A stretch of DNA of 64,000 nucleotides from an uncultured Gammaproteobacteria bacterium (GTDB lineage Bacteria > Patescibacteriota > Microgenomatia > JALYQM01). Below are positions 1 through 64,000 of this stretch, piece by piece. Location of the stretch: contig CAZHTP010000003.1 of NCBI GenBank assembly GCA_964535655.1, positions 131,396 through 195,395 of the forward strand. The letters are read 5' to 3'. The notes beneath the pieces are model-generated. The model was not told where the DNA came from, did no database searches, and saw only the letters and a list, made by a program, of their open reading frames with translations. Position 1 is the first letter of the stretch. Every line of letters begins with the position of its first letter. The position numbers and the translations under genes were made by a program.

Positions 1-698
1 AGTTTAGTAATACTTTGAGGTGCGAAATATTGAATGTGTTCCGGAATCATATTATAGTTGTAGTCTTTACCAAAAATTTTAAAAGCAAGAGAATCGGCAT
101 TGGGAACTTCAACTATTACCTTTCCATTTTTGTTTAGTTTAGAGTAAATTATTTTTAAATCGGCGAGTGGATTTTGAACATGCTCAAGTACATGCCACAT
201 TGTTACAGCATCGAAAGTATTATCTATCTTTACTAAATCAGCTATATAGCCCGAATAAACTCTATCTTTCCCGATTTTCTCGGACGAATTCTGAACTGCA
301 ACAGGATAGGGATCCATGCCAAACACACTGTACCCTTCTTTTTTTAAACTGCTTAAAAACTCTCCGTTTCCGCAACCGATATCTAACAGCTTGCAGTTTT
401 TTGTGATATTTTCTTTCGTAAAATCCTGATAAGAACTAAAGATTTTGAACTGAAATAATTTAGTAATTACTTTGTTTGATGGTTTTTCAGCTAATTCTTG
501 ATAATATTCTTCCTTTTGATATATTTTGTTTATTTCTTCTGGTGATAATTTAGGATCAAGCAGATAGTATCCACAGTTTGGGCAGGAATAGTATGTAAAA
601 AATTCGTTCTTAAAATCTGCTGGTCGTTGATTGGGTATATCCACTATTTTTCTAAAATCATTTGTAGACTCACATACTAGACAATGTAATTTTTTCAT
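1..698 (-). CDS. class I SAM-dependent methyltransferase with N-terminal CxxC..CxxC zinc ribbon; 3' partial (C-terminus runs off the window start)
   Basis: Manual minus-strand translation from ATG at 698: MKKLHCLVCES...CPNCGYY...LLDIGCGNGEF (SAM motif I)...VIVEVPNADS. Frame is open to position 1. Paralog of the 2782..3630 product. Confidence 0.6.
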   Translation of the reverse strand, partial: MKKLHCLVCESTNDFRKIVDIPNQRPADFKNEFFTYYSCPNCGYYLLDPKLSPEEINKIYQKEEYYQELAEKPSNKVITKLFQFKIFSSYQDFTKENITKNCKLLDIGCGNGEFLSSLKKEGYSVFGMDPYPVAVQNSSEKIGKDRVYSGYIADLVKIDNTFDAVTMWHVLEHVQNPLADLKIIYSKLNKNGKVIVEVPNADSLAFKIFGKDYNYNMIPEHIQYFAPQSITK

Positions 699-699
699 A

Positions 700-1755
700 T
701 TATTTAAACCTATTTAATTTCTCATTTGTATCTTTATAACAATTATGGAATATTTCTAATAAATTACCTTTAACCATAATGGAATCAAAGATTCTTTTAT
801 CTGAAAAACCTCGAATACTTTGCATATACTTACGCTCCCTGAGAGTTGAAGGTAAGGTTGTAACAAGCCAAACAAAGGCTACAGGTAAACTAATTATGGG
901 ATAGATATTTCCATTAATTAAATTGATACATGCTCGAGCTATAAGTAGCATAATCCCCTGCGGAAGATACCATATTAGATTGGCTAATTCGTAATTTTTA
1001 ATTAGCATTCGTAATACCCGTATAGAGGCCATTTCCTGTTGAATCTTAGTTACGCTTTTTTTTCGTATACTCCAAGGTTTAACTGTTACATGATAGGTTA
1101 TAGAGGTAGGAACACTGATAATTCTATTTCCACTAACCCAAATTCGCCAACCAAGTTCTATATCATCAATTCTATCCATTTCTTCGTCAAAACCTCGAAG
1201 TTTTTGTAAAACTGATTTACGAACAAAGGTACCAACTGCGCCCATACTTACTTCCTGGGATTGAACTTTATATTCAAATTCTTTTTCAGCAAAACCTACC
1301 GCGGAAACCCACCCAACCTGAGGAATCAATTTAAGCCCTACTGCTTGCAATAATTCGGGGTGATCGATGTCTCTTACCTTACCACTAACTCCTCCAATTG
1401 TACTATCTGATTCGAGAATTTTTATTGCTTCTATCATCCAGTTGTGATCAAATTTCATGTCGGTTTCTGCCAGAGCAATATATTTACCTTTAGTTACTTC
1501 AATTGCTCTATTTCTGCTACTTGTTAATCCCCGTTTTTGCAGGGTATTAATAATTTTTATCCGTGGTTCATGTAACTCGATTTGTGCGAGATATTCTTTT
1601 GATCCGTCGGTTGATCCATCATCAACTATAATTACCTCAAAGTTAGGATAATTAGTACTTAGAAGACTCTTAAGAAAATCTTCAATATATTCTCTGGTAT
1701 TATAGTTGGGGATTATAACGGAGACGAGTGGAGAAGTAGATTCAGTTATTGCCAT
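700..1755 (-). CDS. family 2 glycosyltransferase (GT-A fold)
   Basis: N-terminal VSVIIPNYN...EVIIVDDGSTDGS signature, with DxD-containing Rossmann-like core. Confidence 0.8.
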   Translation of the reverse strand: MAITESTSPLVSVIIPNYNTREYIEDFLKSLLSTNYPNFEVIIVDDGSTDGSKEYLAQIELHEPRIKIINTLQKRGLTSSRNRAIEVTKGKYIALAETDMKFDHNWMIEAIKILESDSTIGGVSGKVRDIDHPELLQAVGLKLIPQVGWVSAVGFAEKEFEYKVQSQEVSMGAVGTFVRKSVLQKLRGFDEEMDRIDDIELGWRIWVSGNRIISVPTSITYHVTVKPWSIRKKSVTKIQQEMASIRVLRMLIKNYELANLIWYLPQGIMLLIARACINLINGNIYPIISLPVAFVWLVTTLPSTLRERKYMQSIRGFSDKRIFDSIMVKGNLLEIFHNCYKDTNEKLNRFK

Positions 1756-1775
1756 AGTCGATGTCTTTTATATTA

Positions 1776-2789
1776 CTAGCTGAAATACTCTTTGTAAATT
1801 GAGAGTAAACTTTTTTTAGTAAATACTTTATCCATTATTGCCTTGTCCGTTGTTTTTCTTATTTTAGCCTGAATATTATTCCTTTCCTGCAAGGTATTAC
1901 TCATATTGGCAATAGTCCAAATTAATCCTTTTGTAGTGCCCTTAATCGCAGAGATGTCTCTACTTCGTAAAAGAAGTAGTGCTCGAATTATTAATATAGC
2001 TATTGCAACGGGCAAATAATATATAACATTCTGCCATTCATAATTTTTAAGGATACTACGCAGAGAATTTTTTGCCAGATGAAAATATATCTTTTCTTTT
2101 GTAGCAAACATTCCTTTACGATCTGCCACTTTTTTTGTCCAGTGGTATACCTTTGATTGAGGTGCAGAGATAATTTCATAACCACTTAACCATATCCGAA
2201 AAGAGAATTCTATGTCTTCGGTATAAACACCAAGTAATTCATCAAAACCACCTAATTTTTCGTACAAATCTTTTCGCACTGACATGGCCGCTGATAAGGC
2301 AATTATATTTGTATTAATCAGTGGCCGCTCATCAACTTTTTTACCAGCGTATAAAGGAATTCCCCAAAACGTATGCGGAATAAGATGTGTTCCAATTAAC
2401 TGGATACTATCGCGATTAAGAAAATCTATTAATGTACTCTGTACTCCTCCCACACTACCCTCGTTCAATAGCGGGGTAATTAATGGATCTAACCAGTCTT
2501 GGTCAACCTCGGTATCGTTATCCAGGAATATGAGGATATTGGTGGTTGCTCTGCTAACTGCATGATTTCTGGTTGCTGCAGCTCCGAGATTAGAAAGGTT
2601 CTGAAGTAATACTAGTCGTGAATCTGTTCTCTGTATTTCTCGAATATATTCGAGAGACGAATCTGTTGAACAATCATCGCAGATAATCAGCTCAAAGTCC
2701 CGATACGTACTTTTGAGAATGGAAGGGATACTAACTTCAAGAAATTTTCTCCCATTGTAAGTTGCGATAATAATTGAGATTTTATTCAT
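1776..2789 (-). CDS. family 2 glycosyltransferase
   Basis: ISIIIATYNGRKFLEVSIPSIL...ELIICDDCSTDSS; C-terminal hydrophobic helices. Confidence 0.8.
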   Translation of the reverse strand: MNKISIIIATYNGRKFLEVSIPSILKSTYRDFELIICDDCSTDSSLEYIREIQRTDSRLVLLQNLSNLGAAATRNHAVSRATTNILIFLDNDTEVDQDWLDPLITPLLNEGSVGGVQSTLIDFLNRDSIQLIGTHLIPHTFWGIPLYAGKKVDERPLINTNIIALSAAMSVRKDLYEKLGGFDELLGVYTEDIEFSFRIWLSGYEIISAPQSKVYHWTKKVADRKGMFATKEKIYFHLAKNSLRSILKNYEWQNVIYYLPVAIAILIIRALLLLRSRDISAIKGTTKGLIWTIANMSNTLQERNNIQAKIRKTTDKAIMDKVFTKKSLLSIYKEYFS

Positions 2790-3630
2790 AGGATTGCCAC
2801 ACCTGTCTCAGAATATCACCTTTTTTTTGTTGTGATGCTGTCCACTGGATTTGAATCGATTTAAGTTTATTGCGCATTGTGTTTGTTGTTGCTTTGGCAT
2901 AGAGAAAAGGCATTGCAAATGGAGTCTCGGAGATAATAACCTTAAACCGGTTTTGTTCTGCCAGATACCGAAGAGAACTATCACTCCAATACGTAACATG
3001 TTCGGGAATTGAAAACCAGGGATATTTATTACCTGTTCGCTTTAAAACTTCAGATTCAGCATTGGGGACTTCGATAATAAAATATCCAGAAGGGATCAAC
3101 TTCTCTTTAATGCTCAGAATAAAATGATTAGGATCGGGGTTATGTTCAAGAACATGCCAGGCTGTTATACAATCAAATTTATGAGTCCACGGGAGATTAG
3201 GTATATCTCCGCTAAAAATAGTATCCAATTGTAATCGCTTTTTGGCTAAACCTGCGGCATACTCACTCCATTCAGTACCATAGACATCGACATTTCTGTT
3301 TTTCATATCAAAGAGAAAACTTCCGTTTCCACACCCAACATCCAGTAACTTTTGTCCACTTTTACAATAATTTGTGGTTGTCGTGATTCGATTTTTTGAA
3401 AGTAAATTCATTACTTTAGTGGGGAGATTGTCCGAGACATTTTCATAGAGGTTGTAATTTTCATTGTAGATCTTGGTTAAAATATCTTGGCCCGGAAATG
3501 GTTCGAGCATCCAAAGCTTACAGTTATTACATTCAAAATAACGATAAAAAGGATTACCTACCTTGCGAGGATTGGGAATGCCTTCAAGCATGGTGTGACC
3601 ATCGGTTTTATTACATACTACACATTTCAT
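2782..3630 (-). CDS. class I SAM-dependent methyltransferase with N-terminal zinc ribbon
   Basis: MKCVVCNKTDGH...FECNNCKLW (Cys4), LLDVGCGNGSF motif I, FIIEVPNAES. Overlaps neighbours by 8 and 4 nt. Confidence 0.75.
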   Translation of the reverse strand: MKCVVCNKTDGHTMLEGIPNPRKVGNPFYRYFECNNCKLWMLEPFPGQDILTKIYNENYNLYENVSDNLPTKVMNLLSKNRITTTTNYCKSGQKLLDVGCGNGSFLFDMKNRNVDVYGTEWSEYAAGLAKKRLQLDTIFSGDIPNLPWTHKFDCITAWHVLEHNPDPNHFILSIKEKLIPSGYFIIEVPNAESEVLKRTGNKYPWFSIPEHVTYWSDSSLRYLAEQNRFKVIISETPFAMPFLYAKATTNTMRNKLKSIQIQWTASQQKKGDILRQVWQSYE

Positions 3631-4508
3631 ATTTTTATTGTTAATCCTTCACCCACTCCTTTGAGAAAATCTCCAACGCCGGAGTATTTATGATATTTGA
3701 TTGCCAATTTAGAATAATACAAAAAAAACAGAGGGAGGAATATAAGAAAAACCATGAAGTGCGGACTATATTTGCGCATAAAAATAATTCTATTACGTGC
3801 AAGAAGTTTTGTCAGTTGTAAAAGTCGAATATTAGCTCGGTCTAAATCGTACGGTATTTTATGATAGGCAACCGCTTTTGGCGTGTAATATGTCTTGTAG
3901 CCTGCTTTTTTTACTCTTGTGCAATAATCGGTATCTTCATAGGAATGATAATAAATTGGGTCAAATATGCCTACTTTTTCAATTATCTCTTGCCTGGTTA
4001 AAAGTACTGCCGGTGCTACACCAACCTGAACAACTTGATCATACTGACCGACATCTTCTCCCCCTCGAAATAAATTCTGTCCGGTAGTTAAATTAATGTC
4101 TGTACCAGCAGACCAGATTATTTTCTTATTTTCCCAATAAAATATTTTTGGTGTGACGATGCCGATACTTGGATCGGATTCGGCTGTTTTCAGTAATTCT
4201 TCCAACATAGTAGGCTCGGCCACCATGTCGTGATCGAAAAAAAGTAAATAATCATAATCCGATGCCTGCTTAATGCCCTCATTTCTACCGCCAACAACAC
4301 CAGTATTGGTCGGAAGTTGAACCAATTGCATTAATCTGTTGGATGAATATTTTTGCGTTAAAAGATTAAAGGTTCCATCAGTTGAGGCATTGTCAATCAC
4401 TATTAGTTTAGCGCTCTTGACGGTTTGATTTAGAATAGAATCGATTGCTTCGCAAGCAGCTTCTTTTTGATTATAGGTAGGGATTATCGTAATAATTTTA
4501 TTTTCCAC
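3627..4508 (-). CDS. family 2 glycosyltransferase
   Basis: ITIIPTYNQ...LIVIDNASTDGT...FFDHD (DxD). Confidence 0.8.
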   Translation of the reverse strand: MENKIITIIPTYNQKEAACEAIDSILNQTVKSAKLIVIDNASTDGTFNLLTQKYSSNRLMQLVQLPTNTGVVGGRNEGIKQASDYDYLLFFDHDMVAEPTMLEELLKTAESDPSIGIVTPKIFYWENKKIIWSAGTDINLTTGQNLFRGGEDVGQYDQVVQVGVAPAVLLTRQEIIEKVGIFDPIYYHSYEDTDYCTRVKKAGYKTYYTPKAVAYHKIPYDLDRANIRLLQLTKLLARNRIIFMRKYSPHFMVFLIFLPLFFLYYSKLAIKYHKYSGVGDFLKGVGEGLTIKI

Positions 4509-4563
4509 GACTTGATTATACTATTTTAGTCGTTTATTATCATCCCACTTCAGGCTGAATTCT

Positions 4564-4818
4564 ATGCTTAAACAAAGGCTACGTTTTATTTTTTCCTCAA
4601 CACATATTTTTCCGTATCTTACTTTGTTTTTGATTTTAATTATTCTAACGTTAAGCGGTATATTTCTCTTCTATTTTTTTCTTAGGACAAAAAATAAATT
4701 GTTGCTATTGGGCGGTGGGGCACTCACCGGGGTCTTAGGTTTTTTGTTGTCACTTTTTTTACTTTCCTATGTGCTTAAACCTCCCTTTGGGATAGGCAAG
4801 GAACTCTTTATTCCGTAG
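4564..4818 (+). CDS. hypothetical small membrane protein (2 predicted TM helices)
   Basis: ORF in a 610-bp gap between minus-strand GT genes. Strongly hydrophobic, with a GGGALTG motif. No homology recognised. Confidence 0.3.
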   Translation: MLKQRLRFIFSSTHIFPYLTLFLILIILTLSGIFLFYFFLRTKNKLLLLGGGALTGVLGFLLSLFLLSYVLKPPFGIGKELFIP

Positions 4819-4869
4819 GACGAAGTTACGCAAAACCTACCTGATGATGAAAATAGTTTTTATTCCCTA

Positions 4870-5121
4870 ATGAAATCTATTCCTCAAAATTCGTCCGTGT
4901 ATGTTGATAATTTTGACTTCCCTGAGATTCGTCGAGGACTAATTTTGAGATTGTCACACACCAATTTATTATATGGCCCTGCCTATCTTCAAGCGGCACT
5001 GCAAAATCCAACTATAAAATACCTCTTTCTTAATCCTACCAACGTAACGGAACAAGTAATAGTAGCGTTTATATTCAAAGACAAAGTACGTGAAGTTGAG
5101 TTGTGGGAGATGAAGAATTAA
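4870..5121 (+). CDS. hypothetical protein
   Basis: ORF in the same gap; no recognisable domain. May be spurious. Confidence 0.2.
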   Translation: MKSIPQNSSVYVDNFDFPEIRRGLILRLSHTNLLYGPAYLQAALQNPTIKYLFLNPTNVTEQVIVAFIFKDKVREVELWEMKN

Positions 5122-6317
5122 TGACTATGCAAGTGTGCTAAGATACTTTCTGATCTTTTCCCCCAATCCCAGTCATTTTCTATTAAGTTTTTTGCTTGCT
5201 GTTGCACTTCTGCATACTTTTGCGGGTTAGTAATTAGTTCAACAATGGCATCGGCAAAAGCGGCAATATTACCAAAGGGAATTTTTATCATTCCTTGTGG
5301 ATAATATGTTTTTAATGCTTCAAGATCAAAGGAGATGGCGGGAATATCCCACGCCATGGCTTCTGCTGCCGCCATACCGCCACTATCGTAGACTGCAGGA
5401 TGGAGCGCAATTTTACTTTGCGAAAAATAGCGATATTTTTCTTCGCCGTCGAAAAGATAGCCCGTGAGAATAATATTTTTCTCTAAACCAAGAGAGTGCA
5501 CTTTTTCTTTTACTTCGGACATAAGTGGACCATCACCCATCATTACTAATTTTGCATTCGGCATGATGTCAGTAACTTTTTTCCAGATATCTATTAGCTC
5601 CAGAACACCTTTTTGCGGATGGAAACGTCCTAAGAAAACTGCCTCATATTTTTTGTCAACGATGCCAATTTTTTCTTTCCACTCGTTAATCTTTTGCAAA
5701 TCGACGCCACCTTTGATGATGAGGCAATGTCCCCGTTTGTCTTGAGAAGGAAAGCGCTTAGTGTCTGGATCGCTGGTGACAAAAATATATTCTGCATAAT
5801 TTTTGAAAAGCCAATAAATAGGTAGTTGTTGCATGAAATATACGATACCTTTTATGCTTGGTAGTTTAACTTTTCCTATTTCGGTGAATCCTTTAAAGGG
5901 ATTGGGGGCCGCGAGATAAAATGAACCAATTAGTTGCGCTTTCGGATAGCGGAATTTTAAAATAAGTGAAGGTATGGCATCCTGCCAAAAGTCCGAGCAT
6001 GAATAAATATAACTATGTTCTTCTGACAAGGGATATACCCGAGTGAACGCAAAATATACGCCTGAAAAAATACGATAAATATAGTTAATTATAAAGGGTA
6101 GTTTAGTTACCGGCCCAATAAACCATTTATTAAACGATATATTGGGCAGACTTTCAGTAATGCTTTCTCTCTTACACATTTCGTATCCATCTTCCCAGAC
6201 ACAAATCATTATCTTACTATTTTTATGTGACCAATTACGGGCAAGTTCCATAAAAATTCGATCAGAACCTGATAATCCTGAACCTACAGCAGCATTGGCA
6301 ATAAACACAAAGTTCAT
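5118..6317 (-). CDS. GT4-family (GT-B fold) glycosyltransferase
   Basis: C-terminal GGMAAAEAMAWDIPAISFD motif (E-X7-E-like region typical of retaining GT4 enzymes). Confidence 0.75.
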   Translation of the reverse strand: MNFVFIANAAVGSGLSGSDRIFMELARNWSHKNSKIMICVWEDGYEMCKRESITESLPNISFNKWFIGPVTKLPFIINYIYRIFSGVYFAFTRVYPLSEEHSYIYSCSDFWQDAIPSLILKFRYPKAQLIGSFYLAAPNPFKGFTEIGKVKLPSIKGIVYFMQQLPIYWLFKNYAEYIFVTSDPDTKRFPSQDKRGHCLIIKGGVDLQKINEWKEKIGIVDKKYEAVFLGRFHPQKGVLELIDIWKKVTDIMPNAKLVMMGDGPLMSEVKEKVHSLGLEKNIILTGYLFDGEEKYRYFSQSKIALHPAVYDSGGMAAAEAMAWDIPAISFDLEALKTYYPQGMIKIPFGNIAAFADAIVELITNPQKYAEVQQQAKNLIENDWDWGKRSESILAHLHSH

Positions 6318-7045
6318 ATTTTTTTGGCTTTCACTATTACAATGTAAGGAATTGATTCACTATCTTCTAATTTATAGGGAACAAGCTCTCCAGTGCAATT
6401 AATAAGTGTCTTGTAAGCCCGCCACATCTTTTGGACCGCCTTAGAGTTCGTCTTGCAGGCAATCCATCTCACCGATTGGATAATCTTCATGGAGGTACTC
6501 TCCTGGGCTACTATTTTCTCAATTTTGAAATGCTTACTTACAAGGTTTATGAACTGCTTTGTCGTAAATTCCTGGACATGAAAATGATTTGATGAAATCT
6601 CCCCTAAGGAAAACCCCATTATATCCGGACTTGAGATATATATTTCTCCATTTGACTTGAGAACTCTGGCCAGTTCTTTTAAATAGCTTTCTACTTTATC
6701 TATCGGTAAATGTTCAATAGTTTCAAAGGAAATAATTGTATCGAAGGTATTGTCCGGAAATTCAATCTGCGAGGCATCTCCTTGTTGAAAAATAATTTTT
6801 GGACTGACAAATTCTTTTTTGGCACTTTCGATGGCTTCATTTGAAATATCTATGCCAATTACCTGGCTTGCGGATTTTGCTAAAATATTACTTCCATACC
6901 CGGTTCCACAGGCAATATCTAAAACTTTAGTACCAACTCCCTCGCTCAGAGCAAATTGATACCGCTTTATATGTTGATTAATGGTTCCCTTATAAATCCA
7001 GGAAGTATTGTCTGGATGTATTCGTTCAAGAGGTTTGATCCACAT
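6314..7045 (-). CDS. class I SAM-dependent methyltransferase
   Basis: VLDIACGTGYGS motif I; 4-nt overlap with the upstream GT4 gene. Confidence 0.75.
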   Translation of the reverse strand: MWIKPLERIHPDNTSWIYKGTINQHIKRYQFALSEGVGTKVLDIACGTGYGSNILAKSASQVIGIDISNEAIESAKKEFVSPKIIFQQGDASQIEFPDNTFDTIISFETIEHLPIDKVESYLKELARVLKSNGEIYISSPDIMGFSLGEISSNHFHVQEFTTKQFINLVSKHFKIEKIVAQESTSMKIIQSVRWIACKTNSKAVQKMWRAYKTLINCTGELVPYKLEDSESIPYIVIVKAKKI

Positions 7046-7052
7046 AGGCGAA

Positions 7053-10000
7053 TTATATACGAAATCTTACCTCAATAGTATAGCTTCCTTTTTTATCTAT
7101 AGCCCAACTATTTGCATATTCGTATATTTTTGTATGCGACGTAAGAAGTTCCTTTCCGATACTGGCCTGCCAATTTTTATTAAATGTCTCTTTAAAGATT
7201 AACCTAAATGGACGATTACTGTCTTTAACTGTAACAGTATAAAACATTGGGGATTTTCTCTCGTATGAAATATTTATTCCCGCATCGGCAGTAATACGAG
7301 TATTTTTCTTCGCATCTGAATTAAGATATAATTCAAGATTTTTTTCTTCTTTTTCAAGTTTAATATTTGGATATAACTGCAATTTCTTTTTAACTTCTTC
7401 AGTTGAATCAACCCCAGTGGCTACTACACCATTATCCTTATGTAGAACAAGATATCTGACGTCCATTTCTTTTAACAATTCTTGGAAATTTTCTTTACCA
7501 AACGATTTGTATAATTGTAAATATTTTGAATCATAATAAGGCGTGCGGAGAATTTTAGAAATGGAAGGGTTATCGAAAAGGAATTCGCTCGGTTCTAATC
7601 CTGAATATTTACCGGTAGGCCATAGATACTCCATTCCGTCACCATTGACTATAGGCAAATGAACAATCCTACCATCAGAATGATCTTCACGTATCTTTTT
7701 ATTTATTATTTCATAGTCTATAGGAACTTTAACATGAGTATTTCCTACTCCTGCTCCATAAACAGTTCCTTTCCACATTGGCCAGACCAATATGCCAATA
7801 CACAGGAAAAATATTAAACCACTACTTACGAGAAGGATTGATCTATTTTTTATTCTAGAGAGGGCGATCTGCACACCAGCACCGAAAAATATTGCATAGG
7901 GAAAAAGAAATATGATCCCTGCCTTTTCATAAGAGTTCCGGAGAGACTGTGACGCTGGGATAGTTTGAAAAAGCCAAGAGAATAACTGTTCACCAAAAGG
8001 TGCATTGGTTCCTTTACTTATAATAAGTCCAAATACAAAAACTAAGAAAACAAATAGATATGACCTGTTTTTATGTAAGAAAAATACTCCCAATAAAACA
8101 AAAACCAATATTAGCCAGGAAATCCAATATGCTTCTGACGAGAGATACCAACCCCCATAATTGGTGGAAGAAAAAATAGCTGTTTGCCTTAATAAAAGAA
8201 TTTGAGATATCGGGAAAAACTGGCTTACTCCGGCCAAGGAACTTAAGTTTTCTTTTGATTGATTAATTGTTTCAAAAGAATTCGCCCCCATTTTAAGGTA
8301 TGGATATATCCACCAAGTGTTGGCAACAGTCCATCCTCCCCACGCTGCCACAGCTCTAGCAATTATTTTTCTGTTTTTCCCTAACGGAATTGTTAGGCTT
8401 GTGACGGTATAAATCCCGGCAATTAACCAGAGAACCAAAACTGCAGAGGGTTGCCCAAACGCATAGGAATATGGAATTGAGAGTAGCAAGAAAGAAAAAA
8501 AATATTTTTTCTGTCCCGTGGTTACCCACTCCATCCAGGTGAGTAAAAACCAAGGCAGATAAGCCCATAAAGTTGTTCCTGTTGTGAGTAGTCTCCCCCA
8601 AATTTGCGACATTGAATATATGTTGAGTAGGTAAAACAGCGCTATTATTAATGCCGCTTTTTCATCTTTTATGAGCTTTTTTGAAACAGCATACATCCCA
8701 CTTAAGCCAGAAATGAGAAGAAGCCAATAGATTATAGCCTGCGCTAAGAAAGGTTTTAAAAATGACGAAAAAAACCAGGCAATAAATAATAAAGGGACTC
8801 TTGGCTGGACAACTGGCATTGGGAAGCCAGTACCTGTTTCATACCATGGAGAGTTATATACCTGTATTATTCTTCCTGGATTAAAAAAAACGAGTGATTC
8901 TTCTCCACTTACTATTAACATTCTAGACCTAAACCAACTGATGCAAAGAATTGTAGCTAGCAGGAAAAAAATCGTATGAGGAGTTTGTAAGAAACTCACG
9001 ATCTGTTTATTATTTTTTTCAATTACATTTCCGGGAAGAATCTTTTCGTAATATATTGTAGGAACTTTTTCTTCATCGCTTGGAATAATTTCAGAAAACC
9101 TTTTTTTCTTTTGCACAAAGTACTCGAAATAAATGGAAAAAGGTTTTAAGAAATGTTCAGCAGGGTATTTTTTTTCTTGTTTATTAATTATCCTGCCTAA
9201 GATGATAGGAAGACCCTGTTTTAAGAAGATAGCATGCGCTTTGAGAACTGATCCTATATAAAAAAGCTGACCTTTTGTTAAATAGAATAGACAACTCACA
9301 TAATCCATCGCCATTCGAAGGGGGAGGACATAGAGTAAACGACTTATGGACATGTTTCTTGCAAGTAATAATAGATTATTTTTATGAACAAAGAAGACTT
9401 TTTTAGGTAAAATATCTTTTGAAGACCCTAAGCCTTTGTGATAAATAATAGATTTCGGAGCACAAACAATTTTATAGCCTAGATTTTTAATTCGCCAACA
9501 CAAATCTATCTCTTCATGATGGAAGAAAAAATCTGTTGGTAAAAGGCCGGTCTCAGCGAGGACGCTTTTACGTAGTAAAATGCAACTGCCGCTTGCCCAA
9601 AAGATTTCAACATTTGTGTTATATTGCCCCAGGTCTTTTTCCAGCTCAAAACCAACTCTTCCCCGAGCATATGGATATCCGAGCTTATCTATGTAACCTC
9701 CTGCGGCTCCGGCATACTCAAAATATTCTTGTTCGAAATATGAGCGGATTTTTGGCTGTAGTGCTGCTATTTTAGAGTCACTTTCAGCGACCTTTACCAG
9801 TTCATGAATCCAGTCTTTCTCGACTGTAGTGTCATTGTTAAGTAAAATTACGTACGGTGCATCAGACTCTTGAATTCCTCGATTGTTACCTTCGGCAAAT
9901 CCATAATTTATTTCATTGCGAATAATTTTTACTCTTGGATCCTTAAATTCTGATACTAATTTTGAAGCTTGATTCTCTTTCGATCCATTATCGATAACCA

Positions 10001-10103
10001 CAACTTCAAAATTGGGATAATCAGTTTTAAGAACAGAAGATATACACTCTCTTGTATCAAGTAGTCCGTTAAAATTTAAAATGATTACGGTTACTTTTGG
10101 CAT
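7053..10103 (-). CDS. GT2 glycosyltransferase fused to a large polytopic membrane domain and a C-terminal extracytoplasmic domain (1016 aa)
   Basis: N-terminus VTVIILNFNG...EVVVIDNGSKEN...LLNNDT (GT2). This is followed by ~12 hydrophobic segments, then a ~250-aa hydrophilic C-terminus. Confidence 0.65.
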   Translation of the reverse strand: MPKVTVIILNFNGLLDTRECISSVLKTDYPNFEVVVIDNGSKENQASKLVSEFKDPRVKIIRNEINYGFAEGNNRGIQESDAPYVILLNNDTTVEKDWIHELVKVAESDSKIAALQPKIRSYFEQEYFEYAGAAGGYIDKLGYPYARGRVGFELEKDLGQYNTNVEIFWASGSCILLRKSVLAETGLLPTDFFFHHEEIDLCWRIKNLGYKIVCAPKSIIYHKGLGSSKDILPKKVFFVHKNNLLLLARNMSISRLLYVLPLRMAMDYVSCLFYLTKGQLFYIGSVLKAHAIFLKQGLPIILGRIINKQEKKYPAEHFLKPFSIYFEYFVQKKKRFSEIIPSDEEKVPTIYYEKILPGNVIEKNNKQIVSFLQTPHTIFFLLATILCISWFRSRMLIVSGEESLVFFNPGRIIQVYNSPWYETGTGFPMPVVQPRVPLLFIAWFFSSFLKPFLAQAIIYWLLLISGLSGMYAVSKKLIKDEKAALIIALFYLLNIYSMSQIWGRLLTTGTTLWAYLPWFLLTWMEWVTTGQKKYFFSFLLLSIPYSYAFGQPSAVLVLWLIAGIYTVTSLTIPLGKNRKIIARAVAAWGGWTVANTWWIYPYLKMGANSFETINQSKENLSSLAGVSQFFPISQILLLRQTAIFSSTNYGGWYLSSEAYWISWLILVFVLLGVFFLHKNRSYLFVFLVFVFGLIISKGTNAPFGEQLFSWLFQTIPASQSLRNSYEKAGIIFLFPYAIFFGAGVQIALSRIKNRSILLVSSGLIFFLCIGILVWPMWKGTVYGAGVGNTHVKVPIDYEIINKKIREDHSDGRIVHLPIVNGDGMEYLWPTGKYSGLEPSEFLFDNPSISKILRTPYYDSKYLQLYKSFGKENFQELLKEMDVRYLVLHKDNGVVATGVDSTEEVKKKLQLYPNIKLEKEEKNLELYLNSDAKKNTRITADAGINISYERKSPMFYTVTVKDSNRPFRLIFKETFNKNWQASIGKELLTSHTKIYEYANSWAIDKKGSYTIEVRFRI

Positions 10104-10930
10104 AATGCATAGAGGGAAACTGAAGAAGCAGATAAAGGAACTTTATCATTAGGCTTATCTACTGTTTTAAATATCCAAAACCCCAATCGAATCAGCAGCG
10201 GACGCTGGGGAGTTTTCTCAGTCTCAAATTTACTTACGGATTCTTTCATTTCAGGAGACATTTTTCCACCATATAAAAGTCTCGCCATTATATTTAAGAG
10301 ATAATGTTGAAAGGGCAAGGAATAGTGAGTGATAGCTTGTTGATCAAGTACTTTAAACTTATGCTCTTCGAGCTTTTTGCGCAATTCGTCAACCTGATAT
10401 AAACGTAAATGACCATACCAAATTCCAGCAAAGAAATCATCGAACGGACTGTGCTTGATGGGATGATGAAAGATATTTTGCATGATCCAATTTAATGGAT
10501 CCCAGAGAAAGGGAAAATTGTAATTAGGAACTGTCATCGCTAACAAACCACCTGGTGTTAATACTCTGTAGAGCTCATCAAATCCTTTGCTTTCCAGAGG
10601 AACGTGTTCCATAACTTCTGTAAGAATTATTTTATCGAAAGAGTTGGCAGGATAGGGTATCTGGTGTACTGATCCTTGATCAATTTGAATATTTTTATCT
10701 TTCAAATTTACCCGTGCAGAATTAAGGGCATTTTCATCAAAATCATATAGAGTGATTTTGGCTTCAGAGAGCTCTGATACTAACTTAGAATAGTAGCCAT
10801 CTCCTCCCCCTGCATCAAGAACTGAGTCGGAATCTTTAATATCTAATGCTGTGAGAATAGTGCGAGCTCTTCTCTTTAATGCCATATCTCCAACATTATC
10901 GAGCATTTTTTCAAGTTTTTGTGTGTTCAT
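10091..10930 (-). CDS. class I SAM-dependent methyltransferase
   Basis: VLDAGGGDGYYS motif I; LLAMTVPN motif. Confidence 0.7.
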   Translation of the reverse strand: MNTQKLEKMLDNVGDMALKRRARTILTALDIKDSDSVLDAGGGDGYYSKLVSELSEAKITLYDFDENALNSARVNLKDKNIQIDQGSVHQIPYPANSFDKIILTEVMEHVPLESKGFDELYRVLTPGGLLAMTVPNYNFPFLWDPLNWIMQNIFHHPIKHSPFDDFFAGIWYGHLRLYQVDELRKKLEEHKFKVLDQQAITHYSLPFQHYLLNIMARLLYGGKMSPEMKESVSKFETEKTPQRPLLIRLGFWIFKTVDKPNDKVPLSASSVSLYALCQK

Positions 10931-10969
10931 ACTATGTATTTGTACCTAAGTAGCTACTAAAATGCAAGC

Positions 10970-12928
10970 TTATCTTTTTTCATATAGTTCAATCTGTGCA
11001 TTATCAAAGGTTTTTTTTACGTTTAAAGTTCCAATTTCATTGGAATAAAGCTCTTGCCCGAGGTAACGAGGAACTAAGATGATAGCGTTGTGGTCAATGT
11101 TTAAAGTCATAGGCTGATCTTTTTTCCGTGTATAGTACTGCCACTTAGTCTTGCTTAATTTCTCTGCCAAGTAAGACTTGGCGTAGATAAATGGTGTACG
11201 AGCGCGATATTCCACAGTTTGGTTGGGCGCCAGATAAATAACTTTTTTATGGGAGTTTCTTAGCTTCGTAAGTGCTTCGATTTCGTATGAAGTGAGAATA
11301 CTATTTTCAGGATCTTTTAGTTGCTGATACAGCCACATTGAGGGAATGATAATTACTAACAATGGAATAAGAGTTGCTAGTTTTTTATTCCCGGTTTTGA
11401 AAAGTACGACCGTTGTCGTTAGTAAGCCAAGAAGAATAAAGCCATACCATAGATTAATTACAATATTTCTTTTACTTTTACTAACAGATTCTTTCCAAGC
11501 TTTGAACTCTTTGCTGATTTTTTCTATTTTAAGCAGAACCTGTGCCTGTTGCGTGTACTGTAACTGCAGCGTATGGTTTTCTTTGTAATCAAATGGGAAT
11601 TCTTCGTCATTAACAAATAACTGCTTCGGAGCAAAGGTCACCAGATTTTTCTGACCGTCAAAAACAGTAACATAAATTCCCTCTTCTTCAATTCTTAGAA
11701 TTCCTGTATCTTGAGCAATTTGCTTTTCCTGCTGAGGGAACCTTACTGAATCTACAACTGCCTTGGTGTTAATTCTAAGTGATTTTTGTGTATTTGGAAT
11801 AACATTAAAATCTTCAGATGACGTGTTTTTATAATCTCGGACATCGAATAAATACACTTTATCTCCTCTTCTTTGAATGCCTGCCCGATAAAAGGATGAA
11901 TTATACCAAATGGTTTGATTGTTATTTTCGTAATCTTTGGAAATAAAATATGCTGTAGGTGGCAAGATCTGTTTTGCGTTTAAAAATTGTGTGGCATACT
12001 CCTTCATCGTTCGTAGTTGCAGTCGTCCTTCTTTCTCCCACCCTTTGGTTTGAGCAACTTGTTTTCCATAATCCCGATAGCCTTCTGGGATTATTCCCCC
12101 TTCAAGGCCAAAAACTAATTGATCTCCGGCTTTTTTCAGAAAAATATCCTGCAAATACTGAATATAGCGTAAGTCGTATCCTTTAGTGGCATAATCCTGC
12201 ATGCTGAAGGTGCTGTGAGTAACTGAATCACCATAGGCACGATTAGGGTCTCGCGGCGCCCATTGCATTACTACGGCTTTGCTACTTGATTCATAATCTT
12301 TTGCTGGGACGGTTGCATTATCTGGTCGGGAAAGATATGGGATGCTCCACGGAGTTCCCCAAATAGAATAGGCATCGGTATTAAATTGATCGGAGCACTG
12401 GAGAACAGCGGTTATTCCATATTTCTGTTTCATATACTCAATGGGTTCTGCACCTACCCACCACGCTCCAACAGATGTTGGATAGTATCCGAAGACCGAC
12501 TTGAACTTATTAAAAGTAGTATCGATTATTTTATGTCGTTCGTATAAATCGTAGGAGACGAGTAATAATCCATCGGAATGGTACCATTGATTTTTTCCCC
12601 GGTACTGTACTTCGGATTTTTGGGCAGTATTTTTATCTATTTCCAAAAATATTCCGTGCTCCTGGTTTTGCATTTCTGCTTTAGCAAGATTGGTCATTTG
12701 ATTGTTTTCTAAGGCTGAATATTGCCACAACCACGTCGCTGAAACTGAAGCATCTTTGGTATATTGCCATTGGGATTTAAGGCTGGCTACTAGGTCCTGA
12801 TTTTCCAACCCCAATTGTGGTCCGCGTAGAGGATTAACGATTGTGATGGTGCCCGAAGCAACGGCCTTGCTAGGATGTGTGAGTAAGAACAGAAACACGA
12901 AGATAATTATTGCGATTCGTTTATACAT
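10970..12928 (-). CDS. exported hypothetical protein with signal peptide and C-terminal pair of TM helices
   Basis: MYKRIAIIIFVFLFLLTHPSKAVASG signal; 650 aa, W/Y-rich ectodomain; no confident family assignment. Confidence 0.45.
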   Translation of the reverse strand: MYKRIAIIIFVFLFLLTHPSKAVASGTITIVNPLRGPQLGLENQDLVASLKSQWQYTKDASVSATWLWQYSALENNQMTNLAKAEMQNQEHGIFLEIDKNTAQKSEVQYRGKNQWYHSDGLLLVSYDLYERHKIIDTTFNKFKSVFGYYPTSVGAWWVGAEPIEYMKQKYGITAVLQCSDQFNTDAYSIWGTPWSIPYLSRPDNATVPAKDYESSSKAVVMQWAPRDPNRAYGDSVTHSTFSMQDYATKGYDLRYIQYLQDIFLKKAGDQLVFGLEGGIIPEGYRDYGKQVAQTKGWEKEGRLQLRTMKEYATQFLNAKQILPPTAYFISKDYENNNQTIWYNSSFYRAGIQRRGDKVYLFDVRDYKNTSSEDFNVIPNTQKSLRINTKAVVDSVRFPQQEKQIAQDTGILRIEEEGIYVTVFDGQKNLVTFAPKQLFVNDEEFPFDYKENHTLQLQYTQQAQVLLKIEKISKEFKAWKESVSKSKRNIVINLWYGFILLGLLTTTVVLFKTGNKKLATLIPLLVIIIPSMWLYQQLKDPENSILTSYEIEALTKLRNSHKKVIYLAPNQTVEYRARTPFIYAKSYLAEKLSKTKWQYYTRKKDQPMTLNIDHNAIILVPRYLGQELYSNEIGTLNVKKTFDNAQIELYEKR

Positions 12929-12935
12929 TTAAAAG

Positions 12936-14069
12936 TTAATACGAGTTAATTATTATTTCAGCATTTTTTTCACTAAATTTTTCTTCAGCATAGGCACGGC
13001 AGCTTTTATTTATCTGATCGTTATTTGTTACCCGCTGTTGCATGCTTTGAATCGCCTGAACAATATTTTCTGGAGTGATATCAACTAATTCTCCGACGGA
13101 TCGGTCGAGAATCTCAGGAATTCCGCCGCGATTTGAACCGATTACCGGGGTCCCACAGGATAAAGCCTCCATAATTACACGGCCGGCTCCTTCTTCATGA
13201 GTTGAAGGGATGATAAAAACATCGGTTGCCTGAAAATACTGTGGCAAGATAGTGTTTACGATTTTACCTATAAAATCGAGCCTTTCATTGCTTTGCGCTG
13301 CAATTTTTACTTTATCTTCAAGTGGCCCTGTTCCGGCGATATGAATTGTAACTTGATTGTTACTTTTTAATAATTCAGCTGCTTGGAGTAATTCGTTGAT
13401 TCCTTTTTTTTCGAAAATCCTGCCTACGAATAAAACATGGAATTGATTGGTATCCCAATGTAGAGATTGTTTTGCGGCTGATTTATCTTTGAGAATAAAT
13501 AATTCCTGATTTACCCAATAGATGTATGGTTGGATTTTTTTTGCTGACACTCCTAACTTAACTAGCTCGGTTTTAGAATGATTCAGGAGGGAAAGAATTT
13601 GGTCGGCGCGATTACATGTCCAACGGGTTATTTTGGCAAATAGTGATTCTCCCTGAAATTCGTACACTGCATGGGTGCTTATAACAACTTTTACTTTAAA
13701 TATGGGCTTAAGAAGTACTGAAATAAAGGCTGCGTTAATGCCTTGGGCATGTACGGTTTTTACATTGGGGTGCGTTAGCAGGAAGAAAAAGGATGCCCAT
13801 AATAGCCGCGGGGTTAGATAGAGAAAATCTAATGCGGGATACGGTTCGACTTTATAGAATAAACTACGAATCCATTCTATGCGATGAATTTCAACATTGC
13901 CTTTCGTTTCTATTTTGGGAGCAGTTATTTTTAACATTAAAGGCTGATATGTTAAGACGTATGAACGAAAGGATTGTTTATCCAAAACGTTAACTAGATC
14001 ATCTAAATGAGTTTCAACGCCACCAATATTGGGAGAAAAAAATGGAGTGAGAATTAAGACATCGGACAT
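12936..14069 (-). CDS. GT4-family glycosyltransferase
   Basis: EEGAGRVIMEALSCGTPVIGSNRGGIPE motif. Confidence 0.75.
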   Translation of the reverse strand: MSDVLILTPFFSPNIGGVETHLDDLVNVLDKQSFRSYVLTYQPLMLKITAPKIETKGNVEIHRIEWIRSLFYKVEPYPALDFLYLTPRLLWASFFFLLTHPNVKTVHAQGINAAFISVLLKPIFKVKVVISTHAVYEFQGESLFAKITRWTCNRADQILSLLNHSKTELVKLGVSAKKIQPYIYWVNQELFILKDKSAAKQSLHWDTNQFHVLFVGRIFEKKGINELLQAAELLKSNNQVTIHIAGTGPLEDKVKIAAQSNERLDFIGKIVNTILPQYFQATDVFIIPSTHEEGAGRVIMEALSCGTPVIGSNRGGIPEILDRSVGELVDITPENIVQAIQSMQQRVTNNDQINKSCRAYAEEKFSEKNAEIIINSY

Positions 14070-14127
14070 GGGTGTATTTTATCATTTTATTGCAGTAAGT
14101 GTTGCCAAGAGAGTTAACAGCAATAAA

Positions 14128-14323
14128 TTACTTTTTGTAATTGACTATGCAAAGGCTCAGGAGCTGCACATTGCGTAAAATTATCCCAGCAATTGACTTA
14201 TCTTCAAGTAATAATCCCATCATTATTCCGAATAGAGGAATCCCTTGAGCAAAATTACTTGTGCCATCAATCGGATCAATCACCCTTGATTAACTCATTT
14301 TGAATAAATCCTTTAAATTTCAT
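14128..14323 (-). pseudogene. remnant of an inositol monophosphatase (IMPase/SuhB/CysQ) family gene: ~65 codons in two frames, truncated
   Basis: Manual translation gives MKFKGFIQNELIKGD*. A frameshift then gives VIDPIDGTSNFAQGIPLFGIMMGLLLEDKS..., which contains the IMPase signature DPIDGT. The parent enzymes are ~260 aa. Confidence 0.4.
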
Positions 14324-14324
14324 A

Positions 14325-15380
14325 TTATTGACTCCATTTTGAACGGTCGTAGATTTCTTTTTTAACAAAGCTCTTGATTCGCTCTGTAGTATATACGTAG
14401 AGCGTTATTTCACAAAGAACGGGATGCATGAGCCATACCCAATCAGGTTTACGAAAAAAACCAATCACTGCCTGCGCAAGAAGTGGCAAAACAGTCAAAC
14501 AGGAGGCAATAAATAATACTAGTCCTGTAAAACTCGGACCGCCTGGATACAGTATTTTGAGAAAAATATTGCGCGTGTCGTGACTCACTCTGAGATTTTT
14601 TGACTGATAATACACATAATCACGCACACGACGCTGCTGCTTTCTTACAAATGTTTTAATGTCTGGTGTAAACAGATGTACCAGGCCAGTATCTACTTTT
14701 GCCATAAAACAGGAATTAGTATCGGGATTGTTTTGCATTAAAAGATTCATTACGTCAACATCAAAAAGATACTCGTCTTGTAATAGTGGCGACAAAAGGT
14801 TCCTTCTTACTGCAAAACCATTTGCACCAACCGTGGGTAATGGTTTATCTTTAAAAAGCTGGACTTTAAGATATCCTTCTTTTTTTTGCGTGGGAATATT
14901 AAGAGAAGTCCATTTATTAGTTATTACGCTAATATGATCATAATTTCCTAAAAATAGATTAATTGGATCGCCCATTCCCATATAGGCAAAATATCTTGTT
15001 AATGCGTTATCTGTTTTTCTTGAAAGAAAATATATCGACTCGGCGGCAACGATTTCTCCGTCATTAAACGGTTTTTGAAGCTTGGTTAACCAATCCGGAT
15101 CGATAAGAATATTATCGGAATCCAGAAAAATTACAAATTCACCTTGGGCCACTTTTAATCCCGCCATTTTACCGGCTTCACCTGTTTTTAAGGGATTAGC
15201 AACTATTTTTGTATTATATTTATTTACAATATCTAAAGTTTGATCTATTGATCCGCCATCGGCAATTATGATTTCGTATTCTTCCTTAGGATAGTTTTGA
15301 GCTACGACGTATTTTAAACACTCATCAAGTGTTCTCTGGGCATTTAATGTTGGAATTATTATTGAATATGTCATAGGCAA
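14325..15380 (-). CDS. family 2 glycosyltransferase
   Basis: YSIIIPTLNAQRTLDECLKYVVAQNY...IIIADGGSIDQT...LDSDN. Confidence 0.8.
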   Translation of the reverse strand: MPMTYSIIIPTLNAQRTLDECLKYVVAQNYPKEEYEIIIADGGSIDQTLDIVNKYNTKIVANPLKTGEAGKMAGLKVAQGEFVIFLDSDNILIDPDWLTKLQKPFNDGEIVAAESIYFLSRKTDNALTRYFAYMGMGDPINLFLGNYDHISVITNKWTSLNIPTQKKEGYLKVQLFKDKPLPTVGANGFAVRRNLLSPLLQDEYLFDVDVMNLLMQNNPDTNSCFMAKVDTGLVHLFTPDIKTFVRKQQRRVRDYVYYQSKNLRVSHDTRNIFLKILYPGGPSFTGLVLFIASCLTVLPLLAQAVIGFFRKPDWVWLMHPVLCEITLYVYTTERIKSFVKKEIYDRSKWSQ

Positions 15381-15424
15381 TATAATTAGTTGTCATTATA
15401 ACCTGAAGCTTCGTATGTTACAAT

Positions 15425-16189
15425 TTGAGTATGAAAGAGCTTGATAACAAAATTGCACTGGTGACTGGAGCAGCAAAAGGAATTGGTCGCGGGATAGCAC
15501 TGGAGATGGCCAAGGCAGGGGCTACTGTTGTTCTTGCTGATATTGATGATGCAAGCTTATTGCAAACGGAGCGAGCATTTGTGAATGAAGGGTATTCATG
15601 TGCCGCTCAGAACTCTGATGTTAGTTCGCGTGAGCAAAATGATTCGCTTGTTGATAGTATATTAGAAAAATATGGTCGCATCGATATTTTAGTTAATAAT
15701 GCTGGATATTACCAAGATATGCCCTTACTTGATGGTAATTTTGCTGATGTCCAGAAGATTTTTCTCACTAATATTATTGGTCCTTACTTTTTAACTCAAC
15801 GTGTTGCCCGTGAAATGATATCCCAAAAAACTCATGGCTCGATACTTTTTACCTCTTCCACTCATGCTCGAGTCACTATTATGCGGCCGGCGTATTCTTC
15901 TTCCAAAGCCGCAGTCGAGATGTTTGTACGGGAAACTGCATTGGAGCTGGCAGAATTTGGTATTCGGGTCAATGCTGTTGCGCCTGGCGCCATAGATATT
16001 TGGGCTATGGAAAACAGAAGATCTGAACATGTTCCGATGGGACATTTGGGGACTCCTGAAGATATAGGGCACGCCATGGTTTATTTAGCTAGTGATAAAG
16101 CTCTCTATATAACCGGGCAAACACTAACTGTTGATGGTGCTTTTTCATTGGCACATACCCATTACTGGGGTAAAAAAGGTAAACTGTAG
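15425..16189 (+). CDS. SDR-family oxidoreductase (3-oxoacyl-ACP reductase-like)
   Basis: LVTGAAKGIGRGIA (TGxxxGxG), NNAG, YSSSKAA (YxxxK). Probable true start is ATG at 15431. Confidence 0.8.
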   Translation: MSMKELDNKIALVTGAAKGIGRGIALEMAKAGATVVLADIDDASLLQTERAFVNEGYSCAAQNSDVSSREQNDSLVDSILEKYGRIDILVNNAGYYQDMPLLDGNFADVQKIFLTNIIGPYFLTQRVAREMISQKTHGSILFTSSTHARVTIMRPAYSSSKAAVEMFVRETALELAEFGIRVNAVAPGAIDIWAMENRRSEHVPMGHLGTPEDIGHAMVYLASDKALYITGQTLTVDGAFSLAHTHYWGKKGKL

Positions 16190-16254
16190 ATTCCAACAAA
16201 ATAGATATTGCAATTCGTCTTCTTTTTGAACTATAGTTTTAGAAGGGTCGTACC

Positions 16255-16812
16255 ATGTGTACTGTTGAAGGATTATTTGCTCGAGAATTTTCCGTACGTT
16301 TAGACCAAAACGGTCAAAGAAGAATTGCTTCACTTCTTGATATTCCACAACAAAATCCGAAATTTGAAGTTGTTTCTTTGGATGCTCATTCAATAACGCA
16401 TGTAGCGGTGAATATCGCTGAACCTTTAACTGAAATTCCAGTAGACCAGCTTGCCGATCCACAATTTCTAAATCGTTACTATCATCGTCATTTGGGGAAT
16501 TTAGATGGATTTAGAGCCGTAGTTGTTGACTCAGGTACATATGCACTCGTGCTTCGTCAAATTGAGCTTCACCATCCGGGGTTTTTACGAGATACATTTT
16601 TAATTGATCCGGACGGAAATAAAGGATTAAGTGGATTCCGCTGGATTGTAACGCAGGACGAACCACTGCGGTTACGCGACCCCCATGGTTGTACACTGAC
16701 TTATGCTGCGGTCCTAGCTTCACATAACGGCACAGATTTTTGTCTAGGACATCGGATGATTAGTTCCGGCGCCGCCGATATCGGGATACTTCCGGTTATT
16801 ATTCCTGAATAA
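16255..16812 (+). CDS. hypothetical protein, in a locally GC-enriched segment
   Basis: 185-aa ORF with no recognised motif. The region is noticeably GC-richer than its flanks, with competing ORFs on both strands. Confidence 0.35.
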   Translation: MCTVEGLFAREFSVRLDQNGQRRIASLLDIPQQNPKFEVVSLDAHSITHVAVNIAEPLTEIPVDQLADPQFLNRYYHRHLGNLDGFRAVVVDSGTYALVLRQIELHHPGFLRDTFLIDPDGNKGLSGFRWIVTQDEPLRLRDPHGCTLTYAAVLASHNGTDFCLGHRMISSGAADIGILPVIIPE

Positions 16813-16817
16813 ACTAC

Positions 16818-16841
16818 GGTAGAGAAAAACCTACCTTTTTA
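16818..16841 (+). terminator. putative intrinsic terminator
   Basis: GGTAG-agaaaaac-CTACC hairpin followed by TTTTT, between convergent genes. Confidence 0.35.
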
Positions 16842-16845
16842 ATTC

Positions 16846-19680
16846 TTACTTATATTGGAAGTACCCTCCACACATCAACCATTCTGATTGTTTGTATCCT
16901 TTGGAACATCCATTATCGGTAGTCCAGGTACCTGTTGAAAGCACTGAAGGACTGGCACTCATATAATCTGTTCCGTCAATATTGATTTTCTCAATGCGGA
17001 CATTACGATCCTCTCCTGTTGCAGAATTGAAATAGTCATTTAAGAATCTGACCCGAACTTGCTCCGGTACAATTTTATAGGTCGCGTTAAATACTTTTTC
17101 GACAAACTGACCAGTAACCGGATTACCGGCAATACCGGTGAATGAAGCAACCTGTCTAAAGCCAGCATTATTTATATTAACGTTTAATCCAATTGAGGGA
17201 TATACTCCTCGCACTGCGTTTCCTGCAGCATATATTGCTACTCGTGAGCCTGTTGAAACCAACGGTGGTGGGGTTATATTATTTATGGTTGTCGACGCAG
17301 GTGTTGCGGTTGGAACTAGACTTGGGGTCTTGTTTGGTGAAGGAGACTGTGTAATTGAACTTGTAGCTACTGGAGTTCCACCACTCTCAAGACCCATTTT
17401 CTGTTCAATAAACCAATAACTGTCATTGGCGCGCATAGCAGGGCTAATATATGAGGTGAAATTAGAAAATAGATCACGTGGTTGTGTAAATGTTGGTGCA
17501 TTATTTTTATCGTAATCGAGTTCGATATGGACGTTAAGGACATCAGTGCCGACGTTAAACATGAGCTGGTTCATTCCTTGAATCAGTTCTGCCGGATCAA
17601 TGTAGATTCCATCAGAATGCGGCGTATATGTTCCTACAATTTCCGTAATATTTTGTGATTGAATATTTAGTTTTGGATCTGGAAGTGGATATGTTTTACC
17701 ATTTACCACTACATTTTGACTTGAGTTCCAGGTATATGTCGAATTGCCAAATGGTTGCATTGTAAACATTAAACGAGCTTTACCGACTGGAGTACCAATG
17801 GGATCAGGAATTGGTATTTTTGTAGTTCTGTTACCTGATGGAACCGGGTTTGCCACTGTGCCGCGAGCAATCATTGGAGTTGTGCCTGTTGCTTCGCCGT
17901 CGATATAGTTATGTGTTACGATTGTCGGCGCAGGTCCATTGAACCCAAAATTATCCCAATGAAGCATGGAGGTGGTCGGACCAATAATTCCGTTATATTG
18001 TTTTCCGGTGTTATATGAGAATAGCGTTGAATGAATCTGATATTTATTTATATTTGCAAATAGCGCGGGGGTTGCGGCTTCAGCCATTAAAGCGCTATCT
18101 ATAAATAATTTTATTTTTTGAGGTGAATATTGTATAACCCAATGCCTTCGGACGTTAGGAACTGGGTTAATGGGTGCACTAATTTCAGCGATAGGACTAA
18201 ATCCACCGGTCTGTTTTCCGGCAATATTACAATCCTGAATAGAGGCTCCACCATCCCAGGTTGCGCTGGCCTGCTTAGTTTGGTTAAGGGAATGCGGATT
18301 ATTAGAAGCGTCATAATAGTGGAATACTATTTTATCCATATATTGGGTAATGCGAATCATTCTACCCGGATCTTCGTGATCGGCATCAAAGAGATCATTG
18401 TGGCTAGTGATATCAAGCGGCATACCATTTTTACGAGCGTCGGCAGGGATGATATCGATGTACCAAACATCTCTTGGCTGAGATACCCCGTCCATATCGA
18501 ATTCAATTTGCCCTGGGTTTGCTTCGGATTTACCTGTAATATCAAAGATCGCCCGTGGGCGTGCAACGTTTCCATCTCGGTCACAATTTGATTCAGTTTG
18601 ATTATGAGCATGGAATTGGGAGTTAATAAATTGCCCATCTTCACCTACTTTAACGCATGCGGTTGAAGCATGATTCCATTTTGCTTCATCAAACCCACCT
18701 GCTGAAATGTTGAAATCGTCAAAAAACCCGGTTAAACGTGATCGCATCGCGTCTACTCGAGCAGTGGTTGGGATAACTGAAGTTACAACCGGAAGAGACA
18801 CATTTCCATTTGCCACTGCGTAGGTATCTGAACCACCTTGTTCACTTGATGTTGGTATTGTATTGTATGATCCCTGTACCGATTGCACTTGAACAATATA
18901 TTTTACTCCATTTTCAAGTGGTTGAATTTGGGTAATGGGATGAATTGTTTGCTTCATATCGGTAAATGTTCCAAGACTTTCTTTGCCCCAGCGAACAACA
19001 TACCCTACCACATTTCCTCCACTTGCCGGATCCCAGGTAACGGTGGCAACTTGATCATCAGCAAAAATTTGTACATTTTTTGGTTGCGGAATACCTGAAA
19101 GTTCAGCAGCCATTGATTGATTAGCTCTACTAGCATTAAAGAGAGCTGCAACAATTGTTTTTTGATACGTAGCAATTGTTATAATAAAGGCAAAAACTAA
19201 GACAAACACAAGAGCATCGAATGCAAGCGTTTGAATATTTGTTTTCTTAACGGCTGGAGCATTTTTATTACTGATATTACCGTACAATGCTAAAGCAATT
19301 AATAATGCCGCAGCTGTTAACACTAAAAGAACGGTGGTTCCTGTTGAGGCTGAGAACCAACCAATCTGGGCAATATCTACGGTAAGTGGCTTCCCTTCTA
19401 ATTTTACGGTGTTATTATATGTTTTTCCATTATAAAAAGTTCGCAATGAATACTCGCCGTGAGGTATATCTTCGAAGGTCGCAAATCCTTGTGTATCGGT
19501 TTTTCTGCTTTGATCAGCAAGCGAAATATCCGTGTTTGGAAGAACTGCGGATTTATTGAGAACTCGTACTGTCGTAAACATTGGCATTGCCATTTGATGC
19601 TGGGAATAAACTGGTAGCGTAACCACTCCAAAAGATATTACGATGAAAGTAAGAAGCATGACTTTTAATTTTTTACGCAT
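16846..19680 (-). CDS. large cell-surface protein (944 aa): signal peptide, CarboxypepD_reg-like domain, two TM helices, fibronectin type III domain, ConA/GH16-like domain and C-terminal carbohydrate-binding-like module
   Basis: N-terminal signal. DTQGFATFEDIPHGEYSL (CarbopepD_reg-like). FN3-like VATVTWDPASGGNVVGYVVRW. DDFNISAGGFDEAKW resembles the GH16/ConA-like N-terminal motif. Cys-containing C-terminus. Confidence 0.5.
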   Translation of the reverse strand: MRKKLKVMLLTFIVISFGVVTLPVYSQHQMAMPMFTTVRVLNKSAVLPNTDISLADQSRKTDTQGFATFEDIPHGEYSLRTFYNGKTYNNTVKLEGKPLTVDIAQIGWFSASTGTTVLLVLTAAALLIALALYGNISNKNAPAVKKTNIQTLAFDALVFVLVFAFIITIATYQKTIVAALFNASRANQSMAAELSGIPQPKNVQIFADDQVATVTWDPASGGNVVGYVVRWGKESLGTFTDMKQTIHPITQIQPLENGVKYIVQVQSVQGSYNTIPTSSEQGGSDTYAVANGNVSLPVVTSVIPTTARVDAMRSRLTGFFDDFNISAGGFDEAKWNHASTACVKVGEDGQFINSQFHAHNQTESNCDRDGNVARPRAIFDITGKSEANPGQIEFDMDGVSQPRDVWYIDIIPADARKNGMPLDITSHNDLFDADHEDPGRMIRITQYMDKIVFHYYDASNNPHSLNQTKQASATWDGGASIQDCNIAGKQTGGFSPIAEISAPINPVPNVRRHWVIQYSPQKIKLFIDSALMAEAATPALFANINKYQIHSTLFSYNTGKQYNGIIGPTTSMLHWDNFGFNGPAPTIVTHNYIDGEATGTTPMIARGTVANPVPSGNRTTKIPIPDPIGTPVGKARLMFTMQPFGNSTYTWNSSQNVVVNGKTYPLPDPKLNIQSQNITEIVGTYTPHSDGIYIDPAELIQGMNQLMFNVGTDVLNVHIELDYDKNNAPTFTQPRDLFSNFTSYISPAMRANDSYWFIEQKMGLESGGTPVATSSITQSPSPNKTPSLVPTATPASTTINNITPPPLVSTGSRVAIYAAGNAVRGVYPSIGLNVNINNAGFRQVASFTGIAGNPVTGQFVEKVFNATYKIVPEQVRVRFLNDYFNSATGEDRNVRIEKINIDGTDYMSASPSVLSTGTWTTDNGCSKGYKQSEWLMCGGYFQYK

Positions 19681-19716
19681 AGGAATTACCCAGTAATTAG
19701 TGCTTGCACTAGCATA

Positions 19717-20847
19717 TTATATATTTTTTGAAGCTGCTAGAAGAGAAAGCGACTTCTCTGTAGCGTTCTTCCATGTAAACTGGTTACTCCAATCCTTAGC
19801 ATTGGACTGGAATTGTTTATACAACTCCTGATTGGACACAAGATCTGTAACTCCTCGAACAAAATCCTCTTCGCTTGAAACTACGAAACCGGTGCTATTG
19901 TTATTTACACTGTTTCTTAACCCCGCAGCGTCAAAAACTACCGCTGGAGTGCCAACTGCGTTGGCTTCAATTACAACTAGGCCCCATCCTTCTTTATACG
20001 AGCCATGGACTAACATTGTTGCTTTTTGAAGTAATTCAAATTTTTTTTCCTGGGATACTTTTCCATAAAAAGTTATATCGTTATGACATTCTTCAGACTT
20101 AACTTTATTAACTACCTGTTGTCCATACGGCAATGAATGATCTCCGACAACCCATAACTTGCAATTTGATATTTCTTTTTTTATCAATTTAAAAGCACTA
20201 TATACCCGATCAAATCCTTTCATTGGACGTAATTGACTCAAAAAAATAATAGTTGGTTCTATTTCTTTAGGATACGTTTTTAAGCCATTGGGGACGGTAA
20301 CGCCGTAGGGAATTAATGTAATGTTGTTTTTAGGTATACCGATTTTTATAAGATCATCGACGGTCGTTTGTGCTCCGGCGATGATCGGTACTTTTTGATA
20401 TGCCTTAAAAAATAATGGTTCGACAAGGTTTTGCATTATCCAACTGAGCGGAAACGGTACCGTTTTTTTCCAAATGTCCCCGGCAACTTCATGTATTATT
20501 ACTACTTTTTCTTTTTTGATGTAGAGTGGCGTAAGGAACGGAGGGCCATGAATTTCATCCACAACAAAATCAAATTCTTTGTGCCATTTTGTCATCCATT
20601 TGATAAAAATAAACAGGTGGATTAGACCTAAAAACCACATCCATTTTTTTCCGATATGCTCATATTCAACTCCATTTTTTGATGTTATTGAGGTGCTTCC
20701 TGGATAATTTATGCTTACCCAGTGAACTCGATGCCCGGCTTTAACCCAGGCAATGGCGTGTTGCTCACCCGAGATTTCTGCGCCACCAGCGTTGGGATTT
20801 GTTATATCTTTCCATGAAAGCCAAAGAATGTTCATATTATTCATCAA
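19717..20847 (-). CDS. GT4-family glycosyltransferase
   Basis: KEGWGLVVIEANAVGTPAVVFDAAGLRNSV. Confidence 0.75.
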   Translation of the reverse strand: MMNNMNILWLSWKDITNPNAGGAEISGEQHAIAWVKAGHRVHWVSINYPGSTSITSKNGVEYEHIGKKWMWFLGLIHLFIFIKWMTKWHKEFDFVVDEIHGPPFLTPLYIKKEKVVIIHEVAGDIWKKTVPFPLSWIMQNLVEPLFFKAYQKVPIIAGAQTTVDDLIKIGIPKNNITLIPYGVTVPNGLKTYPKEIEPTIIFLSQLRPMKGFDRVYSAFKLIKKEISNCKLWVVGDHSLPYGQQVVNKVKSEECHNDITFYGKVSQEKKFELLQKATMLVHGSYKEGWGLVVIEANAVGTPAVVFDAAGLRNSVNNNSTGFVVSSEEDFVRGVTDLVSNQELYKQFQSNAKDWSNQFTWKNATEKSLSLLAASKNI

Positions 20848-21613
20848 ATTGCTTAATTAACCAGTTTTCTTTGTTCGCGTCATCGTAATAATGTAGAATG
20901 TGCATTCTGTAAAAAACAGCTGCTGTATCCCACAACATATTTACGATCGCTTTGCGATTTATACTCGTATTTGAAAAAACATGTGTGAGCTCTACGGGAG
21001 CTTCGTAGACCTTAGTGTAGCCTAAGTGATAGGCTACGGCGAGCATTTCGATATCAAACGCCCACCTTTTGATTAGTAATCGCGGCATGACATCTTCTAG
21101 AACCTGACGCTTAAAAATCTTGAGTCCAGTTTGTGTATCTCGAATAGTTAATCCGAAAAGCATTTTGCACACTATCTGATACCCGAAACTGTATACTCTG
21201 CGCAACCACGGATATACTACTTTTGAAGCAGGATGCCTTTTAGATCCAACAATAATGTCTGCTTTGTACCATTCCATATGCTCAAGCAGCATCGACAGCC
21301 CATTTGGATTTAAATCCATTCCTGAATCTATGAATGCGATATATTCTCCCGTAGCTTTTGAGATTCCGTATCGAACGGCGTATCCTTTGCCGCGATTTTT
21401 ATCATACGAATATAACTTTACTTTTGACTTCGGAGAAGCAACCTCTTCCTTAAATTCCTCCATCTTTTGAAAAGTTTTATCTGAGCTTCCGTCATTTACA
21501 ACAATCATTTCATAGTCATAGCGCAATTGTTCTAACACTTTTTGAATATGATCTAGGTCTTCCACTATGGTTTTTTGCTGCTTATAGGCAGGAATTATAA
21601 CTGAGATTTTCAT
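20837..21613 (-). CDS. polyprenyl-phosphate sugar transferase (DPM1/ArnC/GtrB-like GT2)
   Basis: KISVIIPAYK...MIVVNDGSSDKT...NRGKGYAVRYGISKATGEYIAFIDSGMDLNP...IRDTQTGLKIFKR...FDIEML. This is the classic Dpm1/ArnC signature. Confidence 0.8.
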   Translation of the reverse strand: MKISVIIPAYKQQKTIVEDLDHIQKVLEQLRYDYEMIVVNDGSSDKTFQKMEEFKEEVASPKSKVKLYSYDKNRGKGYAVRYGISKATGEYIAFIDSGMDLNPNGLSMLLEHMEWYKADIIVGSKRHPASKVVYPWLRRVYSFGYQIVCKMLFGLTIRDTQTGLKIFKRQVLEDVMPRLLIKRWAFDIEMLAVAYHLGYTKVYEAPVELTHVFSNTSINRKAIVNMLWDTAAVFYRMHILHYYDDANKENWLIKQFDE

Positions 21614-22962
21614 AAAGCTTTCTTACGCATTGAAAAATAGAATTGTATTGTTAGGAGCATGTATATTACTACACAACTGCCTAATACTAGTATAGAGACA
21701 GTAATTAACTGCGTAATGGTTTGATGAAAGAAGAAAATTCCAACGGCTTGAATAATTGCGGCGACCATAACCATCCCGGCTGTTTTGTTTTTTCCAACAG
21801 ATAAGAAGAAAAATGAAAAAACATTAAGCAGTGCGTAAAATAATTGCGAAATACTAAACATGCCTACATAGGGAACTGCATCAATGAATTTCTGGCCAAA
21901 GAGCATGGATATAACTAGTTTCGGGAACAGTATGTATATGGTTGTCACAAACCCTGCCCCAGCAGTCACTACTCCTAATACAACTGCAAATAATGGTAGA
22001 AAATTTTTCTTCTGAGCAACTCTTTGTACAATTTGAGGAAACATTACAATAACCAATGGTTGCGTAAAGAAAGGGATAACTTTACAAGTTATGGCTAAAG
22101 ATGAATATAAGCCTGCTTCAAATGGTGATAAGAAGGATTTAGCTAAAATTACATCGACTTGTACAAGGCTTCCCAATCCCCAAGCATTTAAGGTTGAAAA
22201 CAAAGCAAAGACTAACAATTCTCTATCAATTTTGAACGATTTGGTGGGATCAACGTAGGGCACGAAAAGATATCGCAAGAAATTTTTAGACTTTTTGATG
22301 AACTGGCTCGAATTTAGGCTTGTTTGATGGACGATGTTATCGATTGCCACCCATGATAGAGTTATAACCGCAAAAGATGAAAGTATCATTGCGATTAATA
22401 CGCCATTAACTCTTAACCCTAGCATGATAAGGGTTATTGCAAGAATGATTCTTGATGTTACCAAAATTCCAGCATATACACTGGCTGTGGCAAATCGTTG
22501 TAAGCCGGTAAATGCTCCATTTAATAGTGTTTGAGGAAATGTTGTTGCAAAGATAATACTTATTAAGATTAGCGACCAGAAATCTTTTAGTTTTAAATTA
22601 CTTAGTATCTGATTTTGAAATAAAACAAGAATACACAAAAAAATCGCTGAAAATATCAGTGAATACTTTGTCATTATTATGAGGAGTGGCTTTATTTTTT
22701 GTAACTCACCTTTTGATGAATATAGTGCTACATATTTTGTAACCAGCGTTGCTAAAACATTTGATGGTACTGAGGATAAATATAAAATCGAGACGAGTGC
22801 TAAATATTCACCATACCCCACTACTCCTAACATCCTGCCAATAATGACATTAAAGATATAACTAAGAACATTTACGCCGAACGCTCCCACGAATGCGACT
22901 GCGCTCCCCTGAAAAAAAGGGTGTTTAACAATTTTAACTACCGATTCTTTGGAGAGATTCAT
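21610..22962 (-). CDS. Wzx-like polysaccharide/oligosaccharide flippase (MOP/MATE-like superfamily)
   Basis: 450 aa, ~12-14 hydrophobic helices, polysaccharide biosynthesis protein-like; sits within the GT operon. Confidence 0.65.
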   Translation of the reverse strand: MNLSKESVVKIVKHPFFQGSAVAFVGAFGVNVLSYIFNVIIGRMLGVVGYGEYLALVSILYLSSVPSNVLATLVTKYVALYSSKGELQKIKPLLIIMTKYSLIFSAIFLCILVLFQNQILSNLKLKDFWSLILISIIFATTFPQTLLNGAFTGLQRFATASVYAGILVTSRIILAITLIMLGLRVNGVLIAMILSSFAVITLSWVAIDNIVHQTSLNSSQFIKKSKNFLRYLFVPYVDPTKSFKIDRELLVFALFSTLNAWGLGSLVQVDVILAKSFLSPFEAGLYSSLAITCKVIPFFTQPLVIVMFPQIVQRVAQKKNFLPLFAVVLGVVTAGAGFVTTIYILFPKLVISMLFGQKFIDAVPYVGMFSISQLFYALLNVFSFFFLSVGKNKTAGMVMVAAIIQAVGIFFFHQTITQLITVSILVLGSCVVIYMLLTIQFYFSMRKKAL

Positions 22963-23995
22963 ACACTGAAACCGTTTCCTGTGTCATTTTTACCAATGAG
23001 AATTTCTTAGATTGCTCAAGACTTTTTTCTTGTAATGCTTTATAGGCTGCTAGATCTAGTTCAAACATTTTTTCAATTGCTTCTGCTGTTTCGTTTATAT
23101 CATATGGATTAACAAGAATACCCGAATTACCAACTATTTCTGGCTGGCTTCCCGTATTACCTGCAATTACCGGTGTACCACAGCTCATTGACTCTAGCGC
23201 AGTTAAGCCAAATCCTTCATATAAAGAATTATGCATAGTTGCCCGAGCTAAGGTATATAGGGATGACATATCTTCCGTTGGCACGAACCCTAATCTATGA
23301 ACTCTTTTACCCAGACTAAAATTTTGAATATCCTCAACTATTTCTTGTAGCTCTGGAATTAAGGGAGCACTTTGATCAAGTGCTCTTCCAACGAGTACTA
23401 GATGAAATTCTGGATTTGTCCTCGTAAGAGCATCGAATAAGGCGTGAAAGTTTTTGTGTTTATTGATGTCTCCCACGCGAATAATATATTTTTCGGGCAA
23501 GTTATATTTTTTCTTTATTTCTTGGAGTTTATCGGCATTTTTCTCACGATGATACACAGGGTCGCAGGCGAGATAGACTGTTTCTATTTTTTCTTTTAGT
23601 ATTCCAAGATGTTTAGAGATATCGTTTTTTGAACACTCCGAATCGGTGATTATTTTGTCTACTTTTTTAAGATTTCTTTTTTGAAAATGCAGTTTTATTT
23701 TTCCCTTAACACCAGGTGGAAATAACTTTGGTAACACGAGTGGTGTAACATCGTGCACGGTCACAACAACTGGAGTGTTTTTCCTTTCTGGTAAGGTGCG
23801 GAAAAAAAGATCGAAAAATGGATAATGAATAATATCCGGTGAGATTTTATTTAGCTCGGATTCATTTTTAACTTGAAGATATTCATTACCATCATGTAGA
23901 TTTTTCAAACCTTCAACTAATTGCCTTGTGTACATGCCTACCCCTCTTGCTGCATTAGCATTGTGTAATGGTGACGTGTCTATTGCGACTTTCAT
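22934..23995 (-). CDS. GT4-family glycosyltransferase
   Basis: YEGFGLTALESMSCGTPVIAGNTGSQPEIVG. Start re-assigned to the internal ATG (MKVAIDTSPL...) at 23995. The longer track ORF would overlap the divergent gene. Confidence 0.75.
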   Translation of the reverse strand: MKVAIDTSPLHNANAARGVGMYTRQLVEGLKNLHDGNEYLQVKNESELNKISPDIIHYPFFDLFFRTLPERKNTPVVVTVHDVTPLVLPKLFPPGVKGKIKLHFQKRNLKKVDKIITDSECSKNDISKHLGILKEKIETVYLACDPVYHREKNADKLQEIKKKYNLPEKYIIRVGDINKHKNFHALFDALTRTNPEFHLVLVGRALDQSAPLIPELQEIVEDIQNFSLGKRVHRLGFVPTEDMSSLYTLARATMHNSLYEGFGLTALESMSCGTPVIAGNTGSQPEIVGNSGILVNPYDINETAEAIEKMFELDLAAYKALQEKSLEQSKKFSLVKMTQETVSVYESLQRIGS

Positions 23996-24041
23996 AGAGC
24001 AATTATACATAATTGCGCCGATTTGATACAATTTTCCTGCT

Positions 24042-24977
24042 ATGAAAGATACTAAAGATATTGGGTTAACGGTTGCCCTTGCTGTTTTCAATGAAGAAAA
24101 TACTCTACAGGAATGCCTTGAATCCATAAAATCGATTGCAGATGAAATTGTAATTATAGATGGCGGTAGCACGGATAATACTATTGATATAGCTAAATCT
24201 TTTAATGCTGTTATTATTCAAACAGATAATCCAGCTGTTTTTCATATAAACAAGCAGAAATCTCTTGGCGCTTCGCACGGAAAATGGATTCTTCAACTGG
24301 ATGCTGATGAGCGAGTTTCACCTGAGTTGGCAAAAGAGATCCGTAAGATTGTTGAGAGTAGTGATTCTGAACTTGAGAATCATGATGTAGATGCAACGCG
24401 ATACGAAATGCTTAAGAAGCATATGGAGCTCCTTGCTGCTCGGGAAGGGGCGATCGGAACAGATGAAGGCCCGATTGTTGCCTTTTTTATTCCGCGTAAA
24501 AATTATTTCCTGGGCAGGTTTTTAATGCATGGTGGAGTATACCCGGATGGAACAATACGGCTGGTACGAAACGGAAAAGCAAAATACGGATTAAAAGATG
24601 TTCATGATCAAATGATCATTGATGGACAAGTTTCATTTTTGTCTAACAATTTAATTCACATGGCTGATCCTACTTTTGAACGGTATTTGACTCGATCAAA
24701 TAGATATACCGGCTTACAAGCAAAGCAATGGTTGGAGAATGTTGGTAAGAACGGCACTCATGGAGTGCTCGGTCCCAATGCTTCAGCTCCAGGAACTTCA
24801 TTTTTATCCATTTTTAAATATATGGTTGTTTTGCCTAAAATAACATTTTTATCTCTCTATTTCCGTCACCGGGGATACCGAGATGGCTTCCCTGGTTTTA
24901 TATGGGCGCTTTACTCGGCTTTGCATATTGCTTCCAGTTATGTTAAGTATTGGGAAATGCGAAGACGCGTTAACTAG
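24042..24977 (+). CDS. family 2 glycosyltransferase
   Basis: IGLTVALAVFNEENTLQECLESIKSIADEIVIIDGGSTDNT...QLDADE. Confidence 0.8.
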   Translation: MKDTKDIGLTVALAVFNEENTLQECLESIKSIADEIVIIDGGSTDNTIDIAKSFNAVIIQTDNPAVFHINKQKSLGASHGKWILQLDADERVSPELAKEIRKIVESSDSELENHDVDATRYEMLKKHMELLAAREGAIGTDEGPIVAFFIPRKNYFLGRFLMHGGVYPDGTIRLVRNGKAKYGLKDVHDQMIIDGQVSFLSNNLIHMADPTFERYLTRSNRYTGLQAKQWLENVGKNGTHGVLGPNASAPGTSFLSIFKYMVVLPKITFLSLYFRHRGYRDGFPGFIWALYSALHIASSYVKYWEMRRRVN

Positions 24978-24993
24978 TTAGATTCCACCTGAA

Positions 24994-25002
24994 TGATATA
25001 AT
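24994..25002 (+). promoter_or_regulatory. extended -10 promoter element (TGaTATAAT) for the tRNA
   Basis: TGnTATAAT match ending 11 nt upstream of the tRNA 5' end. Confidence 0.35.
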
Positions 25003-25013
25003 GACGCATAGAT

Positions 25014-25085
25014 GTCCCCGTAGCTCAATGGATAGAGCAAGGGTTTCCTAAACCCTAGATGCAGGTTCGATTCCTACCGGGGATA
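25014..25085 (+). tRNA. tRNA-Arg (anticodon CCT)
   Basis: Hand-folded cloverleaf: acceptor GTCCCCG/CGGGGAT. D-arm GCTC-AATGGATA-GAGC. Anticodon arm AGGGT-TTCCTAA-ACCCT (anticodon CCT). T-arm GCAGG-TTCGATT-CCTAC (one mismatch). Discriminator A; CCA not encoded. Confidence 0.8.
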
Positions 25086-25088
25086 CAT

Positions 25089-25122
25089 AAAAAAGATCCC
25101 ATTTTAGTGGGATCTTTTTTAT
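25089..25122. terminator. bidirectional rho-independent terminator
   Basis: AAAAA-GATCCCA-ttttag-TGGGATC-TTTTTT hairpin with an A-run and a T-run. It sits between the convergent tRNA (+) and the lipoprotein gene (-). Confidence 0.7.
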
Positions 25123-25136
25123 TATGACAATTATTG

Positions 25137-25688
25137 TTATTGCTTCATTACACCGGTTGAGGCTTTAGGTGCAGCTGACATCATAGCGCTACCCTTGGTG
25201 GCAGTTGACCAATCTAAATTTCCGCAGGAAACATATGTCTTTAGATCGGAACCTGATTTATGGATATTAATTGCTAAGGCCCCCATATCCTTTAAGGCAC
25301 TAACAGTAACCTCTGAAGGTAAGGTTGTTTCAGACTTTCCATTAACAACGTTTGTTAGCGTGTATTTAACATCACCGGGAGTTGGACATGAACCAGTGTG
25401 AATATGGGCTGGCTCTGCTGTAGTGACACCTCCTTCGACATTGAGGGTAACTTTGATTTTTCCATCGACCTCTTCTAGCGTTGCGGTTCCATCTTGTTTG
25501 GAGCTGTTAAGTGCTGCTAGCTTGAATGATAACGGACCAATAGTTAGCGTCTCTGTAGGTGATGCTTCGACCATTGCTGAGGCTACTGGCGTCGTTGAAG
25601 TAACAGGCTGATCGGTACTGGTTGCTTTTTTTTGTGTGCATGCTGTAAGAAGTAAAACTGCAATTGCGATTAGGGCAATCTTTTTCAT
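25137..25688 (-). CDS. CHRD-domain-like lipoprotein
   Basis: MKKIALIAIAVLLLTAC lipobox. AEPAHIHTGSCPTPGD resembles the AHIHxG motif of CHRD domains. Thr/Ser-rich linker. Confidence 0.5.
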   Translation of the reverse strand: MKKIALIAIAVLLLTACTQKKATSTDQPVTSTTPVASAMVEASPTETLTIGPLSFKLAALNSSKQDGTATLEEVDGKIKVTLNVEGGVTTAEPAHIHTGSCPTPGDVKYTLTNVVNGKSETTLPSEVTVSALKDMGALAINIHKSGSDLKTYVSCGNLDWSTATKGSAMMSAAPKASTGVMKQ

Positions 25689-25754
25689 GGTAGTTTCCTT
25701 TCGATTACTGATAGTAGTTACACTATATCAAGTGTTTTTTTATATAGCAAGACA

Positions 25755-27266
25755 CTATACTTTTTTTACTTCATGATAGGCACGATCGGTGTTAATATTT
25801 TCGAGATCATACTTTTCTCCCATAATATTTCTTGCGGCATAAAGCCCCATTTGAATGGAATGATCGGAATTATTATATTTAAAGGTTCCATTGCGGCCGA
25901 TAATTTGAAGATTCTTAAATCCCTTTAAATATTCTTTTATTTTTACAACTTTTTCTTTATAACCAATATCATAGACTGGGTATTCTTTTGGGACACGATG
26001 AACATATGAACCGACAATATTTTCTTTCTCAAAATAATGGAATTCATTAATATAATTAGTGGCAACCATTTCAACCAATTCATCGTCAGTCTTGTTCCAG
26101 GTTGTGTCGCCTTCTTGGCATGCTAACTCAAAAACGATGGACGTTGTACCTGCTGGGGATAGTCCTTCTGTCCAGGAATCCATCTCCATTAGACGGACAA
26201 AAATAAGTTTTGAATCCTGGGTATAAACCCAATTATCTGGTGTGAAGTGAGCTTTATTTATCATTAAGGTAACTTGCACTTCGTCTCGGAAAGACAGGCC
26301 GTGGGCCGCTTCTGTAACATCTTTGGGAGCTGGTGGATCCATTCTGATTACTAGTTCTGTAATAGGTATACTGGAGATGCAGTACTCCGGCTGAATTCTT
26401 GTCACACTATTTTCCTCGTTGTGGTTACTTGGAATAGCTTTATTACTTATTGTGATATTTTTATCGTGAATGTCACTTGCGTCTGTTGATGTAAGCGTGA
26501 TCGCAGATATGATTCTTTCTCCATTACTTTCTGACCATTCAATTTTTGTAACATCTTTTGATAATAAAATATTATTATCGGGTTTTGCGAGAATATCTTC
26601 TTCCATTTTTTCTGCTATTCGCCCAAACCCAGTTTTAGGGTATATAAATTTATCTATTAAACTAATCACATTTTTTGATTTAACAATTGAATCCTTAACG
26701 GCAGACCAAATGGAAAGTCCTTTCGATCTTTGCGATGCCCAATCTCCGGAGAGCTCAGTCGTTTTTCTTCCCCATAATTTTTCAGTGTAGAAATGGAAAA
26801 ATTCGTAATATAGTTTATATCCAAATTGATTAATGTACGCATCGGCGATGTTATTGACTTCTTTTTTGCGTAATCCGGTTTTTAATTGAATGCGTATCCA
26901 GGCATAGGATGAAATGGCCCAGATTGCGTTAAAAATCCCAAGATTACCTAACGCATTAAGCGGTTTTAAGGGGTAATAATAATATTTTCCTTTGTAATAA
27001 ATTCTAGTTAATCTGTTAACGTCGACCAGCTCTTCGTTTAGCAAATCTTTAAGCCAATTATTAATTTCATCAGATTTGGTAAACCAGCGATGCGGGCCTG
27101 AGTCAAATGAATAGCCGTCTTTTTTTAAAGTAACGGCTAACCCTCCAACATAGGGATTCTTTTCAGCTAAAATGACTTTTTTGTTGGACTTTTTTGTTAC
27201 TTCGTGCCCTGCAGCGAGTCCGGCCAGACCTGCTCCTAATATCAATACATCAGTTTTTTGTTCCAT
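25755..27266 (-). CDS. FAD-dependent oxidoreductase (amine oxidase / UDP-galactopyranose mutase-like Rossmann fold)
   Basis: VLILGAGLAGLAAGHEV dinucleotide-binding motif at the N-terminus; 503 aa. Confidence 0.6.
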   Translation of the reverse strand: MEQKTDVLILGAGLAGLAAGHEVTKKSNKKVILAEKNPYVGGLAVTLKKDGYSFDSGPHRWFTKSDEINNWLKDLLNEELVDVNRLTRIYYKGKYYYYPLKPLNALGNLGIFNAIWAISSYAWIRIQLKTGLRKKEVNNIADAYINQFGYKLYYEFFHFYTEKLWGRKTTELSGDWASQRSKGLSIWSAVKDSIVKSKNVISLIDKFIYPKTGFGRIAEKMEEDILAKPDNNILLSKDVTKIEWSESNGERIISAITLTSTDASDIHDKNITISNKAIPSNHNEENSVTRIQPEYCISSIPITELVIRMDPPAPKDVTEAAHGLSFRDEVQVTLMINKAHFTPDNWVYTQDSKLIFVRLMEMDSWTEGLSPAGTTSIVFELACQEGDTTWNKTDDELVEMVATNYINEFHYFEKENIVGSYVHRVPKEYPVYDIGYKEKVVKIKEYLKGFKNLQIIGRNGTFKYNNSDHSIQMGLYAARNIMGEKYDLENINTDRAYHEVKKV

Positions 27267-27311
27267 AGATTTTTAATGAAGATAAACTTGATACATATTA
27301 ACAAATAGCTT

Positions 27312-28928
27312 TTAGTATTGCGAGCCGATAATTCTAAAGACATCGGTCTTATTATCTGGTGTCCTGATTGTTTTAATACCTGGTTCACCTTCAGGAATTT
27401 CTAAATTTCCTCCTACTAACAAGGTTTTGTGAAGCAACCGATCCTGGGACCAATTTACCTTGCGAAATTCATATTTATCAAAGCCTTTATTGTACTCTCC
27501 GTTGTTTACCCATATTTTTGGATCATATTTTTTATAGTATAGAAAATAAATGTATGGTTGATCGTACGCAGGAGTAATAATCACTTTATCGTAATGAGGT
27601 TCAAGCATTGATACCGTTTTAACTAACTCACGATAACCCGTTTGCCATTCAAGCGCATATTCAAAATCCATTTGGGTGTAATACTGATTAAAATAATATA
27701 TGAGATTTATGCTATAGAGAATCAGGATTACAGCGATGGGATACACCATTTGTATTTTTTTATTTCGAACGTATTGAACTAATGCAAAGATTCCCACAGC
27801 AACAGCAATCTGCGGTATTGGTAAAAAAAGAATGCTGCGGATTGCGTGTGGAGTGCCTGTTGATATTGCTGCCGGAATTGGCGCAATGACCGCCCAAAAG
27901 AAATAGATAAATTTACTACTAAATTTGGCACGAATAAGCGCCATGATGCCGATAAGAATTAGCGGAAACTCAACTAAAAAGAATAAGCCAACATCGGGAG
28001 CATGGTGGCGTGCAACTACATCTCCTTTCAGGAACATATTGATCGGATTGAAATGATTTATATATCCTTCTGTAAATTCTTTAAGGTATTCAACTCGCCT
28101 GTTGTGTAAAAATGAATCCCAACGATTTAGTTGGTTATCCTGCCGTTCATATTCTAGCGGTCTTAATATTTCGGTGGACGGATTAAATATGCTTACTGAA
28201 GAGAATCTCTCGGCTGCTGTTCCGTGAAAGAGAACTACTACAAGCGGAAGAAGTATTATTATGCCAATCAAGGTTGGAATAATTATTTGTTTGGACCGCC
28301 TGAAAATTAATTTATGATATCTTAGCGCGATTCCTATAAGTACCAGTGGTACGATGAGACGCGCTGCGTGATAGGCATATAAAGAAGTGGCAAGAAGTAT
28401 TGCAGCTAAAGTAGCATCTCTCACTTTCTCAGATGAAAGCCACTTTAGTACGAAATACATTCCCCAGGTGACAAAAAAGACGGCAATATTTCCTTCAAAA
28501 GCAGCCCGGGAAAATTGCAGATGCCAAGGCGAAATGGCAAAAACTGACATTGAGAGTAACGCGATAGTTTCTTCGTGTGGAGAGAAACTCGATTTTCTAA
28601 AGAATTCGTAGGTAAGGAAATATACACCGAGAACTGTTAATGAACCAAAGAAAGCCGCAGGGAATCGAGTGCCGAATTCATTTAAGCCAAAAATTGCGGT
28701 GGGAATGATGTCTAGATAGGTATAGGCAGGCGGCTTGTAATCGTTGAATGAACGAATCGATAACGGCCAAGAATTGCCATACTCATCCGCTCCAGTTTGT
28801 AATAGTGTGTAGGCGTTGTAGCCAAGCGAGGCTTCGTCCCAATCAAGAGATGCGGGCACTGCCCCGAGTTTGTAAAAGCGCAGGAAAATGGCTAAGATGA
28901 AGATTGCACAGAATAAGTACTTTTTCAC
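27312..28928 (-). CDS. GT-C fold membrane glycosyltransferase, PMT_2 (GT39/GT83, ArnT/PMT-like) family, paralog 1
   Basis: FLRFYKLGAVPASLDWDEASLGYNAYTLLQTGADEYG (loop-1 DE motif). About 11 TM helices; C-terminal soluble domain. Confidence 0.75.
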   Translation of the reverse strand: MKKYLFCAIFILAIFLRFYKLGAVPASLDWDEASLGYNAYTLLQTGADEYGNSWPLSIRSFNDYKPPAYTYLDIIPTAIFGLNEFGTRFPAAFFGSLTVLGVYFLTYEFFRKSSFSPHEETIALLSMSVFAISPWHLQFSRAAFEGNIAVFFVTWGMYFVLKWLSSEKVRDATLAAILLATSLYAYHAARLIVPLVLIGIALRYHKLIFRRSKQIIIPTLIGIIILLPLVVVLFHGTAAERFSSVSIFNPSTEILRPLEYERQDNQLNRWDSFLHNRRVEYLKEFTEGYINHFNPINMFLKGDVVARHHAPDVGLFFLVEFPLILIGIMALIRAKFSSKFIYFFWAVIAPIPAAISTGTPHAIRSILFLPIPQIAVAVGIFALVQYVRNKKIQMVYPIAVILILYSINLIYYFNQYYTQMDFEYALEWQTGYRELVKTVSMLEPHYDKVIITPAYDQPYIYFLYYKKYDPKIWVNNGEYNKGFDKYEFRKVNWSQDRLLHKTLLVGGNLEIPEGEPGIKTIRTPDNKTDVFRIIGSQY

Positions 28929-30868
28929 TTGTTTTGATTATACCGTATTTGATAGAGGAACAATCCCTTTTTTTCTAATTTGTCCGCAATAAAATTATCA
29001 CTATTTTTACAATCTATTTGTTTTTCGCTTAAAAGGTATTTTGCATCCAATTTCTGCATGGTTTTTGCCGCCTGGTCTATCTGACATTGATCAGTGTAAG
29101 AATAAAGTTGGTCCAGATTTGCGAGGCGCGCTTTTTCTATGCCTCCGGCATCAAAAGGGGTACTGCTTTTTTCGTAATACACACTTCGGGCGCTTAAAGC
29201 AGACACATACGGTGCATGCGGCCAAATAATCTTTCCGCCTGGATCACGATTTGGAAGAAATACGATAAATTGGGATGGATCTACTTTATGATTAATTTCG
29301 TTAAGAATATCTAATTGTGGATATGAAACAACAACTTCCGGTTCCTTTAGGCCATTATTGCTGAAATCCTGCGCATACCCGACGAGTCCAGGAACTAACG
29401 CAATACATATAATAATTACTCTGACCAAGATGGATCTGTTTTTCTCGAGGAAGCTACCGACAACTATTCCTGTCGGTATTGATAATAAGGCTACGGCAAG
29501 CCATAAAAATTGACCGATATCAAACACTCCCTGGGATTGAATGAAGAAAGAAGGGATGAGAAGTGCTGCGACGGTAGAACAGAATAGTAGAATTGCCGCG
29601 CTACTTTGATATAGTTTTTTCTTGTGTAATTCATTTATTCCTAGAAGTAAAAGCACTCGACTTCCGATACTTAATGCCCAAAATAAAGTGACTGCCTGCA
29701 GGTACAACAGTAAAAGTCGCGCAAGATTGTTGTGTTCAAGAAAGATTGTTTTTTTGATATACCAGTGCCAACTATCAAATTTGTCCTGAGCTATGAAATG
29801 CTCATAATAAAGCCCTGGCGCCCAGACAAGACTTCCCTGCCCCCAATTTGATGGGAGGTAGGTGATTGCAGTGATAAGGAAGGCTGTTACTGTTACTAAA
29901 AATAGATTATATGTACTCACTATTTTTCTCGTACAAACAAGCTGCCAAAGAATGAGTGTTCCCATCCCTATTAGTCCTATAATCCCGGCATAGACTTTGG
30001 TTTGAGCAATCACTCCTATGAGCAATCCAGCGATTACTGCTTTTCGTCGATTAGATTCTTCAGATAGTACTACTGCCCAACCAGTGAGTAAAAAACTAAT
30101 GGCGAGAAGCCAGGAGGGATTATGAATTAGCCCAAGTGGGTCGACCACTCCGGTATATAAAAGCACACTATCACTTATGAGAGGAATAAAACTTCGACCA
30201 AAATAGGCCACTACTAAAACCCATAGTTTTTGTTTCTGACTAATTCTGAGGATACCGCCCAATAAGTAGAATGAAGCGCCATAAAGAAGAGATGTAAATA
30301 GGGCGAAATGACGGAATAATAAATCTATTGGGTTAAAGCCAAAAAACAATGAGAAACGACTTAGGAGGAACGGGTAAAAGTAATGATATCCGCGCATTTC
30401 GATTCCAGCTAACCCAGGCCTGGTTGGTGGAAAATGGTTTGTCATATTTTGAATGTAGGCTAAGAGAATAAACCCATCAACACTGTTTGTACCAAAAAAT
30501 TGAAGTCCTTTTGATGAGTAACTGCCGCTTTGAAAATCGAGAAATAGAAAAGCTAGCGATCCGAGCAGAATTATAAAAAGAGATTTACGATCGAGTGTAA
30601 TAAAGTTAATTTTTACTCGGTAGAGTCTGTATTTTAAGAAAATGAGTAACGTAATAAAAAGTAGTACTAATGGCAATTTTGTAACACCTGCCCACGCACT
30701 GAGATATGAAACTAATGTAAATACTGCAACTCCGAAAACCCATGAAAGAATAAACGATGTGCATTCTGAATATTTGACTCTTAATACCCATATTAGTAAT
30801 TTTCCGGGAATATAGAAACTGAGGTAAGCGAAGAAAAAGAATTGAAGAAGCTGTAGAAAAAAAAGCAT
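28925..30868 (-). CDS. large polytopic membrane protein (647 aa, >12 TM, C-terminal soluble domain); possibly another GT-C-like enzyme or polymerase
   Basis: Hydrophobicity pattern; embedded in and translationally overlapping the GT-C array; no motif recognised. Confidence 0.4.
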   Translation of the reverse strand: MLFFLQLLQFFFFAYLSFYIPGKLLIWVLRVKYSECTSFILSWVFGVAVFTLVSYLSAWAGVTKLPLVLLFITLLIFLKYRLYRVKINFITLDRKSLFIILLGSLAFLFLDFQSGSYSSKGLQFFGTNSVDGFILLAYIQNMTNHFPPTRPGLAGIEMRGYHYFYPFLLSRFSLFFGFNPIDLLFRHFALFTSLLYGASFYLLGGILRISQKQKLWVLVVAYFGRSFIPLISDSVLLYTGVVDPLGLIHNPSWLLAISFLLTGWAVVLSEESNRRKAVIAGLLIGVIAQTKVYAGIIGLIGMGTLILWQLVCTRKIVSTYNLFLVTVTAFLITAITYLPSNWGQGSLVWAPGLYYEHFIAQDKFDSWHWYIKKTIFLEHNNLARLLLLYLQAVTLFWALSIGSRVLLLLGINELHKKKLYQSSAAILLFCSTVAALLIPSFFIQSQGVFDIGQFLWLAVALLSIPTGIVVGSFLEKNRSILVRVIIICIALVPGLVGYAQDFSNNGLKEPEVVVSYPQLDILNEINHKVDPSQFIVFLPNRDPGGKIIWPHAPYVSALSARSVYYEKSSTPFDAGGIEKARLANLDQLYSYTDQCQIDQAAKTMQKLDAKYLLSEKQIDCKNSDNFIADKLEKKGLFLYQIRYNQNK

Positions 30869-30929
30869 TGTATGATTTACCCTTATTATTCCCTTACAAC
30901 TTGAAAAGTTATGAAAGTTGTGGATGTTA

Positions 30930-31439
30930 TTATATCTTTTTGTAACTATATTTACTTAAAATTGGCTCAAGATCTGCATAGGTTTTACCCTGAACCTGGG
31001 CAATAAATTTTTCCTGAGTTACGTCGACGAGACAAAAATCGGGCATTACAAATGTGTTTTTCTCTCGTTCGGTGGGAAATTCGCAATCGATCGAGACGAG
31101 CCCTTCTAGGGCGTCTTGGAACATATCTAATTCCATATTTAACCCATTATAGTTGTAAAAATATCTTATTTTGTGTAATTCTATACCTGGTAACTGCATT
31201 AGAACATTAAATTCATCCTCGTTAAGTTTGATAGTTTCTTCGATTTGAACTGAGGCATCTTCAGGATATTGTTGAGATTTTTTTGTTAGTTCGAATTTAT
31301 CGTCTTTCTTACGCAATCTTAATTTATGCGGAGAGGTGGTTTTGATGTATTTATCGTGAATATTTGTACGTTCGCATTCCTCGAGATTTTTAGGAAGATA
31401 TTTAGCCAAGTACGTTACTTCGATTTCAAGTTCGGACAT
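30930..31439 (-). CDS. CYTH-domain (triphosphate tunnel metalloenzyme) family protein
   Basis: N-terminal ELEIEVTY (ExE motif). Mid-protein basic residues. C-terminal LVSIDCEF resembling the terminal ExE motif of CYTH/CyaB-like proteins. Confidence 0.45.
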   Translation of the reverse strand: MSELEIEVTYLAKYLPKNLEECERTNIHDKYIKTTSPHKLRLRKKDDKFELTKKSQQYPEDASVQIEETIKLNEDEFNVLMQLPGIELHKIRYFYNYNGLNMELDMFQDALEGLVSIDCEFPTEREKNTFVMPDFCLVDVTQEKFIAQVQGKTYADLEPILSKYSYKKI

Positions 31440-31450
31440 ATTTTTAATCT

Positions 31451-33172
31451 TTAACTTTTAACTATATAGATAATTGGTTTACCTGATAAATCTAACATTT
31501 TTTCATCTGGTATAAGTTTTCCAGGAAAATCACTTGGTGATCCGATCATTAATGAATGAGGAATTTTACGCTGTTTTTCGTAATCGAAATTGTGGAATTT
31601 AATTTTTCCGACTCTGTTTTGGGTTTCTGAAAAGCCACCGCTCACTGTGCCCCCCTGAGAAAGATACTCTCGCGGGGAATAATTGCCATACCATAAGAAC
31701 CAGAGATATGACCAATCCAAGGAGAGTGACACCGTGATGCTATCGTAATTTTCTTTTTTGCTTTCAATAATTTGAACCGCTTCTTTTCTTCTATAGAGCC
31801 AGTACGCACTAAACTCCTTCGGAAGAAGGATAGTGTAAGAAATGAGATAGTGGATGACTGAAAATCCCATGACGATAAAAATTAAAAGAAATGAAACTTT
31901 AGGCCAGGTCCATTTAAGAAACTTATTAAACTTGTCATCACCGGTTTTTGCGGGAGGCCTGGTGTATGACTTAAGATCGTATCTTTGAATTTCTTTAATT
32001 ACAACCCACAAGCCTATTCCTGTTACTAATGAGAGAACCGGCAATAACAGTAAGGCACGGATTGAATGTGGTACTTGCCAGGTTAAGGCCGCTGGAATGG
32101 GAGCGATAAAACCTAGCCATAACGGAAGAAATGCATTTAATTGTTTTCTGTTGCGAATTAGGAACGTTATTCCGACTAGAATCAACGGTAATTGCCAAAC
32201 ATAAAGAAGCCCAAAACCTGGCACCTGGTGACGAGGTAGATCAGCAAAAACAAATAAGAAACTATAATTAAAATGCGATAAATAATTGGCCGTGACACTT
32301 TGCGCTATGGGAATACGGAAATTATGCACTTTTGAACTAAGCCATCCGTCACCGTTATCAAAATCTTCTTTAGCAAGCTTATTATTTCGAGCAAAAATTT
32401 CAATAACTTTCTTGCCTAAAATAGTAGTGGCGTTGTAGCGGGCTAGCCCGTCTCCCTGGTACATCTGTAGAAACAAAGGTATACACAGAAGTAACGCAAT
32501 AAACCCTCCGGCAATTATTTGCTTTTTAGCAGTTAGAAGTTCTCTTCCATAGGAAATCAGGTATCCTAGCAGGAAAAGTGGAATTAGGAGCCGAGCATTC
32601 GCATACGAATATAAGGCAAGTGTAAAGGCTACTACTGAGTACATTAGAGTTGTAAAATTTCTTTGTTGACTCCACTTTAATAGAAATAATATACCGGCTA
32701 ATTCCCAAAACAAAGCGATATTTGCTTCAAAAGCTACTCTGGAAAAATGGATATGCCAAGGGGAGATAGTTAGGATAGCGGCTGCAAATAGCGAAATATT
32801 GGCAATACGATTTTTCCAGATGGGAATGGTTGTTGTTGTGCGTAACATGTGTTGGCAGAGCAAATAAAATATCGGAATGGTTAACACTCCAAAAAAAGCC
32901 GAAGTAAACCTTATGGCAAATTCATTTTTTCCAAAAAGAAAAAGTGCTGCTGAGGTTAAATAAATATATAGTGGGGATTTATAATCATCGAATGAACGGA
33001 AAGTTAAGGGGAGATATGTCCCATATTCGTCTTTCCCAGTTTGTAGAATTGAATAGGCGTTCCAGCCAATTGCGACTTCATCCCAGTTTAGAGAAGGGGG
33101 ATTGCTTCCTAAGGCAATAAAACGAAAGAGCGCACCTAAAATAATGAGTATAATTAATAGCTTTAGACGCAT
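31451..33172 (-). CDS. GT-C membrane glycosyltransferase, PMT_2 family, paralog 2
   Basis: LFRFIALGSNPPSLNWDEVAIGWNAYSILQTGKDEYG. Confidence 0.75.
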   Translation of the reverse strand: MRLKLLIILIILGALFRFIALGSNPPSLNWDEVAIGWNAYSILQTGKDEYGTYLPLTFRSFDDYKSPLYIYLTSAALFLFGKNEFAIRFTSAFFGVLTIPIFYLLCQHMLRTTTTIPIWKNRIANISLFAAAILTISPWHIHFSRVAFEANIALFWELAGILFLLKWSQQRNFTTLMYSVVAFTLALYSYANARLLIPLFLLGYLISYGRELLTAKKQIIAGGFIALLLCIPLFLQMYQGDGLARYNATTILGKKVIEIFARNNKLAKEDFDNGDGWLSSKVHNFRIPIAQSVTANYLSHFNYSFLFVFADLPRHQVPGFGLLYVWQLPLILVGITFLIRNRKQLNAFLPLWLGFIAPIPAALTWQVPHSIRALLLLPVLSLVTGIGLWVVIKEIQRYDLKSYTRPPAKTGDDKFNKFLKWTWPKVSFLLIFIVMGFSVIHYLISYTILLPKEFSAYWLYRRKEAVQIIESKKENYDSITVSLSLDWSYLWFLWYGNYSPREYLSQGGTVSGGFSETQNRVGKIKFHNFDYEKQRKIPHSLMIGSPSDFPGKLIPDEKMLDLSGKPIIYIVKS

Positions 33173-33174
33173 AG

Positions 33175-34971
33175 TTACTTTACAAAAGGATTACCATTTT
33201 CATCGAGGTATCCCAACTCAATTAACGCATCAGCGCCGGTAGGAACTTTGCTTAGGATAAAAACCGGCTCGCCATTTAATCGGTTAATTGTCTCTTTGAA
33301 ATATTTTTTTGAAGTAAGTTCAGAAGGTGTCCCTACTAATAATACTTTCTCCCCTGCTTGCTGTTTGGAAATTTCGTTTCGCCAGTTAATTCCGCGAAAC
33401 TCGAATTTATTAAATCCGTCAACCGTGATGAATCCAAACCCAGTTTCGTCGGTGTGTGCTTTTCGTTCTTTTTGAAATAATGCTGGAGGATACTTTAAGT
33501 AAAATAGTGTTTCAATATACGGGCGTCCCTGACCATCAGTTATAATGATACGGTCGTACTGATCTTTTACCTTAGCTACTTCACTGATCATCTCTTTATA
33601 ACCATATTGCCACTCCTGAGAAGTCCAGTTTGAGTAATGAACATAATAATTATGTAAATAGTAATAGACTGTGGAAGTAAGTATTACTCCAGAAAAAATA
33701 ACCACTAAAAGTGAGCTTACTGTAAAATTACTCACTTTTTTATTGAGCACAGGCCAACCCCACTGCATTTTATTTAAACGATTGATTACATAAATGAAGG
33801 CATAGGCTTCAATGATTTGAAAAGTTGGTAAAATATTTAGACTTCGCAGTGCATGGGGAGTTTCCCTTGCAAAAGCCGCTGGAACTGGTGCTAAAAACAT
33901 CCAACCAAGAATAACTAGCTGTTCTGGCTTACGCCGGGAAAGGAATAGATACAGACCAATAAGTAAGAAAGGTAGCTCAATAATATACAATTCTCCTACA
34001 TCCTGGAGAGAAAAGCGCGGGTTTATATCTCCCGAAATAAATAAGAATTTTCCGGAAAAATGCTGAAAATAACCGTCAATCCAATTTTGAGCATAAATCA
34101 TGCGGCGATTATTTAAAATTTTAGCCCACCAGGTGTTACCTAAGTGCGCAATCCTTTCGTTGGACAGTTCGACAGGAAGAGGATCAGAAAAGATATTAAC
34201 CTCTTTGTATCGTAATTGGCCCTCGTGTGATGCTACATGTGGTACCAGAGGCAAAAGAATTGCCAAGGATATCAAGCTGGCAACAAGAAGTTTTAGCGTG
34301 CTTTTTTTATCATTAAATAACTGCTTACGGTAGATTATTGCCAGAAGAATGACCATGAGGGGTGTAAAGACGCGATTAGAATTGAAAGTGTAAAAGGTTG
34401 ATACAAACGAGATACCCGAAAGGACTAATAATAACGCTTTGTAATTTTCATTTTCAAGCGACTTAAAGAATAAGTAGATTCCCAGTAGTACTAGAAATAA
34501 CGCTACGTTAGCTTCATAGGCAACGCGAGATATCTGGGTATGCCACGGTGAGATAGCAAAGAGAAAGGCTGCAAGTAAAGCAATCCATTCAATTGTATTT
34601 TTGTGTAAGAATGTGGGCTCGTGACTGGCTAGCCTTTTAAGTAGTTGCAGTGTTATTAGGTAGGCTACTATAACTGAAAGCGACCCGAAAAAAGCTGAAG
34701 GAAACCGGGTAGTCCATTCGTTCAGCCCGAAGAGTTTAATCATTGGCACTTCGGAGTAAATATACACTGGAGGCTTAAAGTCTCCAAATGAACGAAAATA
34801 CTGGATTGGCATGAAGGCGCCTTCTTCATCCCGTGCGGTTTCGGAGATTGAATAGGCATTATAGCCAAGGGCTACCTCGTCCCAATACAGGGATGGAGGA
34901 TTAATTCCAAGATGATAAAACCTTAAAACGAAGGCGATACCAATAATTATGATTAAGAGAATTTTTTTCAT
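33175..34971 (-). CDS. GT-C membrane glycosyltransferase, PMT_2 family, paralog 3
   Basis: VLRFYHLGINPPSLYWDEVALGYNAYSISETARDEEG. Confidence 0.75.
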   Translation of the reverse strand: MKKILLIIIIGIAFVLRFYHLGINPPSLYWDEVALGYNAYSISETARDEEGAFMPIQYFRSFGDFKPPVYIYSEVPMIKLFGLNEWTTRFPSAFFGSLSVIVAYLITLQLLKRLASHEPTFLHKNTIEWIALLAAFLFAISPWHTQISRVAYEANVALFLVLLGIYLFFKSLENENYKALLLVLSGISFVSTFYTFNSNRVFTPLMVILLAIIYRKQLFNDKKSTLKLLVASLISLAILLPLVPHVASHEGQLRYKEVNIFSDPLPVELSNERIAHLGNTWWAKILNNRRMIYAQNWIDGYFQHFSGKFLFISGDINPRFSLQDVGELYIIELPFLLIGLYLFLSRRKPEQLVILGWMFLAPVPAAFARETPHALRSLNILPTFQIIEAYAFIYVINRLNKMQWGWPVLNKKVSNFTVSSLLVVIFSGVILTSTVYYYLHNYYVHYSNWTSQEWQYGYKEMISEVAKVKDQYDRIIITDGQGRPYIETLFYLKYPPALFQKERKAHTDETGFGFITVDGFNKFEFRGINWRNEISKQQAGEKVLLVGTPSELTSKKYFKETINRLNGEPVFILSKVPTGADALIELGYLDENGNPFVK

Positions 34972-36620
34972 TTTATTATTTTAAATAATATTCTTTGGTC
35001 ATCTTTTGCTAGAATAGTTTGATTACCAAATGCTGCCTCGGGTGAACCTATAACCAAGGAACTAGGTGGGAGCTTTAAGTCCTCAAAAGATTTATTTTTT
35101 GTATTTATTTCTCCAAAATAATACTTGCCACATTGTACCATCTCAGAACCGGCGATTAAGACTTTTGATTGCGAGCAGTGTTGATACTCTGCTGGGTCGA
35201 GTTTAGAATAAAAAGCATAATACATTTCGGTTTTGCCGTAATACCTGGTTATAAAAATGTGATCAAAGTTGTTTTCTTCGTTTCTTGCATAATTTATTGC
35301 TTCTTTTTGCATGCCATCGTACCAATAATTACCATACACTGGGTAGACATATATATAACGCACTAACCAATTTGAAAATGAGAACGCAAATAATATAAAT
35401 AACATTCTAATTGCTAAAGATTCTGATTTAGCTTTCTTAAAATAATCCAGAAAAAATACTATTCCATATGAAGCAAAGATCATAGGGATAGGTAAAAGCG
35501 CGATACTTCTCAATCCATAGGACTTTCCTACTAAAGCTGTAGGAAAAATTGAGATAAGAATCCACGCTGAGAGAAATATAAACAGTTTTCTATTCCTTTT
35601 GAAACAAACTAAAAGCCCCAATAAGAAAAAAGGTGCTTCGAGTATGTAAAACATTCCATGATTTCCAATGGCATAACGCAATGAACTGTCTCCCGCTACA
35701 TACCAGAATGAAGCCGAAAGATTATCTCCATAAAATTCGAGAAAATCGCGAAGCCAAATATTGGGTTTGTTAAATAAAAGAGAGTTGAGCGCCGGTGGTG
35801 CCAGGGACTGATTACGCATCATAATTACCCGTTCACTCACTTTTGGATCTGAAAATATATTAATCTTGGCAAAACGAGCCTGGCCATTAGAAAATATTGC
35901 CAAATACGCAATAGGTACAGACAGGAGCGCGAACAAGAATATGTATCTTACTGTGAAACGGATGTATTTTTTTGAGTCGAATTTTTTTGTTATCCAAAAT
36001 CCCCAGCTCCATAGCAATACAATGAGCATCGGAACAAAAAGCTTGGTTGTGTAATAGGTATACATCGCGAGAACAAATGAAAAGTTAGACAGTAAAAAAT
36101 GTCGCCATTTTTCAGTTTTGAGCCAGCAAAGGAAAAAATATACTCCTGCTAAGCCAAATGTAAGGGCCATATTAGCTTCATACCCTCCCCTACTTACTAA
36201 GATATGCCAGGGAGAAATTGCTAACAACGCTGCTGCTATTAATGCTAGGTTCTCGCTTCTGATATCGTTTTCTTTGTTCAGGTCAAAAAATGTTGCAAGT
36301 TGTTTTACTATCGCATAGGTAAGATACACTGCAGCGATGCCACTCAGTGCTGACGGCAAGCGAACTGCATAGGCCGATACGCCAAAGACTCTTTCAAATA
36401 TTAGTACGATATAAATATATGCGGGGTTTTTTTGATCTCCCCATGACTCAAACTGAATTGGTAATAGTTTAGAAAATTCATCTTTGCCGGTTTTAAGTAC
36501 CGAATAAGCATTATAACCGATGGAGATTTCGTCGCCATAGAGTGAGGGCATATGACTACCAAGAAAGAGTATCCTGAGTAGTGCGGCAAAAATAATAATT
36601 GTAGTTAGCCATTTATTCAT
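34968..36620 (-). CDS. GT-C membrane glycosyltransferase, PMT_2 family, paralog 4
   Basis: LLRILFLGSHMPSLYGDEISIGYNAYSVLKTGKDEFS. Confidence 0.7.
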   Translation of the reverse strand: MNKWLTTIIIFAALLRILFLGSHMPSLYGDEISIGYNAYSVLKTGKDEFSKLLPIQFESWGDQKNPAYIYIVLIFERVFGVSAYAVRLPSALSGIAAVYLTYAIVKQLATFFDLNKENDIRSENLALIAAALLAISPWHILVSRGGYEANMALTFGLAGVYFFLCWLKTEKWRHFLLSNFSFVLAMYTYYTTKLFVPMLIVLLWSWGFWITKKFDSKKYIRFTVRYIFLFALLSVPIAYLAIFSNGQARFAKINIFSDPKVSERVIMMRNQSLAPPALNSLLFNKPNIWLRDFLEFYGDNLSASFWYVAGDSSLRYAIGNHGMFYILEAPFFLLGLLVCFKRNRKLFIFLSAWILISIFPTALVGKSYGLRSIALLPIPMIFASYGIVFFLDYFKKAKSESLAIRMLFILFAFSFSNWLVRYIYVYPVYGNYWYDGMQKEAINYARNEENNFDHIFITRYYGKTEMYYAFYSKLDPAEYQHCSQSKVLIAGSEMVQCGKYYFGEINTKNKSFEDLKLPPSSLVIGSPEAAFGNQTILAKDDQRILFKIIK

Positions 36621-36693
36621 AAAAATGTTTGCTGGTAAGCCGTTGTAGCCTTAGTATACCATTCCAATCTCTTCAATGATAAACTCAACTTAA

Positions 36694-38430
36694 ATGAATT
36701 TACCGTTACGGCGATTGATACTTGTAAGTATTCTTGCTTCTATTGCATGTCGTTTTTTGTTTCTGGATCGATTCCCGGCAGGAATCTCCCATGACGAAGT
36801 AGAATATGTCTTAAGTAGTGCTTCTTACGCGTTCACCGGTACTGATTTATCGGGTATAGGATTCCCTTTAAGTTTATTTAAAACTGAAACGCATGGGCAT
36901 ATTAGCCCAATACCTCCATTATTTCTGGCTCCTTATTTCTACTTTATTCCAGTGAATCAATTTTCCGCTCGCTTGCCTTATATATTAATTTCTTTACTTA
37001 CTATTTTCGTTCTTTATACGTTGTGTGTATTACTTTTTAAAAGTTCGTCACTGGCTCTGGTTGTAACATTTATCTTTACTGTTTCGCCTTGGGGATTTTA
37101 TTTATCACGCTGGGCTGCAGATACTCCTTTTGCTCTTCTCTTCTTTTTATGGGGAATTTATTTCTTTCTCTCTGAAAATAAATGGAAATTTTCTTCATCC
37201 GTTCTTTTATTTATACTGGGATTTTTTTCCTACAATGGAGCTAAACTATTATTCTTTCCATTACTACTTTTTCTATTGTTTTATCGGTGGAAAATTAACC
37301 GAGCAGGATGGTTTAGTCGTACCATTTTTTTAAAGCTTATTGGCGCGGTCTCGATCTTTTTCTTTGGATATTTTGTAATCAGTTATCTTATACCGGGATC
37401 AATTGCCCAGGAACGCGACTCAGAAATTGTTTTTTTGAACTCAAAATTACTTCAAGAAAAAGTTAATTATCTGCGAGAGCAGGAACTAGAATTTCCACTA
37501 AACTATTTATTTATAAATAAATTTACTGTAGCTCTTCAGATTATGCTGGAAAAATATGTAAGCGCTTTTTCCGCAATTTCGTTATTTGCTACTGGTGACC
37601 CAGATATAGTGTACCGAACTGACCTGATTGGATTATTCCTTCCTTTTGAATTAGTTACGATTTTTGTTGGTATGTATTATCTACGGAGCCGGTATCGTCG
37701 CGAGGCATTCTTGCTTATGGGTCTCACATTGCTCGCTCCCCTTGCCACTACATTAAGTGGCAATTCCACTTCAATTCTGCAGCGTTCGTTTTTGCTTTTA
37801 CCGTTGCTTTCAATTTATAGTGGGGCTGGTATTTACTGCAGTTATCTTTTTGCTTCGCGCTCTATTAACTTCCGCATTGTTTCACTCGTTTGGGGAAGTA
37901 TTATTGGTTTATTTTTTATAACTTTTTTACATTTTTATTTCTTTCAGTGGCCGATGTTATCTTTGGAGGGATTTACCTTACAAGGTAGATTGGGAGCTGA
38001 GTATTTACATAGATTTCCAAAGAATAGTGAGATTAAAGTTATAGCAACAAATAGTCGGGGCGCTTATTTACAATATATATTCTTTTCAGAACCTGCTACC
38101 CAAAGGAAATTCTTTCAAAACCGGTTTGATGATTTCTTACATAAAAATTATTCAATCGAAACTTTACTTTTTACCGATCATTGTCCTGATTTTTCTGAAC
38201 CCGAGTTTTCATATTTAATTCAGCGCGAAGCATCACCGTGTAAGAGAATTGGCTTTCCGAATGCAGAAATCGTGAGCCAACGTGATTTAAAAATGTTATT
38301 GCAAATTCATTCCGATAAAGTTTGTGTTCGTCTGGCTTTGAATGTTACTAAAGCGCGTCCACGTTTATGGGATTTTGACTTTTTAGCTATGAGCAATGAG
38401 AGATTCTGCAGAACCTGGTTAAGTAATTAA
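36694..38430 (+). CDS. GT-C membrane glycosyltransferase, PMT_2 family, divergent paralog 5
   Basis: CRFLFLDRFPAGISHDEVEYVLSSASYAFTGTDLSG. Same architecture, but the most diverged member and on the opposite strand. Confidence 0.6.
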   Translation: MNLPLRRLILVSILASIACRFLFLDRFPAGISHDEVEYVLSSASYAFTGTDLSGIGFPLSLFKTETHGHISPIPPLFLAPYFYFIPVNQFSARLPYILISLLTIFVLYTLCVLLFKSSSLALVVTFIFTVSPWGFYLSRWAADTPFALLFFLWGIYFFLSENKWKFSSSVLLFILGFFSYNGAKLLFFPLLLFLLFYRWKINRAGWFSRTIFLKLIGAVSIFFFGYFVISYLIPGSIAQERDSEIVFLNSKLLQEKVNYLREQELEFPLNYLFINKFTVALQIMLEKYVSAFSAISLFATGDPDIVYRTDLIGLFLPFELVTIFVGMYYLRSRYRREAFLLMGLTLLAPLATTLSGNSTSILQRSFLLLPLLSIYSGAGIYCSYLFASRSINFRIVSLVWGSIIGLFFITFLHFYFFQWPMLSLEGFTLQGRLGAEYLHRFPKNSEIKVIATNSRGAYLQYIFFSEPATQRKFFQNRFDDFLHKNYSIETLLFTDHCPDFSEPEFSYLIQREASPCKRIGFPNAEIVSQRDLKMLLQIHSDKVCVRLALNVTKARPRLWDFDFLAMSNERFCRTWLSN

Positions 38431-38710
38431 CTTAGTGCTTTGATAATTTCTTTTCTTAACCACAACTTTTTTGTCTTACCAATATTTTCTTCGAAGGTAG
38501 CATCAATTTTATTAGTGAGTTGCGTTTTTACCAATTCGTCGGCGGTTTCTATCACAAAGTTTGAAAAATGTTTTGGTTCGGAGATATGCTAGGTAGTACT
38601 ACATCGGCTGGAATGTTTTTTAAGTCGCAGAGTTCTTTATAGGCAATCGCACAGGCATAGGCATCGATATCTGTATATTTATTCCCGGATGTAATAATTA
38701 ATTGTTTCAT
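38427..38710 (-). pseudogene. frameshifted N-terminal remnant of a DHH-family phosphoesterase (family II inorganic pyrophosphatase / NrnA-like)
   Basis: Manual translation: MKQLIITSGNKYTDIDAYACAIAYKELCDLKNIPADVVLPSIS. A frameshift then gives EPKHFSNFVIETADELVKTQLTNKIDATFEENIGKTKKLWLRKEIIKALS*. This resembles the first ~90 aa of PpaC-like DHH proteins (~310 aa). Its 3' end overlaps the stop of the convergent gene. Confidence 0.4.
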
Positions 38711-38712
38711 AG

Positions 38713-39147
38713 TTATTCTAAGTTGGTTGAGATATAAATTGGATCGCCTTTTTTTATTTTTCCTTCTTTAATAATGCTGTGATATGAACCTCTGCCCATC
38801 CGGACAACCGTTACTTTTTTACCAGATTTTTCTTGAATTTCTTTGATCATTTCTTCACTATCTACCGAAATACTACTTCCCTCTGGTGTTGTGACATGAA
38901 TTTCGGAATTTTTGGGATCGGAGGGATTGTATAAATATGGTTTATATTGCAGTAAGCCTGGAAATTTGATGGTGTCAATAAAATTAGGTGTTTCGGTTGA
39001 ATCTAATTCGTAAAATGCCCGAGTACGATCACCAACTACTGAGATAGATTTAAGCGTAATTTTCTCTTGTTCGATTCCTTGCATACCTTTTACCGGGTAG
39101 ATAGTAGTTTGAAGCACATGGCCGACGAGTTGTTGATCTGCATTCAT
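38713..39147 (-). CDS. MOSC N-terminal beta-barrel-like domain protein
   Basis: VLQTTIYPVKGMQG resembles the MOSC_N motif (YPIKSxxG); short, 144 aa. Confidence 0.4.
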   Translation of the reverse strand: MNADQQLVGHVLQTTIYPVKGMQGIEQEKITLKSISVVGDRTRAFYELDSTETPNFIDTIKFPGLLQYKPYLYNPSDPKNSEIHVTTPEGSSISVDSEEMIKEIQEKSGKKVTVVRMGRGSYHSIIKEGKIKKGDPIYISTNLE

Positions 39148-39148
39148 A

Positions 39149-39613
39149 TTATTTTGATTCGATAATATCTTTTAATATCTCCTGGGCATGGTTTTTGGGT
39201 GTTACTTTTTCGTAGATTTTAACAATTTTGCCTTCGGGGTTGATTAAAAACGTATTTCGTATAATACCCTCAAATAATCTCCCCATGAACTTCTTTTCGC
39301 CCCATGAGTTATATGCATGAATAACTGTTTTATCTGGATCGGAAAGTAACGGGAAGTTTATGTTATATTTTTGAGCAAATTTTTTGTGAGAGGCAACTGA
39401 GTCTTTAGAAATTCCCAAAATTTGGACATTTTTTGCTTTAAGTTCAGCAAAATCATCGCGAAAAGAGCATGCCTCGGTAGTACAACCGGGAGTATCGTCT
39501 TTAGGATAGAAATACACTACAACCCATTTACCAAGATAATCTTTTAATTCGCGTTCAATATTATCTTGACCTTTAAGGGAAAAATTAGGAGCGGGAGAAT
39601 TTAATTCAATCAT
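39149..39613 (-). CDS. bcp: thioredoxin-dependent peroxiredoxin Bcp
   Basis: FYPKDDTPGCTTEACSFRD (peroxidatic Cys, with resolving Cys five residues downstream). Confidence 0.85.
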   Translation of the reverse strand: MIELNSPAPNFSLKGQDNIERELKDYLGKWVVVYFYPKDDTPGCTTEACSFRDDFAELKAKNVQILGISKDSVASHKKFAQKYNINFPLLSDPDKTVIHAYNSWGEKKFMGRLFEGIIRNTFLINPEGKIVKIYEKVTPKNHAQEILKDIIESK

Positions 39614-40050
39614 TACTTTTGTCTTTCTAAAGCAATCTTTATCGCTTCTTTATACCCTTCTTCTATATAATGTTCGTCGGATTCATTACCTAACTTTTCT
39701 AATTCTTCTTTGCCAACCCAAAGATACCCTTCATGCTCTTCACTTACTTGGATATCTGGGATTTGTGCTTCTACACTATAAAACTGAAGCATGAGACCAT
39801 TCCCATCCTGGAGATTACGCGGAAGTTTATATATGTGTACTAAATCTCCTACTTTAATATTTTGAATTCCTGGTAACTCTTCACCTAATTCTCGTTTAAG
39901 CGTTTCCTGAATTTCTTCGCCCTCCCCCATGCGCCCGCCGGGAATATCCCAATACTTCTTTTCATTTCCTTTATCATCCATCAGTACCAGGACTTTATCG
40001 TTTATTTTGATAAGTCCTTTGATTCCTATGTAGAAAAGTTTCGGTGGCAT
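39613..40050 (-). CDS. NUDIX hydrolase
   Basis: Nudix box GGRMGEGEEIQETLKRELGEELPG. Confidence 0.8.
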   Translation of the reverse strand: MPPKLFYIGIKGLIKINDKVLVLMDDKGNEKKYWDIPGGRMGEGEEIQETLKRELGEELPGIQNIKVGDLVHIYKLPRNLQDGNGLMLQFYSVEAQIPDIQVSEEHEGYLWVGKEELEKLGNESDEHYIEEGYKEAIKIALERQK

Positions 40051-40051
40051 C

Positions 40052-40568
40052 GTGTTTTTATTTTACACTATCTACGGTAGAATTGAATCAATTACTGTTA
40101 GAGAGGTATTATCAATGATCGTACAGATTGACGAACTTAAACGAATTGTGCATAAAGCGCTTACAAAATATAGCTATAGTGAAGGCGAAATTGCAATTAT
40201 CCGCGAAGTGTTGATGTACGCACAGTTGCGCGGAAATAACCAGGGCGTTGTAAACGCTTACCAGTAATGGCGTTGCGCGAGCTGAGGTACCTGACGAGAT
40301 AAAAATTGTAAAAGAAACGAAACTTTCGGCTGTTATTAGTGGGAATTTACATTCAGGGATGGTGGTAATGGATAAGGGGATGCGAATGGCATTGCAAAAA
40401 GCATGGGAACATGGATTTGGAATTGTCGGGATGAATAATACCAATACTTCGACCGATGCCATTGGGTATTTTGCTCATGAGATTGAAAAAAAGGATTTAT
40501 TGGATTTGTTTATACAGGTTCTCTTGAGCCTCACGAATTGCGGCAGGAGAGATTGTTATAGAAGATAA
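40052..40568 (+). pseudogene. decayed malate/L-lactate dehydrogenase family 2 (Ldh_2) gene: N-terminal half only, with at least two frameshifts
   Basis: ELKRIVHKALTKYSYSEGEIAIIREVLMYAQLRGNNQGVVNAYQ*. A frameshift at ~40265 gives ...MDKGMRMALQKAWEHGFGIVGMNNTNTSTDAIGYFAHE. A second shift at the A7 run near 40491-40497 gives GFIGFVYTGSLEPHELR... before an early stop. The parent family is ~340 aa. Confidence 0.5.
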
Positions 40569-40618
40569 TTTATTTATAGCACTTAAAAAAGTTATTGGTG
40601 AGAAAGTGGAGTCACAAA

Positions 40619-41140
40619 ATGAATGAGAATATTGAGATAGTAAAACCAGCAGTTTCTGAATGGGAAGCATTTAAGGAAGTTCGATTGAGATCATTGAAGA
40701 ACTCTCCTACTGCTTTTTTAGCGACATTTGAAGATGAGATGCAAACTCCTGAAGAAAAATGGAAAGCCCGTATTGAAGGGAGTTTAAAGGGCGAAGCAGG
40801 GGTAACTTTAATTGCTAAACTGCAAGGTAAGGTGGTAGGGCTGGTTGGAGTACAGTTTATGCAGCATGCAAAAATGCGCCATGTTGCGCATATTTGGGGT
40901 ACGTATGTGGATCCAGATTTTCGAGGACTTGGTATTGGTAGAAAGTTAATGGACGGAATACTTGCGGCTGCGAAGAATCGTGCCGGAATAAAAAAGATTA
41001 AAATCGAGGTTGTCCCTGAGCAAATTAGTGCTTTTGAGTTGTATAAAAAACTGGGTTTTGAAGTGATTGGAATTTCTCATGGTGATTTGTTTGTTGAAGG
41101 AAATTATTATGACGAGATATTGATGGAGATGATGTTATAG
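40619..41140 (+). CDS. GNAT-family N-acetyltransferase
   Basis: VGLVGVQ...RGLGIGRKLMDGIL...FELYKKLGFEV (acetyl-CoA binding motifs A/B). The ATG at 40619 is preferred over the track start at 40595. Confidence 0.75.
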   Translation: MNENIEIVKPAVSEWEAFKEVRLRSLKNSPTAFLATFEDEMQTPEEKWKARIEGSLKGEAGVTLIAKLQGKVVGLVGVQFMQHAKMRHVAHIWGTYVDPDFRGLGIGRKLMDGILAAAKNRAGIKKIKIEVVPEQISAFELYKKLGFEVIGISHGDLFVEGNYYDEILMEMML

Positions 41141-41145
41141 CTAAG

Positions 41146-41391
41146 TCACCTTTTCTAATTATTCCTGGTGTCGGCAAAGCAGTTGCAAAAGACTTAGAAC
41201 ATTTGGGGTATAAAAACGTCGCTGACTTAAAAAATGAAGATCCGCAGCGGATGTATGATCGGTTGTGTGCGTTACAAGGAACCAAGGTGGACCGATGTAT
41301 GCTCTACACTTTTCGCTGCGCTGTGTATTATGCTTCAAATGAAACACATGATCCTACTCTACTGAAGTGGTGGAACTGGAAAGATCAATAG
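41146..41391 (+). CDS. small helix-hairpin-helix protein (Cdd1/PF11731-like, McrB-like HhH)
   Basis: Frame is open from 41113: ...SPFLIIPGVGKAVAKDLEHLGYKNVADLKNEDPQRMYDRLCALQGTKVDRCMLYTFRCAVYYAS. No ATG start; the track used TTG at 41203, which would cut the HhH motif. Start uncertain. Confidence 0.5.
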   Translation, partial: SPFLIIPGVGKAVAKDLEHLGYKNVADLKNEDPQRMYDRLCALQGTKVDRCMLYTFRCAVYYASNETHDPTLLKWWNWKDQ

Positions 41392-42067
41392 TTATTTGTC
41401 CTTTTTTAACCACTTTCCCCTGTGGGATTGCATTAAGTAAGTAATAATCTGCACTTACCGTATACGTATCATTCCAATGTGGCTTCGAAAAGTCCATATA
41501 TGCTACGTTTTTTGGCATTTTTAAGTCTACTTCTTTTTTAGATTCGCTATCATACACATGTAATCCGAGCGGTCCAATATCTGCATTGCGCGAGGTATAG
41601 GCTATATACTTACTATCATCCGACCACATTGCCTCTGCTCCCGGATCAATGGGAGTAACCATTCCACCCTCACACTCAACGAGAAATAATACTTCTGCAC
41701 TGATTGCTCCTTGAGCATGGATGAGAATCTTGGAATTATCTGGAGAGAAATCATATTTAGTAATTGTAAAAAGTGTGGATTTCTCCAAATCCTTATACAT
41801 TAATTCTCGTTTTTCTACTAAAAGCTGACTTCTTTGGGCTGTAGAAACTTTATATAACGAACCATCGATTATTGAGTATCCAATCTTATTGTTTTTTTGT
41901 AGATGATGACGAGACTCATGAGCCTGAATTTTATTTCTAACTAATCGTTGATACTCCAGCTTTGCCCCTAACCCAAACGCTAAACAGATACTCATAAAGA
42001 AAGCCCAAATAATGAGAAGAATAGTTAATACTTTAAGTGGGAATTTCATTTTTTTATCGTGGACCAT
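41354..42067 (-). CDS. membrane-anchored hypothetical protein with beta-propeller-like (PD40/TolB-like) repeats
   Basis: N-terminal TM anchor; D/W/Y-rich repeats. Confidence 0.35.
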   Translation of the reverse strand: MVHDKKMKFPLKVLTILLIIWAFFMSICLAFGLGAKLEYQRLVRNKIQAHESRHHLQKNNKIGYSIIDGSLYKVSTAQRSQLLVEKRELMYKDLEKSTLFTITKYDFSPDNSKILIHAQGAISAEVLFLVECEGGMVTPIDPGAEAMWSDDSKYIAYTSRNADIGPLGLHVYDSESKKEVDLKMPKNVAYMDFSKPHWNDTYTVSADYYLLNAIPQGKVVKKGQITIDLSSSTTSVE

Positions 42068-42125
42068 GCTTTTATTATTTCAGAAGTGAGTGGAAAGATC
42101 AATAAAAGTAATCTATGATTGATTT

Positions 42126-42773
42126 ATGAAAAACTTATATTGCTTTTTTCTACTATTTTTAGTTGCGACTTTATCATCTTGCGTTTCGCACCCCAGTGGA
42201 TCGGTCATGCCTAGCACTACTCCTTCTGCAACCCATTCTTCTGGAGATGAAATGCTTTCGGATGGAGACTATATGAATATGGCTGACCACGATTCATTTG
42301 AGTCTGCAGGTATGACTCATGTGCTTTCTTATACAAGTAAAAAGTTTCAATATATAGTGACTTTACCGCAACACTGGAAGTTTGATGATCACCCAGGAGC
42401 ATATTTGGGAGCCGAAGGAGATGTGGTTTTTTATCCTCCATCCATTAATTCAAATGATCCTCGTGCTCCCAAGATTATTATTACGTCTCCTGACACCAGT
42501 CCAAACATGAGTTCGCAGGCAGAGTTAGCTGCATGGATTGCTAAACCAATTTCTTCAACGAAAAGTAATGAGCCGTATAAGGTTGGCAATACTACCGTGG
42601 CAGGAATGCCGGCGGTACAATATATAACTCAAGGTCAAGTGTATCATTTAGTTACGTGGTTTCGAAAAAACGATCGTAATTTTTATATCGAGATTGAAGA
42701 CACTGAAGCGGATGCTACTAACTACCGAAAAGATTATGATCTTATGATTAGTAATGTCAGTTTTATTGAGTAA
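42126..42773 (+). CDS. hypothetical lipoprotein
   Basis: MKNLYCFFLLFLVATLSSC lipobox. Confidence 0.5.
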   Translation: MKNLYCFFLLFLVATLSSCVSHPSGSVMPSTTPSATHSSGDEMLSDGDYMNMADHDSFESAGMTHVLSYTSKKFQYIVTLPQHWKFDDHPGAYLGAEGDVVFYPPSINSNDPRAPKIIITSPDTSPNMSSQAELAAWIAKPISSTKSNEPYKVGNTTVAGMPAVQYITQGQVYHLVTWFRKNDRNFYIEIEDTEADATNYRKDYDLMISNVSFIE

Positions 42774-42827
42774 CTGCTTTTAATTGTAATCTATACCTGC
42801 TGATTTTATTATAGTATTATCTGGAGT

Positions 42828-43871
42828 ATGAACTACAGAAAACTTGGAAAAACTGATTTATCTATTGCTGAAGTAGGAATGGGAACTTGGCAGTTGGCTG
42901 GAGACCCCAACGCATGGGTTGGTTCTGATCTAAACGAAAGTTATAAAGCTTTACAACGATATGTAGATCTTGGCGGAAATTTTATTGACACTGCTTGGGT
43001 CTATGGTTATTCTGATGAATTCCCTGAGCGACACCCTTCTGAAGAGCTTGTAGGGAAGTTTATCAAGGAAACTGGTAAACGCGAAAACCTCGTAATTGCC
43101 TCGAAAGTCCCTCCGAAAAATTGGAATTGGCCGGCTTATCGCGGCATACCAATTTCCGAAGTATTTCCTTCTGAGCATATAGAAAAATGCGTTGATGAAT
43201 CATTACGCAGTTTGGGAATAGATTGCATTGATTTAATGCAGTTTCATGTCTGGCAAGATGATTTTGTCCATGATACTGGGTGGAAAGAGACAATTAGTAA
43301 AATAGCTCAAGCTGGAAAAGTGAAATACTGGGGTATTTCAATAAATGACTACCAACCAAGCAACTGTTTAAAAACTCTTGATACCGGGTTAATTTCAACT
43401 ATTCAGTTTATCTTTAACATTTTTCACCAAAAGCCTACTGAAAAGTTACTACCTTATGCAAAAGAACATTCGATTGGCCTTATCGCGCGAGTTCCTTTAG
43501 ATGAAGGCGGATTATCGGGCAAATTTACTCGTGATTCCCAATTTGAAAAAGACGAATTGCGTTATTCATATTTTGGAGGAGAACGACTGTCACAATTAGT
43601 TACACGAACCGATGCCTTGAAGCAACTTCTTAGTGAAGAAGCCTCTTCTCTGTCTGAACTGGCTTTGCGATATATTCTCTCTTTTGATGAAATTTCGACT
43701 GTAATTCCAGGGATGCGAAAAGTTGCACATGTAGGTTCTAATACTGCATTATCCGATGGAAGAAAGCTATCTCAAAGACTACTTTCCGAGTTAAAAAAAC
43801 ATACCTGGGAACGAAACTTTTATGGTGGTGCTGACCCGGCGATGAAAGATGAAAATTATATCGAACAGTAA
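42828..43871 (+). CDS. aldo/keto reductase
   Basis: MNYRKLGKTDLSIAEVGMGTWQLAG...IDTAWVYG; (alpha/beta)8 AKR signature. Confidence 0.8.
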   Translation: MNYRKLGKTDLSIAEVGMGTWQLAGDPNAWVGSDLNESYKALQRYVDLGGNFIDTAWVYGYSDEFPERHPSEELVGKFIKETGKRENLVIASKVPPKNWNWPAYRGIPISEVFPSEHIEKCVDESLRSLGIDCIDLMQFHVWQDDFVHDTGWKETISKIAQAGKVKYWGISINDYQPSNCLKTLDTGLISTIQFIFNIFHQKPTEKLLPYAKEHSIGLIARVPLDEGGLSGKFTRDSQFEKDELRYSYFGGERLSQLVTRTDALKQLLSEEASSLSELALRYILSFDEISTVIPGMRKVAHVGSNTALSDGRKLSQRLLSELKKHTWERNFYGGADPAMKDENYIEQ

Positions 43872-43885
43872 GCGAAGGAGCTTAT

Positions 43886-44338
43886 ATGGAACTAAAACAA
43901 CTGATTGAAGATTATTTAAAGGAAGCTCGAATGATGCAAGTTGCGACAGTGCAAGGTAATCAACCTTGGGCGTGTACTGTCTATTTTGCTTATGATCCTT
44001 ATTTTAATCTTTATTGGATTTCTTCTCCAGACAGGCGACATTCTCAAGATATTGATGCTAATAACATGGTGGCGGGTACGATTGTTCTTCCCCACACTCC
44101 TGGTGGTCCGGCGCGGGGAATTCAATTTGAAGGAACGGGCGAGGCTTTGCGCGAGAAAACAGCAGCGACTTTAGGAATGGAGTATTATGCAGAACGTTAC
44201 GATATGGATAGCCAACGAGCAAACGATGTTATTGAAGGCTCTGATGGACATATCTGCTATAAGATTAAACCAAGGATGTTTGTATTATTCGATGAAGTAA
44301 ATTACCCGGAAAAACCAAGGCAGGAATTTACTCTTTAA
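43886..44338 (+). CDS. pyridoxamine 5'-phosphate oxidase-like FMN-binding split-barrel protein
   Basis: MMQVATVQGNQPWACTVYFAYDP...LYWISSPDRRHSQDI pattern. Confidence 0.5.
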   Translation: MELKQLIEDYLKEARMMQVATVQGNQPWACTVYFAYDPYFNLYWISSPDRRHSQDIDANNMVAGTIVLPHTPGGPARGIQFEGTGEALREKTAATLGMEYYAERYDMDSQRANDVIEGSDGHICYKIKPRMFVLFDEVNYPEKPRQEFTL

Positions 44339-44345
44339 GGACTCT

Positions 44346-44783
44346 ATGTTTACTTTAGATAATTCTATCCCGTGCCCTGAATGTGGACGTTTTGCAAACC
44401 GCGGAGTAACTATCGATGCTGTAATAATTCGTGAAGGACAAATTGTACTTATAAAGCGGGGTGTTGAACCGTTTAAAGGGTACTGGGCGTTATGCGGAGG
44501 GTATGTCTCGTGGGATGAAACGGTAGAAGATACAGTTCGGCGGGAAGTTAAGGAGGAATTACAACTCGCTGTTGTCTCGCTTGAGTTTATTGGATATTAC
44601 AGTGACCCGGCGCGTCATCCCAAACAAACAATTAATTTTGCCTTCCTTGCTCACACTAACGGTAATCCGATTGCCAGCGATGACGCATTGGAATTTAAAT
44701 TTTTTGATCTCGATTCTCTCCCTGAAGAATTGGCCTTTGATCATAAAAAAATAATTGCCGACTGCCAAAGGAGATTTTTATGA
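44346..44783 (+). CDS. NUDIX hydrolase with N-terminal zinc ribbon
   Basis: CPECGRF; Nudix box GGYVSWDETVEDTVRREVKEELQL. Confidence 0.75.
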   Translation: MFTLDNSIPCPECGRFANRGVTIDAVIIREGQIVLIKRGVEPFKGYWALCGGYVSWDETVEDTVRREVKEELQLAVVSLEFIGYYSDPARHPKQTINFAFLAHTNGNPIASDDALEFKFFDLDSLPEELAFDHKKIIADCQRRFL

Positions 44784-45055
44784 AATTGAAGGATAAAATT
44801 GTAATTGTTACCGGATCTTCAAGTGGTATTGGAAAAGCTACGGCATTACTTTTTGCCCAGGAAGGTGCAACTGTCGTGGTTAACTCAAAATCCAGCGGGG
44901 CTCAAGGCATGCAAGTCGTTGAGGAGATCAAGAAGAATGGAGGAAACGGAATTTATGTTTCGGGAGATGTTTCTGTCACTTCAGATGTAGACGCTCTACC
45001 TAGCGCTGTTACTGGTGAAGTGCTCGTGGTTGATGGCGGATTTCAACTTAAATGA
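44780..45055 (+). pseudogene. SDR-family oxidoreductase remnant with internal in-frame deletion (91 aa)
   Basis: The N-terminal Rossmann KIVIVTGSSSGIGKATALLF...SGDVSVTSDVDAL is joined directly to the C-terminal SDR tail TGEVLVVDGGFQL. The ~160 aa in between, carrying the catalytic S/Y/K, are missing. Confidence 0.5.
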
Positions 45056-45056
45056 T

Positions 45057-45479
45057 TCAATAGCTTGTCAGATCGAACGCTGAAACAGCTTGTGTATGAG
45101 CATTACTTGGGCTAAAAAGCTTTACGCTGATAAGGATTAAGAGTACCAGCAAAGCTAATATGATATAGTGCATAACCATATCCGGGGAATATTTCTTGTT
45201 TTTTGGTTTTCGAAGAAATGGTAGTGAATGAAAAAGTGATTTATCTTCTTTGGATTTGTGTAAAACATATACATACACAAAGGTTGAGAGTCCTAATGAT
45301 ACGAGATTTAAGACCGCTTTTAATGAAGGTCCATTAGTAAAACCATCTAGAACCAGAAGGAAGACTCCGATGATATATAAGGCTAAAAATCCCTCATTAA
45401 TTTTTTTATCATGTCTAACGAGACGATAACATTCGATGCTCCAGGCTGCGATTATGAAAAGAAGTCCCGTTGTTGCCAT
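45057..45479 (-). CDS. small hypothetical membrane protein (3-4 TM)
   Basis: Hydrophobic profile only. Confidence 0.4.
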   Translation of the reverse strand: MATTGLLFIIAAWSIECYRLVRHDKKINEGFLALYIIGVFLLVLDGFTNGPSLKAVLNLVSLGLSTFVYVYVLHKSKEDKSLFHSLPFLRKPKNKKYSPDMVMHYIILALLVLLILISVKLFSPSNAHTQAVSAFDLTSY

Positions 45480-45523
45480 ATACTTACGATGACATGATTA
45501 CGACTCTGTTTCAAGAGGGATTC

Positions 45524-46831
45524 TTACAAAGTTTTTGAGAAAAATTGTTTGATTCGATCATCAAGGAGAATGTGTTTATACTGAATCGGTTTTTTGAGAA
45601 TGATGCCATTTAGGGTTCGACAGCGAGAGAGGGCAACATATACTTGCCCCGAGGCAAATGCTCCCCAGCCGATATCTATAATAACTTTATCGAAGGTTTT
45701 GCCTTGACTTTTATGGACCGTTATTGCCCAGGCTAATTTAAGCGGCATTTGGGTGTATGATCCGGCCGCTTCTTTTTCGATTTTTCCGGATTCCTCATTT
45801 ATTTTAGAGCGATAATTAGTCCAGGTGTGCGGGTAGACATCGACACTTGCACCGTCGTCTTTTTTTACTTCGACAATTGGCATATTGTCGTTGGCTTCGT
45901 CGGAATAAAAACCCATAACTTCGCCGAGTGTTCCATTTATCCAGCGCTCTTCGGGATCGTTGTTAAGAAACATAACTCGAGCACCCACTTTGAGGGTTAA
46001 AGTTGGATCTGTGGGAAGATTCTTTCCTTCAAAATCGCCTTTTATGTCTCCATAGAATATCTGCTCCTCGCCGAAGATTTTATCCAGGTTAGCTCGATTG
46101 ATTTCGTCGGCTTGTTTATTGGTCATCACGAGATAAATGTAATCTGCGGAGTGATCTTCGTCTCGACTTATCCGTTCGTTAAGAATAGCTAGGTTAGTGG
46201 AATGTAGTTCACGATTACGAATTCCGTTTAGAAGGGTAATAAATTCCTCATCTTTTTGTCGATAGATTTTTTCTAATTCGATATGTTCGTAAAATTCATC
46301 GTATCTGCTGATTCTTCGAAAGGAGTCTGAATCAAAAAAGTAGGGAGAATCATAGATTTGGGCAAATATTGCAACTTCATCTTTACCCACAACAGGAGGA
46401 AGCTGGTACATGTCTCCGATGAAAATCATCTGGATGCCACCAAAGGGTTCTTTAGATTGTCGCGCCTCTTTAAGAAAGGCGTCGACACAATCCAGCAGAT
46501 CGGCACGAACCATTGAAACTTCATCAATTACAATGGATTGCAGTTTTTTAATTAATTTTGTTTGCTGATTGGTTCTACCTAATCTACGTGCTTCGACTTC
46601 GGTTATATCGGGCATAAAATGAAAAAATGAATGGATGGTTTGACCACCTATGTTTACTGCTGCAGCACCGGTTGATGCTAAAACTACATGATTTTTATGT
46701 GACGTACCACGAAAATATGTTAAAAGCGTAGATTTTCCTGTACCAGCTCTCCCAGTTAAAAAAACATGCTTGTTGGTATTTTCCATTACATCGAGCGCGT
46801 GCTGGAATTTTTCGTTGATTTCGAGTGACAT
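45524..46831 (-). CDS. PIF1/RecD-like superfamily 1B DNA helicase
   Basis: Walker A VFLTGRAGTGKSTLL. DExx VIDEVSMV. PIF1-type motif III IFIGDMYQLPPV. AITVHKSQGKTFDKVII. Start set at the internal ATG 46831 (MSLEINEKF...) to avoid overlap with the divergent MFS gene. Confidence 0.8.
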   Translation of the reverse strand: MSLEINEKFQHALDVMENTNKHVFLTGRAGTGKSTLLTYFRGTSHKNHVVLASTGAAAVNIGGQTIHSFFHFMPDITEVEARRLGRTNQQTKLIKKLQSIVIDEVSMVRADLLDCVDAFLKEARQSKEPFGGIQMIFIGDMYQLPPVVGKDEVAIFAQIYDSPYFFDSDSFRRISRYDEFYEHIELEKIYRQKDEEFITLLNGIRNRELHSTNLAILNERISRDEDHSADYIYLVMTNKQADEINRANLDKIFGEEQIFYGDIKGDFEGKNLPTDPTLTLKVGARVMFLNNDPEERWINGTLGEVMGFYSDEANDNMPIVEVKKDDGASVDVYPHTWTNYRSKINEESGKIEKEAAGSYTQMPLKLAWAITVHKSQGKTFDKVIIDIGWGAFASGQVYVALSRCRTLNGIILKKPIQYKHILLDDRIKQFFSKTL

Positions 46832-46888
46832 AGCCCTTACTCTAGCATACTTACTAAATTGATTGTATAACGTATAATTGGCTTTACT

Positions 46889-48052
46889 ATGCGTATTCAT
46901 AAAAATATAAGGCTTCTGACTTGGTTTAATTTCTTTACTGACTTTAGGCCATACGCGCCTGTTGCGATTATCTACTTCTCGCAAGTAACTCATTCTTACG
47001 CACTCGGGTTGGCTGTCTTTTCTATCGAAATGTTATCCGCAAGTATTTTAGAGTTGCCAACGGGAGTTATTTCTGACCTCGTTGGGAGACGAAAAACAAT
47101 TATATTTGGGGCTGGAATGTCGGTACTATCCCTTATTTTTTATTCTCTCGGAACCTCATTTTCTATACTCGTAATTGGAAGTGTTTTTGCTGGGCTTGCA
47201 CGATCCTTTTATAGTGGTAATAATCAGGCATTATTGCATGATTCACTTAAAGAACATCAACAAGAAGAACTGTATGCTGAATACTCGGGAAAAACTAGCT
47301 CAATGTTCCAATTTGCGCTTGCCGCTTCGGCTTTACTTGGTGGATTACTCGGATATATTTCATTGCCACTCGTGCTGTGGATTTCGGTAATTCCGCAGGT
47401 AGTCTGTTTAGGGATTAGCTTCATGATATTGGAACCGCGCGCACGCGATAGCAATGATGAGACGAATATCTATAGTCATTTAAAGGAAGCTTTGCTAAAA
47501 TTTAAGGAAAATTCTAAATTACGGACTTTGAGCCTTGCGGTTATTTTAGACTACGGTATAAGTGAAACGATGTATCAATTTAGCACGGCGTTTATTTCAT
47601 TACTGTGGCCTGTCTGGGCTATAGGAATTGCTCGCATGCTTTCAAATTTTGGCGCGGCGATAGGAATGCGCATGAGTGGTACAGTTACAAAAAGGTTTGG
47701 TTACTTCAACACACTAGTATGGTCAAATATTTTTAGTACAATCGCAGGCCTTTTGGCGACAATCTTTCCGTCTGTCGTTTCTCCCCTTCTGATCTCGAGC
47801 ACCTCGTTTGAATATGGTATAAGTTCGATTGCCAAAGATACTTTATTCCAAAAAGAATTTACCGATAAACAGCGAGCGACAATGGGAAGTCTCAATAGTT
47901 TAGGTGGAAGTTTATTCTTTGCTGTTTTTGCGTATGCATTTGGAATGATTGCTGATAACCTTGCACCCAATCAGGCGATGATTATCGGAGAAGTGCTTTT
48001 ATTGAGTGTTTTATTTCTGTATTGGCGTTTGGTTAAAATTCATAGAAATTAA
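46889..48052 (+). CDS. MFS-type transporter
   Basis: About 12 hydrophobic helices; GRRKTI-like loop between TM2 and TM3 (DLVGRRKTIIFGAG). Confidence 0.65.
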   Translation: MRIHKNIRLLTWFNFFTDFRPYAPVAIIYFSQVTHSYALGLAVFSIEMLSASILELPTGVISDLVGRRKTIIFGAGMSVLSLIFYSLGTSFSILVIGSVFAGLARSFYSGNNQALLHDSLKEHQQEELYAEYSGKTSSMFQFALAASALLGGLLGYISLPLVLWISVIPQVVCLGISFMILEPRARDSNDETNIYSHLKEALLKFKENSKLRTLSLAVILDYGISETMYQFSTAFISLLWPVWAIGIARMLSNFGAAIGMRMSGTVTKRFGYFNTLVWSNIFSTIAGLLATIFPSVVSPLLISSTSFEYGISSIAKDTLFQKEFTDKQRATMGSLNSLGGSLFFAVFAYAFGMIADNLAPNQAMIIGEVLLLSVLFLYWRLVKIHRN

Positions 48053-48149
48053 TTATGTAATTGGCACTCGGCACATCGTAAAAGTTGTACTTGTAGACGC
48101 AAACTTATTTGGTCCCGAAGATACTCGCTTGATCTGGAAACTTGAAAAA

Positions 48150-49169
48150 TTAGCTTCTTAACTTATATATTCTTGCCTTTTTGCCAGAGATTAGAATATC
48201 GTACCGAGACTCAACTTTTAGCTTGTCTTTAAAATGATGGATTATCTGATCTGTTTCATCTTTTTGTCCTGTTAAGAGAATGATTATTCCATTTGGTTTT
48301 ATGACACGGATGAATTCGGTGAACATTTTTTCGTATAACTTAGGAATATTTATTGTTTGATCAAACTCTCCCCAAGGAGGATCCGTAATGATTTTATCTA
48401 TGGAAGCGCTTTTTATGGTATTTAAGTTGGTAGCATCACCCTGGGCAATTGTAATTTTTTTGTTCATTACGGTAACTGCTTCCTTTAGTGATGTTACAAG
48501 TGTTGGGTCTTTTTCGATGGCAATTATTTCAGTGTACTTAGTATTTGTTCTTTCAGTTGGTATCGCACCACTCCCAGCAAATGGATCGAGTACTACATCT
48601 GTTTTTTGAGGTTCTGAGAGAAAACATAACTGATGAGCAATTTCTGGAGATAATTCACCTTTTTGCAGTTCACTAGCGTTAAACGAATTTTTAGTAAGTC
48701 GTACTCCTATTAGACTGTATCCTTCGCTGCGAGTAAGAAACCAAAATTCGTTCTGGGGCATGCGGCGATTAGGCTTTAGATGTGATCGGTGGGAAAGTCG
48801 TTCTTCGAGTTGAGAAATAAGTGCTTGTGTAACTGACACCATATGATTTTCTTCGGATGTAACGATTCTGAAAGTGAATTGTTTTGGAGATATGCTTTGT
48901 ACAAGACTCTGCAAAATTTTAGGTTCACCTAATGCTTGTTTAATAAGCTTTTCAACTGGAATGGGCTGGCTATTTTTCATCATTTTAACCAGAAGAAAAC
49001 TGTTATTGATTCCTCGAAGTTGTTTGATGTCTTCAGGTTTTGATTCGGTATTGTAGATAATGAGTCCATCAAGCGAGGCGATGATAGATACATCGATTAA
49101 CTTTTCTTTTAGGATCTGCTCAATGATGGGATTAGTGCCACTAACTGATGTTGAAAAATATGAGTACAT
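48150..49169 (-). CDS. THUMP-domain class I SAM-dependent RNA (m2G/m6A-type) methyltransferase
   Basis: LDPFAGSGAIPTE motif I and DPPWGE (N-methyltransferase DPPW motif), preceded by a THUMP-like N-terminal domain. Confidence 0.7.
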   Translation of the reverse strand: MYSYFSTSVSGTNPIIEQILKEKLIDVSIIASLDGLIIYNTESKPEDIKQLRGINNSFLLVKMMKNSQPIPVEKLIKQALGEPKILQSLVQSISPKQFTFRIVTSEENHMVSVTQALISQLEERLSHRSHLKPNRRMPQNEFWFLTRSEGYSLIGVRLTKNSFNASELQKGELSPEIAHQLCFLSEPQKTDVVLDPFAGSGAIPTERTNTKYTEIIAIEKDPTLVTSLKEAVTVMNKKITIAQGDATNLNTIKSASIDKIITDPPWGEFDQTINIPKLYEKMFTEFIRVIKPNGIIILLTGQKDETDQIIHHFKDKLKVESRYDILISGKKARIYKLRS

Positions 49170-49193
49170 GTGCTGATTATATCATAAAAGAGG

Positions 49194-49811
49194 TTAAATC
49201 TTCGGTTCATTATCTAAACTCTTCCACAAGTAGCGGCTAGCGATGCTGCGGTAGGGACTCCACTTGGTTGCTAATTCGACAATTGCATTCTTATTTTCGC
49301 GGTCTATTCCATACCATTTACTCACAGCTGACCTCAACCCCAGATCTCCGATTGAGAAGACATCTGGTCGCTTTAGGGAGAAAATTAAAAACATTTCAGC
49401 TGTCCACCGGCCAATTCCTTTGACTTTAGTTAGCTGCATGATTACATCATCATTTTCAAGTTTGGAGAGCGAGTTAAGATCAAGTGTTTTATCCCATATT
49501 GCTTGAGAAAGTGCTTTAACATAGCGTACTTTAGCGTTGGATAACCCTGCACCACGTAATTCCATGTCGGGTTTAAGCAGAATCTCTTCCGGGCTGGGGA
49601 CAAGGGTCGTATCAAACAGATCCTGAAATCTTTTAAGAATCGTTGCTCCCGCTTTTACCGATAATTGCTGCGAAATAATGGCATCAAGTAGGTCGAAAAA
49701 AAGATTATTATCTGTTGACCAGACCGGTAACTCATTTGACTCAATTATTTTTTTCATTACCGGGTCACCAGATAAATGAACAAGCCCCTGATCAATTATT
49801 TTCTTATCCAT
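49194..49811 (-). CDS. DNA-3-methyladenine glycosylase II (AlkA-like, HhH-GPD superfamily)
   Basis: LTKVKGIGRWTAEMFLIFSLKRPDVFSIGDLGLRSAV (HhH-GPD with catalytic Asp). Confidence 0.75.
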   Translation of the reverse strand: MDKKIIDQGLVHLSGDPVMKKIIESNELPVWSTDNNLFFDLLDAIISQQLSVKAGATILKRFQDLFDTTLVPSPEEILLKPDMELRGAGLSNAKVRYVKALSQAIWDKTLDLNSLSKLENDDVIMQLTKVKGIGRWTAEMFLIFSLKRPDVFSIGDLGLRSAVSKWYGIDRENKNAIVELATKWSPYRSIASRYLWKSLDNEPKI

Positions 49812-49907
49812 AATAAGATGTATTATACTTTATATTAACGGCATTACCTACCTATGTTACAAAGCGGTACCAATAAAATTACTTTGACTACTTAAGCTCA
49901 GGAGAAA

Positions 49908-50024
49908 ATGGACTATCATGGCATTACTGTGCAGGATATCTTGATGGTGTTTAATTATCCGACGAGATATAAAAAAGCTAAATGGGGATACTCTTTAAAT
50001 TGTAGCCAGCTGAATATCTACTAA
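49908..50024 (+). CDS. possible small ORF (38 aa) with strong Shine-Dalgarno
   Basis: AGGAG-aaa-ATG. MDYHGITVQDILMVFNYPTRYKK... faintly resembles the N-terminus of BrnT/DUF497-type toxins. Overlaps the NUDIX 3' end by 30 nt. Confidence 0.2.
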   Translation: MDYHGITVQDILMVFNYPTRYKKAKWGYSLNCSQLNIY

Positions 50025-50504
50025 TCCAAACTTCCCATCAAATTTTGATGTTCCAACAAACATTTGATCGTCTTTAAGTTCAATAACTTTTTCAATAATT
50101 AATTTTAAGTCTTTGAATAAATTTAAATGATCTACATTGCGAGGATCGACCCACTCCAATTCTCCTTCGAGAGTGGATTTAAGGCCCTCGTCAGTTGTTT
50201 CTGCTTTAACTACAAATAACATGATATTTTTTCCGGCAAAGCTATTAACGTTTATTATCCCCCTGATTTTTGGACTGATAAGATTTACTCCTGCTTCTTC
50301 CATGGCTTCTTTTTTGGTGTTTTCGATAATATTTTCATTTTCCTCAATATGTCCGCCAATTGGATTATACATGTCTTTACGATCCTCTTTCTCCTGTGTC
50401 TGATTCTCGCCTTTACCAGAAAATTTCATTAAAAGCAGTTTTTCATTTCGGAATACGAAGATGAGTGTGCGAGGTATAACGGTATAGCGAATTTTTTCTG
50501 GCAT
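49995..50504 (-). CDS. NUDIX hydrolase
   Basis: GGHIEENENIIENTKKEAMEEAGV Nudix box. Confidence 0.75.
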   Translation of the reverse strand: MPEKIRYTVIPRTLIFVFRNEKLLLMKFSGKGENQTQEKEDRKDMYNPIGGHIEENENIIENTKKEAMEEAGVNLISPKIRGIINVNSFAGKNIMLFVVKAETTDEGLKSTLEGELEWVDPRNVDHLNLFKDLKLIIEKVIELKDDQMFVGTSKFDGKFGLVDIQLATI

Positions 50505-50512
50505 ATTATTTG

Positions 50513-50992
50513 TTACTTCCTTAATTCTTTTTCTTTTAAATAGGCGTCACGAGGGGTGTTGGCGAAGTTATTTTTTAAATCTTCTATGAGCCAATCGCGG
50601 ATTTCTAATGGGTAAAGTTGTAGCCCGGGAAGGGCTTTGATTAATATCCATTGAGGATAGTAGTGATTCTCTCCTTTTAGATTGTCTTGCAGTTCTTCTG
50701 AATCCTTATGGAGCTGTGGTTCACCAGAAAGGTATTGGCATAAAAAGAAATGCTGATCACTGAGAAATTTATCTTCATCGGTATAATAGTGGCTATATAG
50801 TTTTTTAATGATTTTTGCTTGAACGGTGGTCTCTTCGTTCAGTTCGCGAAGAGCGGCTTGCTCGATTATCTCATTGGCTTCAACGTGGCCGCCAGGAAAA
50901 ATCCAATAGTGCCTTCCATGGTTAATGCGTTCCATGAGCAAGATTTGATTGCCTCTAATGACGATTGCGGCGCTTCGAACTTGAGATAGCAT
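50513..50992 (-). CDS. NUDIX hydrolase
   Basis: PGGHVEANEIIEQAALRELNEETTV Nudix box. Confidence 0.75.
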   Translation of the reverse strand: MLSQVRSAAIVIRGNQILLMERINHGRHYWIFPGGHVEANEIIEQAALRELNEETTVQAKIIKKLYSHYYTDEDKFLSDQHFFLCQYLSGEPQLHKDSEELQDNLKGENHYYPQWILIKALPGLQLYPLEIRDWLIEDLKNNFANTPRDAYLKEKELRK

Positions 50993-51054
50993 GGAAAAAT
51001 TATATCATTTAGCAATGCGCGATGTTGATATGAGCACATGCTCACAGTAACAAG

Positions 51055-51690
51055 ATGGTGTATAATAGGCGCATGAAGCCTGCGAGCAAACAGAATGAAA
51101 TGCGTCATGAACCAATACAAGCTCGAAGTGCTCAACGAGTTGCCCATATCCTGGACGTGGCTTCAAAGTTAATTTCCGAAGTAGGATATGACCGAGCAAC
51201 CACTAATGATATTGCTAAACTGGCCGGGGTTCCTATTGGGTCACTTTACCAGTATTTTCCCAATAAACATGCCCTTTTGCATGCGCTTTCAACTCGATAC
51301 CTATCGCAACTAAGAGATTATTTTGTTGAGCAAAAGATCATTACTGATTCTATTCAATTGCATGAGTTTCTTTCTTCTATTATTGATACTTTAGTGGAAT
51401 TTAGGAAGAGCCACAGAAGCTTTAAACAAATGTTCCTTGGAATATATATGAACAACGAAGTGTCTATTGCAGCAAAAACAATGAATGAGGAATTCCGGCA
51501 AATAATATTGAAGAAATTAGAAATAGAGAAGCCTGAGTTAAGTGCAAAGCGGCGCGAGCGAGTTAGTTATGTGTTGTTTGGAATGATTCGTTCGGTATTT
51601 GTGTATCTTTCAGTTATTGATGACACGATGTGGAAAGAAATGAAAGAAGAGACTAAATTCGCAATACGAACGTATCTTTCTGCTGTTTAA
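51055..51690 (+). CDS. TetR-family transcriptional regulator
   Basis: HTH TTNDIAKLAGVPIGSLYQYFPNKHALL. Confidence 0.75.
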   Translation: MVYNRRMKPASKQNEMRHEPIQARSAQRVAHILDVASKLISEVGYDRATTNDIAKLAGVPIGSLYQYFPNKHALLHALSTRYLSQLRDYFVEQKIITDSIQLHEFLSSIIDTLVEFRKSHRSFKQMFLGIYMNNEVSIAAKTMNEEFRQIILKKLEIEKPELSAKRRERVSYVLFGMIRSVFVYLSVIDDTMWKEMKEETKFAIRTYLSAV

Positions 51691-51711
51691 TTAGAATTTC
51701 TGACTTATCTT

Positions 51712-54700
51712 TTACTCTTTCCTGAATTTTCTTTTTAATCCTTCCCATATATTTTTAGTTGTATTTGCATTTATTTTTATGGCAGCAATTATTAAACCTA
51801 AGCAAAGTACCACACTGGCAACACTTACAACAGCTTTTATTTTTGAACTTTGACTATTGGCAGGTAAACCAATCCAAGTAGAATTATTTTCTACTCGTAC
51901 TGGGTCTTTGCTGATAGTAATTGTTTCAGCAACTGATCTTCCATAAACTTCCGGAGCGTACATGAGTGAGGCAGTGGCAGGTGGCACTGAAAAGTTTCCT
52001 TCCGATACTACTCGAGCTTTGTAGGTAAACTTATTTTTCCCGGCAGTAATATTGTACACATTAAAAATTATGCCATTGAGCGTCATTTCTCGATCAGAAT
52101 TGTACATTGGGTTGTACGAATAAAGATCTTCTTCACGAGAAGCTACTCCTTGTTCGTTAAGGAATCGCTCGTTAATAGGCACCATCCCCGCTGGTAATTC
52201 ATCTTGTACAACGGCATAATTATTTTCACTGTTTATACCACTTACTGCTATTGTTACTCGAACGATATCCCCCGGTTTAAAAGAATATCCTGGGTTTGTC
52301 ACATTAGTATATGTTCTACCGACTGTTAAGGGATGGTTTACAGCTTTTGCATTTTGATCGGTATGATATTGATCGGCAACGAGCGTTGCATACATTGGCC
52401 CATTATTTTCAGCTTTAATTTCAATCTGCGGTACTGAATCCTTAAGTGGAATATTAATATCCTTAATTTTTTGAGCAGGGCTAGAAATTGTTCCACTGGC
52501 TACTACTTTATTATCTACTAGCACCGAATATCCATACTCAGAATTGGTTGTATTTTCGTATTGAGAAAAATCCGACAAAGCTCGGATAATCTGTGCTGTG
52601 GCAAAGGTGTTGGACCAATAATAATTGTTTCTTGTTTGCGTTAAGTACCTTACTGCTTTAGTCACTATGGAGGTGTCCCCTTTTGCTGTAAGAATGGCAT
52701 GAATAGCCATAGCTGTTGATGCATTGATTGAGCCAAAATGCTTTTTATCTCCAGCTGCCCAGAATAAGGAGTCTCCTTGCTGCTTGGCACTCGCGTAGAG
52801 CGAATTTAGTCCGTTGGTTTGAGGATTGGTGAATCCGTTTAAGGTATTGGCGAGTACTCCAAGGGCAATAATATCTGGGGTTTGAGACTGGAAATTGTAT
52901 TGGGTTAGTTCGCCCTTATTTTTTGTTGCTCCGGCAACAGTACTTGCATAGGTCTTAGATATCGTTTGATCAATGGTATATGGAATGTCTACAACTTTTC
53001 CAATAATTGAATCATAATAATTGGTTCCGGTAGAATCTAAGAAATATTTTGCCTTAGTGAGCATCGTGTCATCAACCGTAACCCCCAGTTGCTTTGCTTT
53101 CATGAGATATTCTATTACATACCCGGTGACAAAATAATCTGGTTTTGAATCGTACCACCAACTCCATCCTCCATTTGCAAGTTGAAGCATCTCTAAACGT
53201 GTTACACCTTTTGCCAGAATATCGTCGATGTCTTTACCTTCTAATGCATCTTTAAATAAGGCAGGATTAGACTTAGCAATTACTGCTGGGACAAATCTAC
53301 TTGTGGTCTGCTCAACGCAACCATACGGATAGTCTATTAGGTATTTGGCGCCACTTGGTACTGTTCCTACTAGACTTGGGGAAAGAGACAGGGTTAGCTT
53401 TGACTTACTTACATCTAAATCTTTTCCTAATACCGGAGTTAGTTTCCCTGGACTATTTGCAATTTGGCCGGTTTTTTCCAGAAAACTAAATGCTTGAACT
53501 GGAATTTCTGAAATTATTGTGTCGCTCAATTCTGCATTGTTTTTTTGGATTGCAGAGAATGTTAATTTGGATTTAAGATTCTCTTTATCTGGAGAAACTT
53601 CCCAGAAAAATTCTTTTCGTTCGTTAGCAAGTAGCGTTTGTTCTGGATACATTGCCTTAGTAAGTGACCCGGAATCGAAGCTTAACCCAACATCAACTGT
53701 TTGGGGCGCGTCGGTAAAGTTTTCGACAAACGCAGCAAGAACGGCTTTGTCACCTACACGCAAAATATTGGGTACAATGGGTCGTACTACAATGTCTTTG
53801 GTTACTCTTATTTCGGCAGTAGATTGCCCAACTTTTGCATCGTCGGTATTGCTTACTGCCGCTACGACCCAAGTTGTTAAATTATCTGGTAATTTAAAGG
53901 AAACTTTTGCTTTACCAGTACTGTCGGTATAAATACGAGGGTTCCAATAGGCAGTATCTTTAAATACGCTTCGTACCGACCCGCCGTCACCTTTTTGATT
54001 ATGTACCCAAATATTGTTGGCAAAAAATGTATGATATTTCTCGACTTCGAGATTATATACATCTTGCGTGCTAGCTTGGTATTCAATGGAGTTTACTATC
54101 TCTGTACTTCCGTCGGAATGAACTAGCGTATCGCCAATAGTGATACTACCTGCTGGTTTCCATGAAGTATTAACTGCAACAATGTGATCGGGGGTAACAT
54201 ACAAATTACTATTTAGAATTATTAAATCAGTGTCTTTAGCGATGTGCGTGGCTGTTACTTGTGCTGCAATAAGTTGCTTATCTGTAGGGCTAACTCGTGT
54301 CAAAATTTTATCGCCTGCTTTGATATCTTCAATATTCCTGGTCTGACCATTGGCCATTAATACTTTTGTACCTTTGGCAAAACATCCACCGCCACCCCCA
54401 AAAGGGTCACTGATAATTCCTTCGAGTGAGTGATCAGTTCGCGTTGCATCGTATCTTTCTGACCAGAACGTACTGTGGATATCTCCAAGTGTTGAAGTAC
54501 TTAATTCGAAGATTGCCTTATCCACGCTCCACAGCGCAGTCTCAGCGGCTATAGGTGTTCCCCTATAATCTGTCGTTTGGACAGTTACACTGACTGTATC
54601 TCCTGGACCATAGCTTTGGCGATCGGGAAGTACTTTGACCATGACTTTTTTAACAGCGGTATTAAGTGGGATTTTTATTCTGCTGTTGTTTAGATCATTG

Positions 54701-56838
54701 AGATTAAAGCTTAGCGCCTCAAGATACAGATTAGGTAAATCGGAGTCCTGGAGGGGAAGCTCAACATTTGCGGATGTTCCATTGAGGTGTACCACTTGAT
54801 ACCGATGTACATACTTTCTCTGAAAAGATAAGAATACGTCACGATCGGGAATTTTTGATGTAATAGCAAGCTGAACCGTGTCTGTTGGAAGATATTTCTC
54901 TTTATCTATACTTAGCGTTAGATTTTGTTCTGATGAGTTTTCCGTGTATATTGGTTCACCTTCTTTTCGAGCGTAATAATAAAATGAATTTGTTACATTG
55001 TTTCCGCGTGCGTCCTGGGTTGAAACGCCGATAGTATATGATCCACTTTTATTGGGTGTGAAATTGATACTGGCTTTGCCATTGCTATCTGAGATGGTTG
55101 ATGTCATAGGATAATCTTCGCTATCTTTTCGAAAGGAAGTATATTTTTTATCTGGTTCCTGATAAGGAATCCAAGTTTCACGATGGATGCGAACTATTAA
55201 CTTTATTCCACTTACTGTTCCGTTACCAATATGTTTGGCTAAAATGACTGGTAGTGATACCGGTGAATTAACCGTCGTGCTGTACGAATTATCTGTTCGA
55301 TAGATGCCGAATTCTCCGGGATAGACGAGTACATTTTTTCGCGCGAACGTAGAGGGCTGAGTTTTATCTGCGAGGCTTACTTCTATTCCAAATATTTTAC
55401 TTTTTCCGTCCGTAATTTGCCCTTTAGTTGCAACCGCTACTTTTGACTCACCATTTGCATCAAGCTTTGAAGTACTCTTTAGGATATCTTTACCTGACCA
55501 ATATCCGTACCGGTACGTGCTGTCTACATTACTGCCGGCATCAGAATAATAGCTGTAATCCCCGTAATCTGAAGCATTGATTTTATAATTAAGTAATTCT
55601 TTGGATAGTGGTTGTCCTGAAAAAAATAATCCTTTTAAGGTGAATGCTACGGTATCTCCTTGAATAAGTTCGGTAATGGGAGCTGCGATATCTAAGAAAT
55701 ATTCTGGTTTTTTGTAGAAATCTACTTGAATTGGAGTGCTACTTTCGTAATTGTAGGTGGTGTGATCGGTGCTTAATGACACCGAGACCATATAGTCTCC
55801 CGTTGCTACGTTTTTTGGTAGAGGGATTTGACCGAATACTGCACCTCTATCAACTGGGAAGATTTTATCGAAAACTGGGCTTTCCTCACTGTACGATTTT
55901 GTAATTTTTACTCGAGCTGTCCCCGTAGAGGCGGAATACATGGCATCATCATCATCGCGAATAATTGCCTTAAAATTGACCGCATCACCCGGTTTATATA
56001 ATGGTCTATCGGTAAAAACAAAATATTTTGTTGTTGGCTGTGATTTACTATATGAAATATAATTATAGTTCAGATTAAGATATTGCATGTTTAATGGGAT
56101 TAACGCGACATCGCCATCCACTTCAGCAAGGGCAATATCTGCGCCCGGAGTAATCTCAGCCTTCCCTACGCCTGAACTATCGAAGGTGCCACTTGAAGAT
56201 ACCGCTATTTGGTCTTTTAGGTTGTAGACTTTGATCGTCCCTGAATTTATACTCCGCTTAGTTTTAAAGCTTTGCCCCCAGAATAAGAACTCGTTCTTAG
56301 AATCTTTTACCGTTACTCCATATGTTGAACGTACAATCATTGCATCATGAAAGATATTCCCTGAGATGATGCGTACAAAATAAATCCCTCTCTCCGCTAA
56401 AGGAAGACTAACTTTTGTTCCATTTGTAAGATCCTGAGAGAAATTACTGATACGATTTAACTGTGATACGTCGGAGGTCGGATTTAATTGATTGGAATCT
56501 TTATCGTGGGTAAGATATTTTAATAGATAGTTTGTATCCGCCTCGTAGACAGAAATTTCTACCGACTTTTGGTTAGTTTGATCATTGATACTGATTGCTG
56601 GCTCCTGCGTGGAGTTCATTGATATTACCGAACCGCCAGAGAATTTACTTTTCTCAGCGGGAATCGTGACAGTATCGACGCGGCTTTCCCCCCACCAGCC
56701 TAAGACACTACTGCGAATGTAGAAGATGTTAAGTGCCGAGCAAGTAGCGAGCATAATTGCAAGCGCGGCTAGTGCTCCTGAAGTGTACAAAAGTGACTTA
56801 TTTGTCCATTTATTTTTGCGTGTTTTTCCTTTAACCAT
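51712..56838 (-). CDS. alpha-2-macroglobulin-family thioester-containing protein (1708 aa), membrane anchored, carrying an inserted Hint domain
   Basis: Thioester motif DYPYGCVEQTTSRF (Cys codon 53317-53319, ~residue 1174). N-terminal signal-anchor/lipobox-like IMLATC. C-terminal TM plus basic tail. Long beta-rich MG-like N-terminal region. Embedded Hint domain (separate feature). Confidence 0.75.
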   Translation of the reverse strand: MVKGKTRKNKWTNKSLLYTSGALAALAIMLATCSALNIFYIRSSVLGWWGESRVDTVTIPAEKSKFSGGSVISMNSTQEPAISINDQTNQKSVEISVYEADTNYLLKYLTHDKDSNQLNPTSDVSQLNRISNFSQDLTNGTKVSLPLAERGIYFVRIISGNIFHDAMIVRSTYGVTVKDSKNEFLFWGQSFKTKRSINSGTIKVYNLKDQIAVSSSGTFDSSGVGKAEITPGADIALAEVDGDVALIPLNMQYLNLNYNYISYSKSQPTTKYFVFTDRPLYKPGDAVNFKAIIRDDDDAMYSASTGTARVKITKSYSEESPVFDKIFPVDRGAVFGQIPLPKNVATGDYMVSVSLSTDHTTYNYESSTPIQVDFYKKPEYFLDIAAPITELIQGDTVAFTLKGLFFSGQPLSKELLNYKINASDYGDYSYYSDAGSNVDSTYRYGYWSGKDILKSTSKLDANGESKVAVATKGQITDGKSKIFGIEVSLADKTQPSTFARKNVLVYPGEFGIYRTDNSYSTTVNSPVSLPVILAKHIGNGTVSGIKLIVRIHRETWIPYQEPDKKYTSFRKDSEDYPMTSTISDSNGKASINFTPNKSGSYTIGVSTQDARGNNVTNSFYYYARKEGEPIYTENSSEQNLTLSIDKEKYLPTDTVQLAITSKIPDRDVFLSFQRKYVHRYQVVHLNGTSANVELPLQDSDLPNLYLEALSFNLNDLNNSRIKIPLNTAVKKVMVKVLPDRQSYGPGDTVSVTVQTTDYRGTPIAAETALWSVDKAIFELSTSTLGDIHSTFWSERYDATRTDHSLEGIISDPFGGGGGCFAKGTKVLMANGQTRNIEDIKAGDKILTRVSPTDKQLIAAQVTATHIAKDTDLIILNSNLYVTPDHIVAVNTSWKPAGSITIGDTLVHSDGSTEIVNSIEYQASTQDVYNLEVEKYHTFFANNIWVHNQKGDGGSVRSVFKDTAYWNPRIYTDSTGKAKVSFKLPDNLTTWVVAAVSNTDDAKVGQSTAEIRVTKDIVVRPIVPNILRVGDKAVLAAFVENFTDAPQTVDVGLSFDSGSLTKAMYPEQTLLANERKEFFWEVSPDKENLKSKLTFSAIQKNNAELSDTIISEIPVQAFSFLEKTGQIANSPGKLTPVLGKDLDVSKSKLTLSLSPSLVGTVPSGAKYLIDYPYGCVEQTTSRFVPAVIAKSNPALFKDALEGKDIDDILAKGVTRLEMLQLANGGWSWWYDSKPDYFVTGYVIEYLMKAKQLGVTVDDTMLTKAKYFLDSTGTNYYDSIIGKVVDIPYTIDQTISKTYASTVAGATKNKGELTQYNFQSQTPDIIALGVLANTLNGFTNPQTNGLNSLYASAKQQGDSLFWAAGDKKHFGSINASTAMAIHAILTAKGDTSIVTKAVRYLTQTRNNYYWSNTFATAQIIRALSDFSQYENTTNSEYGYSVLVDNKVVASGTISSPAQKIKDINIPLKDSVPQIEIKAENNGPMYATLVADQYHTDQNAKAVNHPLTVGRTYTNVTNPGYSFKPGDIVRVTIAVSGINSENNYAVVQDELPAGMVPINERFLNEQGVASREEDLYSYNPMYNSDREMTLNGIIFNVYNITAGKNKFTYKARVVSEGNFSVPPATASLMYAPEVYGRSVAETITISKDPVRVENNSTWIGLPANSQSSKIKAVVSVASVVLCLGLIIAAIKINANTTKNIWEGLKRKFRKE
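53998..54384 (-). other. Hint (Hedgehog/intein-like, BIL-type) autoprocessing domain, ~129 aa, embedded in the A2M-like ORF (residues ~819-947)
   Basis: Starts with GGGGG-CFAKGTKV (a G|CF junction as in Hedgehog/intein block A). Ends ...FANNIWVHN-Q (intein block G hVHN; +1 residue is Gln, not Cys/Ser/Thr). Mini-intein size. Confidence 0.65.
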
Positions 56839-56888
56839 AGACTCTGTTTAACTATGACAGGTGCTTAAACGTAGTGCAATACCTATTT

Positions 56889-57647
56889 TTATTGCGGTGA
56901 TGCTCCGAAGAATCTGGCAATTTGAAATGCTATAAGTGCCGCACCAATGCCAATGGCGACCATCTGGATTCCTTGTTTTTTCCAATCTCCAACGAGCGTT
57001 ATAGCTTGATACGCCCCTACCCCAAATAGAGCTAGCGAGCTTATTCCTAAAGAGGTATAAAAAGCTGGTCCGTCTGTAAAAAAGAAATAGGGGAAAAGTG
57101 GAATTAACGAACCAATAATCGCTGCAAAACCAACGATAACAGACGTTTTTAATACATCTTTGATTTCAACTTTCTCTAAATGCAACTCTTCTTGCATCAT
57201 TGTGTCCAACCAGACATGCTCATTGGAGGTTATTTTTTCGACGACTTTTTCTAATAATTCGCCCTCAAAACCTTTAGCAATGTAAATATCCCGAATCTCT
57301 TGTTTTTCAATTTCAGGGAAATTTTTTATTTCATCGATCTCTCTTTGGCGTTCTTTAACATAATGATCTCTCTCAGATAAAAAGGAGGTATAGGCTACTG
57401 CAGCCATCGAAATTGATTCGGCGAATGCTGCGGCAAGCCCTGCAGCAATGAGAATTCTTTTATCTTCGGTTGCTGCGGCGACTCCTAAAACTACGCCAAG
57501 GACGTTAACAAGGCCGTCCTGACCTCCGAGTATTACATCGCGTAAGGCCGTTGAAGATTTATGTTGTTCAGGATGCGTTGGTGCTATTTTTGTCATGGGT
57601 TCATTATATACCGCTTGAGCGATGGTTATTGCAAGTAAGTAAATCAC
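56889..57647 (-). CDS. VIT1/CCC1-family iron/manganese transporter
   Basis: LRDVILGGQDGLVNVLGVVLGVAAAT and a C-terminal TM cluster. Confidence 0.7.
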   Translation of the reverse strand: MIYLLAITIAQAVYNEPMTKIAPTHPEQHKSSTALRDVILGGQDGLVNVLGVVLGVAAATEDKRILIAAGLAAAFAESISMAAVAYTSFLSERDHYVKERQREIDEIKNFPEIEKQEIRDIYIAKGFEGELLEKVVEKITSNEHVWLDTMMQEELHLEKVEIKDVLKTSVIVGFAAIIGSLIPLFPYFFFTDGPAFYTSLGISSLALFGVGAYQAITLVGDWKKQGIQMVAIGIGAALIAFQIARFFGASPQ

Positions 57648-57657
57648 CGATTATGCT

Positions 57658-59508
57658 ATGGGCATGAAAAAACCACTTATGCTTTTTATAACGCTTTTTA
57701 TGCTTGTCTTTCCTGGCACGGTTGAAGCGAAAAGTTATTATTTTCCTTCAGTTTCAATCGAAGCACATATTAATCGCGACCGAAGTATGGATGTAGTGGA
57801 AACTAGGACTGCATATTTTGACGGTACATATCACAATATATATTGGGATATGCCGTTTACTGTTTTCAAAAAACCGAATTCAGTATCTCTTTCAGAAGTA
57901 CGATCTGGTAGCGAAATTCCCTATGTTGACAAAGTTGGCGATGTTAGCCCTGGAACTTTTTCAGTAACTCGAGGTGCTGATATTCTTCATATAGAGGGAC
58001 ATTACGAAGCATACAATGAACAAAAGCAGTTTATACTTCATTACTCTGTCGAAGGCGCGGCCTCAAAATATGATGATGTCGGTGAATTGTACTGGAAAAT
58101 GATTGGCGACGGCTGGGGAGTAAAAACCAATTCAGTAACCGTACGTGTTTACTTACCTGAAAGTGTAGCGGCAAATCAGATATACGTATGGGGACATGGA
58201 CCACTAAATGCTCAAGCAAAGATTATTGACGGACAGATGACTGAATTTACTTCAACTGGACTTCCTGCCAATACTTTTTTTGAAATCCGCGAGCTATTTC
58301 CATCTACTTTACTTGATGGTACTGCGCAATCTGGTCAGCATTTAGAAACTATTATAGCTGAAGAAAAAGCCTTTCAGGATAAAACTACATTTCAAGCCTG
58401 GCTTGTGATAATTGGTATTTTGTCTTTGATAGGTATTCTGCTGGCATGGGGGGTGGGGTGGTATTTCCTATGGCTTAAATATGGCAAGGAATATAGCGCG
58501 AGTGATGTTCCTGAGCATGTAACTTTCCCGCCTAGTAAGCTTGCTCCTGCACTTGTTCAGCAGTTAGTAAATCAAGGGACAGCAGTTGATACTAATGCTT
58601 TTTCAGCAACCATACTTGACCTTGCAAGGCGCGGATTTATTAAAATTGAAGAATCACCGTATACTAAGGAATCTTTTTTACATTTAAATGACACTACCGC
58701 ATTTCGTTATACCTTACATGAACAGGAAGATGCAGTTGAAAAAAGCAGGAATGAATTTTATCCATTTGAACATTCCTTACTTGGGTATATTTTTATGCGA
58801 GGTCCGGTTGTAGATATGGATACGATTCAAAAAGAGATGAAAGATGATCCCCGGGCAACTAAAGCTTTCTTTGATTCATGGAAGAAAATGGTTGAGGATT
58901 CGTCAGATCAAAATGCGTTTATTGAACCGCAGAGCAAAAATGTGCGGATGATTTTTTCAGTTTCAACAGTTGCGCTTATACTAGTAGTTATTTTTCTGTT
59001 TTTCTGGAAATCATTACTTGCATCGGGTGCGATCTTTCATTTTCTATTGTTTGGAGCATTCCTAGTATCTGTACCGGTGGGTTTTATTGGCAAGCTTTTC
59101 TTGCGCTGGGATAAGGTGTCGCGAAGGGAGGCTGCTGAGTGGACAGGGTTTTCTAATTATTTACGTGATTTTGGTCATTTTAAAGATACGGTTCCCCAGG
59201 CAGTGATCATTTGGGAAGACTTTTTGGTATACGGCACAGCTTTGGGGTTAGCGCAAAAAGTCTCAGGATATTTGCCTATGATTCTTGCTGCTGATCCACA
59301 AGCCGTGCATCCGGTCTGGTTTTATTCAAGTGCTGGCTCTAGTGGTGGTTCAATTGGAGATTTTAATGCTAATTTTGCGACAAGCATTTCGAATAGCTTT
59401 GGCTCTTTTTCTACCGCTATGAATTCTTCCTTCAGTACTGGTTCGGGAGGAGGATTCTCGGGTGGTGGAGGTGGCGGCGGCGGCGGTGGTGGTGGTGGCG
59501 CGAGTTAG
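57658..59508 (+). CDS. DUF2207-like membrane protein with C-terminal poly-glycine tail
   Basis: Signal peptide, extracytoplasmic domain, TM helices. The C-terminus FSGGGGGGGGGGGGGAS is typical of DUF2207 proteins. Confidence 0.5.
   Translation: MGMKKPLMLFITLFMLVFPGTVEAKSYYFPSVSIEAHINRDRSMDVVETRTAYFDGTYHNIYWDMPFTVFKKPNSVSLSEVRSGSEIPYVDKVGDVSPGTFSVTRGADILHIEGHYEAYNEQKQFILHYSVEGAASKYDDVGELYWKMIGDGWGVKTNSVTVRVYLPESVAANQIYVWGHGPLNAQAKIIDGQMTEFTSTGLPANTFFEIRELFPSTLLDGTAQSGQHLETIIAEEKAFQDKTTFQAWLVIIGILSLIGILLAWGVGWYFLWLKYGKEYSASDVPEHVTFPPSKLAPALVQQLVNQGTAVDTNAFSATILDLARRGFIKIEESPYTKESFLHLNDTTAFRYTLHEQEDAVEKSRNEFYPFEHSLLGYIFMRGPVVDMDTIQKEMKDDPRATKAFFDSWKKMVEDSSDQNAFIEPQSKNVRMIFSVSTVALILVVIFLFFWKSLLASGAIFHFLLFGAFLVSVPVGFIGKLFLRWDKVSRREAAEWTGFSNYLRDFGHFKDTVPQAVIIWEDFLVYGTALGLAQKVSGYLPMILAADPQAVHPVWFYSSAGSSGGSIGDFNANFATSISNSFGSFSTAMNSSFSTGSGGGFSGGGGGGGGGGGGGAS
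59461..59499 (+). repeat. (GGN)13 glycine-codon microsatellite
   Basis: ggtggtggaggtggcggcggcggcggtggtggtggtggc, encoding 13 consecutive Gly. Confidence 0.8.
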
Positions 59509-59517
59509 CTTCTCGTA

Positions 59518-59838
59518 TTAACTCGCTTTTAACTTTTCATCGACTAAAATCTCGATACGATCCGGGGTCATAACTTTATCGTTTCTAATGAGCAGCACAC
59601 GATCTAAAATAATGTTGTCGACTTTAATAAGAGGTAACTGTTTTAATGTTTGTAGTTCTTCGATTGTAGGTGATTTAATAAATCTACTTAACGATATGTA
59701 ATTTGTTTCATAATATATTAGCGGTACAAACGGTTTAATTTCTAATGCCTTCCAAACTTCCGTAGCCCGTTCTTTTAATCTCGCAATAAGACCATCTTCT
59801 TCGGAAAAGAAAACTCCCCTTAATGCAGGGGAATTCCT
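59518..59838 (-). pseudogene. open frame (~106 codons) lacking any ATG/GTG/TTG start; possible 5'-truncated gene remnant
   Basis: Manual translation: ...SEEDGLIARLKERATEVWKALEIKPFVPLIYYETNYISLSRFIKSPTIEELQTLKQLPLIKVDNIILDRVLLIRNDKVMTPDRIEILVDEKLKAS*. Protein-like composition; the only Met is 18 codons before the stop. Confidence 0.25.
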
Positions 59839-60066
59839 TTATTAGACGACGCAGATTCCATGGAAGTATTTTATCATGTAACTTACCTTCTTATTATTCA
59901 ATTCTCATTCTTTGCTCATGGAGTCTGCGTACCAAGATGCTCCGTGGCTGAAAGAACTTCAGCAAAATTTGATTACGGCTTCTTAATCACTTCTGATCTT
60001 AAATGCCACAGTTTTTTCTCCTATTCTTTGGATTTACAACCCGCTTCTTTGTGTGTTTATATTAGG

Positions 60067-60084
60067 GTGTTAGCGCGCTACCAC
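60067..60084. promoter_or_regulatory. 18-bp inverted repeat GTGtTAGCGCGCTAcCAC (perfect 10-bp core TAGCGCGCTA) upstream of the Hsp20 gene; candidate operator
   Basis: Read directly in the sequence; ~70 bp upstream of the hsp20 start; not a canonical CIRCE. Confidence 0.3.
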
Positions 60085-60155
60085 TTCCCTATTTTTTATT
60101 TCTACCGATTCTTAAGATGTAATCTTTAAGGAGCGGCAGAGAGAGGAGTGTTCGT

Positions 60156-60767
60156 ATGTCGAGTGAATTACTGCCTACCAACTCTTGGACCTTTCCGTTG
60201 ATGCGATTTACGAGCCTTGCTGATGATACGAGTTGGCTACAACAAAGTACGGTTCCCTCTGGTTTATCTATAACTGAAGATGACGAGTATGTGTATGTAG
60301 ATGCGGCCTTGCCTGGAGTAAAAACAAATGATATTGAAATTTCATTTCATAATGGTGTGCTTCGCGTAACAGGTGAAGTGCAAGAAGAAGAGAAGAAAAA
60401 ACGTAAGAGTTACCATAAAATGACTTCATCATTTTCTTACCAAGTGGCGGTACCTGGTGAAGTGGATTTAAATGCAGACCCTGAGGCTATGTGTAGCGAT
60501 GGAGTTTTGACCGTTATATTTCCTAAAGTAAAGGCTGCAGCGCCGAAAAAGATTGTAATTAGTTCTAAACTTTCGGCTAAATCTAAAAAAGCTACTGAAG
60601 AGAAGGTTGAAAAACCTGAGGAAAAGGAAGAAGTAAAAGTAAGTAAGAAAGAAGCACCGACTTTGGAAGAGAACACCATTCCAGAAACGTTAACTCATGA
60701 TGAGGAAATACCTGAAGTAACTGATGAACTGGATGAAGAGGTGGAAAGCGAGGTAGCTGAAAAATAA
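60156..60767 (+). CDS. Hsp20/alpha-crystallin small heat-shock protein with Lys/Glu-rich C-terminal extension
   Basis: Alpha-crystallin domain (...GVLTVIFPK...) followed by a KKATEEKVEKPEEKEEVKVSKKE low-complexity tail. Confidence 0.75.
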   Translation: MSSELLPTNSWTFPLMRFTSLADDTSWLQQSTVPSGLSITEDDEYVYVDAALPGVKTNDIEISFHNGVLRVTGEVQEEEKKKRKSYHKMTSSFSYQVAVPGEVDLNADPEAMCSDGVLTVIFPKVKAAAPKKIVISSKLSAKSKKATEEKVEKPEEKEEVKVSKKEAPTLEENTIPETLTHDEEIPEVTDELDEEVESEVAEK

Positions 60768-60778
60768 CGGGTGGTTTG

Positions 60779-60808
60779 CCGGCCGGATGAATTCCGGCCG
60801 GTTTTTTT
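60779..60808. terminator. rho-independent terminator
   Basis: CCGGCCGGA-tgaat-TCCGGCCGG 9-bp GC stem followed by TTTTTTT. Confidence 0.8.
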
Positions 60809-60823
60809 AGTCTGCGTTTTATT

Positions 60824-61402
60824 TTAAGATATTTTAATATCTAAACTGCGGAGTAAGGATAGAGCTTCAGGAATGGTAAAGGTGGCTTTGGCAATTTTAT
60901 TTACCTTAAAGTCGATGGCATAATTTGACGCGTTGGTAAAATCTGCTTTGTTGAGATTAGTATTATGGAAGGTGCTCTTTTCTAAATTGGTGTGCTTAAA
61001 ACTCGCTTCGTGGAGATCGGCATTAGTGAAATCTGTTTCTATAATTGTTGAATTTTCAGCAATAAATTTCTGAGTTTTACATTCAAAAAAACTGCAATAG
61101 GAAAGTGTACAGTTATTGAATGAAAGATAGTCTAAACTATCTGCATCAGTGAAGACTATTCCGGTTAATTTAACGTTTGTCATTGTTGTATCGCGAAAGA
61201 CAGTATTGGGTAGCTTGCAGTTTAAAAACTGGCAGTTAGTGAACCTACAGGTATCCAGGCGGCAACGATGCATTGATGTTTCACTAAAAATACACTTATC
61301 GAAGGAACATTTTTCAAAGGTGACGTCATCATATTCTTCATTTTCAAGCTGGATATCTTTAAATTTAGTGTCGTAATATTCTGATTTATCGAAGAAATTC
61401 AT
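60824..61402 (-). CDS. pentapeptide-repeat protein (Qnr/MfpA-like fold)
   Basis: Tandem A(D/N)LxX-type pentapeptides: ADLHEASFKHTNLEKSTFHNTNLNKADFTNAS etc.; Cys-rich N-terminal half. Confidence 0.7.
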   Translation of the reverse strand: MNFFDKSEYYDTKFKDIQLENEEYDDVTFEKCSFDKCIFSETSMHRCRLDTCRFTNCQFLNCKLPNTVFRDTTMTNVKLTGIVFTDADSLDYLSFNNCTLSYCSFFECKTQKFIAENSTIIETDFTNADLHEASFKHTNLEKSTFHNTNLNKADFTNASNYAIDFKVNKIAKATFTIPEALSLLRSLDIKIS

Positions 61403-63090
61403 AAGGTATCTGCTCCCTCACCAATAATTTTTTCGTTTCTTGAGAAAAAGAACATTGTCGGATTGCGGATTTCATTTTCAAATCCAACAAATAATATTTT
61501 CCGACCTTGTTCAGTATTTTTTTGCACTGATGAAATATCTTTGGTGAAATAGAATTTCCCAAATTGGCTCGTAAAATTTAATCCGTTTTGGTCCGGTGTA
61601 TGATTGGTTACCGATTGTGACTGGAAGACTTGAGGATCATAACGCATAAACCACGCATAAAAAATGTACATTGGAGCTTTGGAACTTGAAACTATTATCT
61701 GATCGTACTTATTTTGACTCTCAAAAGCATACTGCACTTCATACTTAATACCATCATTCCATTTTTCTGCAACATAGTGTGGAGTAACTGTAAAATATTG
61801 GTTGTAAAAATACCCAACATTAATAAGCACGAGTACCGATGCAATGGGAATTAGTATGACTGACATTTTTCGTCGAGGGAATTTTTCTTGAAACCATTGG
61901 TAGGCCACAAGGCTTCCGTACGCTGCAATAATTACTAAAGGAATAACCATGTTTTGAGCTCGTGAGATGCTGGGAGTGAAAATGGTAAAGGCCGAAGCAA
62001 CTGGACTGATTAAGAGCCAGCTTAGAATTAACCATATCCAGGGTGGTCTATTTTTTATACATGCATACATGCCTATGAGTGTTACGGGAAGTAATATCAA
62101 TGGGAGAAAACCAATTCCAATAATCTGAAAGATTTCAAACACATCGCCAATAACAAAAAGAAAATTAAAATCAAAGTGTGAGAGATAGCGTTTTGCATAA
62201 TCCATAAAATAGAATAAGGGTTTATTATGCAGAAACTGAGTTATTTTAACGGGTTGGCATGAATCGGAACGAATAGCGTCAAATAGCCTGGCATCTACGC
62301 CCTTGTCATAAAAAATACTAATATATTTAGCTCGTTGCGTTACTTCGGGGGTTCGAATGGCTTTTAGAATGGGTAGACAAAAGATAAACGCGAGAACCAA
62401 ACTTAAGCAAATAGTTATGAGCGTGGCCCGAGACTGCAATTGTTTCATAATTTCTTTGCGATAGATACCAATTAGACTGAGTCCAAATAACGGAACGAAA
62501 ACCCGCGCGGAGTTATATGCATAGAGAGAAAGAGCGAATGAAGTTACAGCTAACACATAGTATCCGCGAGAAAAAGCGGAACCTATTTTGGCATGAATGG
62601 CTTTTAGAAAAAATACGGTACCAATAGTTATATAAAATAAGGCTGGAGTAAGTTCCCATGTTCCTCGTGAGACAAAAATGTGGGCTGGGGTTATTGCTAA
62701 AAATAAGGCCGCTAGTAAAGAAAGATAGTCGTTTTCTTTTTCCCTTCTTAGCTCACGCATGAGTAAATATACTGCGACAATTGTACCTGTACCATACAAA
62801 ACTCCTGGTAAACGTGCGGTCCATTCGGATGCTCCAAACAACGCAAATGAGCCGACAATTGAATAGAGCATGACTGGTAATTTGAAATCTCCGAAGGCCT
62901 CTGCGGTTATAGGTAAAAAGACTCCGTGTTCGTCTTTACCGGTTTTTAAAATAGAGTAGGCGTTATAGGCGTAGCTTGCTTCATCGGAATAAAATCCGGG
63001 AGGATTGGCCTGTAATTGGTGCACTCTTAAGAAAAACCCAAGACAAACAGTTGCGACAAGTGGGTATATTTTGTTTTTCATTCTTGCCAT
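61399..63090 (-). CDS. GT-C membrane glycosyltransferase, PMT_2 family, paralog 6
   Basis: FFLRVHQLQANPPGFYSDEASYAYNAYSILKTGKDEHG. Confidence 0.7.
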   Translation of the reverse strand: MARMKNKIYPLVATVCLGFFLRVHQLQANPPGFYSDEASYAYNAYSILKTGKDEHGVFLPITAEAFGDFKLPVMLYSIVGSFALFGASEWTARLPGVLYGTGTIVAVYLLMRELRREKENDYLSLLAALFLAITPAHIFVSRGTWELTPALFYITIGTVFFLKAIHAKIGSAFSRGYYVLAVTSFALSLYAYNSARVFVPLFGLSLIGIYRKEIMKQLQSRATLITICLSLVLAFIFCLPILKAIRTPEVTQRAKYISIFYDKGVDARLFDAIRSDSCQPVKITQFLHNKPLFYFMDYAKRYLSHFDFNFLFVIGDVFEIFQIIGIGFLPLILLPVTLIGMYACIKNRPPWIWLILSWLLISPVASAFTIFTPSISRAQNMVIPLVIIAAYGSLVAYQWFQEKFPRRKMSVILIPIASVLVLINVGYFYNQYFTVTPHYVAEKWNDGIKYEVQYAFESQNKYDQIIVSSSKAPMYIFYAWFMRYDPQVFQSQSVTNHTPDQNGLNFTSQFGKFYFTKDISSVQKNTEQGRKILFVGFENEIRNPTMFFFSRNEKIIGEGADTL

Positions 63091-64000
63091 TCTCCTATTT
63101 TGAACCCAATTGAGTTGTTACTCATTTTAAGTTCTTGCGGATATTTAAACTGGTCTGGAGTTCCTTTCCATCCATTAATAACGACTATATCGCCGTTTTG
63201 TGGTTTAATAGGTGCGCTTTCCGTATAAAATATGTATCTTGAGTCTTTCGTAAAATTATTTTGCGATGCATTAAAAAACCGAATATACTCCATAGTCTTA
63301 GGATCTGCTTCTATCAGTATTTTTTTCTTTGTACTGTAGTCTCTTGCAATTACTTCACCCAAGAGCGTTTGGTTTTCTGCCCAATCCCAGGAAGTTTTAT
63401 ATACATAATGTTTGTAATAAACGTGTAGGTACGTAACAAACGAGAAAGTAAAAAGAATTACCAATGTAAACTGGAGTCCAATAATACTTACTTTTTTATA
63501 TGCAACTATATGTCTGTTGAGCCAAATAATACTTTCAGTAATTCCTACTGCAGTAGCTATTGTTAACGGTACAAGAAGCGGTAAGGAACGGAGAGCATGA
63601 GGGACCGGTGTGGCAAGACCAGCGGGGAATGGTGCAACAACTAACCAGAGTAAGAGCAGTTTGCTTTGTTGTGTTTTTTCGCGAGCAAGAATTATTAGGC
63701 CAATTACCATAAAAGGCAGCTGCGATAAAAACATTTCACCAACTTCGCGCACTGAATGACGAACTACAATATCTCCTTCGAAGAATAAAAAGTTAGCAGA
63801 AAAATGGGTTAGATATTTTTGTAGGACTCCTAACAAGGCTCCTAAATAATACTGTTTATTCTCTAGCTCAAATACTTCTCTGACCCGTGCTGATTCATTC
63901 CCAAAAACCGAACCTAGCAAGGCTGACGCTATTATGATAAATAGTATGCCAAAACTGACTGAAACAATTCGTTTATTTTCCAATAAAGATAATTTCTTCC
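63078..64000 (-). CDS. GT-C membrane glycosyltransferase, PMT_2 family, paralog 7; 5' partial (N-terminus beyond window end)
   Basis: The C-terminal half aligns with the other paralogs: FFEGDIVVRHSVREVGEMFLSQLPFMVIGLIILARE...PFPAGLATPVPHALRS. The frame stays open through 64000. The track M at 63983 is a TTG within the open frame. Confidence 0.6.
   Translation of the reverse strand, partial: KKLSLLENKRIVSVSFGILFIIIASALLGSVFGNESARVREVFELENKQYYLGALLGVLQKYLTHFSANFLFFEGDIVVRHSVREVGEMFLSQLPFMVIGLIILAREKTQQSKLLLLWLVVAPFPAGLATPVPHALRSLPLLVPLTIATAVGITESIIWLNRHIVAYKKVSIIGLQFTLVILFTFSFVTYLHVYYKHYVYKTSWDWAENQTLLGEVIARDYSTKKKILIEADPKTMEYIRFFNASQNNFTKDSRYIFYTESAPIKPQNGDIVVINGWKGTPDQFKYPQELKMSNNSIGFKIGEWQE

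Follow-up and report, generated by a model that had tools for sequence, protein, structure and literature searches.

Within the window, the whole 64,000-nucleotide stretch that was analysed, the minus strand encodes a complete protein of the alpha-2-macroglobulin (A2M) family that hosts a predicted Hint domain. The neighbours of this gene are VIT1, TetR and NUDIX genes. No pbpC was found within 10 kb of the A2M gene, no operon link to pbpC or to another partner was found around it, and no toxin or immunity gene lies near it. The host protein is laid out as follows:

51712..56838, minus strand: complete A2M-family open reading frame, 1708 aa, host of the Hint domain (open reading frame list and translation)
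56719..56790, minus strand: N-terminal hydrophobic segment, about aa 17-40, a signal anchor or signal peptide without a lipobox (hydropathy scan)
54502..54921, minus strand: A2M_BRD, the bait-region domain (PF07703), aa 640-779, directly upstream of the bait loop (Pfam, 3.3e-11)
53689..53955, minus strand: A2M domain (PF00207), the MG domain after the bait, aa 962-1050 (Pfam, 2.8e-19)
53308..53322, minus strand: thioester motif GCVEQ, aa 1173-1177, with Cys1174 (sequence reading)
51949..52296, minus strand: bacterial A2M MG10, the C-terminal MG domain, aa 1515-1630 (Pfam bMG10, 8.8e-20)
51769..51834, minus strand: C-terminal transmembrane anchor, about aa 1669-1690 (hydropathy 2.8 over 19 aa)

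The host open reading frame matches Pfam MG2, A2M_BRD, A2M, TED_complement and bMG10, each above cut-off, and the A2M_BRD match spans positions 1-140 of the 140 in the profile. Its top PDB sequence matches are ECAM and Salmonella A2M, while C4 and C5 align to host aa 954-1253 in the PDB sequence comparison, and the host fold model finds its best structural matches in 5A42 and 4U48. An HMM of the host family recovered ECAM at 5e-79, covering ECAM residues 194-1649, and the A2M domain (aa 962-1050) aligns to ECAM from about residue 975 on. Homologs align with the host over their full length at 34-58% identity. The GCVEQ motif falls inside the TED_complement match and aligns to ECAM CLEQ 1187; among the matches listed, GCxEQ is present in 116 of 120 homologs. 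A CxEQ motif in the TED, together with MG domains, a bait-region domain and a C-terminal bMG10, places the protein among the type I bacterial A2Ms.

Hydropathy scans of 117 full-length homologs located the N-terminal hydrophobic segment in 112, the C-terminal one in 107 and segments at both termini in 103; a lipobox occurs in none of the 117. The host is thus a predicted exported, membrane-anchored thioester A2M. It resembles ECAM/YfhM and Salmonella SaA2M (5A42, 4RTD, 4U48) in domain order, CxEQ, bMG10 and a bait loop that runs from the BRD to the following MG domain. Unlike ECAM, a lipoprotein that is paired with pbpC (pbpC adjoins yfhM in E. coli) and has no Hint in its bait loop, the A2M of the window has transmembrane segments at both ends and a Hint in the bait loop. 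With neither a lipobox nor a pbpC neighbour, it stands apart from the ECAM type and its lipoprotein anchor and pbpC partner.

The Hint and the loop that surrounds it comprise the following elements:

53998..54384, minus strand: mini Hint (type-A BIL-like), predicted autoprocessing domain, aa 819-947, 129 aa, with no endonuclease insert (Pfam, NCBIfam, AF2, Foldseek)
54382..54384, minus strand: Cys819, Hint residue 1, predicted nucleophile of the N-S acyl shift (conservation)
54184..54195, minus strand: block B motif T882-P-D-H885, TxxH (conservation)
53998..54003, minus strand: His946-Asn947, the terminal HN of block G, predicted site of Asn cyclisation (conservation, NCBIfam)
54385..54432, minus strand: N-side bait-loop linker, aa 803-818 (HSLEGIISDPFGGGGG), ending in the invariant Gly at -1 (model, homologs)
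53959..53997, minus strand: C-side bait-loop linker, aa 948-960 (QKGDGGSVRSVFK), with Gln at +1, Lys949 at +2 and Arg956 (model, homologs)

Read on the minus strand, 53998-54384 translates to 129 aa, CFAKGTKV...NNIWVHN, preceded by GGGGG and followed by QKGDGG; a plus-strand reading of the same interval is broken by many stop codons, which assigns the feature to the minus strand. The Hint segment alone matched Pfam PT-HINT (1.3e-12), Hom_end_hint (4e-11) and Vint (1e-9), all above curated cut-offs, and scored 26 bits with NCBIfam intein_Cterm against a cut-off of 15.6; chance does not account for matches of this strength. In a phmmer search of the PDB, the best match was the UmbC1 pretoxin-HINT (2.7e-11), and the C. 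thermocellum BIL matched at 3.9e-11. An AF2 model of the segment is all-beta with a mean pLDDT of 89 and a core at 93-98. Searched with this model, Foldseek retrieved 65 Hint structures from the PDB at E<=1e-3, among them BILs, mini-inteins and Hedgehog 1AT0; BUBL BIL2 (6Y75/6TMM) and C. thermocellum BIL 2LWY came out on top, and BILs ranked above inteins and Hedgehog. These matches bear out the original prediction of a Hint-fold domain, and its size and spacing to the thioester are as described there, with Cys1174 lying 227 residues past N947 and 355 past C819. The window holds no second Hint copy.

The earlier label, Hint or intein-like, was apt and overlooked a known class, the type-A BILs. 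A beta-fold with adjacent N and C termini, a block A Cys and a block B TxxH place the segment in the HINT superfamily; a C-terminal His-Asn as in intein block G and the lack of Cys, Ser or Thr at +1, where Gln stands here, are the marks of a type-A BIL. On sequence grounds, aa 819-947 are confirmed as an endonuclease-free Hint of the type-A BIL/pretoxin-HINT class with its catalytic residues intact. With type-A BILs such as C. thermocellum BIL4 (2LWY; 31% identity, rmsd 1.7 A) the domain shares its mini-Hint build, the N-terminal Cys, TxxH, the C-terminal HN, the absence of both an endonuclease and a +1 Cys, Ser or Thr, and residence in secreted or surface bacterial proteins. Published BILs occupy hypervariable regions of non-conserved proteins, often in multiple copies (PMC7765530). 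The A2M-hosted Hint, unlike these, is a single copy at one fixed site, a disordered loop of a conserved multi-domain host, with co-evolution across a super-phylum.

The best structural match is BIL2 from the Tetrahymena thermophila BUBL1 locus (6Y75/6TMM; Foldseek E 4e-11, TM 0.82, about 25% sequence identity). BIL2 likewise has a Gly-rich|Cys N-junction, and its thioester is resolved by a Lys, where the A2M-hosted Hint has an invariant Lys at +2. BIL2 differs in that it is eukaryotic and cytosolic and lies between ubiquitin-like domains that it conjugates to targets; the isopeptide is a feature of BIL2 and would be conjectural for the A2M Hint. The best Pfam and best PDB sequence matches belong to the pretoxin-HINT family (PF07591), with Streptomyces UmbC1 (8W20), which has in common with our domain a secreted-protein context and a C-terminal HN. 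Pretoxin-HINT domains precede a C-terminal toxin that they are thought to release, whereas the A2M-hosted Hint is internal and followed by 760 A2M residues (MG, CUB, TED, MG10, TM anchor). Given this and the TetR, NUDIX and VIT1 neighbours, we rejected a polymorphic-toxin pretoxin module, even though the PF07591 profile matches. Also rejected were a canonical class 1 intein (Gln948 at +1, no endonuclease, no compositional anomaly, a disordered Gly-rich loop and co-divergence with the host) and a Hedgehog-type Hint (Pfam Hint, PF01079, below cut-off, a C-terminal HN, no SRR, and Hedgehog structures ranked 28-29). The N-terminal junction of the A2M-hosted Hint is nonetheless a Hedgehog-like G|CF.

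Close inspection of a 566-aa model (aa 600-1165) revealed that the two linkers flanking the Hint are the only disordered segments in an otherwise confident structure, with pLDDT below 50 at aa 803-816 on the N side and aa 950-960 on the C side. In the model, confident beta-sandwiches make up the A2M_BRD, and short helices come after them at aa 774-779 and 787-791. In the family profile alignment the insertion point corresponds to ECAM G949|D950, a position within the bait region mapped for ECAM, adjoining ECAM R923-L942 and preceding ECAM R956; posterior probability is low across the loop itself, and the flanking anchors alone are firm. ECAM R923-L942 is a disordered, protease-cut bait segment, R956 docks on the C-terminal MG domain once the bait is cleaved, and bait cutting activates the thioester (PMC4498604). 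Sequence and model together support the proposal, already made in the original prediction, that the Hint occupies the A2M bait-region position, between A2M_BRD and A2M.

An insert at this point has a counterpart in complement. The loop between the MG6 halves of C3, C4 and C5 hosts the anaphylatoxin (ANA) domain and is cut in maturation, so that the native protein has two chains; activation follows when the inserted domain is removed. That insert is an unrelated helical fold, cut by furin and convertases and not a Hint of the self-processing kind, and the analogy goes no further than position.

The residues predicted to catalyse cleavage at both junctions are invariant. Cys819 is present in 108 of 108 homologs and in all 60 further A2M-hosted representatives, T882 and H885 are each found in 108/108, and TxxH is present at 52 of 52 independent genome loci. 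H946, N947, G818 at -1, Lys949 at +2 and Arg956 are each likewise found in every one of the 108. Conservation of the catalytic residues was repeated in the 52 independent genome loci and in the 60 further representatives. The ectodomain contains only two Cys residues, of which Cys819 is one. As originally noted for the Gln of this protein, the +1 residue is non-nucleophilic: across the 108 homologs it is Gln in 52, Asp in 23, Glu in 22, Gly in 7 and Asn in 3, with one alignment gap, and never Cys, Ser or Thr. Outside this set, exceptions are rare: one Cys (L046) and Ser in two of the 60 further representatives.

The Lys at +2 is missing from all Hint-less relatives. An apparent swap of this Lys for Cys in some lineages was dismissed, as the alignment shows the KG motif kept after a 3-residue insertion. 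We also rejected Lys+2 as an A2M-specific trait, with non-A2M relatives carrying Lys at +1 or +2 at 101 of 132 junctions. A role for Lys949 in thioester resolution is our conjecture. Together with the type-A BIL signature, the invariant catalytic residues indicate that self-processing of the A2M-hosted Hint is probably under selection, and the same invariance is equally expected where cleavage without ligation is the selected outcome.

The Hint is kept in 108 of 116 aligned A2M homologs at a length of 125-129 aa, and Hint-bearing A2Ms are present in at least 54 species representatives, mostly labelled Patescibacteria, from many CPR lineages. Hint and host have equal GC content, and Hint identity tracks host identity (rho 0.70), with mean identities of 54% and 51%, respectively. 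The Hint-less relatives retain the same AE-GGGG linker and an intact Gly-rich loop, and their loop length is that of the predicted ligated product. Their existence implies that the host works without the insert. They are nested among Hint-bearing proteins, and Hint presence or absence changes state 5-7 times on the neighbour-joining (NJ) tree and 59 bootstraps (NJ trees only), which contradicts a single gain with monophyletic Hint-less forms. The pattern points to clean Hint losses on about 4-6 occasions, with the Gly-rich loop left behind. Gly-codon repeats flank the Hint insert and could mediate deletion.

Beyond the A2Ms, the closest kin of the Hint occur as tandem BIL arrays of secreted proteins whose junctions have the form G|C…HN|(x)K-G, and members of the same BIL subfamily, with this junction signature, turn up here and there in unrelated secreted proteins at 1-9 copies. 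Since many non-A2M tandem BIL proteins have these junctions in common, the signature is not special to A2M. This kinship makes the A2M-hosted Hint a recruit from an already known class of domains.

The best explanation as a whole, and one we hold to be probable by a modest measure, is that a membrane-anchored thioester A2M took up an intact BIL-class Hint in its disordered bait loop on a single occasion, and that this Hint was later inherited vertically across CPR/Patescibacteria and excises itself, most likely with re-joining in cis. After export and folding, Cys819, aided by T882 and H885, would attack the carbonyl of Gly818 and so form a thioester, and Asn947 would cyclise with the help of His946, cutting the C-terminal junction. 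The net result would be a 14-kDa Hint module that removes itself. Because no Cys, Ser or Thr follows the Hint, the thioester would be resolved by an amine in cis, the likeliest fate to judge from BIL precedents. In the type-A BIL route this would be the alpha-amine newly freed at residue 948, and in the BUBL-BIL2 route the epsilon-amine on the invariant Lys949. Either would re-join the halves into a short Gly-rich bait, ...GGG-QKG...R956, of Hint-less length, and the mature protein would act like any other thioester trap that is sprung by a protease. With Gly at -1 the thioester hydrolyses readily, which favours a two-chain product, and some molecules may end up in such a form by hydrolysis.

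The original prediction was right about Gln at +1 and went too far in concluding from it that canonical ligation is not to be expected. Ligation without a +1 nucleophile, through the freed alpha-amine, is documented for type-A BILs, with cleavage products dominating (PMC4031507), so a lack of splicing is not implied by the Gln. Another account holds that type-A BILs are unable to ligate (PMC7765530). In BUBL BIL2, the thioester is passed to a Lys epsilon-amine to give an isopeptide (PMC8616854). For the A2M-hosted Hint, excision is a prediction from the conserved catalytic residues, and re-joining, the less certain step, one from these BIL precedents.

Self-triggering of the bait or two-chain maturation, as first envisaged for this protein, is a possibility that we weigh against excision with re-joining. 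It would have one or both junctions cut with no re-joining, or a conditional trigger at Asn947, and we regard it as possible, if somewhat unlikely. The two-chain version would be C3/C4-like, its halves held by a shared MG domain and two membrane anchors; in the trigger version, slow or conditional Asn947 cyclisation would spring the trap without an attacking protease. The residues for N- and C-terminal cleavage are all invariant while a +1 nucleophile is lacking, Gly at -1 favours thioester hydrolysis, and both chains would stay tethered in the 103 of 117 homologs with hydrophobic anchors at both ends. Moreover, the equivalent loop of C3/C4/C5 holds a furin site as well as the ANA domain, and the C-junction, followed 9 residues later by the invariant R956, is close to the MG-docking ECAM R956. 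Cleavage products also reportedly dominate in type-A BILs (PMC4031507; PMC7765530). A constitutive cut would, however, discharge the trap early, judging from ECAM (PMC4498604), yet the thioester is kept in 116 of the 120 listed homologs. The plain Gly-rich loops of Hint-less proteins, nested among Hint-bearing ones, argue that a chain break is unneeded for function, and dual anchors and Hint-less forms both occur. In a related vein, it is unlikely, in our estimate, that the Hint serves as a functional autocatalytic bait rather than in silent maturation, through an Asn947 timer or transfer of the Gly818 thioester to Lys949 or an external amine. If it did, the CPR A2M would turn into a C3/C4-like two-chain or an isopeptide-branched form, the TED thioester could even fire without an attacking protease, and a thioester protein would be under the control of a second, Hint-generated thioester.

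The lack of a homing endonuclease in 125-129 aa, the equal GC content of Hint and host, and their correlated divergence (rho 0.70; mean identity 54% vs 51%) all speak against a passenger element, that is, a selfish or neutral BIL insertion that removes itself, brings the A2M no benefit and persists since imprecise loss is harmful. Such an element would suit the clean presence or absence of the module, with the loop intact in Hint-less relatives, the 5-7 changes on bootstrapped NJ trees, the flanking Gly-codon repeats that could mediate deletion, and the occurrence of the same BIL subfamily and junctions at 1-9 copies in unrelated secreted proteins. We consider it rather unlikely, given how widely the insert is kept: 108 of 116 aligned homologs have it, as do at least 54 species representatives from many lineages of the CPR; a disordered Gly-rich loop should tolerate imprecise deletion, so that long retention argues for some benefit. 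A different use of the chemistry would be transfer of the Gly818~Cys819 thioester to an amine outside the protein, for instance a Lys of a captured protease or of a host-cell surface protein, or an amine in the cell wall, and would equip the A2M with a second means of covalent capture or anchoring. BUBL BIL2, whose solved fold is the closest, attaches its N-extein to lysines of its targets in this manner, from a Gly-Gly|Cys junction (PMC8616854); in the A2M family the Gly-rich flank at -1 does not vary, and the ectodomain has just two Cys, both thioester-forming. The idea is nevertheless improbable: the invariant Lys in cis and the alpha-amine freed at the HN are much closer nucleophiles, and simple N-extein transfer needs no strict HN conservation. 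Degenerate Hint domains are known, and the missing +1 nucleophile would fit an inactive structural domain that acts as a larger bait or as a module for binding, without self-processing. Catalytic residues at both junctions that are conserved in 108/108 homologs and in two independent sets would be unexpected in a purely structural domain, which makes this reading very improbable.

No published description of a Hint-, BIL- or intein-type domain in an A2M was found in the literature searched, in agreement with the earlier impression that Hint-bearing A2Ms are undescribed. The prevailing view of the A2M superfamily (A2M, C3/C4/C5, TEPs, ECAM) is that every member is armed when an external protease cuts one exposed loop. 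Here, a self-processing-type Hint is retained in exactly that arming loop, with invariant catalytic residues, across a large uncultured radiation. If the domain is merely spliced out, this would be the first case known to us of a BIL-type domain fixed long-term at a defined functional site of a conserved protein, and a naturally occurring, compact 129-aa extracellular, nucleophile-free ligation module would be of value for protein engineering. If it is cleaved without ligation, or conditionally, it would open a new route to the maturation or triggering of thioester traps, one that parallels in bacteria the processing of complement by furin and convertases. The Hint-A2M would add a concrete surface-protein mechanism to the poorly understood CPR cell envelope.

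Around the gene, the VIT1-A2M-TetR-NUDIX order is syntenic with that of one relative. An Rfam scan of the window returned one tRNA only.

Minus-strand translation resolves an alpha-2-macroglobulin (A2M) family protein, Hint-A2M, with an insert:

Window 51712..56838, minus strand: Hint-A2M ORF, 1708 aa (ORF list, translation)
Window 53998-54384, minus strand: Hint segment, 129 residues, CFAKGTKV...NNIWVHN (translation)

The segment is flanked by GGGGG before and QKGDGG after. GCVEQ starts at residue 1173, placing Cys1174 227-355 residues downstream of the segment. On this translation the original prediction was right in all details, from the boundaries and 129-residue length to the junctions and the GCVEQ distance; a plus-strand reading of 53998-54384 has stop codons throughout. 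Four Pfam models match the segment alone above curated thresholds (PT-HINT, 1.3e-12; Hom_end_hint, 4e-11; Vint, 1e-9; and Hint_2), and NCBIfam intein_Cterm scores 26 bits against a cut-off of 15.6 bits. By sequence, the closest solved protein is the pretoxin-HINT of Streptomyces UmbC1 (8W20; PMC11062931) at 2.7e-11, followed by the Clostridium thermocellum bacterial intein-like (BIL) domain (2LWY) at 3.9e-11 and then RecA mini-inteins. AlphaFold2, given 64 homologs, predicts an all-beta fold with a core pLDDT of 93-98 and disordered flanks. In Foldseek comparison with the PDB, BIL domains rank at the top, led by Tetrahymena BUBL BIL2 (6Y75/6TMM, TM 0.82) and C. thermocellum BIL (31% identity, rmsd 1.7 Å), ahead of DnaB and RecA mini-inteins, with Hedgehog at rank about 28-29. 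Residues 819-947 are a Hint domain, as had been proposed, with model matches above cut-offs and AlphaFold2 and Foldseek in agreement.

The Hint domain lies where A2M proteins carry their bait. The Pfam domain order of Hint-A2M is as follows:

aa 271-371: MG2
aa 640-779: A2M_BRD
aa 819-947: Hint
aa 962-1050: A2M
from aa 1158: TED
aa 1515-1630: bMG10

A model of aa 600-1165 (pLDDT 87) is internally disordered only at aa 803-816 and aa 950-960, the linkers that flank the well-folded Hint, after two short helices. Since these linkers are the sole internal disorder, the Hint sits in the model like a bead strung on the flexible loop that joins MG domains. The best PDB matches of this model are native ECAM (5A42) and Salmonella A2M (4U48). 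A family HMM of 114 members with the Hint excised aligned to E. coli YfhM/ECAM (thioester at 1187) at 5e-79 overall, with firm anchors at AVDSGVLNI (ECAM 895-903) and VTLNEQGEGSV (about 975). On this alignment the Hint is inserted opposite ECAM G949|D950; posterior probabilities are low inside the loop, so this residue-level match is approximate, while the bracketing anchors are firm. Once a protease has cut ECAM, bait residues R923-L942 are disordered, and R956, G958 and N963 of the cleaved bait dock on the C-terminal MG domain (PMC4498604). The human A2M alignment begins at query residue 945, about chain residue 695, consistent with the bait position. Four agreeing lines (Pfam order, the aa 600-1165 model, and the ECAM and human A2M alignments) thus uphold the predicted bait placement, and both identity as a Hint and position in the bait loop are well supported.

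A word-indexed search with Hint-A2M returned 415 relatives at E<=1e-10. Among the best 120 of these 415, nearly all carry PT-HINT in precomputed Pfam domains, under source labels that include Daviesbacteria, Woesebacteria, Gottesmanbacteria, Moraniibacteriota and 'Patescibacteria group'. The Hint is present in 108 of 116 aligned homologs, at 125-129 aa, and seven close relatives lack it, supplying the comparison of homologs with and without the insert that the original prediction had called for. Invariant in 108/108 are Gly at -1, Cys1, block B TxxH Thr882 and His885, block F Val927 and Asn929, block G His946-Asn947, Lys949 (+2) and Arg956. The +1 residue, Gln here, is Q52/D23/E22/G7/N3 across the 108 homologs and never Cys, Ser or Thr (0/108). 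A scan of GTDB species representatives found Hint-A2M in at least 54 genomes, with carriers including WWE3, Shapirobacteria, Pacebacteria, Magasanikbacteria, Parcubacteria, Peribacteria and Saccharibacteria; independent GTDB loci have Gly at -1 in 51/52 and TxxH in 52/52.

Some C-flanks vary. A Peribacteria MAG (L046) reads HN|CKGGGDC, a canonical +1 Cys plus a second Cys, and L051 and L054 read HN|QC..KG..C after a 134-aa Hint, with extra Cys pairs and the KG motif kept; such flanks may form disulfide-bonded loops or mark a reversion to intein-like splicing. Other carriers are MAGs labelled Gammaproteobacteria, Pseudomonadales, Bdellovibrionales, Micavibrio, Nevskiaceae or Methanoperedens (L004, L005, L007, L008, L013, L022, L023, L032, L037 and others). 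Their proteins are about 50% identical to those from CPR and the loci are 28-46% GC; unreliable labels or mis-binning of the contigs may explain these names.

We placed the domain among its relatives by comparing the 129-aa Hint with 1.84 billion representatives at 50% identity, which gave 9372 matches at E<=1e-3, 1406 of them at E<=1e-10. In the top 150, single-copy A2M hosts account for about 70 and unrelated hosts for the other 80; the latter have 1-9 copies each, usually in tandem, and their extra domains include type-IV-pilin N-methylation signals, PKD, Laminin_G_3, CARDB and MopE. Junctions in the non-A2M arrays read G|C...HN|K-G(GG)|C..., with Lys at +1 in 70/132 and at +2 in 31/132. 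Because it is common to these arrays, the G|C...HN|(x)K-G signature, Lys included, is a hallmark of the whole BIL subfamily, and by its sequence the A2M copy is one recruited member. The near-universal Lys directly after HN hints at a shared, uncharacterised role. Five proteins (P0122, P0124, P0125, P0127, P0131) carry 2-13 closely related tandem copies separated only by K-G(GG) linkers, partnered by pilin-type N-methylation signals or by PKD, Laminin_G_3, CARDB, MopE or Tim44-like domains.

The Hint matches the rest of the gene in GC content, and its pairwise identity tracks that of the flanks (Spearman 0.70; means 54% vs 51%), making it an old, vertically inherited resident rather than a mobile intein. 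In the seven Hint-less relatives (P0075, P0080, P0085, P0093, P0104, P0113, P0116), the loop reads AE-GGGG-GG-xx-R-FKDTAYWNP, with the Hint and the +1/+2 'xK' cleanly missing. On an NJ tree these proteins are scattered over about six positions within the Hint-bearing clade; the Hint is present in the deep branch P0117 and absent from the outgroup P0119. Fitch parsimony over 59 bootstrap replicates gives 5-7 state changes; one is the basal gain, leaving about 4-6 clean losses. In the DNA the insert lies between Gly-codon repeats, ggtggcggtgga|tgt...aat|caaaaaggtgacggcggg, which could mediate the deletions. The predicted ligated loop, E-GGG-xKG-xx-R, is 8-10 residues, equal in length to the Hint-less loop (8-11). 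The host evidently works without the insert.

In inteins and BILs, Cys1 and TxxH catalyse an N-S acyl shift and HN catalyses Asn cyclisation. The conserved residues suggest that the Hint would likewise form a Gly818~Cys819 thioester and that Asn947 cyclisation would cut the C-junction; through these two steps it would excise itself after export. The alpha-amine that C-junction cleavage frees on residue 948 could attack the thioester, as documented for type-A BILs (PMC4031507); so could a Lys epsilon-amine, as in BUBL BIL2, the closest solved fold (PMC8616854), with Lys949 as candidate; alternatively, hydrolysis would leave two chains. We consider it probable, if narrowly so, that the Hint self-excises and the halves are re-joined: the TED thioester is retained in 116/120 homologs, a bait cut discharges the trap in ECAM (PMC4498604), and the Hint-less loop is equivalent to the ligated product. 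Reviews disagree on type-A BIL ligation efficiency (PMC4031507, PMC7765530).

A two-chain or self-triggering protein, against which the retained thioester and the ECAM precedent speak, is a tentative alternative that we rate as rather unlikely; Gly at -1 favours thioester hydrolysis, and anchors at both ends plus a shared MG domain could, by analogy with C3/C4, hold the chains assembled. Unlikely to a slightly greater degree is a passenger element of no benefit to the host. Trans-conjugation appears improbable, and an inactive domain, set beside the invariant Cys1, TxxH and HN, very improbable indeed.

Compared with known systems, the domain has the sequence and structural features of a type-A BIL: Cys1, TxxH, a C-terminal HN, no +1 nucleophile and no endonuclease. 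Published type-A BILs occupy hypervariable regions of non-conserved proteins (PMC7765530), whereas the A2M Hint keeps to a single functional site in a protein that is conserved. It is neither a canonical intein nor a Hedgehog Hog domain nor a pretoxin module; a defining feature of each was tested and is absent from the A2M Hint. Full-text literature searches for macroglobulin with Hint, intein, BIL or pretoxin returned nothing relevant, in keeping with the original view that Hint-containing A2Ms were not known to have been described; database domain annotations contain the architecture implicitly, yet it appears undescribed. The Hint-in-bait feature is real, robust and widely conserved. Its novelty lies in a new and functionally loaded setting for a BIL domain, and in an A2M that carries a predicted autoprocessing insert in its bait.

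The host corresponds to a type I bacterial A2M, except for the ECAM-style lipoprotein anchor and pbpC pairing. ECAM is a lipoprotein, whereas Hint-A2M has hydrophobic segments at both termini (both present in 103/117 homologs) and no lipobox (0/117). Of its four Cys, two belong to the terminal anchors, one is the Hint nucleophile (C819) and one is that of the thioester (C1174); exactly two ectodomain Cys occur in 97/117 homologs. Genes neighbouring Hint-A2M encode VIT1, a DUF2207 membrane protein, TetR, NUDIX and PMT-type glycosyltransferases, with no pbpC among them:

Window 56889-57647, minus strand: VIT1 (vacuolar iron transporter-like), 50 nt upstream of A2M, same strand
Window 51055-51690, plus strand: TetR gene, convergent, downstream of A2M
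Window 57658-59508, plus strand: DUF2207 membrane protein, 616 aa, divergent from the VIT1-A2M pair
Window 27312-28928, 31451-33172, 33175-34971, 61399-63090, also 7053-10103 and 21610-22962, all minus strand: envelope-glycosylation genes
Window 16846-19680, minus strand: 944-aa protein, fn3 plus C-terminal CBM60 (Ca-dependent xylan-binding module)
Window 25014-25085, plus strand: tRNA gene, sole Rfam match at gathering threshold in the 64-kb window

The VIT1-A2M-TetR-NUDIX order is common to the closest relative (L058; GCA_964403585.1, 1.57-Mb contig; 58% identity), where one additional desaturase gene separates VIT1 and A2M; no functional link is evident. Envelope-glycosylation genes are abundant in the window: besides a GT2 fusion of 1016 aa and a Polysacc_synt flippase, they encode several paralogous membrane proteins of the PMT/PMT_2 type (GT-C, protein-mannosyltransferase-like). 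This abundance suggests heavy surface glycosylation around the A2M locus. The 944-aa fn3/CBM60 protein is, from its domains, a possible surface carbohydrate-binding protein.

Follow-up and report, generated by a model that had tools for sequence, protein, structure and literature searches.

A predicted autoprocessing Hint domain in the bait region of a bacterial thioester macroglobulin

A Hint domain of the autoprocessing type was found in the bait region of an alpha-2-macroglobulin (A2M) family protein encoded in a 64-kb window (the whole stretch of DNA that we analysed, 64,000 nt). The sequence-only reading of this gene had described a thioester protein tethered at both ends and had missed the Hint/intein-like domain at aa 819-947, detected by Pfam and NCBIfam matches; it is this domain in the bait, rather than the double tether, that is the unusual feature. 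Judging by its residues, the Hint is a catalytically complete domain of the type-A bacterial intein-like (BIL) kind. We tentatively propose that it self-processes the bait, mainly by cleavage, priming or firing the thioester; the A2M would then probably be able to cut its own trigger.

Scaffold, membrane anchors and neighbouring genes

The features of the gene and its two neighbours are as follows.

51055..51690, + strand: TetR-family regulator, convergent neighbour (PF00440, PF17918); synteny only in the closest relative, L002
51712..56838, - strand: whole gene, A2M-family protein with embedded Hint domain, 1,708 aa, single ORF; stop codon 51712-51714
51715..51840, - strand: C-terminal TM helix (aa 1667-1687; KD19 2.82) and basic cytoplasmic tail (aa 1688-1708, ...KRKFRKE)
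51949..52296, - strand: C-terminal MG10 domain, aa 1515-1630 (PF17973, bMG10, E = 8.8e-20)
51958-51963, - strand: Met1626-Tyr1627 in MG10, expected thioester shield
52459..53367, - strand: thioester domain (TED), aa ~1158-1460 (PF07678, TED_complement)
53308-53322, - strand: GCVEQ (aa 1173-1177) of the thioester motif Y-P-Y-G-C-V-E-Q (aa 1170-1177)
53689..53955, - strand: A2M/MG7 domain, aa 962-1050 (PF00207, E = 2.8e-19)
53956..53997, - strand: right bait linker, aa 948-961, QKGDGGSVRSVFKD (AF2 pLDDT <50 for aa 949-961)
53998..54384, - strand: Hint domain, type-A BIL kind, 129 aa, aa 819-947 (Pfam, TIGR01443, PDB, Foldseek, AF2)
54385..54447, - strand: left bait linker, aa 798-818, ending in GGGGG, with Gly818 as Hint position -1 (pLDDT <50 for aa 798-816)
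54502..54921, - strand: A2M bait-region domain (A2M_BRD), aa 640-779 (PF07703, E = 3.3e-11)
55726..56028, - strand: MG2 domain, aa 271-371 (PF01835, E = 1e-15, above the gathering cut-off)
56716..56838, - strand: basic N-terminus (MVKGKTRKNKWTNK) and hydrophobic segment aa ~16-41 (KD19 maximum 2.03)
56889..57647, - strand: VIT1-family transporter, upstream neighbour (PF01988, E = 9e-58); syntenic only in L002

An identical 1,708-aa protein is present in two independent assemblies, hence the A2M-Hint ORF is no assembly artefact; a chimera was ruled out on the same ground and by the existence of >160 homologues with the same architecture.

The MG2, A2M_BRD, A2M, TED_complement and bMG10 models all scored above the Pfam gathering score. 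Sequence matches in the PDB included human A2M, TEP1, C4 and C5, with ECAM (YfhM of E. coli) and SaA2M of Salmonella being the best (E = 1.4e-25). The AF2 model of aa 1130-1660 (pLDDT 86), which covers TED and MG10, resembles native rather than activated ECAM; its best fold matches were native ECAM and SaA2M (TM 0.70-0.71), and C3 and C5 were matched as well. Among the 117 homologues compared for pocket residues, C1174, E1176, Q1177 and Y1627 were kept in all, Y1170 and M1626 in 116 each and Y1172 in 108, with P1171 conserved within the same range (108-117/117). The SaA2M counterparts of Y1170, Y1172, M1626 and Y1627 are Y1175, Y1177, Met1625 and Tyr1626 (PMC4498604). The earlier assignment to thioester-bearing A2Ms is thus supported by Pfam domains, by GCVEQ and by the match of the pocket to SaA2M/ECAM; the surroundings of CxEQ are not degenerate, and with all pocket residues conserved a degenerate thioester was ruled out. 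On sequence grounds, the gene product is a thioester A2M with the Tyr/Tyr/Met/Tyr pocket intact. There is no NCBIfam model for this A2M lineage, intein-type models being the sole NCBIfam matches.

The protein shares with ECAM and SaA2M the MG scaffold, the bait-region domain, the CxEQ TED and the C-terminal MG domain, as well as the pocket made of Tyr at -4 and -2 of the Cys and Met-Tyr of the C-terminal MG (PMC4498604). It differs from them in its distant sequence, in having hydrophobic N- and C-terminal anchors instead of a lipid anchor, in the absence of pbpC from the 64-kb window, and in the bait itself, which is variable and protease-sensitive in ECAM and SaA2M and is here a conserved Gly-rich linker holding the Hint.

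The N-terminal hydrophobic segment was found in nearly all homologues, and we read it as a signal-anchor; alternatively, it may be a cleaved signal peptide. A 'lipobox-like LATC' claimed for this segment did not hold, as position -1 is a non-canonical Thr and conservation does not extend to Cys33. In most homologues the whole protein has just two Cys, both outside the N-terminal segment, and the hydrophobic stretch runs on beyond Cys33. With LATC non-canonical and Cys33 absent from most homologues, we rejected the lipoprotein reading. The C-terminal TM helix with its KRKFRKE tail was borne out by hydropathy (KD19 2.82) and by conservation, the hydrophobic stretch and the basic tail being kept in almost all close homologues. 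Since the bMG10 match ends at aa 1630 and this stretch lies 37 residues further on, the stretch is no strand of the MG10 domain; that distance, together with the family-conserved basic tail, excludes the strand alternative. The double-ended tether proposed earlier is therefore the best reading of hydropathy and conservation, with a predicted surface ectodomain of ~1,625 residues between the N-terminal membrane segment and the C-terminal TM helix.

A C-terminal TM helix was seen in 15 of the 18 Hint-bearing GTDB loci versus 0/52 Hint-less loci. Clade-2 Hint proteins are without it, and Hint-less derivatives retain it. This distribution is explained by one clade, so double anchoring provides no independent evidence for cleavage.

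Pfam matches and coordinates confirm the TetR regulator and the VIT1 transporter as flanking genes, taken here simply as neighbours of the A2M gene. The pbpC partner is indeed missing from the 64-kb window, where neither a search for the GT51 motif nor tblastn with three PBP queries (0 matches) revealed PBP1c/pbpC; Memo-like and PGA_cap genes were not found in the window either. That the gene stands alone is true of this window but not of relatives. In 12/18 informative loci of the same clade, A2M has a membrane-anchored Memo-like gene as its immediate downstream neighbour; in a sister clade with the Hint (L025, L026, L029), the immediate upstream neighbour is a PBP1c-like gene, so that this clade retains the neighbour typical of type-I bacterial A2Ms. 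PBP1c also adjoins A2M in 15/59 Hint-less relatives. The description of the genome as CPR-like (CPR, candidate phyla radiation) is plausible, as the A2M sequence nests among Microgenomates-labelled sequences; the neighbouring PIF1 helicase carries no decisive taxonomic signal, its named matches (52-57% identity) being scattered over Dojkabacteria, Peregrinibacteria, Omnitrophica and Armatimonadota.

The Hint domain and its inheritance

The Hint is located between A2M_BRD and A2M/MG7 and carries Cys819 (block A), T882-x-x-H885 (block B), V927-Y-N929 (block F) and H946-N947 (block G). Matches to PT-HINT (the best Pfam model), Vint and Hom_end_hint were above Pfam cut-offs, and that to TIGR01443 (intein C-terminal region) was above its own cut-off. 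The best PDB sequence match was the BIL domain 2LWY (E = 4e-11), followed by 8W20 (E = 9e-11). In the AF2 model the Hint has pLDDT 82-96, and the top Foldseek matches were the BIL domains 6TMM, 6Y75 and 2LWY (TM 0.80-0.84), with mini-inteins next. No second Hint domain was found in the 64-kb window. The short, Gly-rich and conserved bait linkers are disordered by prediction and contain Lys and Arg; the right one carries Gln948 at +1, the near-invariant Lys949 at +2 and the invariant Arg956, and aligns with the human A2M post-bait motif TVRKYFPETW, placing the Hint 6 residues upstream of this motif.

With 2LWY, a BIL of Clostridium thermocellum, the domain shares the Hint fold, Cys1, TxxH, the block F Asn (VYN) and His-Asn (31% identity, rmsd 1.8 A, TM 0.84); it is the C-terminal His-Asn of block G that separates type-A from type-B BILs (PMC4031507). 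An extracellular host protein and the lack of a +1 nucleophile are further features in common with type-A BILs. Unlike those, the Hint resides in an A2M host at the critical bait site, has conserved flanks (GG before, x-K-G after), and is a single-copy element inherited vertically across a large radiation. Related BILs occur in tandem within adhesin-like surface proteins.

The PT-HINT model represents the pretoxin-HINT of polymorphic toxins, and 8W20 is the Hint of the Streptomyces umbrella-toxin protein UmbC; both are autoproteolytic release modules of secreted proteins. Toxin Hints release a C-terminal toxin, whereas downstream of the A2M Hint there is no toxin domain, but MG7-CUB-TED-MG10. 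Canonical mini-inteins (Mtu RecA, DnaB) share the fold of the A2M Hint, along with its blocks A, B, F and G. They differ in having Cys/Ser/Thr at +1 and in occupying conserved sites of essential proteins; moreover, the A2M Hint contains neither a homing endonuclease nor any remnant of it, and 129 aa leave no space for one. Given Gln at +1, a nucleophile there in just 3/161 homologues, no endonuclease and a non-conserved site, the domain was rejected as a canonical intein.

Conservation was assessed in two sets of Hint homologues (107 + 54 = 161) and in a 56-sequence alignment. Cys1 was present in 107/107 and 54/54 homologues, the terminal Asn in 107/107 and the His-Asn pair in 54/54; C819, T882, H885, H946 and N947 were invariant in the 56-sequence alignment. 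On the upstream flank, Gly occupies -1 in 107/107 and -2 in 103/107 homologues. On the downstream flank, the +1 residue is Q, D, E, G, N, K or L in 158/161 homologues and Ser in the other three, +2 is Lys in 106/107 and 53/54, and Arg956 is kept in 117/117.

No other segment of the protein is as conserved as the Hint, whose mean pairwise identity is 0.54 vs 0.45-0.51 elsewhere. Its divergence tracks that of the remaining protein (r = 0.80), and its GC content (37.5%, with 39.8% for the gene) shows no anomaly; both observations speak against a recent mobile insertion. Single copies occupy an identical site across CPR lineages, and the sequence comparisons indicate that the Hint is inherited vertically over a large radiation. 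The Hint has been cleanly lost at least six times, seven Hint-less clades being recovered in 39/40 bootstraps. The Hint-less lineages keep the thioester and both anchors, and one of them, L020, keeps the Memo neighbour too. GGN repeats flank the Hint. More than 90% of lineages retain it with every catalytic residue intact, and two loci, L021 and L022, have kept the Hint and lost the TED thioester. No catalytically dead copy was seen among the homologues examined; given that clean loss is possible, this points to the reaction itself being under selection.

Processing of the bait

The setting for the proposed reaction would be the cell surface, after export of a bacterial type-I A2M with its thioester. 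In ordinary A2Ms the bait is a disordered tether that has to be cut for activation. The Hint would carry out an N-S acyl shift at Gly818-Cys819, followed by cyclisation of Asn947. The next residue is Gln and not Cys, Ser or Thr, so canonical splicing would be impossible, and cleavage is expected to dominate as in characterised BIL domains, which yield mainly cleaved products (PMC7664689, PMC4031507). The bait would be severed by the protein itself, without an attacking protease, giving two chains with an outer-end membrane segment on each, provided that the N-terminal anchor stays uncleaved; this segment may be a cleaved signal peptide, which would count against such a two-anchor form. Release of the bait stretch QKGDGGSVR956... 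would amount to the 'untethering' that in ECAM displaces the TED from the C-terminal MG domain; ECAM becomes active when its cut bait is untethered (PMC4498604).

Self-processing is favoured by the location of the Hint in the bait, its BIL-like fold, the invariant catalytic residues, the pattern of selection and the intact thioester pocket, from which we infer autoprocessing with cleavage, over re-ligation, as the main outcome and a thioester primed or fired. The outcomes considered were firing of the thioester, maturation only, and acyl transfer from Gly818 to an amine, and any of them may apply. Self-cleavage has points against it: re-ligation could instead be what the invariant GG preceding Cys1 and the near-invariant +2 Lys are for. 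Self-firing, if constitutive, would squander the thioester unless something timed or controlled it; no regulator was evident.

Re-ligation is central to a rather unlikely alternative, where the Hint, having no role of its own, excises itself and the halves rejoin by attack of an amine (the alpha-amine of residue +1 or the epsilon-amine of Lys949) on the Gly818 thioester. The product would be an ordinary single-chain protease trap with a short Gly-rich bait like that of Hint-less relatives. Such relatives do have the bait expected after excision ('SEGGG|C..HN|GKGGGG' in Hint-bearing L016 vs 'AEMGG|GGNEG' in Hint-less P0116), repeated clean losses have been tolerated, and GG at -2/-1 and the almost invariant Lys at +2 suit the chemistry. 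Type-A BILs are able to splice without a +1 nucleophile, alpha-amine attack by residue +1 having been proposed for them (PMC4031507), and the top structural match of the Hint is a BIL forming a Lys isopeptide (PMC8616854). Hint-less lineages with thioester and anchors indicate that the protein works without the Hint, an observation that counts against bait self-processing, as it fits this alternative equally well. However, the BILs tested so far give mostly cleavage products (PMC7664689, PMC4031507). Further, deletion is accessible (GGN repeats, seven losses), yet the intact Hint persists in most lineages, while a useless, deletable element should decay or vanish far more often. Finally, there is no homing endonuclease, and whereas intein sites are conserved and essential, this one is neither.

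The top structural match, BIL2 of Tetrahymena BUBL (6TMM/6Y75; Foldseek E = 2e-11, TM 0.80-0.82), has a ubiquitin-like N-terminal flank that ends in Gly-Gly. Hedgehog Hint attaches cholesterol, as BIL2 attaches a ubiquitin-like domain, and Hedgehog-type Hints are without the His-Asn pair. Unlike the A2M Hint, BUBL BIL2 comes from a eukaryote, is cytosolic and acts in conjugating ubiquitin-like domains; it moves its N-terminal flank onto a lysine epsilon-amine, forming a Lys isopeptide (PMC8616854). By analogy, an external nucleophile, such as a Lys or hydroxyl belonging to a surface protein of a host cell or to the cell's own wall, could resolve the Gly818 thioester, so that the N-terminal half becomes bonded to a target and the TED attaches the C-terminal half. 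We regard this second-warhead or ligase role as quite improbable. The invariant Gly-Gly before Cys1 does resemble the GG acyl donor of the BUBL/ubiquitin-like system (PMC8616854), and the tandem arrangement of related BILs in adhesin-like proteins is in line with the idea. So is the retention of just two Cys over ~1,700 residues, each at a thioester-forming position, and so is the Hint kept by L021 and L022 despite the lost TED thioester. Still, the near-invariant Lys949 beside the junction is a likelier, intramolecular acceptor, and the conserved Asn947 and His946 would be unnecessary for pure acyl transfer.

Complement proteins C3, C4 and C5 belong to the same superfamily and likewise have a globular domain at the bait position: the anaphylatoxin domain, whose proteolytic removal triggers TED exposure. 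One could liken the Hint to this domain, as a catalytically silent folded plug, with activation coming only from a foreign protease that cuts the linkers. Tolerance of a globular domain at this position in C3/C4/C5 and the predicted disorder of the flanking linkers, with their Lys and Arg, agree with such a plug, but all residues for both junction reactions are invariant in the homologues examined, which is unexpected for a purely structural module and makes this view hardly credible. In complement, besides, an external convertase makes the cut and disulfides hold the chains, whereas in the A2M-Hint protein the cut is predicted to come from the inserted domain, and spare cysteines are absent.

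Significance for thioester proteins and CPR bacteria

A full-text search of the literature gave no description of a macroglobulin with a Hint, intein or BIL domain, CPR/Patescibacteria included. A2M-domain proteins of CPR bacteria have been mentioned just as possible defences against host proteases (PMC8080830). A Hint in the bait shifts the expected mechanism away from that of a plain 'protease-trapping' protein, the role assumed in the sequence-only reading. To our knowledge, the trigger in every studied A2M or complement protein is a cut made by another protease. One could speculate further, although we consider it unlikely, that the Hint is a built-in 'convertase', with C3-like self-firing set by a timer or a chemical cue, and maybe with two warheads (the Gly818 and TED thioesters), by which an episymbiotic CPR cell would attach itself through covalent bonds to the surface of a host, or to its own envelope, instead of trapping proteases.

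CPR/Patescibacteria live attached to other cells, and their surface biology is hardly known; the A2M-Hint architecture is widespread among them. If bait self-processing is true, this would be the first case of protease-independent arming or maturing of a thioester protein, and it would give a defined cellular job to a bacterial intein-like domain, a long-standing question since these domains were described.

The A2M gene, its product and its neighbours

The alpha-2-macroglobulin (A2M) gene appears in the ORF list of the window as a single, unbroken frame, and an exact copy of its protein is found both in a 232,710-bp NCBI contig and in an independent Logan assembly; given its presence in two independent assemblies, the gene is real.

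Features of the A2M locus (window coordinates) and of its product (residues; the five Pfam domains score above gathering score and stand in the order expected of an A2M)
51055-51690, TetR regulator, convergent to the A2M gene
51712-56838 (-), A2M gene, 1,708 aa
53998-54384, Hint (intein-like) domain, aa 819-947, 129 residues, between the bait-region domain and MG7
56889-57647, VIT1 transporter, upstream of the A2M gene
57658-59508 (+), DUF2207 membrane protein, adjoining VIT1 on the side far from the A2M gene
aa 271-371, MG2
aa 640-779, A2M_BRD
aa 962-1050, A2M/MG7
aa 1158-1267, thioester domain (TED)
aa 1515-1630, bMG10

A sequence-only reading had called the product a thioester A2M lying between TetR and VIT1 genes without a pbpC partner. 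The domain order and an intact thioester pocket bear out the call, both neighbours are present at the flanks, and a PBP1c-like gene was not found within the 64 kb either by a GT51 motif search or by tblastn with three class-A PBP queries. The closest solved relatives by sequence are Escherichia coli ECAM/YfhM (E = 1.4e-25) and Salmonella SaA2M; human A2M, TEP1, C4 and C5 rank behind them in the PDB search.

The thioester motif reads Y1170-P-Y1172-G-C1174-V-E-Q1177. Its surroundings, checked for degeneracy, are not degenerate: among 117 full-length homologues the thioester Cys, Glu and Gln occur in all, Tyr1170 in 116 and Tyr1172 in 108 (an aromatic residue in 116), while from the C-terminal MG domain Met1626 is kept in 116 and Tyr1627 in 117. 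Tyr1170, Tyr1172, Met1626 and Tyr1627 match the pocket of SaA2M (Tyr1175, Tyr1177, Met1625, Tyr1626) and likewise that of ECAM (PMC4498604). Modelled with AlphaFold, aa 1130-1660 (pLDDT 86, pTM 0.77) superpose best on native ECAM and SaA2M (TM 0.70-0.71), and only poorly on protease-activated ECAM (TM 0.35-0.38).

The two terminal hydrophobic segments of the earlier reading are real. At the N-terminus, ∼26 hydrophobic residues (maximum of the KD19 hydropathy score 2.03) come after the basic stretch MVKGKTRKNKWTNK; the C-terminus has a strongly hydrophobic stretch of 21 residues (KD19 2.82) followed by KINANTTKNIWEGLKRKFRKE. Both hydrophobic ends and the basic C-terminal tail are kept in nearly all of the 120 most similar homologues. 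The bMG10 match ends 37 residues before the start of the C-terminal stretch, which is thus outside that domain rather than one of its strands. The lipobox proposed at LATC did not survive, as Thr at position -1 is non-canonical and Cys33 is not conserved; most homologues have exactly two cysteines in the ∼1700 residues of the protein, neither of them N-terminal. Given the length of the hydrophobic stretch, the N-terminal segment is better read as a putative signal-anchor, though it may be a cleaved signal peptide.

The window is largely given over to cell-envelope glycosylation. It contains a GT2/GT4 glycosyltransferase cluster (700-24172), within which a 944-aa protein (16846-19680, -) carries fn3 and a C-terminal CBM60 carbohydrate-binding module, and at least seven paralogous tandem genes for PMT/PMT_2 (ArnT-like) membrane glycosyltransferases (25755-38430 and 61402-63117). 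The DUF2207 protein ends in an unbroken run of 13 Gly (…FSGGGGGGGGGGGGGAS).

An intein-like domain in the bait region

The earlier reading overlooked a Hint domain in the bait, with junctions ...SLEGIISDPFGGGGG/CFAKGTKVLMANG...VYNLEVEKYHTFFANNIWVHN/QKGDGGSVRSVFKDTAYWNP... (slashes mark its ends). In human A2M the bait is followed by the motif TVRKYFPETWIW; immediately downstream of the Hint, the segment SVRSVFKDTAYWNP aligns with this motif, which places the domain in the bait region proper. The Pfam models PT-HINT, Vint and Hom_end_hint and the intein C-terminal model TIGR01443 match it above their cut-offs. The top PDB sequence match is 2LWY, a bacterial intein-like (BIL) domain of Clostridium thermocellum (E = 4e-11), followed by the Streptomyces Hint 8W20 and RecA mini-inteins. 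In an AlphaFold model of aa 700-1060 the Hint fold is confident (pLDDT 82-96) and is bracketed by two beta-sandwich domains via linkers aa 798-816 and 949-961 (pLDDT <50). Foldseek placed BIL domains at the top (Tetrahymena BIL2, 6TMM/6Y75, TM 0.80-0.82; C. thermocellum 2LWY, TM 0.84, rmsd 1.8 Å, 31% identity) and mini-inteins next.

The domain has each of the four intein blocks, namely Cys819, T882-x-x-H885, V927-Y-N929 and H946-N947. None of 107 full-length homologues with the Hint has another residue in place of Cys1 or the terminal Asn, and Thr882, His885 and His946 do not vary in an alignment of 56 sequences. The idea that the domain is an inert plug, catalytically silent in the bait, is unlikely in view of these invariant catalytic residues. 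Of 161 copies examined, none was catalytically dead.

The junctions are conserved as well. In the same 107 homologues, Gly is found at -1 in 107 and at -2 in 103, Lys at +2 in 106 and Gly at +3 in 104; position +1 is Q (51), D (23), E (22), G (7), N (3) or K (1), with Cys, Ser or Thr in none. In a further sample, 54 representatives from a library of 1.84 billion proteins, Cys1 and HN were present in all, GG before Cys1 in 52 and Lys at +2 in 53; Ser at +1 occurred in only three. With Gln after Asn947, the domain lacks the +1 nucleophile that defines an intein. BILs by definition lack this nucleophile; type-A BILs keep the C-terminal His-Asn, and splicing by amine attack is possible for them, with cleavage products predominating (PMC4031507, PMC7664689). 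By every sequence and fold criterion the domain is a type-A BIL.

Conservation, loss and genomic partners

The Hint domain occurs at the identical site in ∼110 of the best 120 relatives (35-58% identity), those named being Gottesman-, Davies- and Woesebacteria, 'Patescibacteria group' and one Limnocylindrales. Among GTDB species representatives it was found in Daviesbacteria, Microgenomates, WWE3, Moranbacteria, Roizmanbacteria and others, and was absent from more distant Chloroflexota-type relatives (∼27% identity). Six contigs with Hint-A2M genes of the candidate phyla radiation (CPR) type are labelled Gammaproteobacteria, Nevskiaceae, Bdellovibrionales or Bathyarchaeia (loci L007, L013-L015, L017, L026), and several MAG labels contradict one another. 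Since such labels look unreliable, the apparent occurrence beyond CPR calls for caution; for the window itself, we infer taxonomic origin from the A2M tree alone, a neighbouring helicase carrying no clear taxonomic signal.

The Hint domain is the best-conserved segment (mean pairwise identity 0.538 versus 0.446-0.511 in other regions), its divergence tracks that of the remaining protein sequence (Pearson r = 0.80), and its GC content (37.5%) matches that of the gene (39.8%). These data indicate inheritance together with the host protein. A second, deeply diverged Hint-bearing clade (L023, L025, L026, L029; 2100-2285 aa, 24-25% identity to the protein of the window) has the same junction, GGSGGG/C...VHN/QKG, and no C-terminal TM helix.

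In neighbour-joining trees, the only type used, CPR-clade members without the domain nest among Hint-bearing ones, forming seven separate groups in 39 of 40 bootstrap trees; the nearest such pair (P0116 and L016) has 68% identity outside Hint. The losses are clean, with the 'x-K' dipeptide removed too. Glycine codons of the form GGN stand in runs on both sides of the Hint-coding block (region 53990-54400, -): GGG GGT GGC GGT GGA / TGT ... AAT / CAA AAA GGT GAC GGC GGG. Such short direct repeats may mediate recurrent clean deletions in the family.

The nearest non-A2M relatives of the domain (31-42% identity) stand in tandem, 2-13 Hint domains to an array, in large surface proteins (P0122-P0141) that also carry PKD, Big_9, cadherin-like, LamG, CARDB or pilin-like modules; Lys stands at +1 in 71 of 138 array copies.

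Directly downstream of the Hint-A2M gene, 12 of 18 informative same-clade loci have a Memo-like gene (PF01875) whose product has a hydrophobic anchor at its N-terminus (L009-L017, L022, L024, L027), as does Daviesbacteria L004 (13066-15022). The start of the Memo-like gene and the A2M stop codon often overlap. In five loci a PGA_cap/CapA gene is close by, and in L022 it is fused to the Memo-like gene. This partnership is conserved. The second clade has a PBP1c-like gene (Transgly, Transpeptidase and BiPBP_C) directly upstream:

L025, 1722-4124
L026, 1959-4205
L029, 2216-4048

Such a gene adjoins A2M also in 15 of the 59 relatives without the Hint. The classical A2M-PBP1c link (PMC5764988) is thus present in the wider lineage; the clade studied here has lost it. 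Neither partner lies near our gene within 64 kb, the Memo-like gene being absent from the window, and the order VIT1, A2M, TetR, NUDIX is common only to the window and the closest relative. A rhomboid intramembrane protease gene (L004, 7302-7958) directly upstream of the Daviesbacteria homologue was not conserved in the other loci examined.

Possible self-processing of the bait

The trigger of ordinary A2Ms is cleavage of a disordered bait. To our knowledge, the only chemistry of a Hint domain is the breaking of peptide bonds at its own two ends; as the bait here contains such a domain, we propose that, most likely, the protein processes its own bait after export. An N-S acyl shift at Gly818-Cys819 would be followed by cyclisation of Asn947, and, with no +1 nucleophile, cleavage would dominate. 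The C-terminal cut would release QKGDGGSVR956..., whose Arg956 is present in 117 of 117 homologues, and each of the two chains would have a membrane anchor if the N-terminal segment is an uncleaved one. The Gly818 thioester may otherwise be handed to an external nucleophile, as a second warhead.

Alternatively, the domain may excise itself through amine attack, and the bait that remains would be Gly-rich as in Hint-less relatives. The invariant GG and Lys949 make this a serious rival, Tetrahymena BIL2 forms an isopeptide (PMC8616854), and the repeated, tolerated losses fit it well.

Should self-processing by cleavage take place, we infer that it would have a consequence for the thioester; in ECAM, the thioester becomes exposed when the untethered bait pushes the thioester domain off the C-terminal MG domain (PMC4498604). 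All models are constrained by two observations. In two Patescibacteria homologues (L021, 5746-10395; L022, 5704-10809) the thioester Cys is lost and Hint is kept with all catalytic residues, its Cys1 being the sole Cys; thus firing the thioester is not the only role of Hint. Presence of Hint correlates with the C-terminal TM helix among homologues; shared ancestry explains this, so the correlation lends no independent support.

The A2M belongs, as a divergent member, to a known family, and its Hint domain to the known BIL class. We know of no description of the two combined at the bait, an architecture that is catalytically complete and kept over a large radiation; full-text searches for macroglobulin together with Hint, intein, BIL, CPR or Patescibacteria yielded none, and CPR proteins with A2M domains have been discussed only as potential protection from host proteases (PMC8080830). 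That the Hint reaction matters is argued chiefly on evolutionary grounds: clean loss is possible, yet >90% of lineages retain the domain, as their best-conserved segment and with every examined copy catalytically intact.
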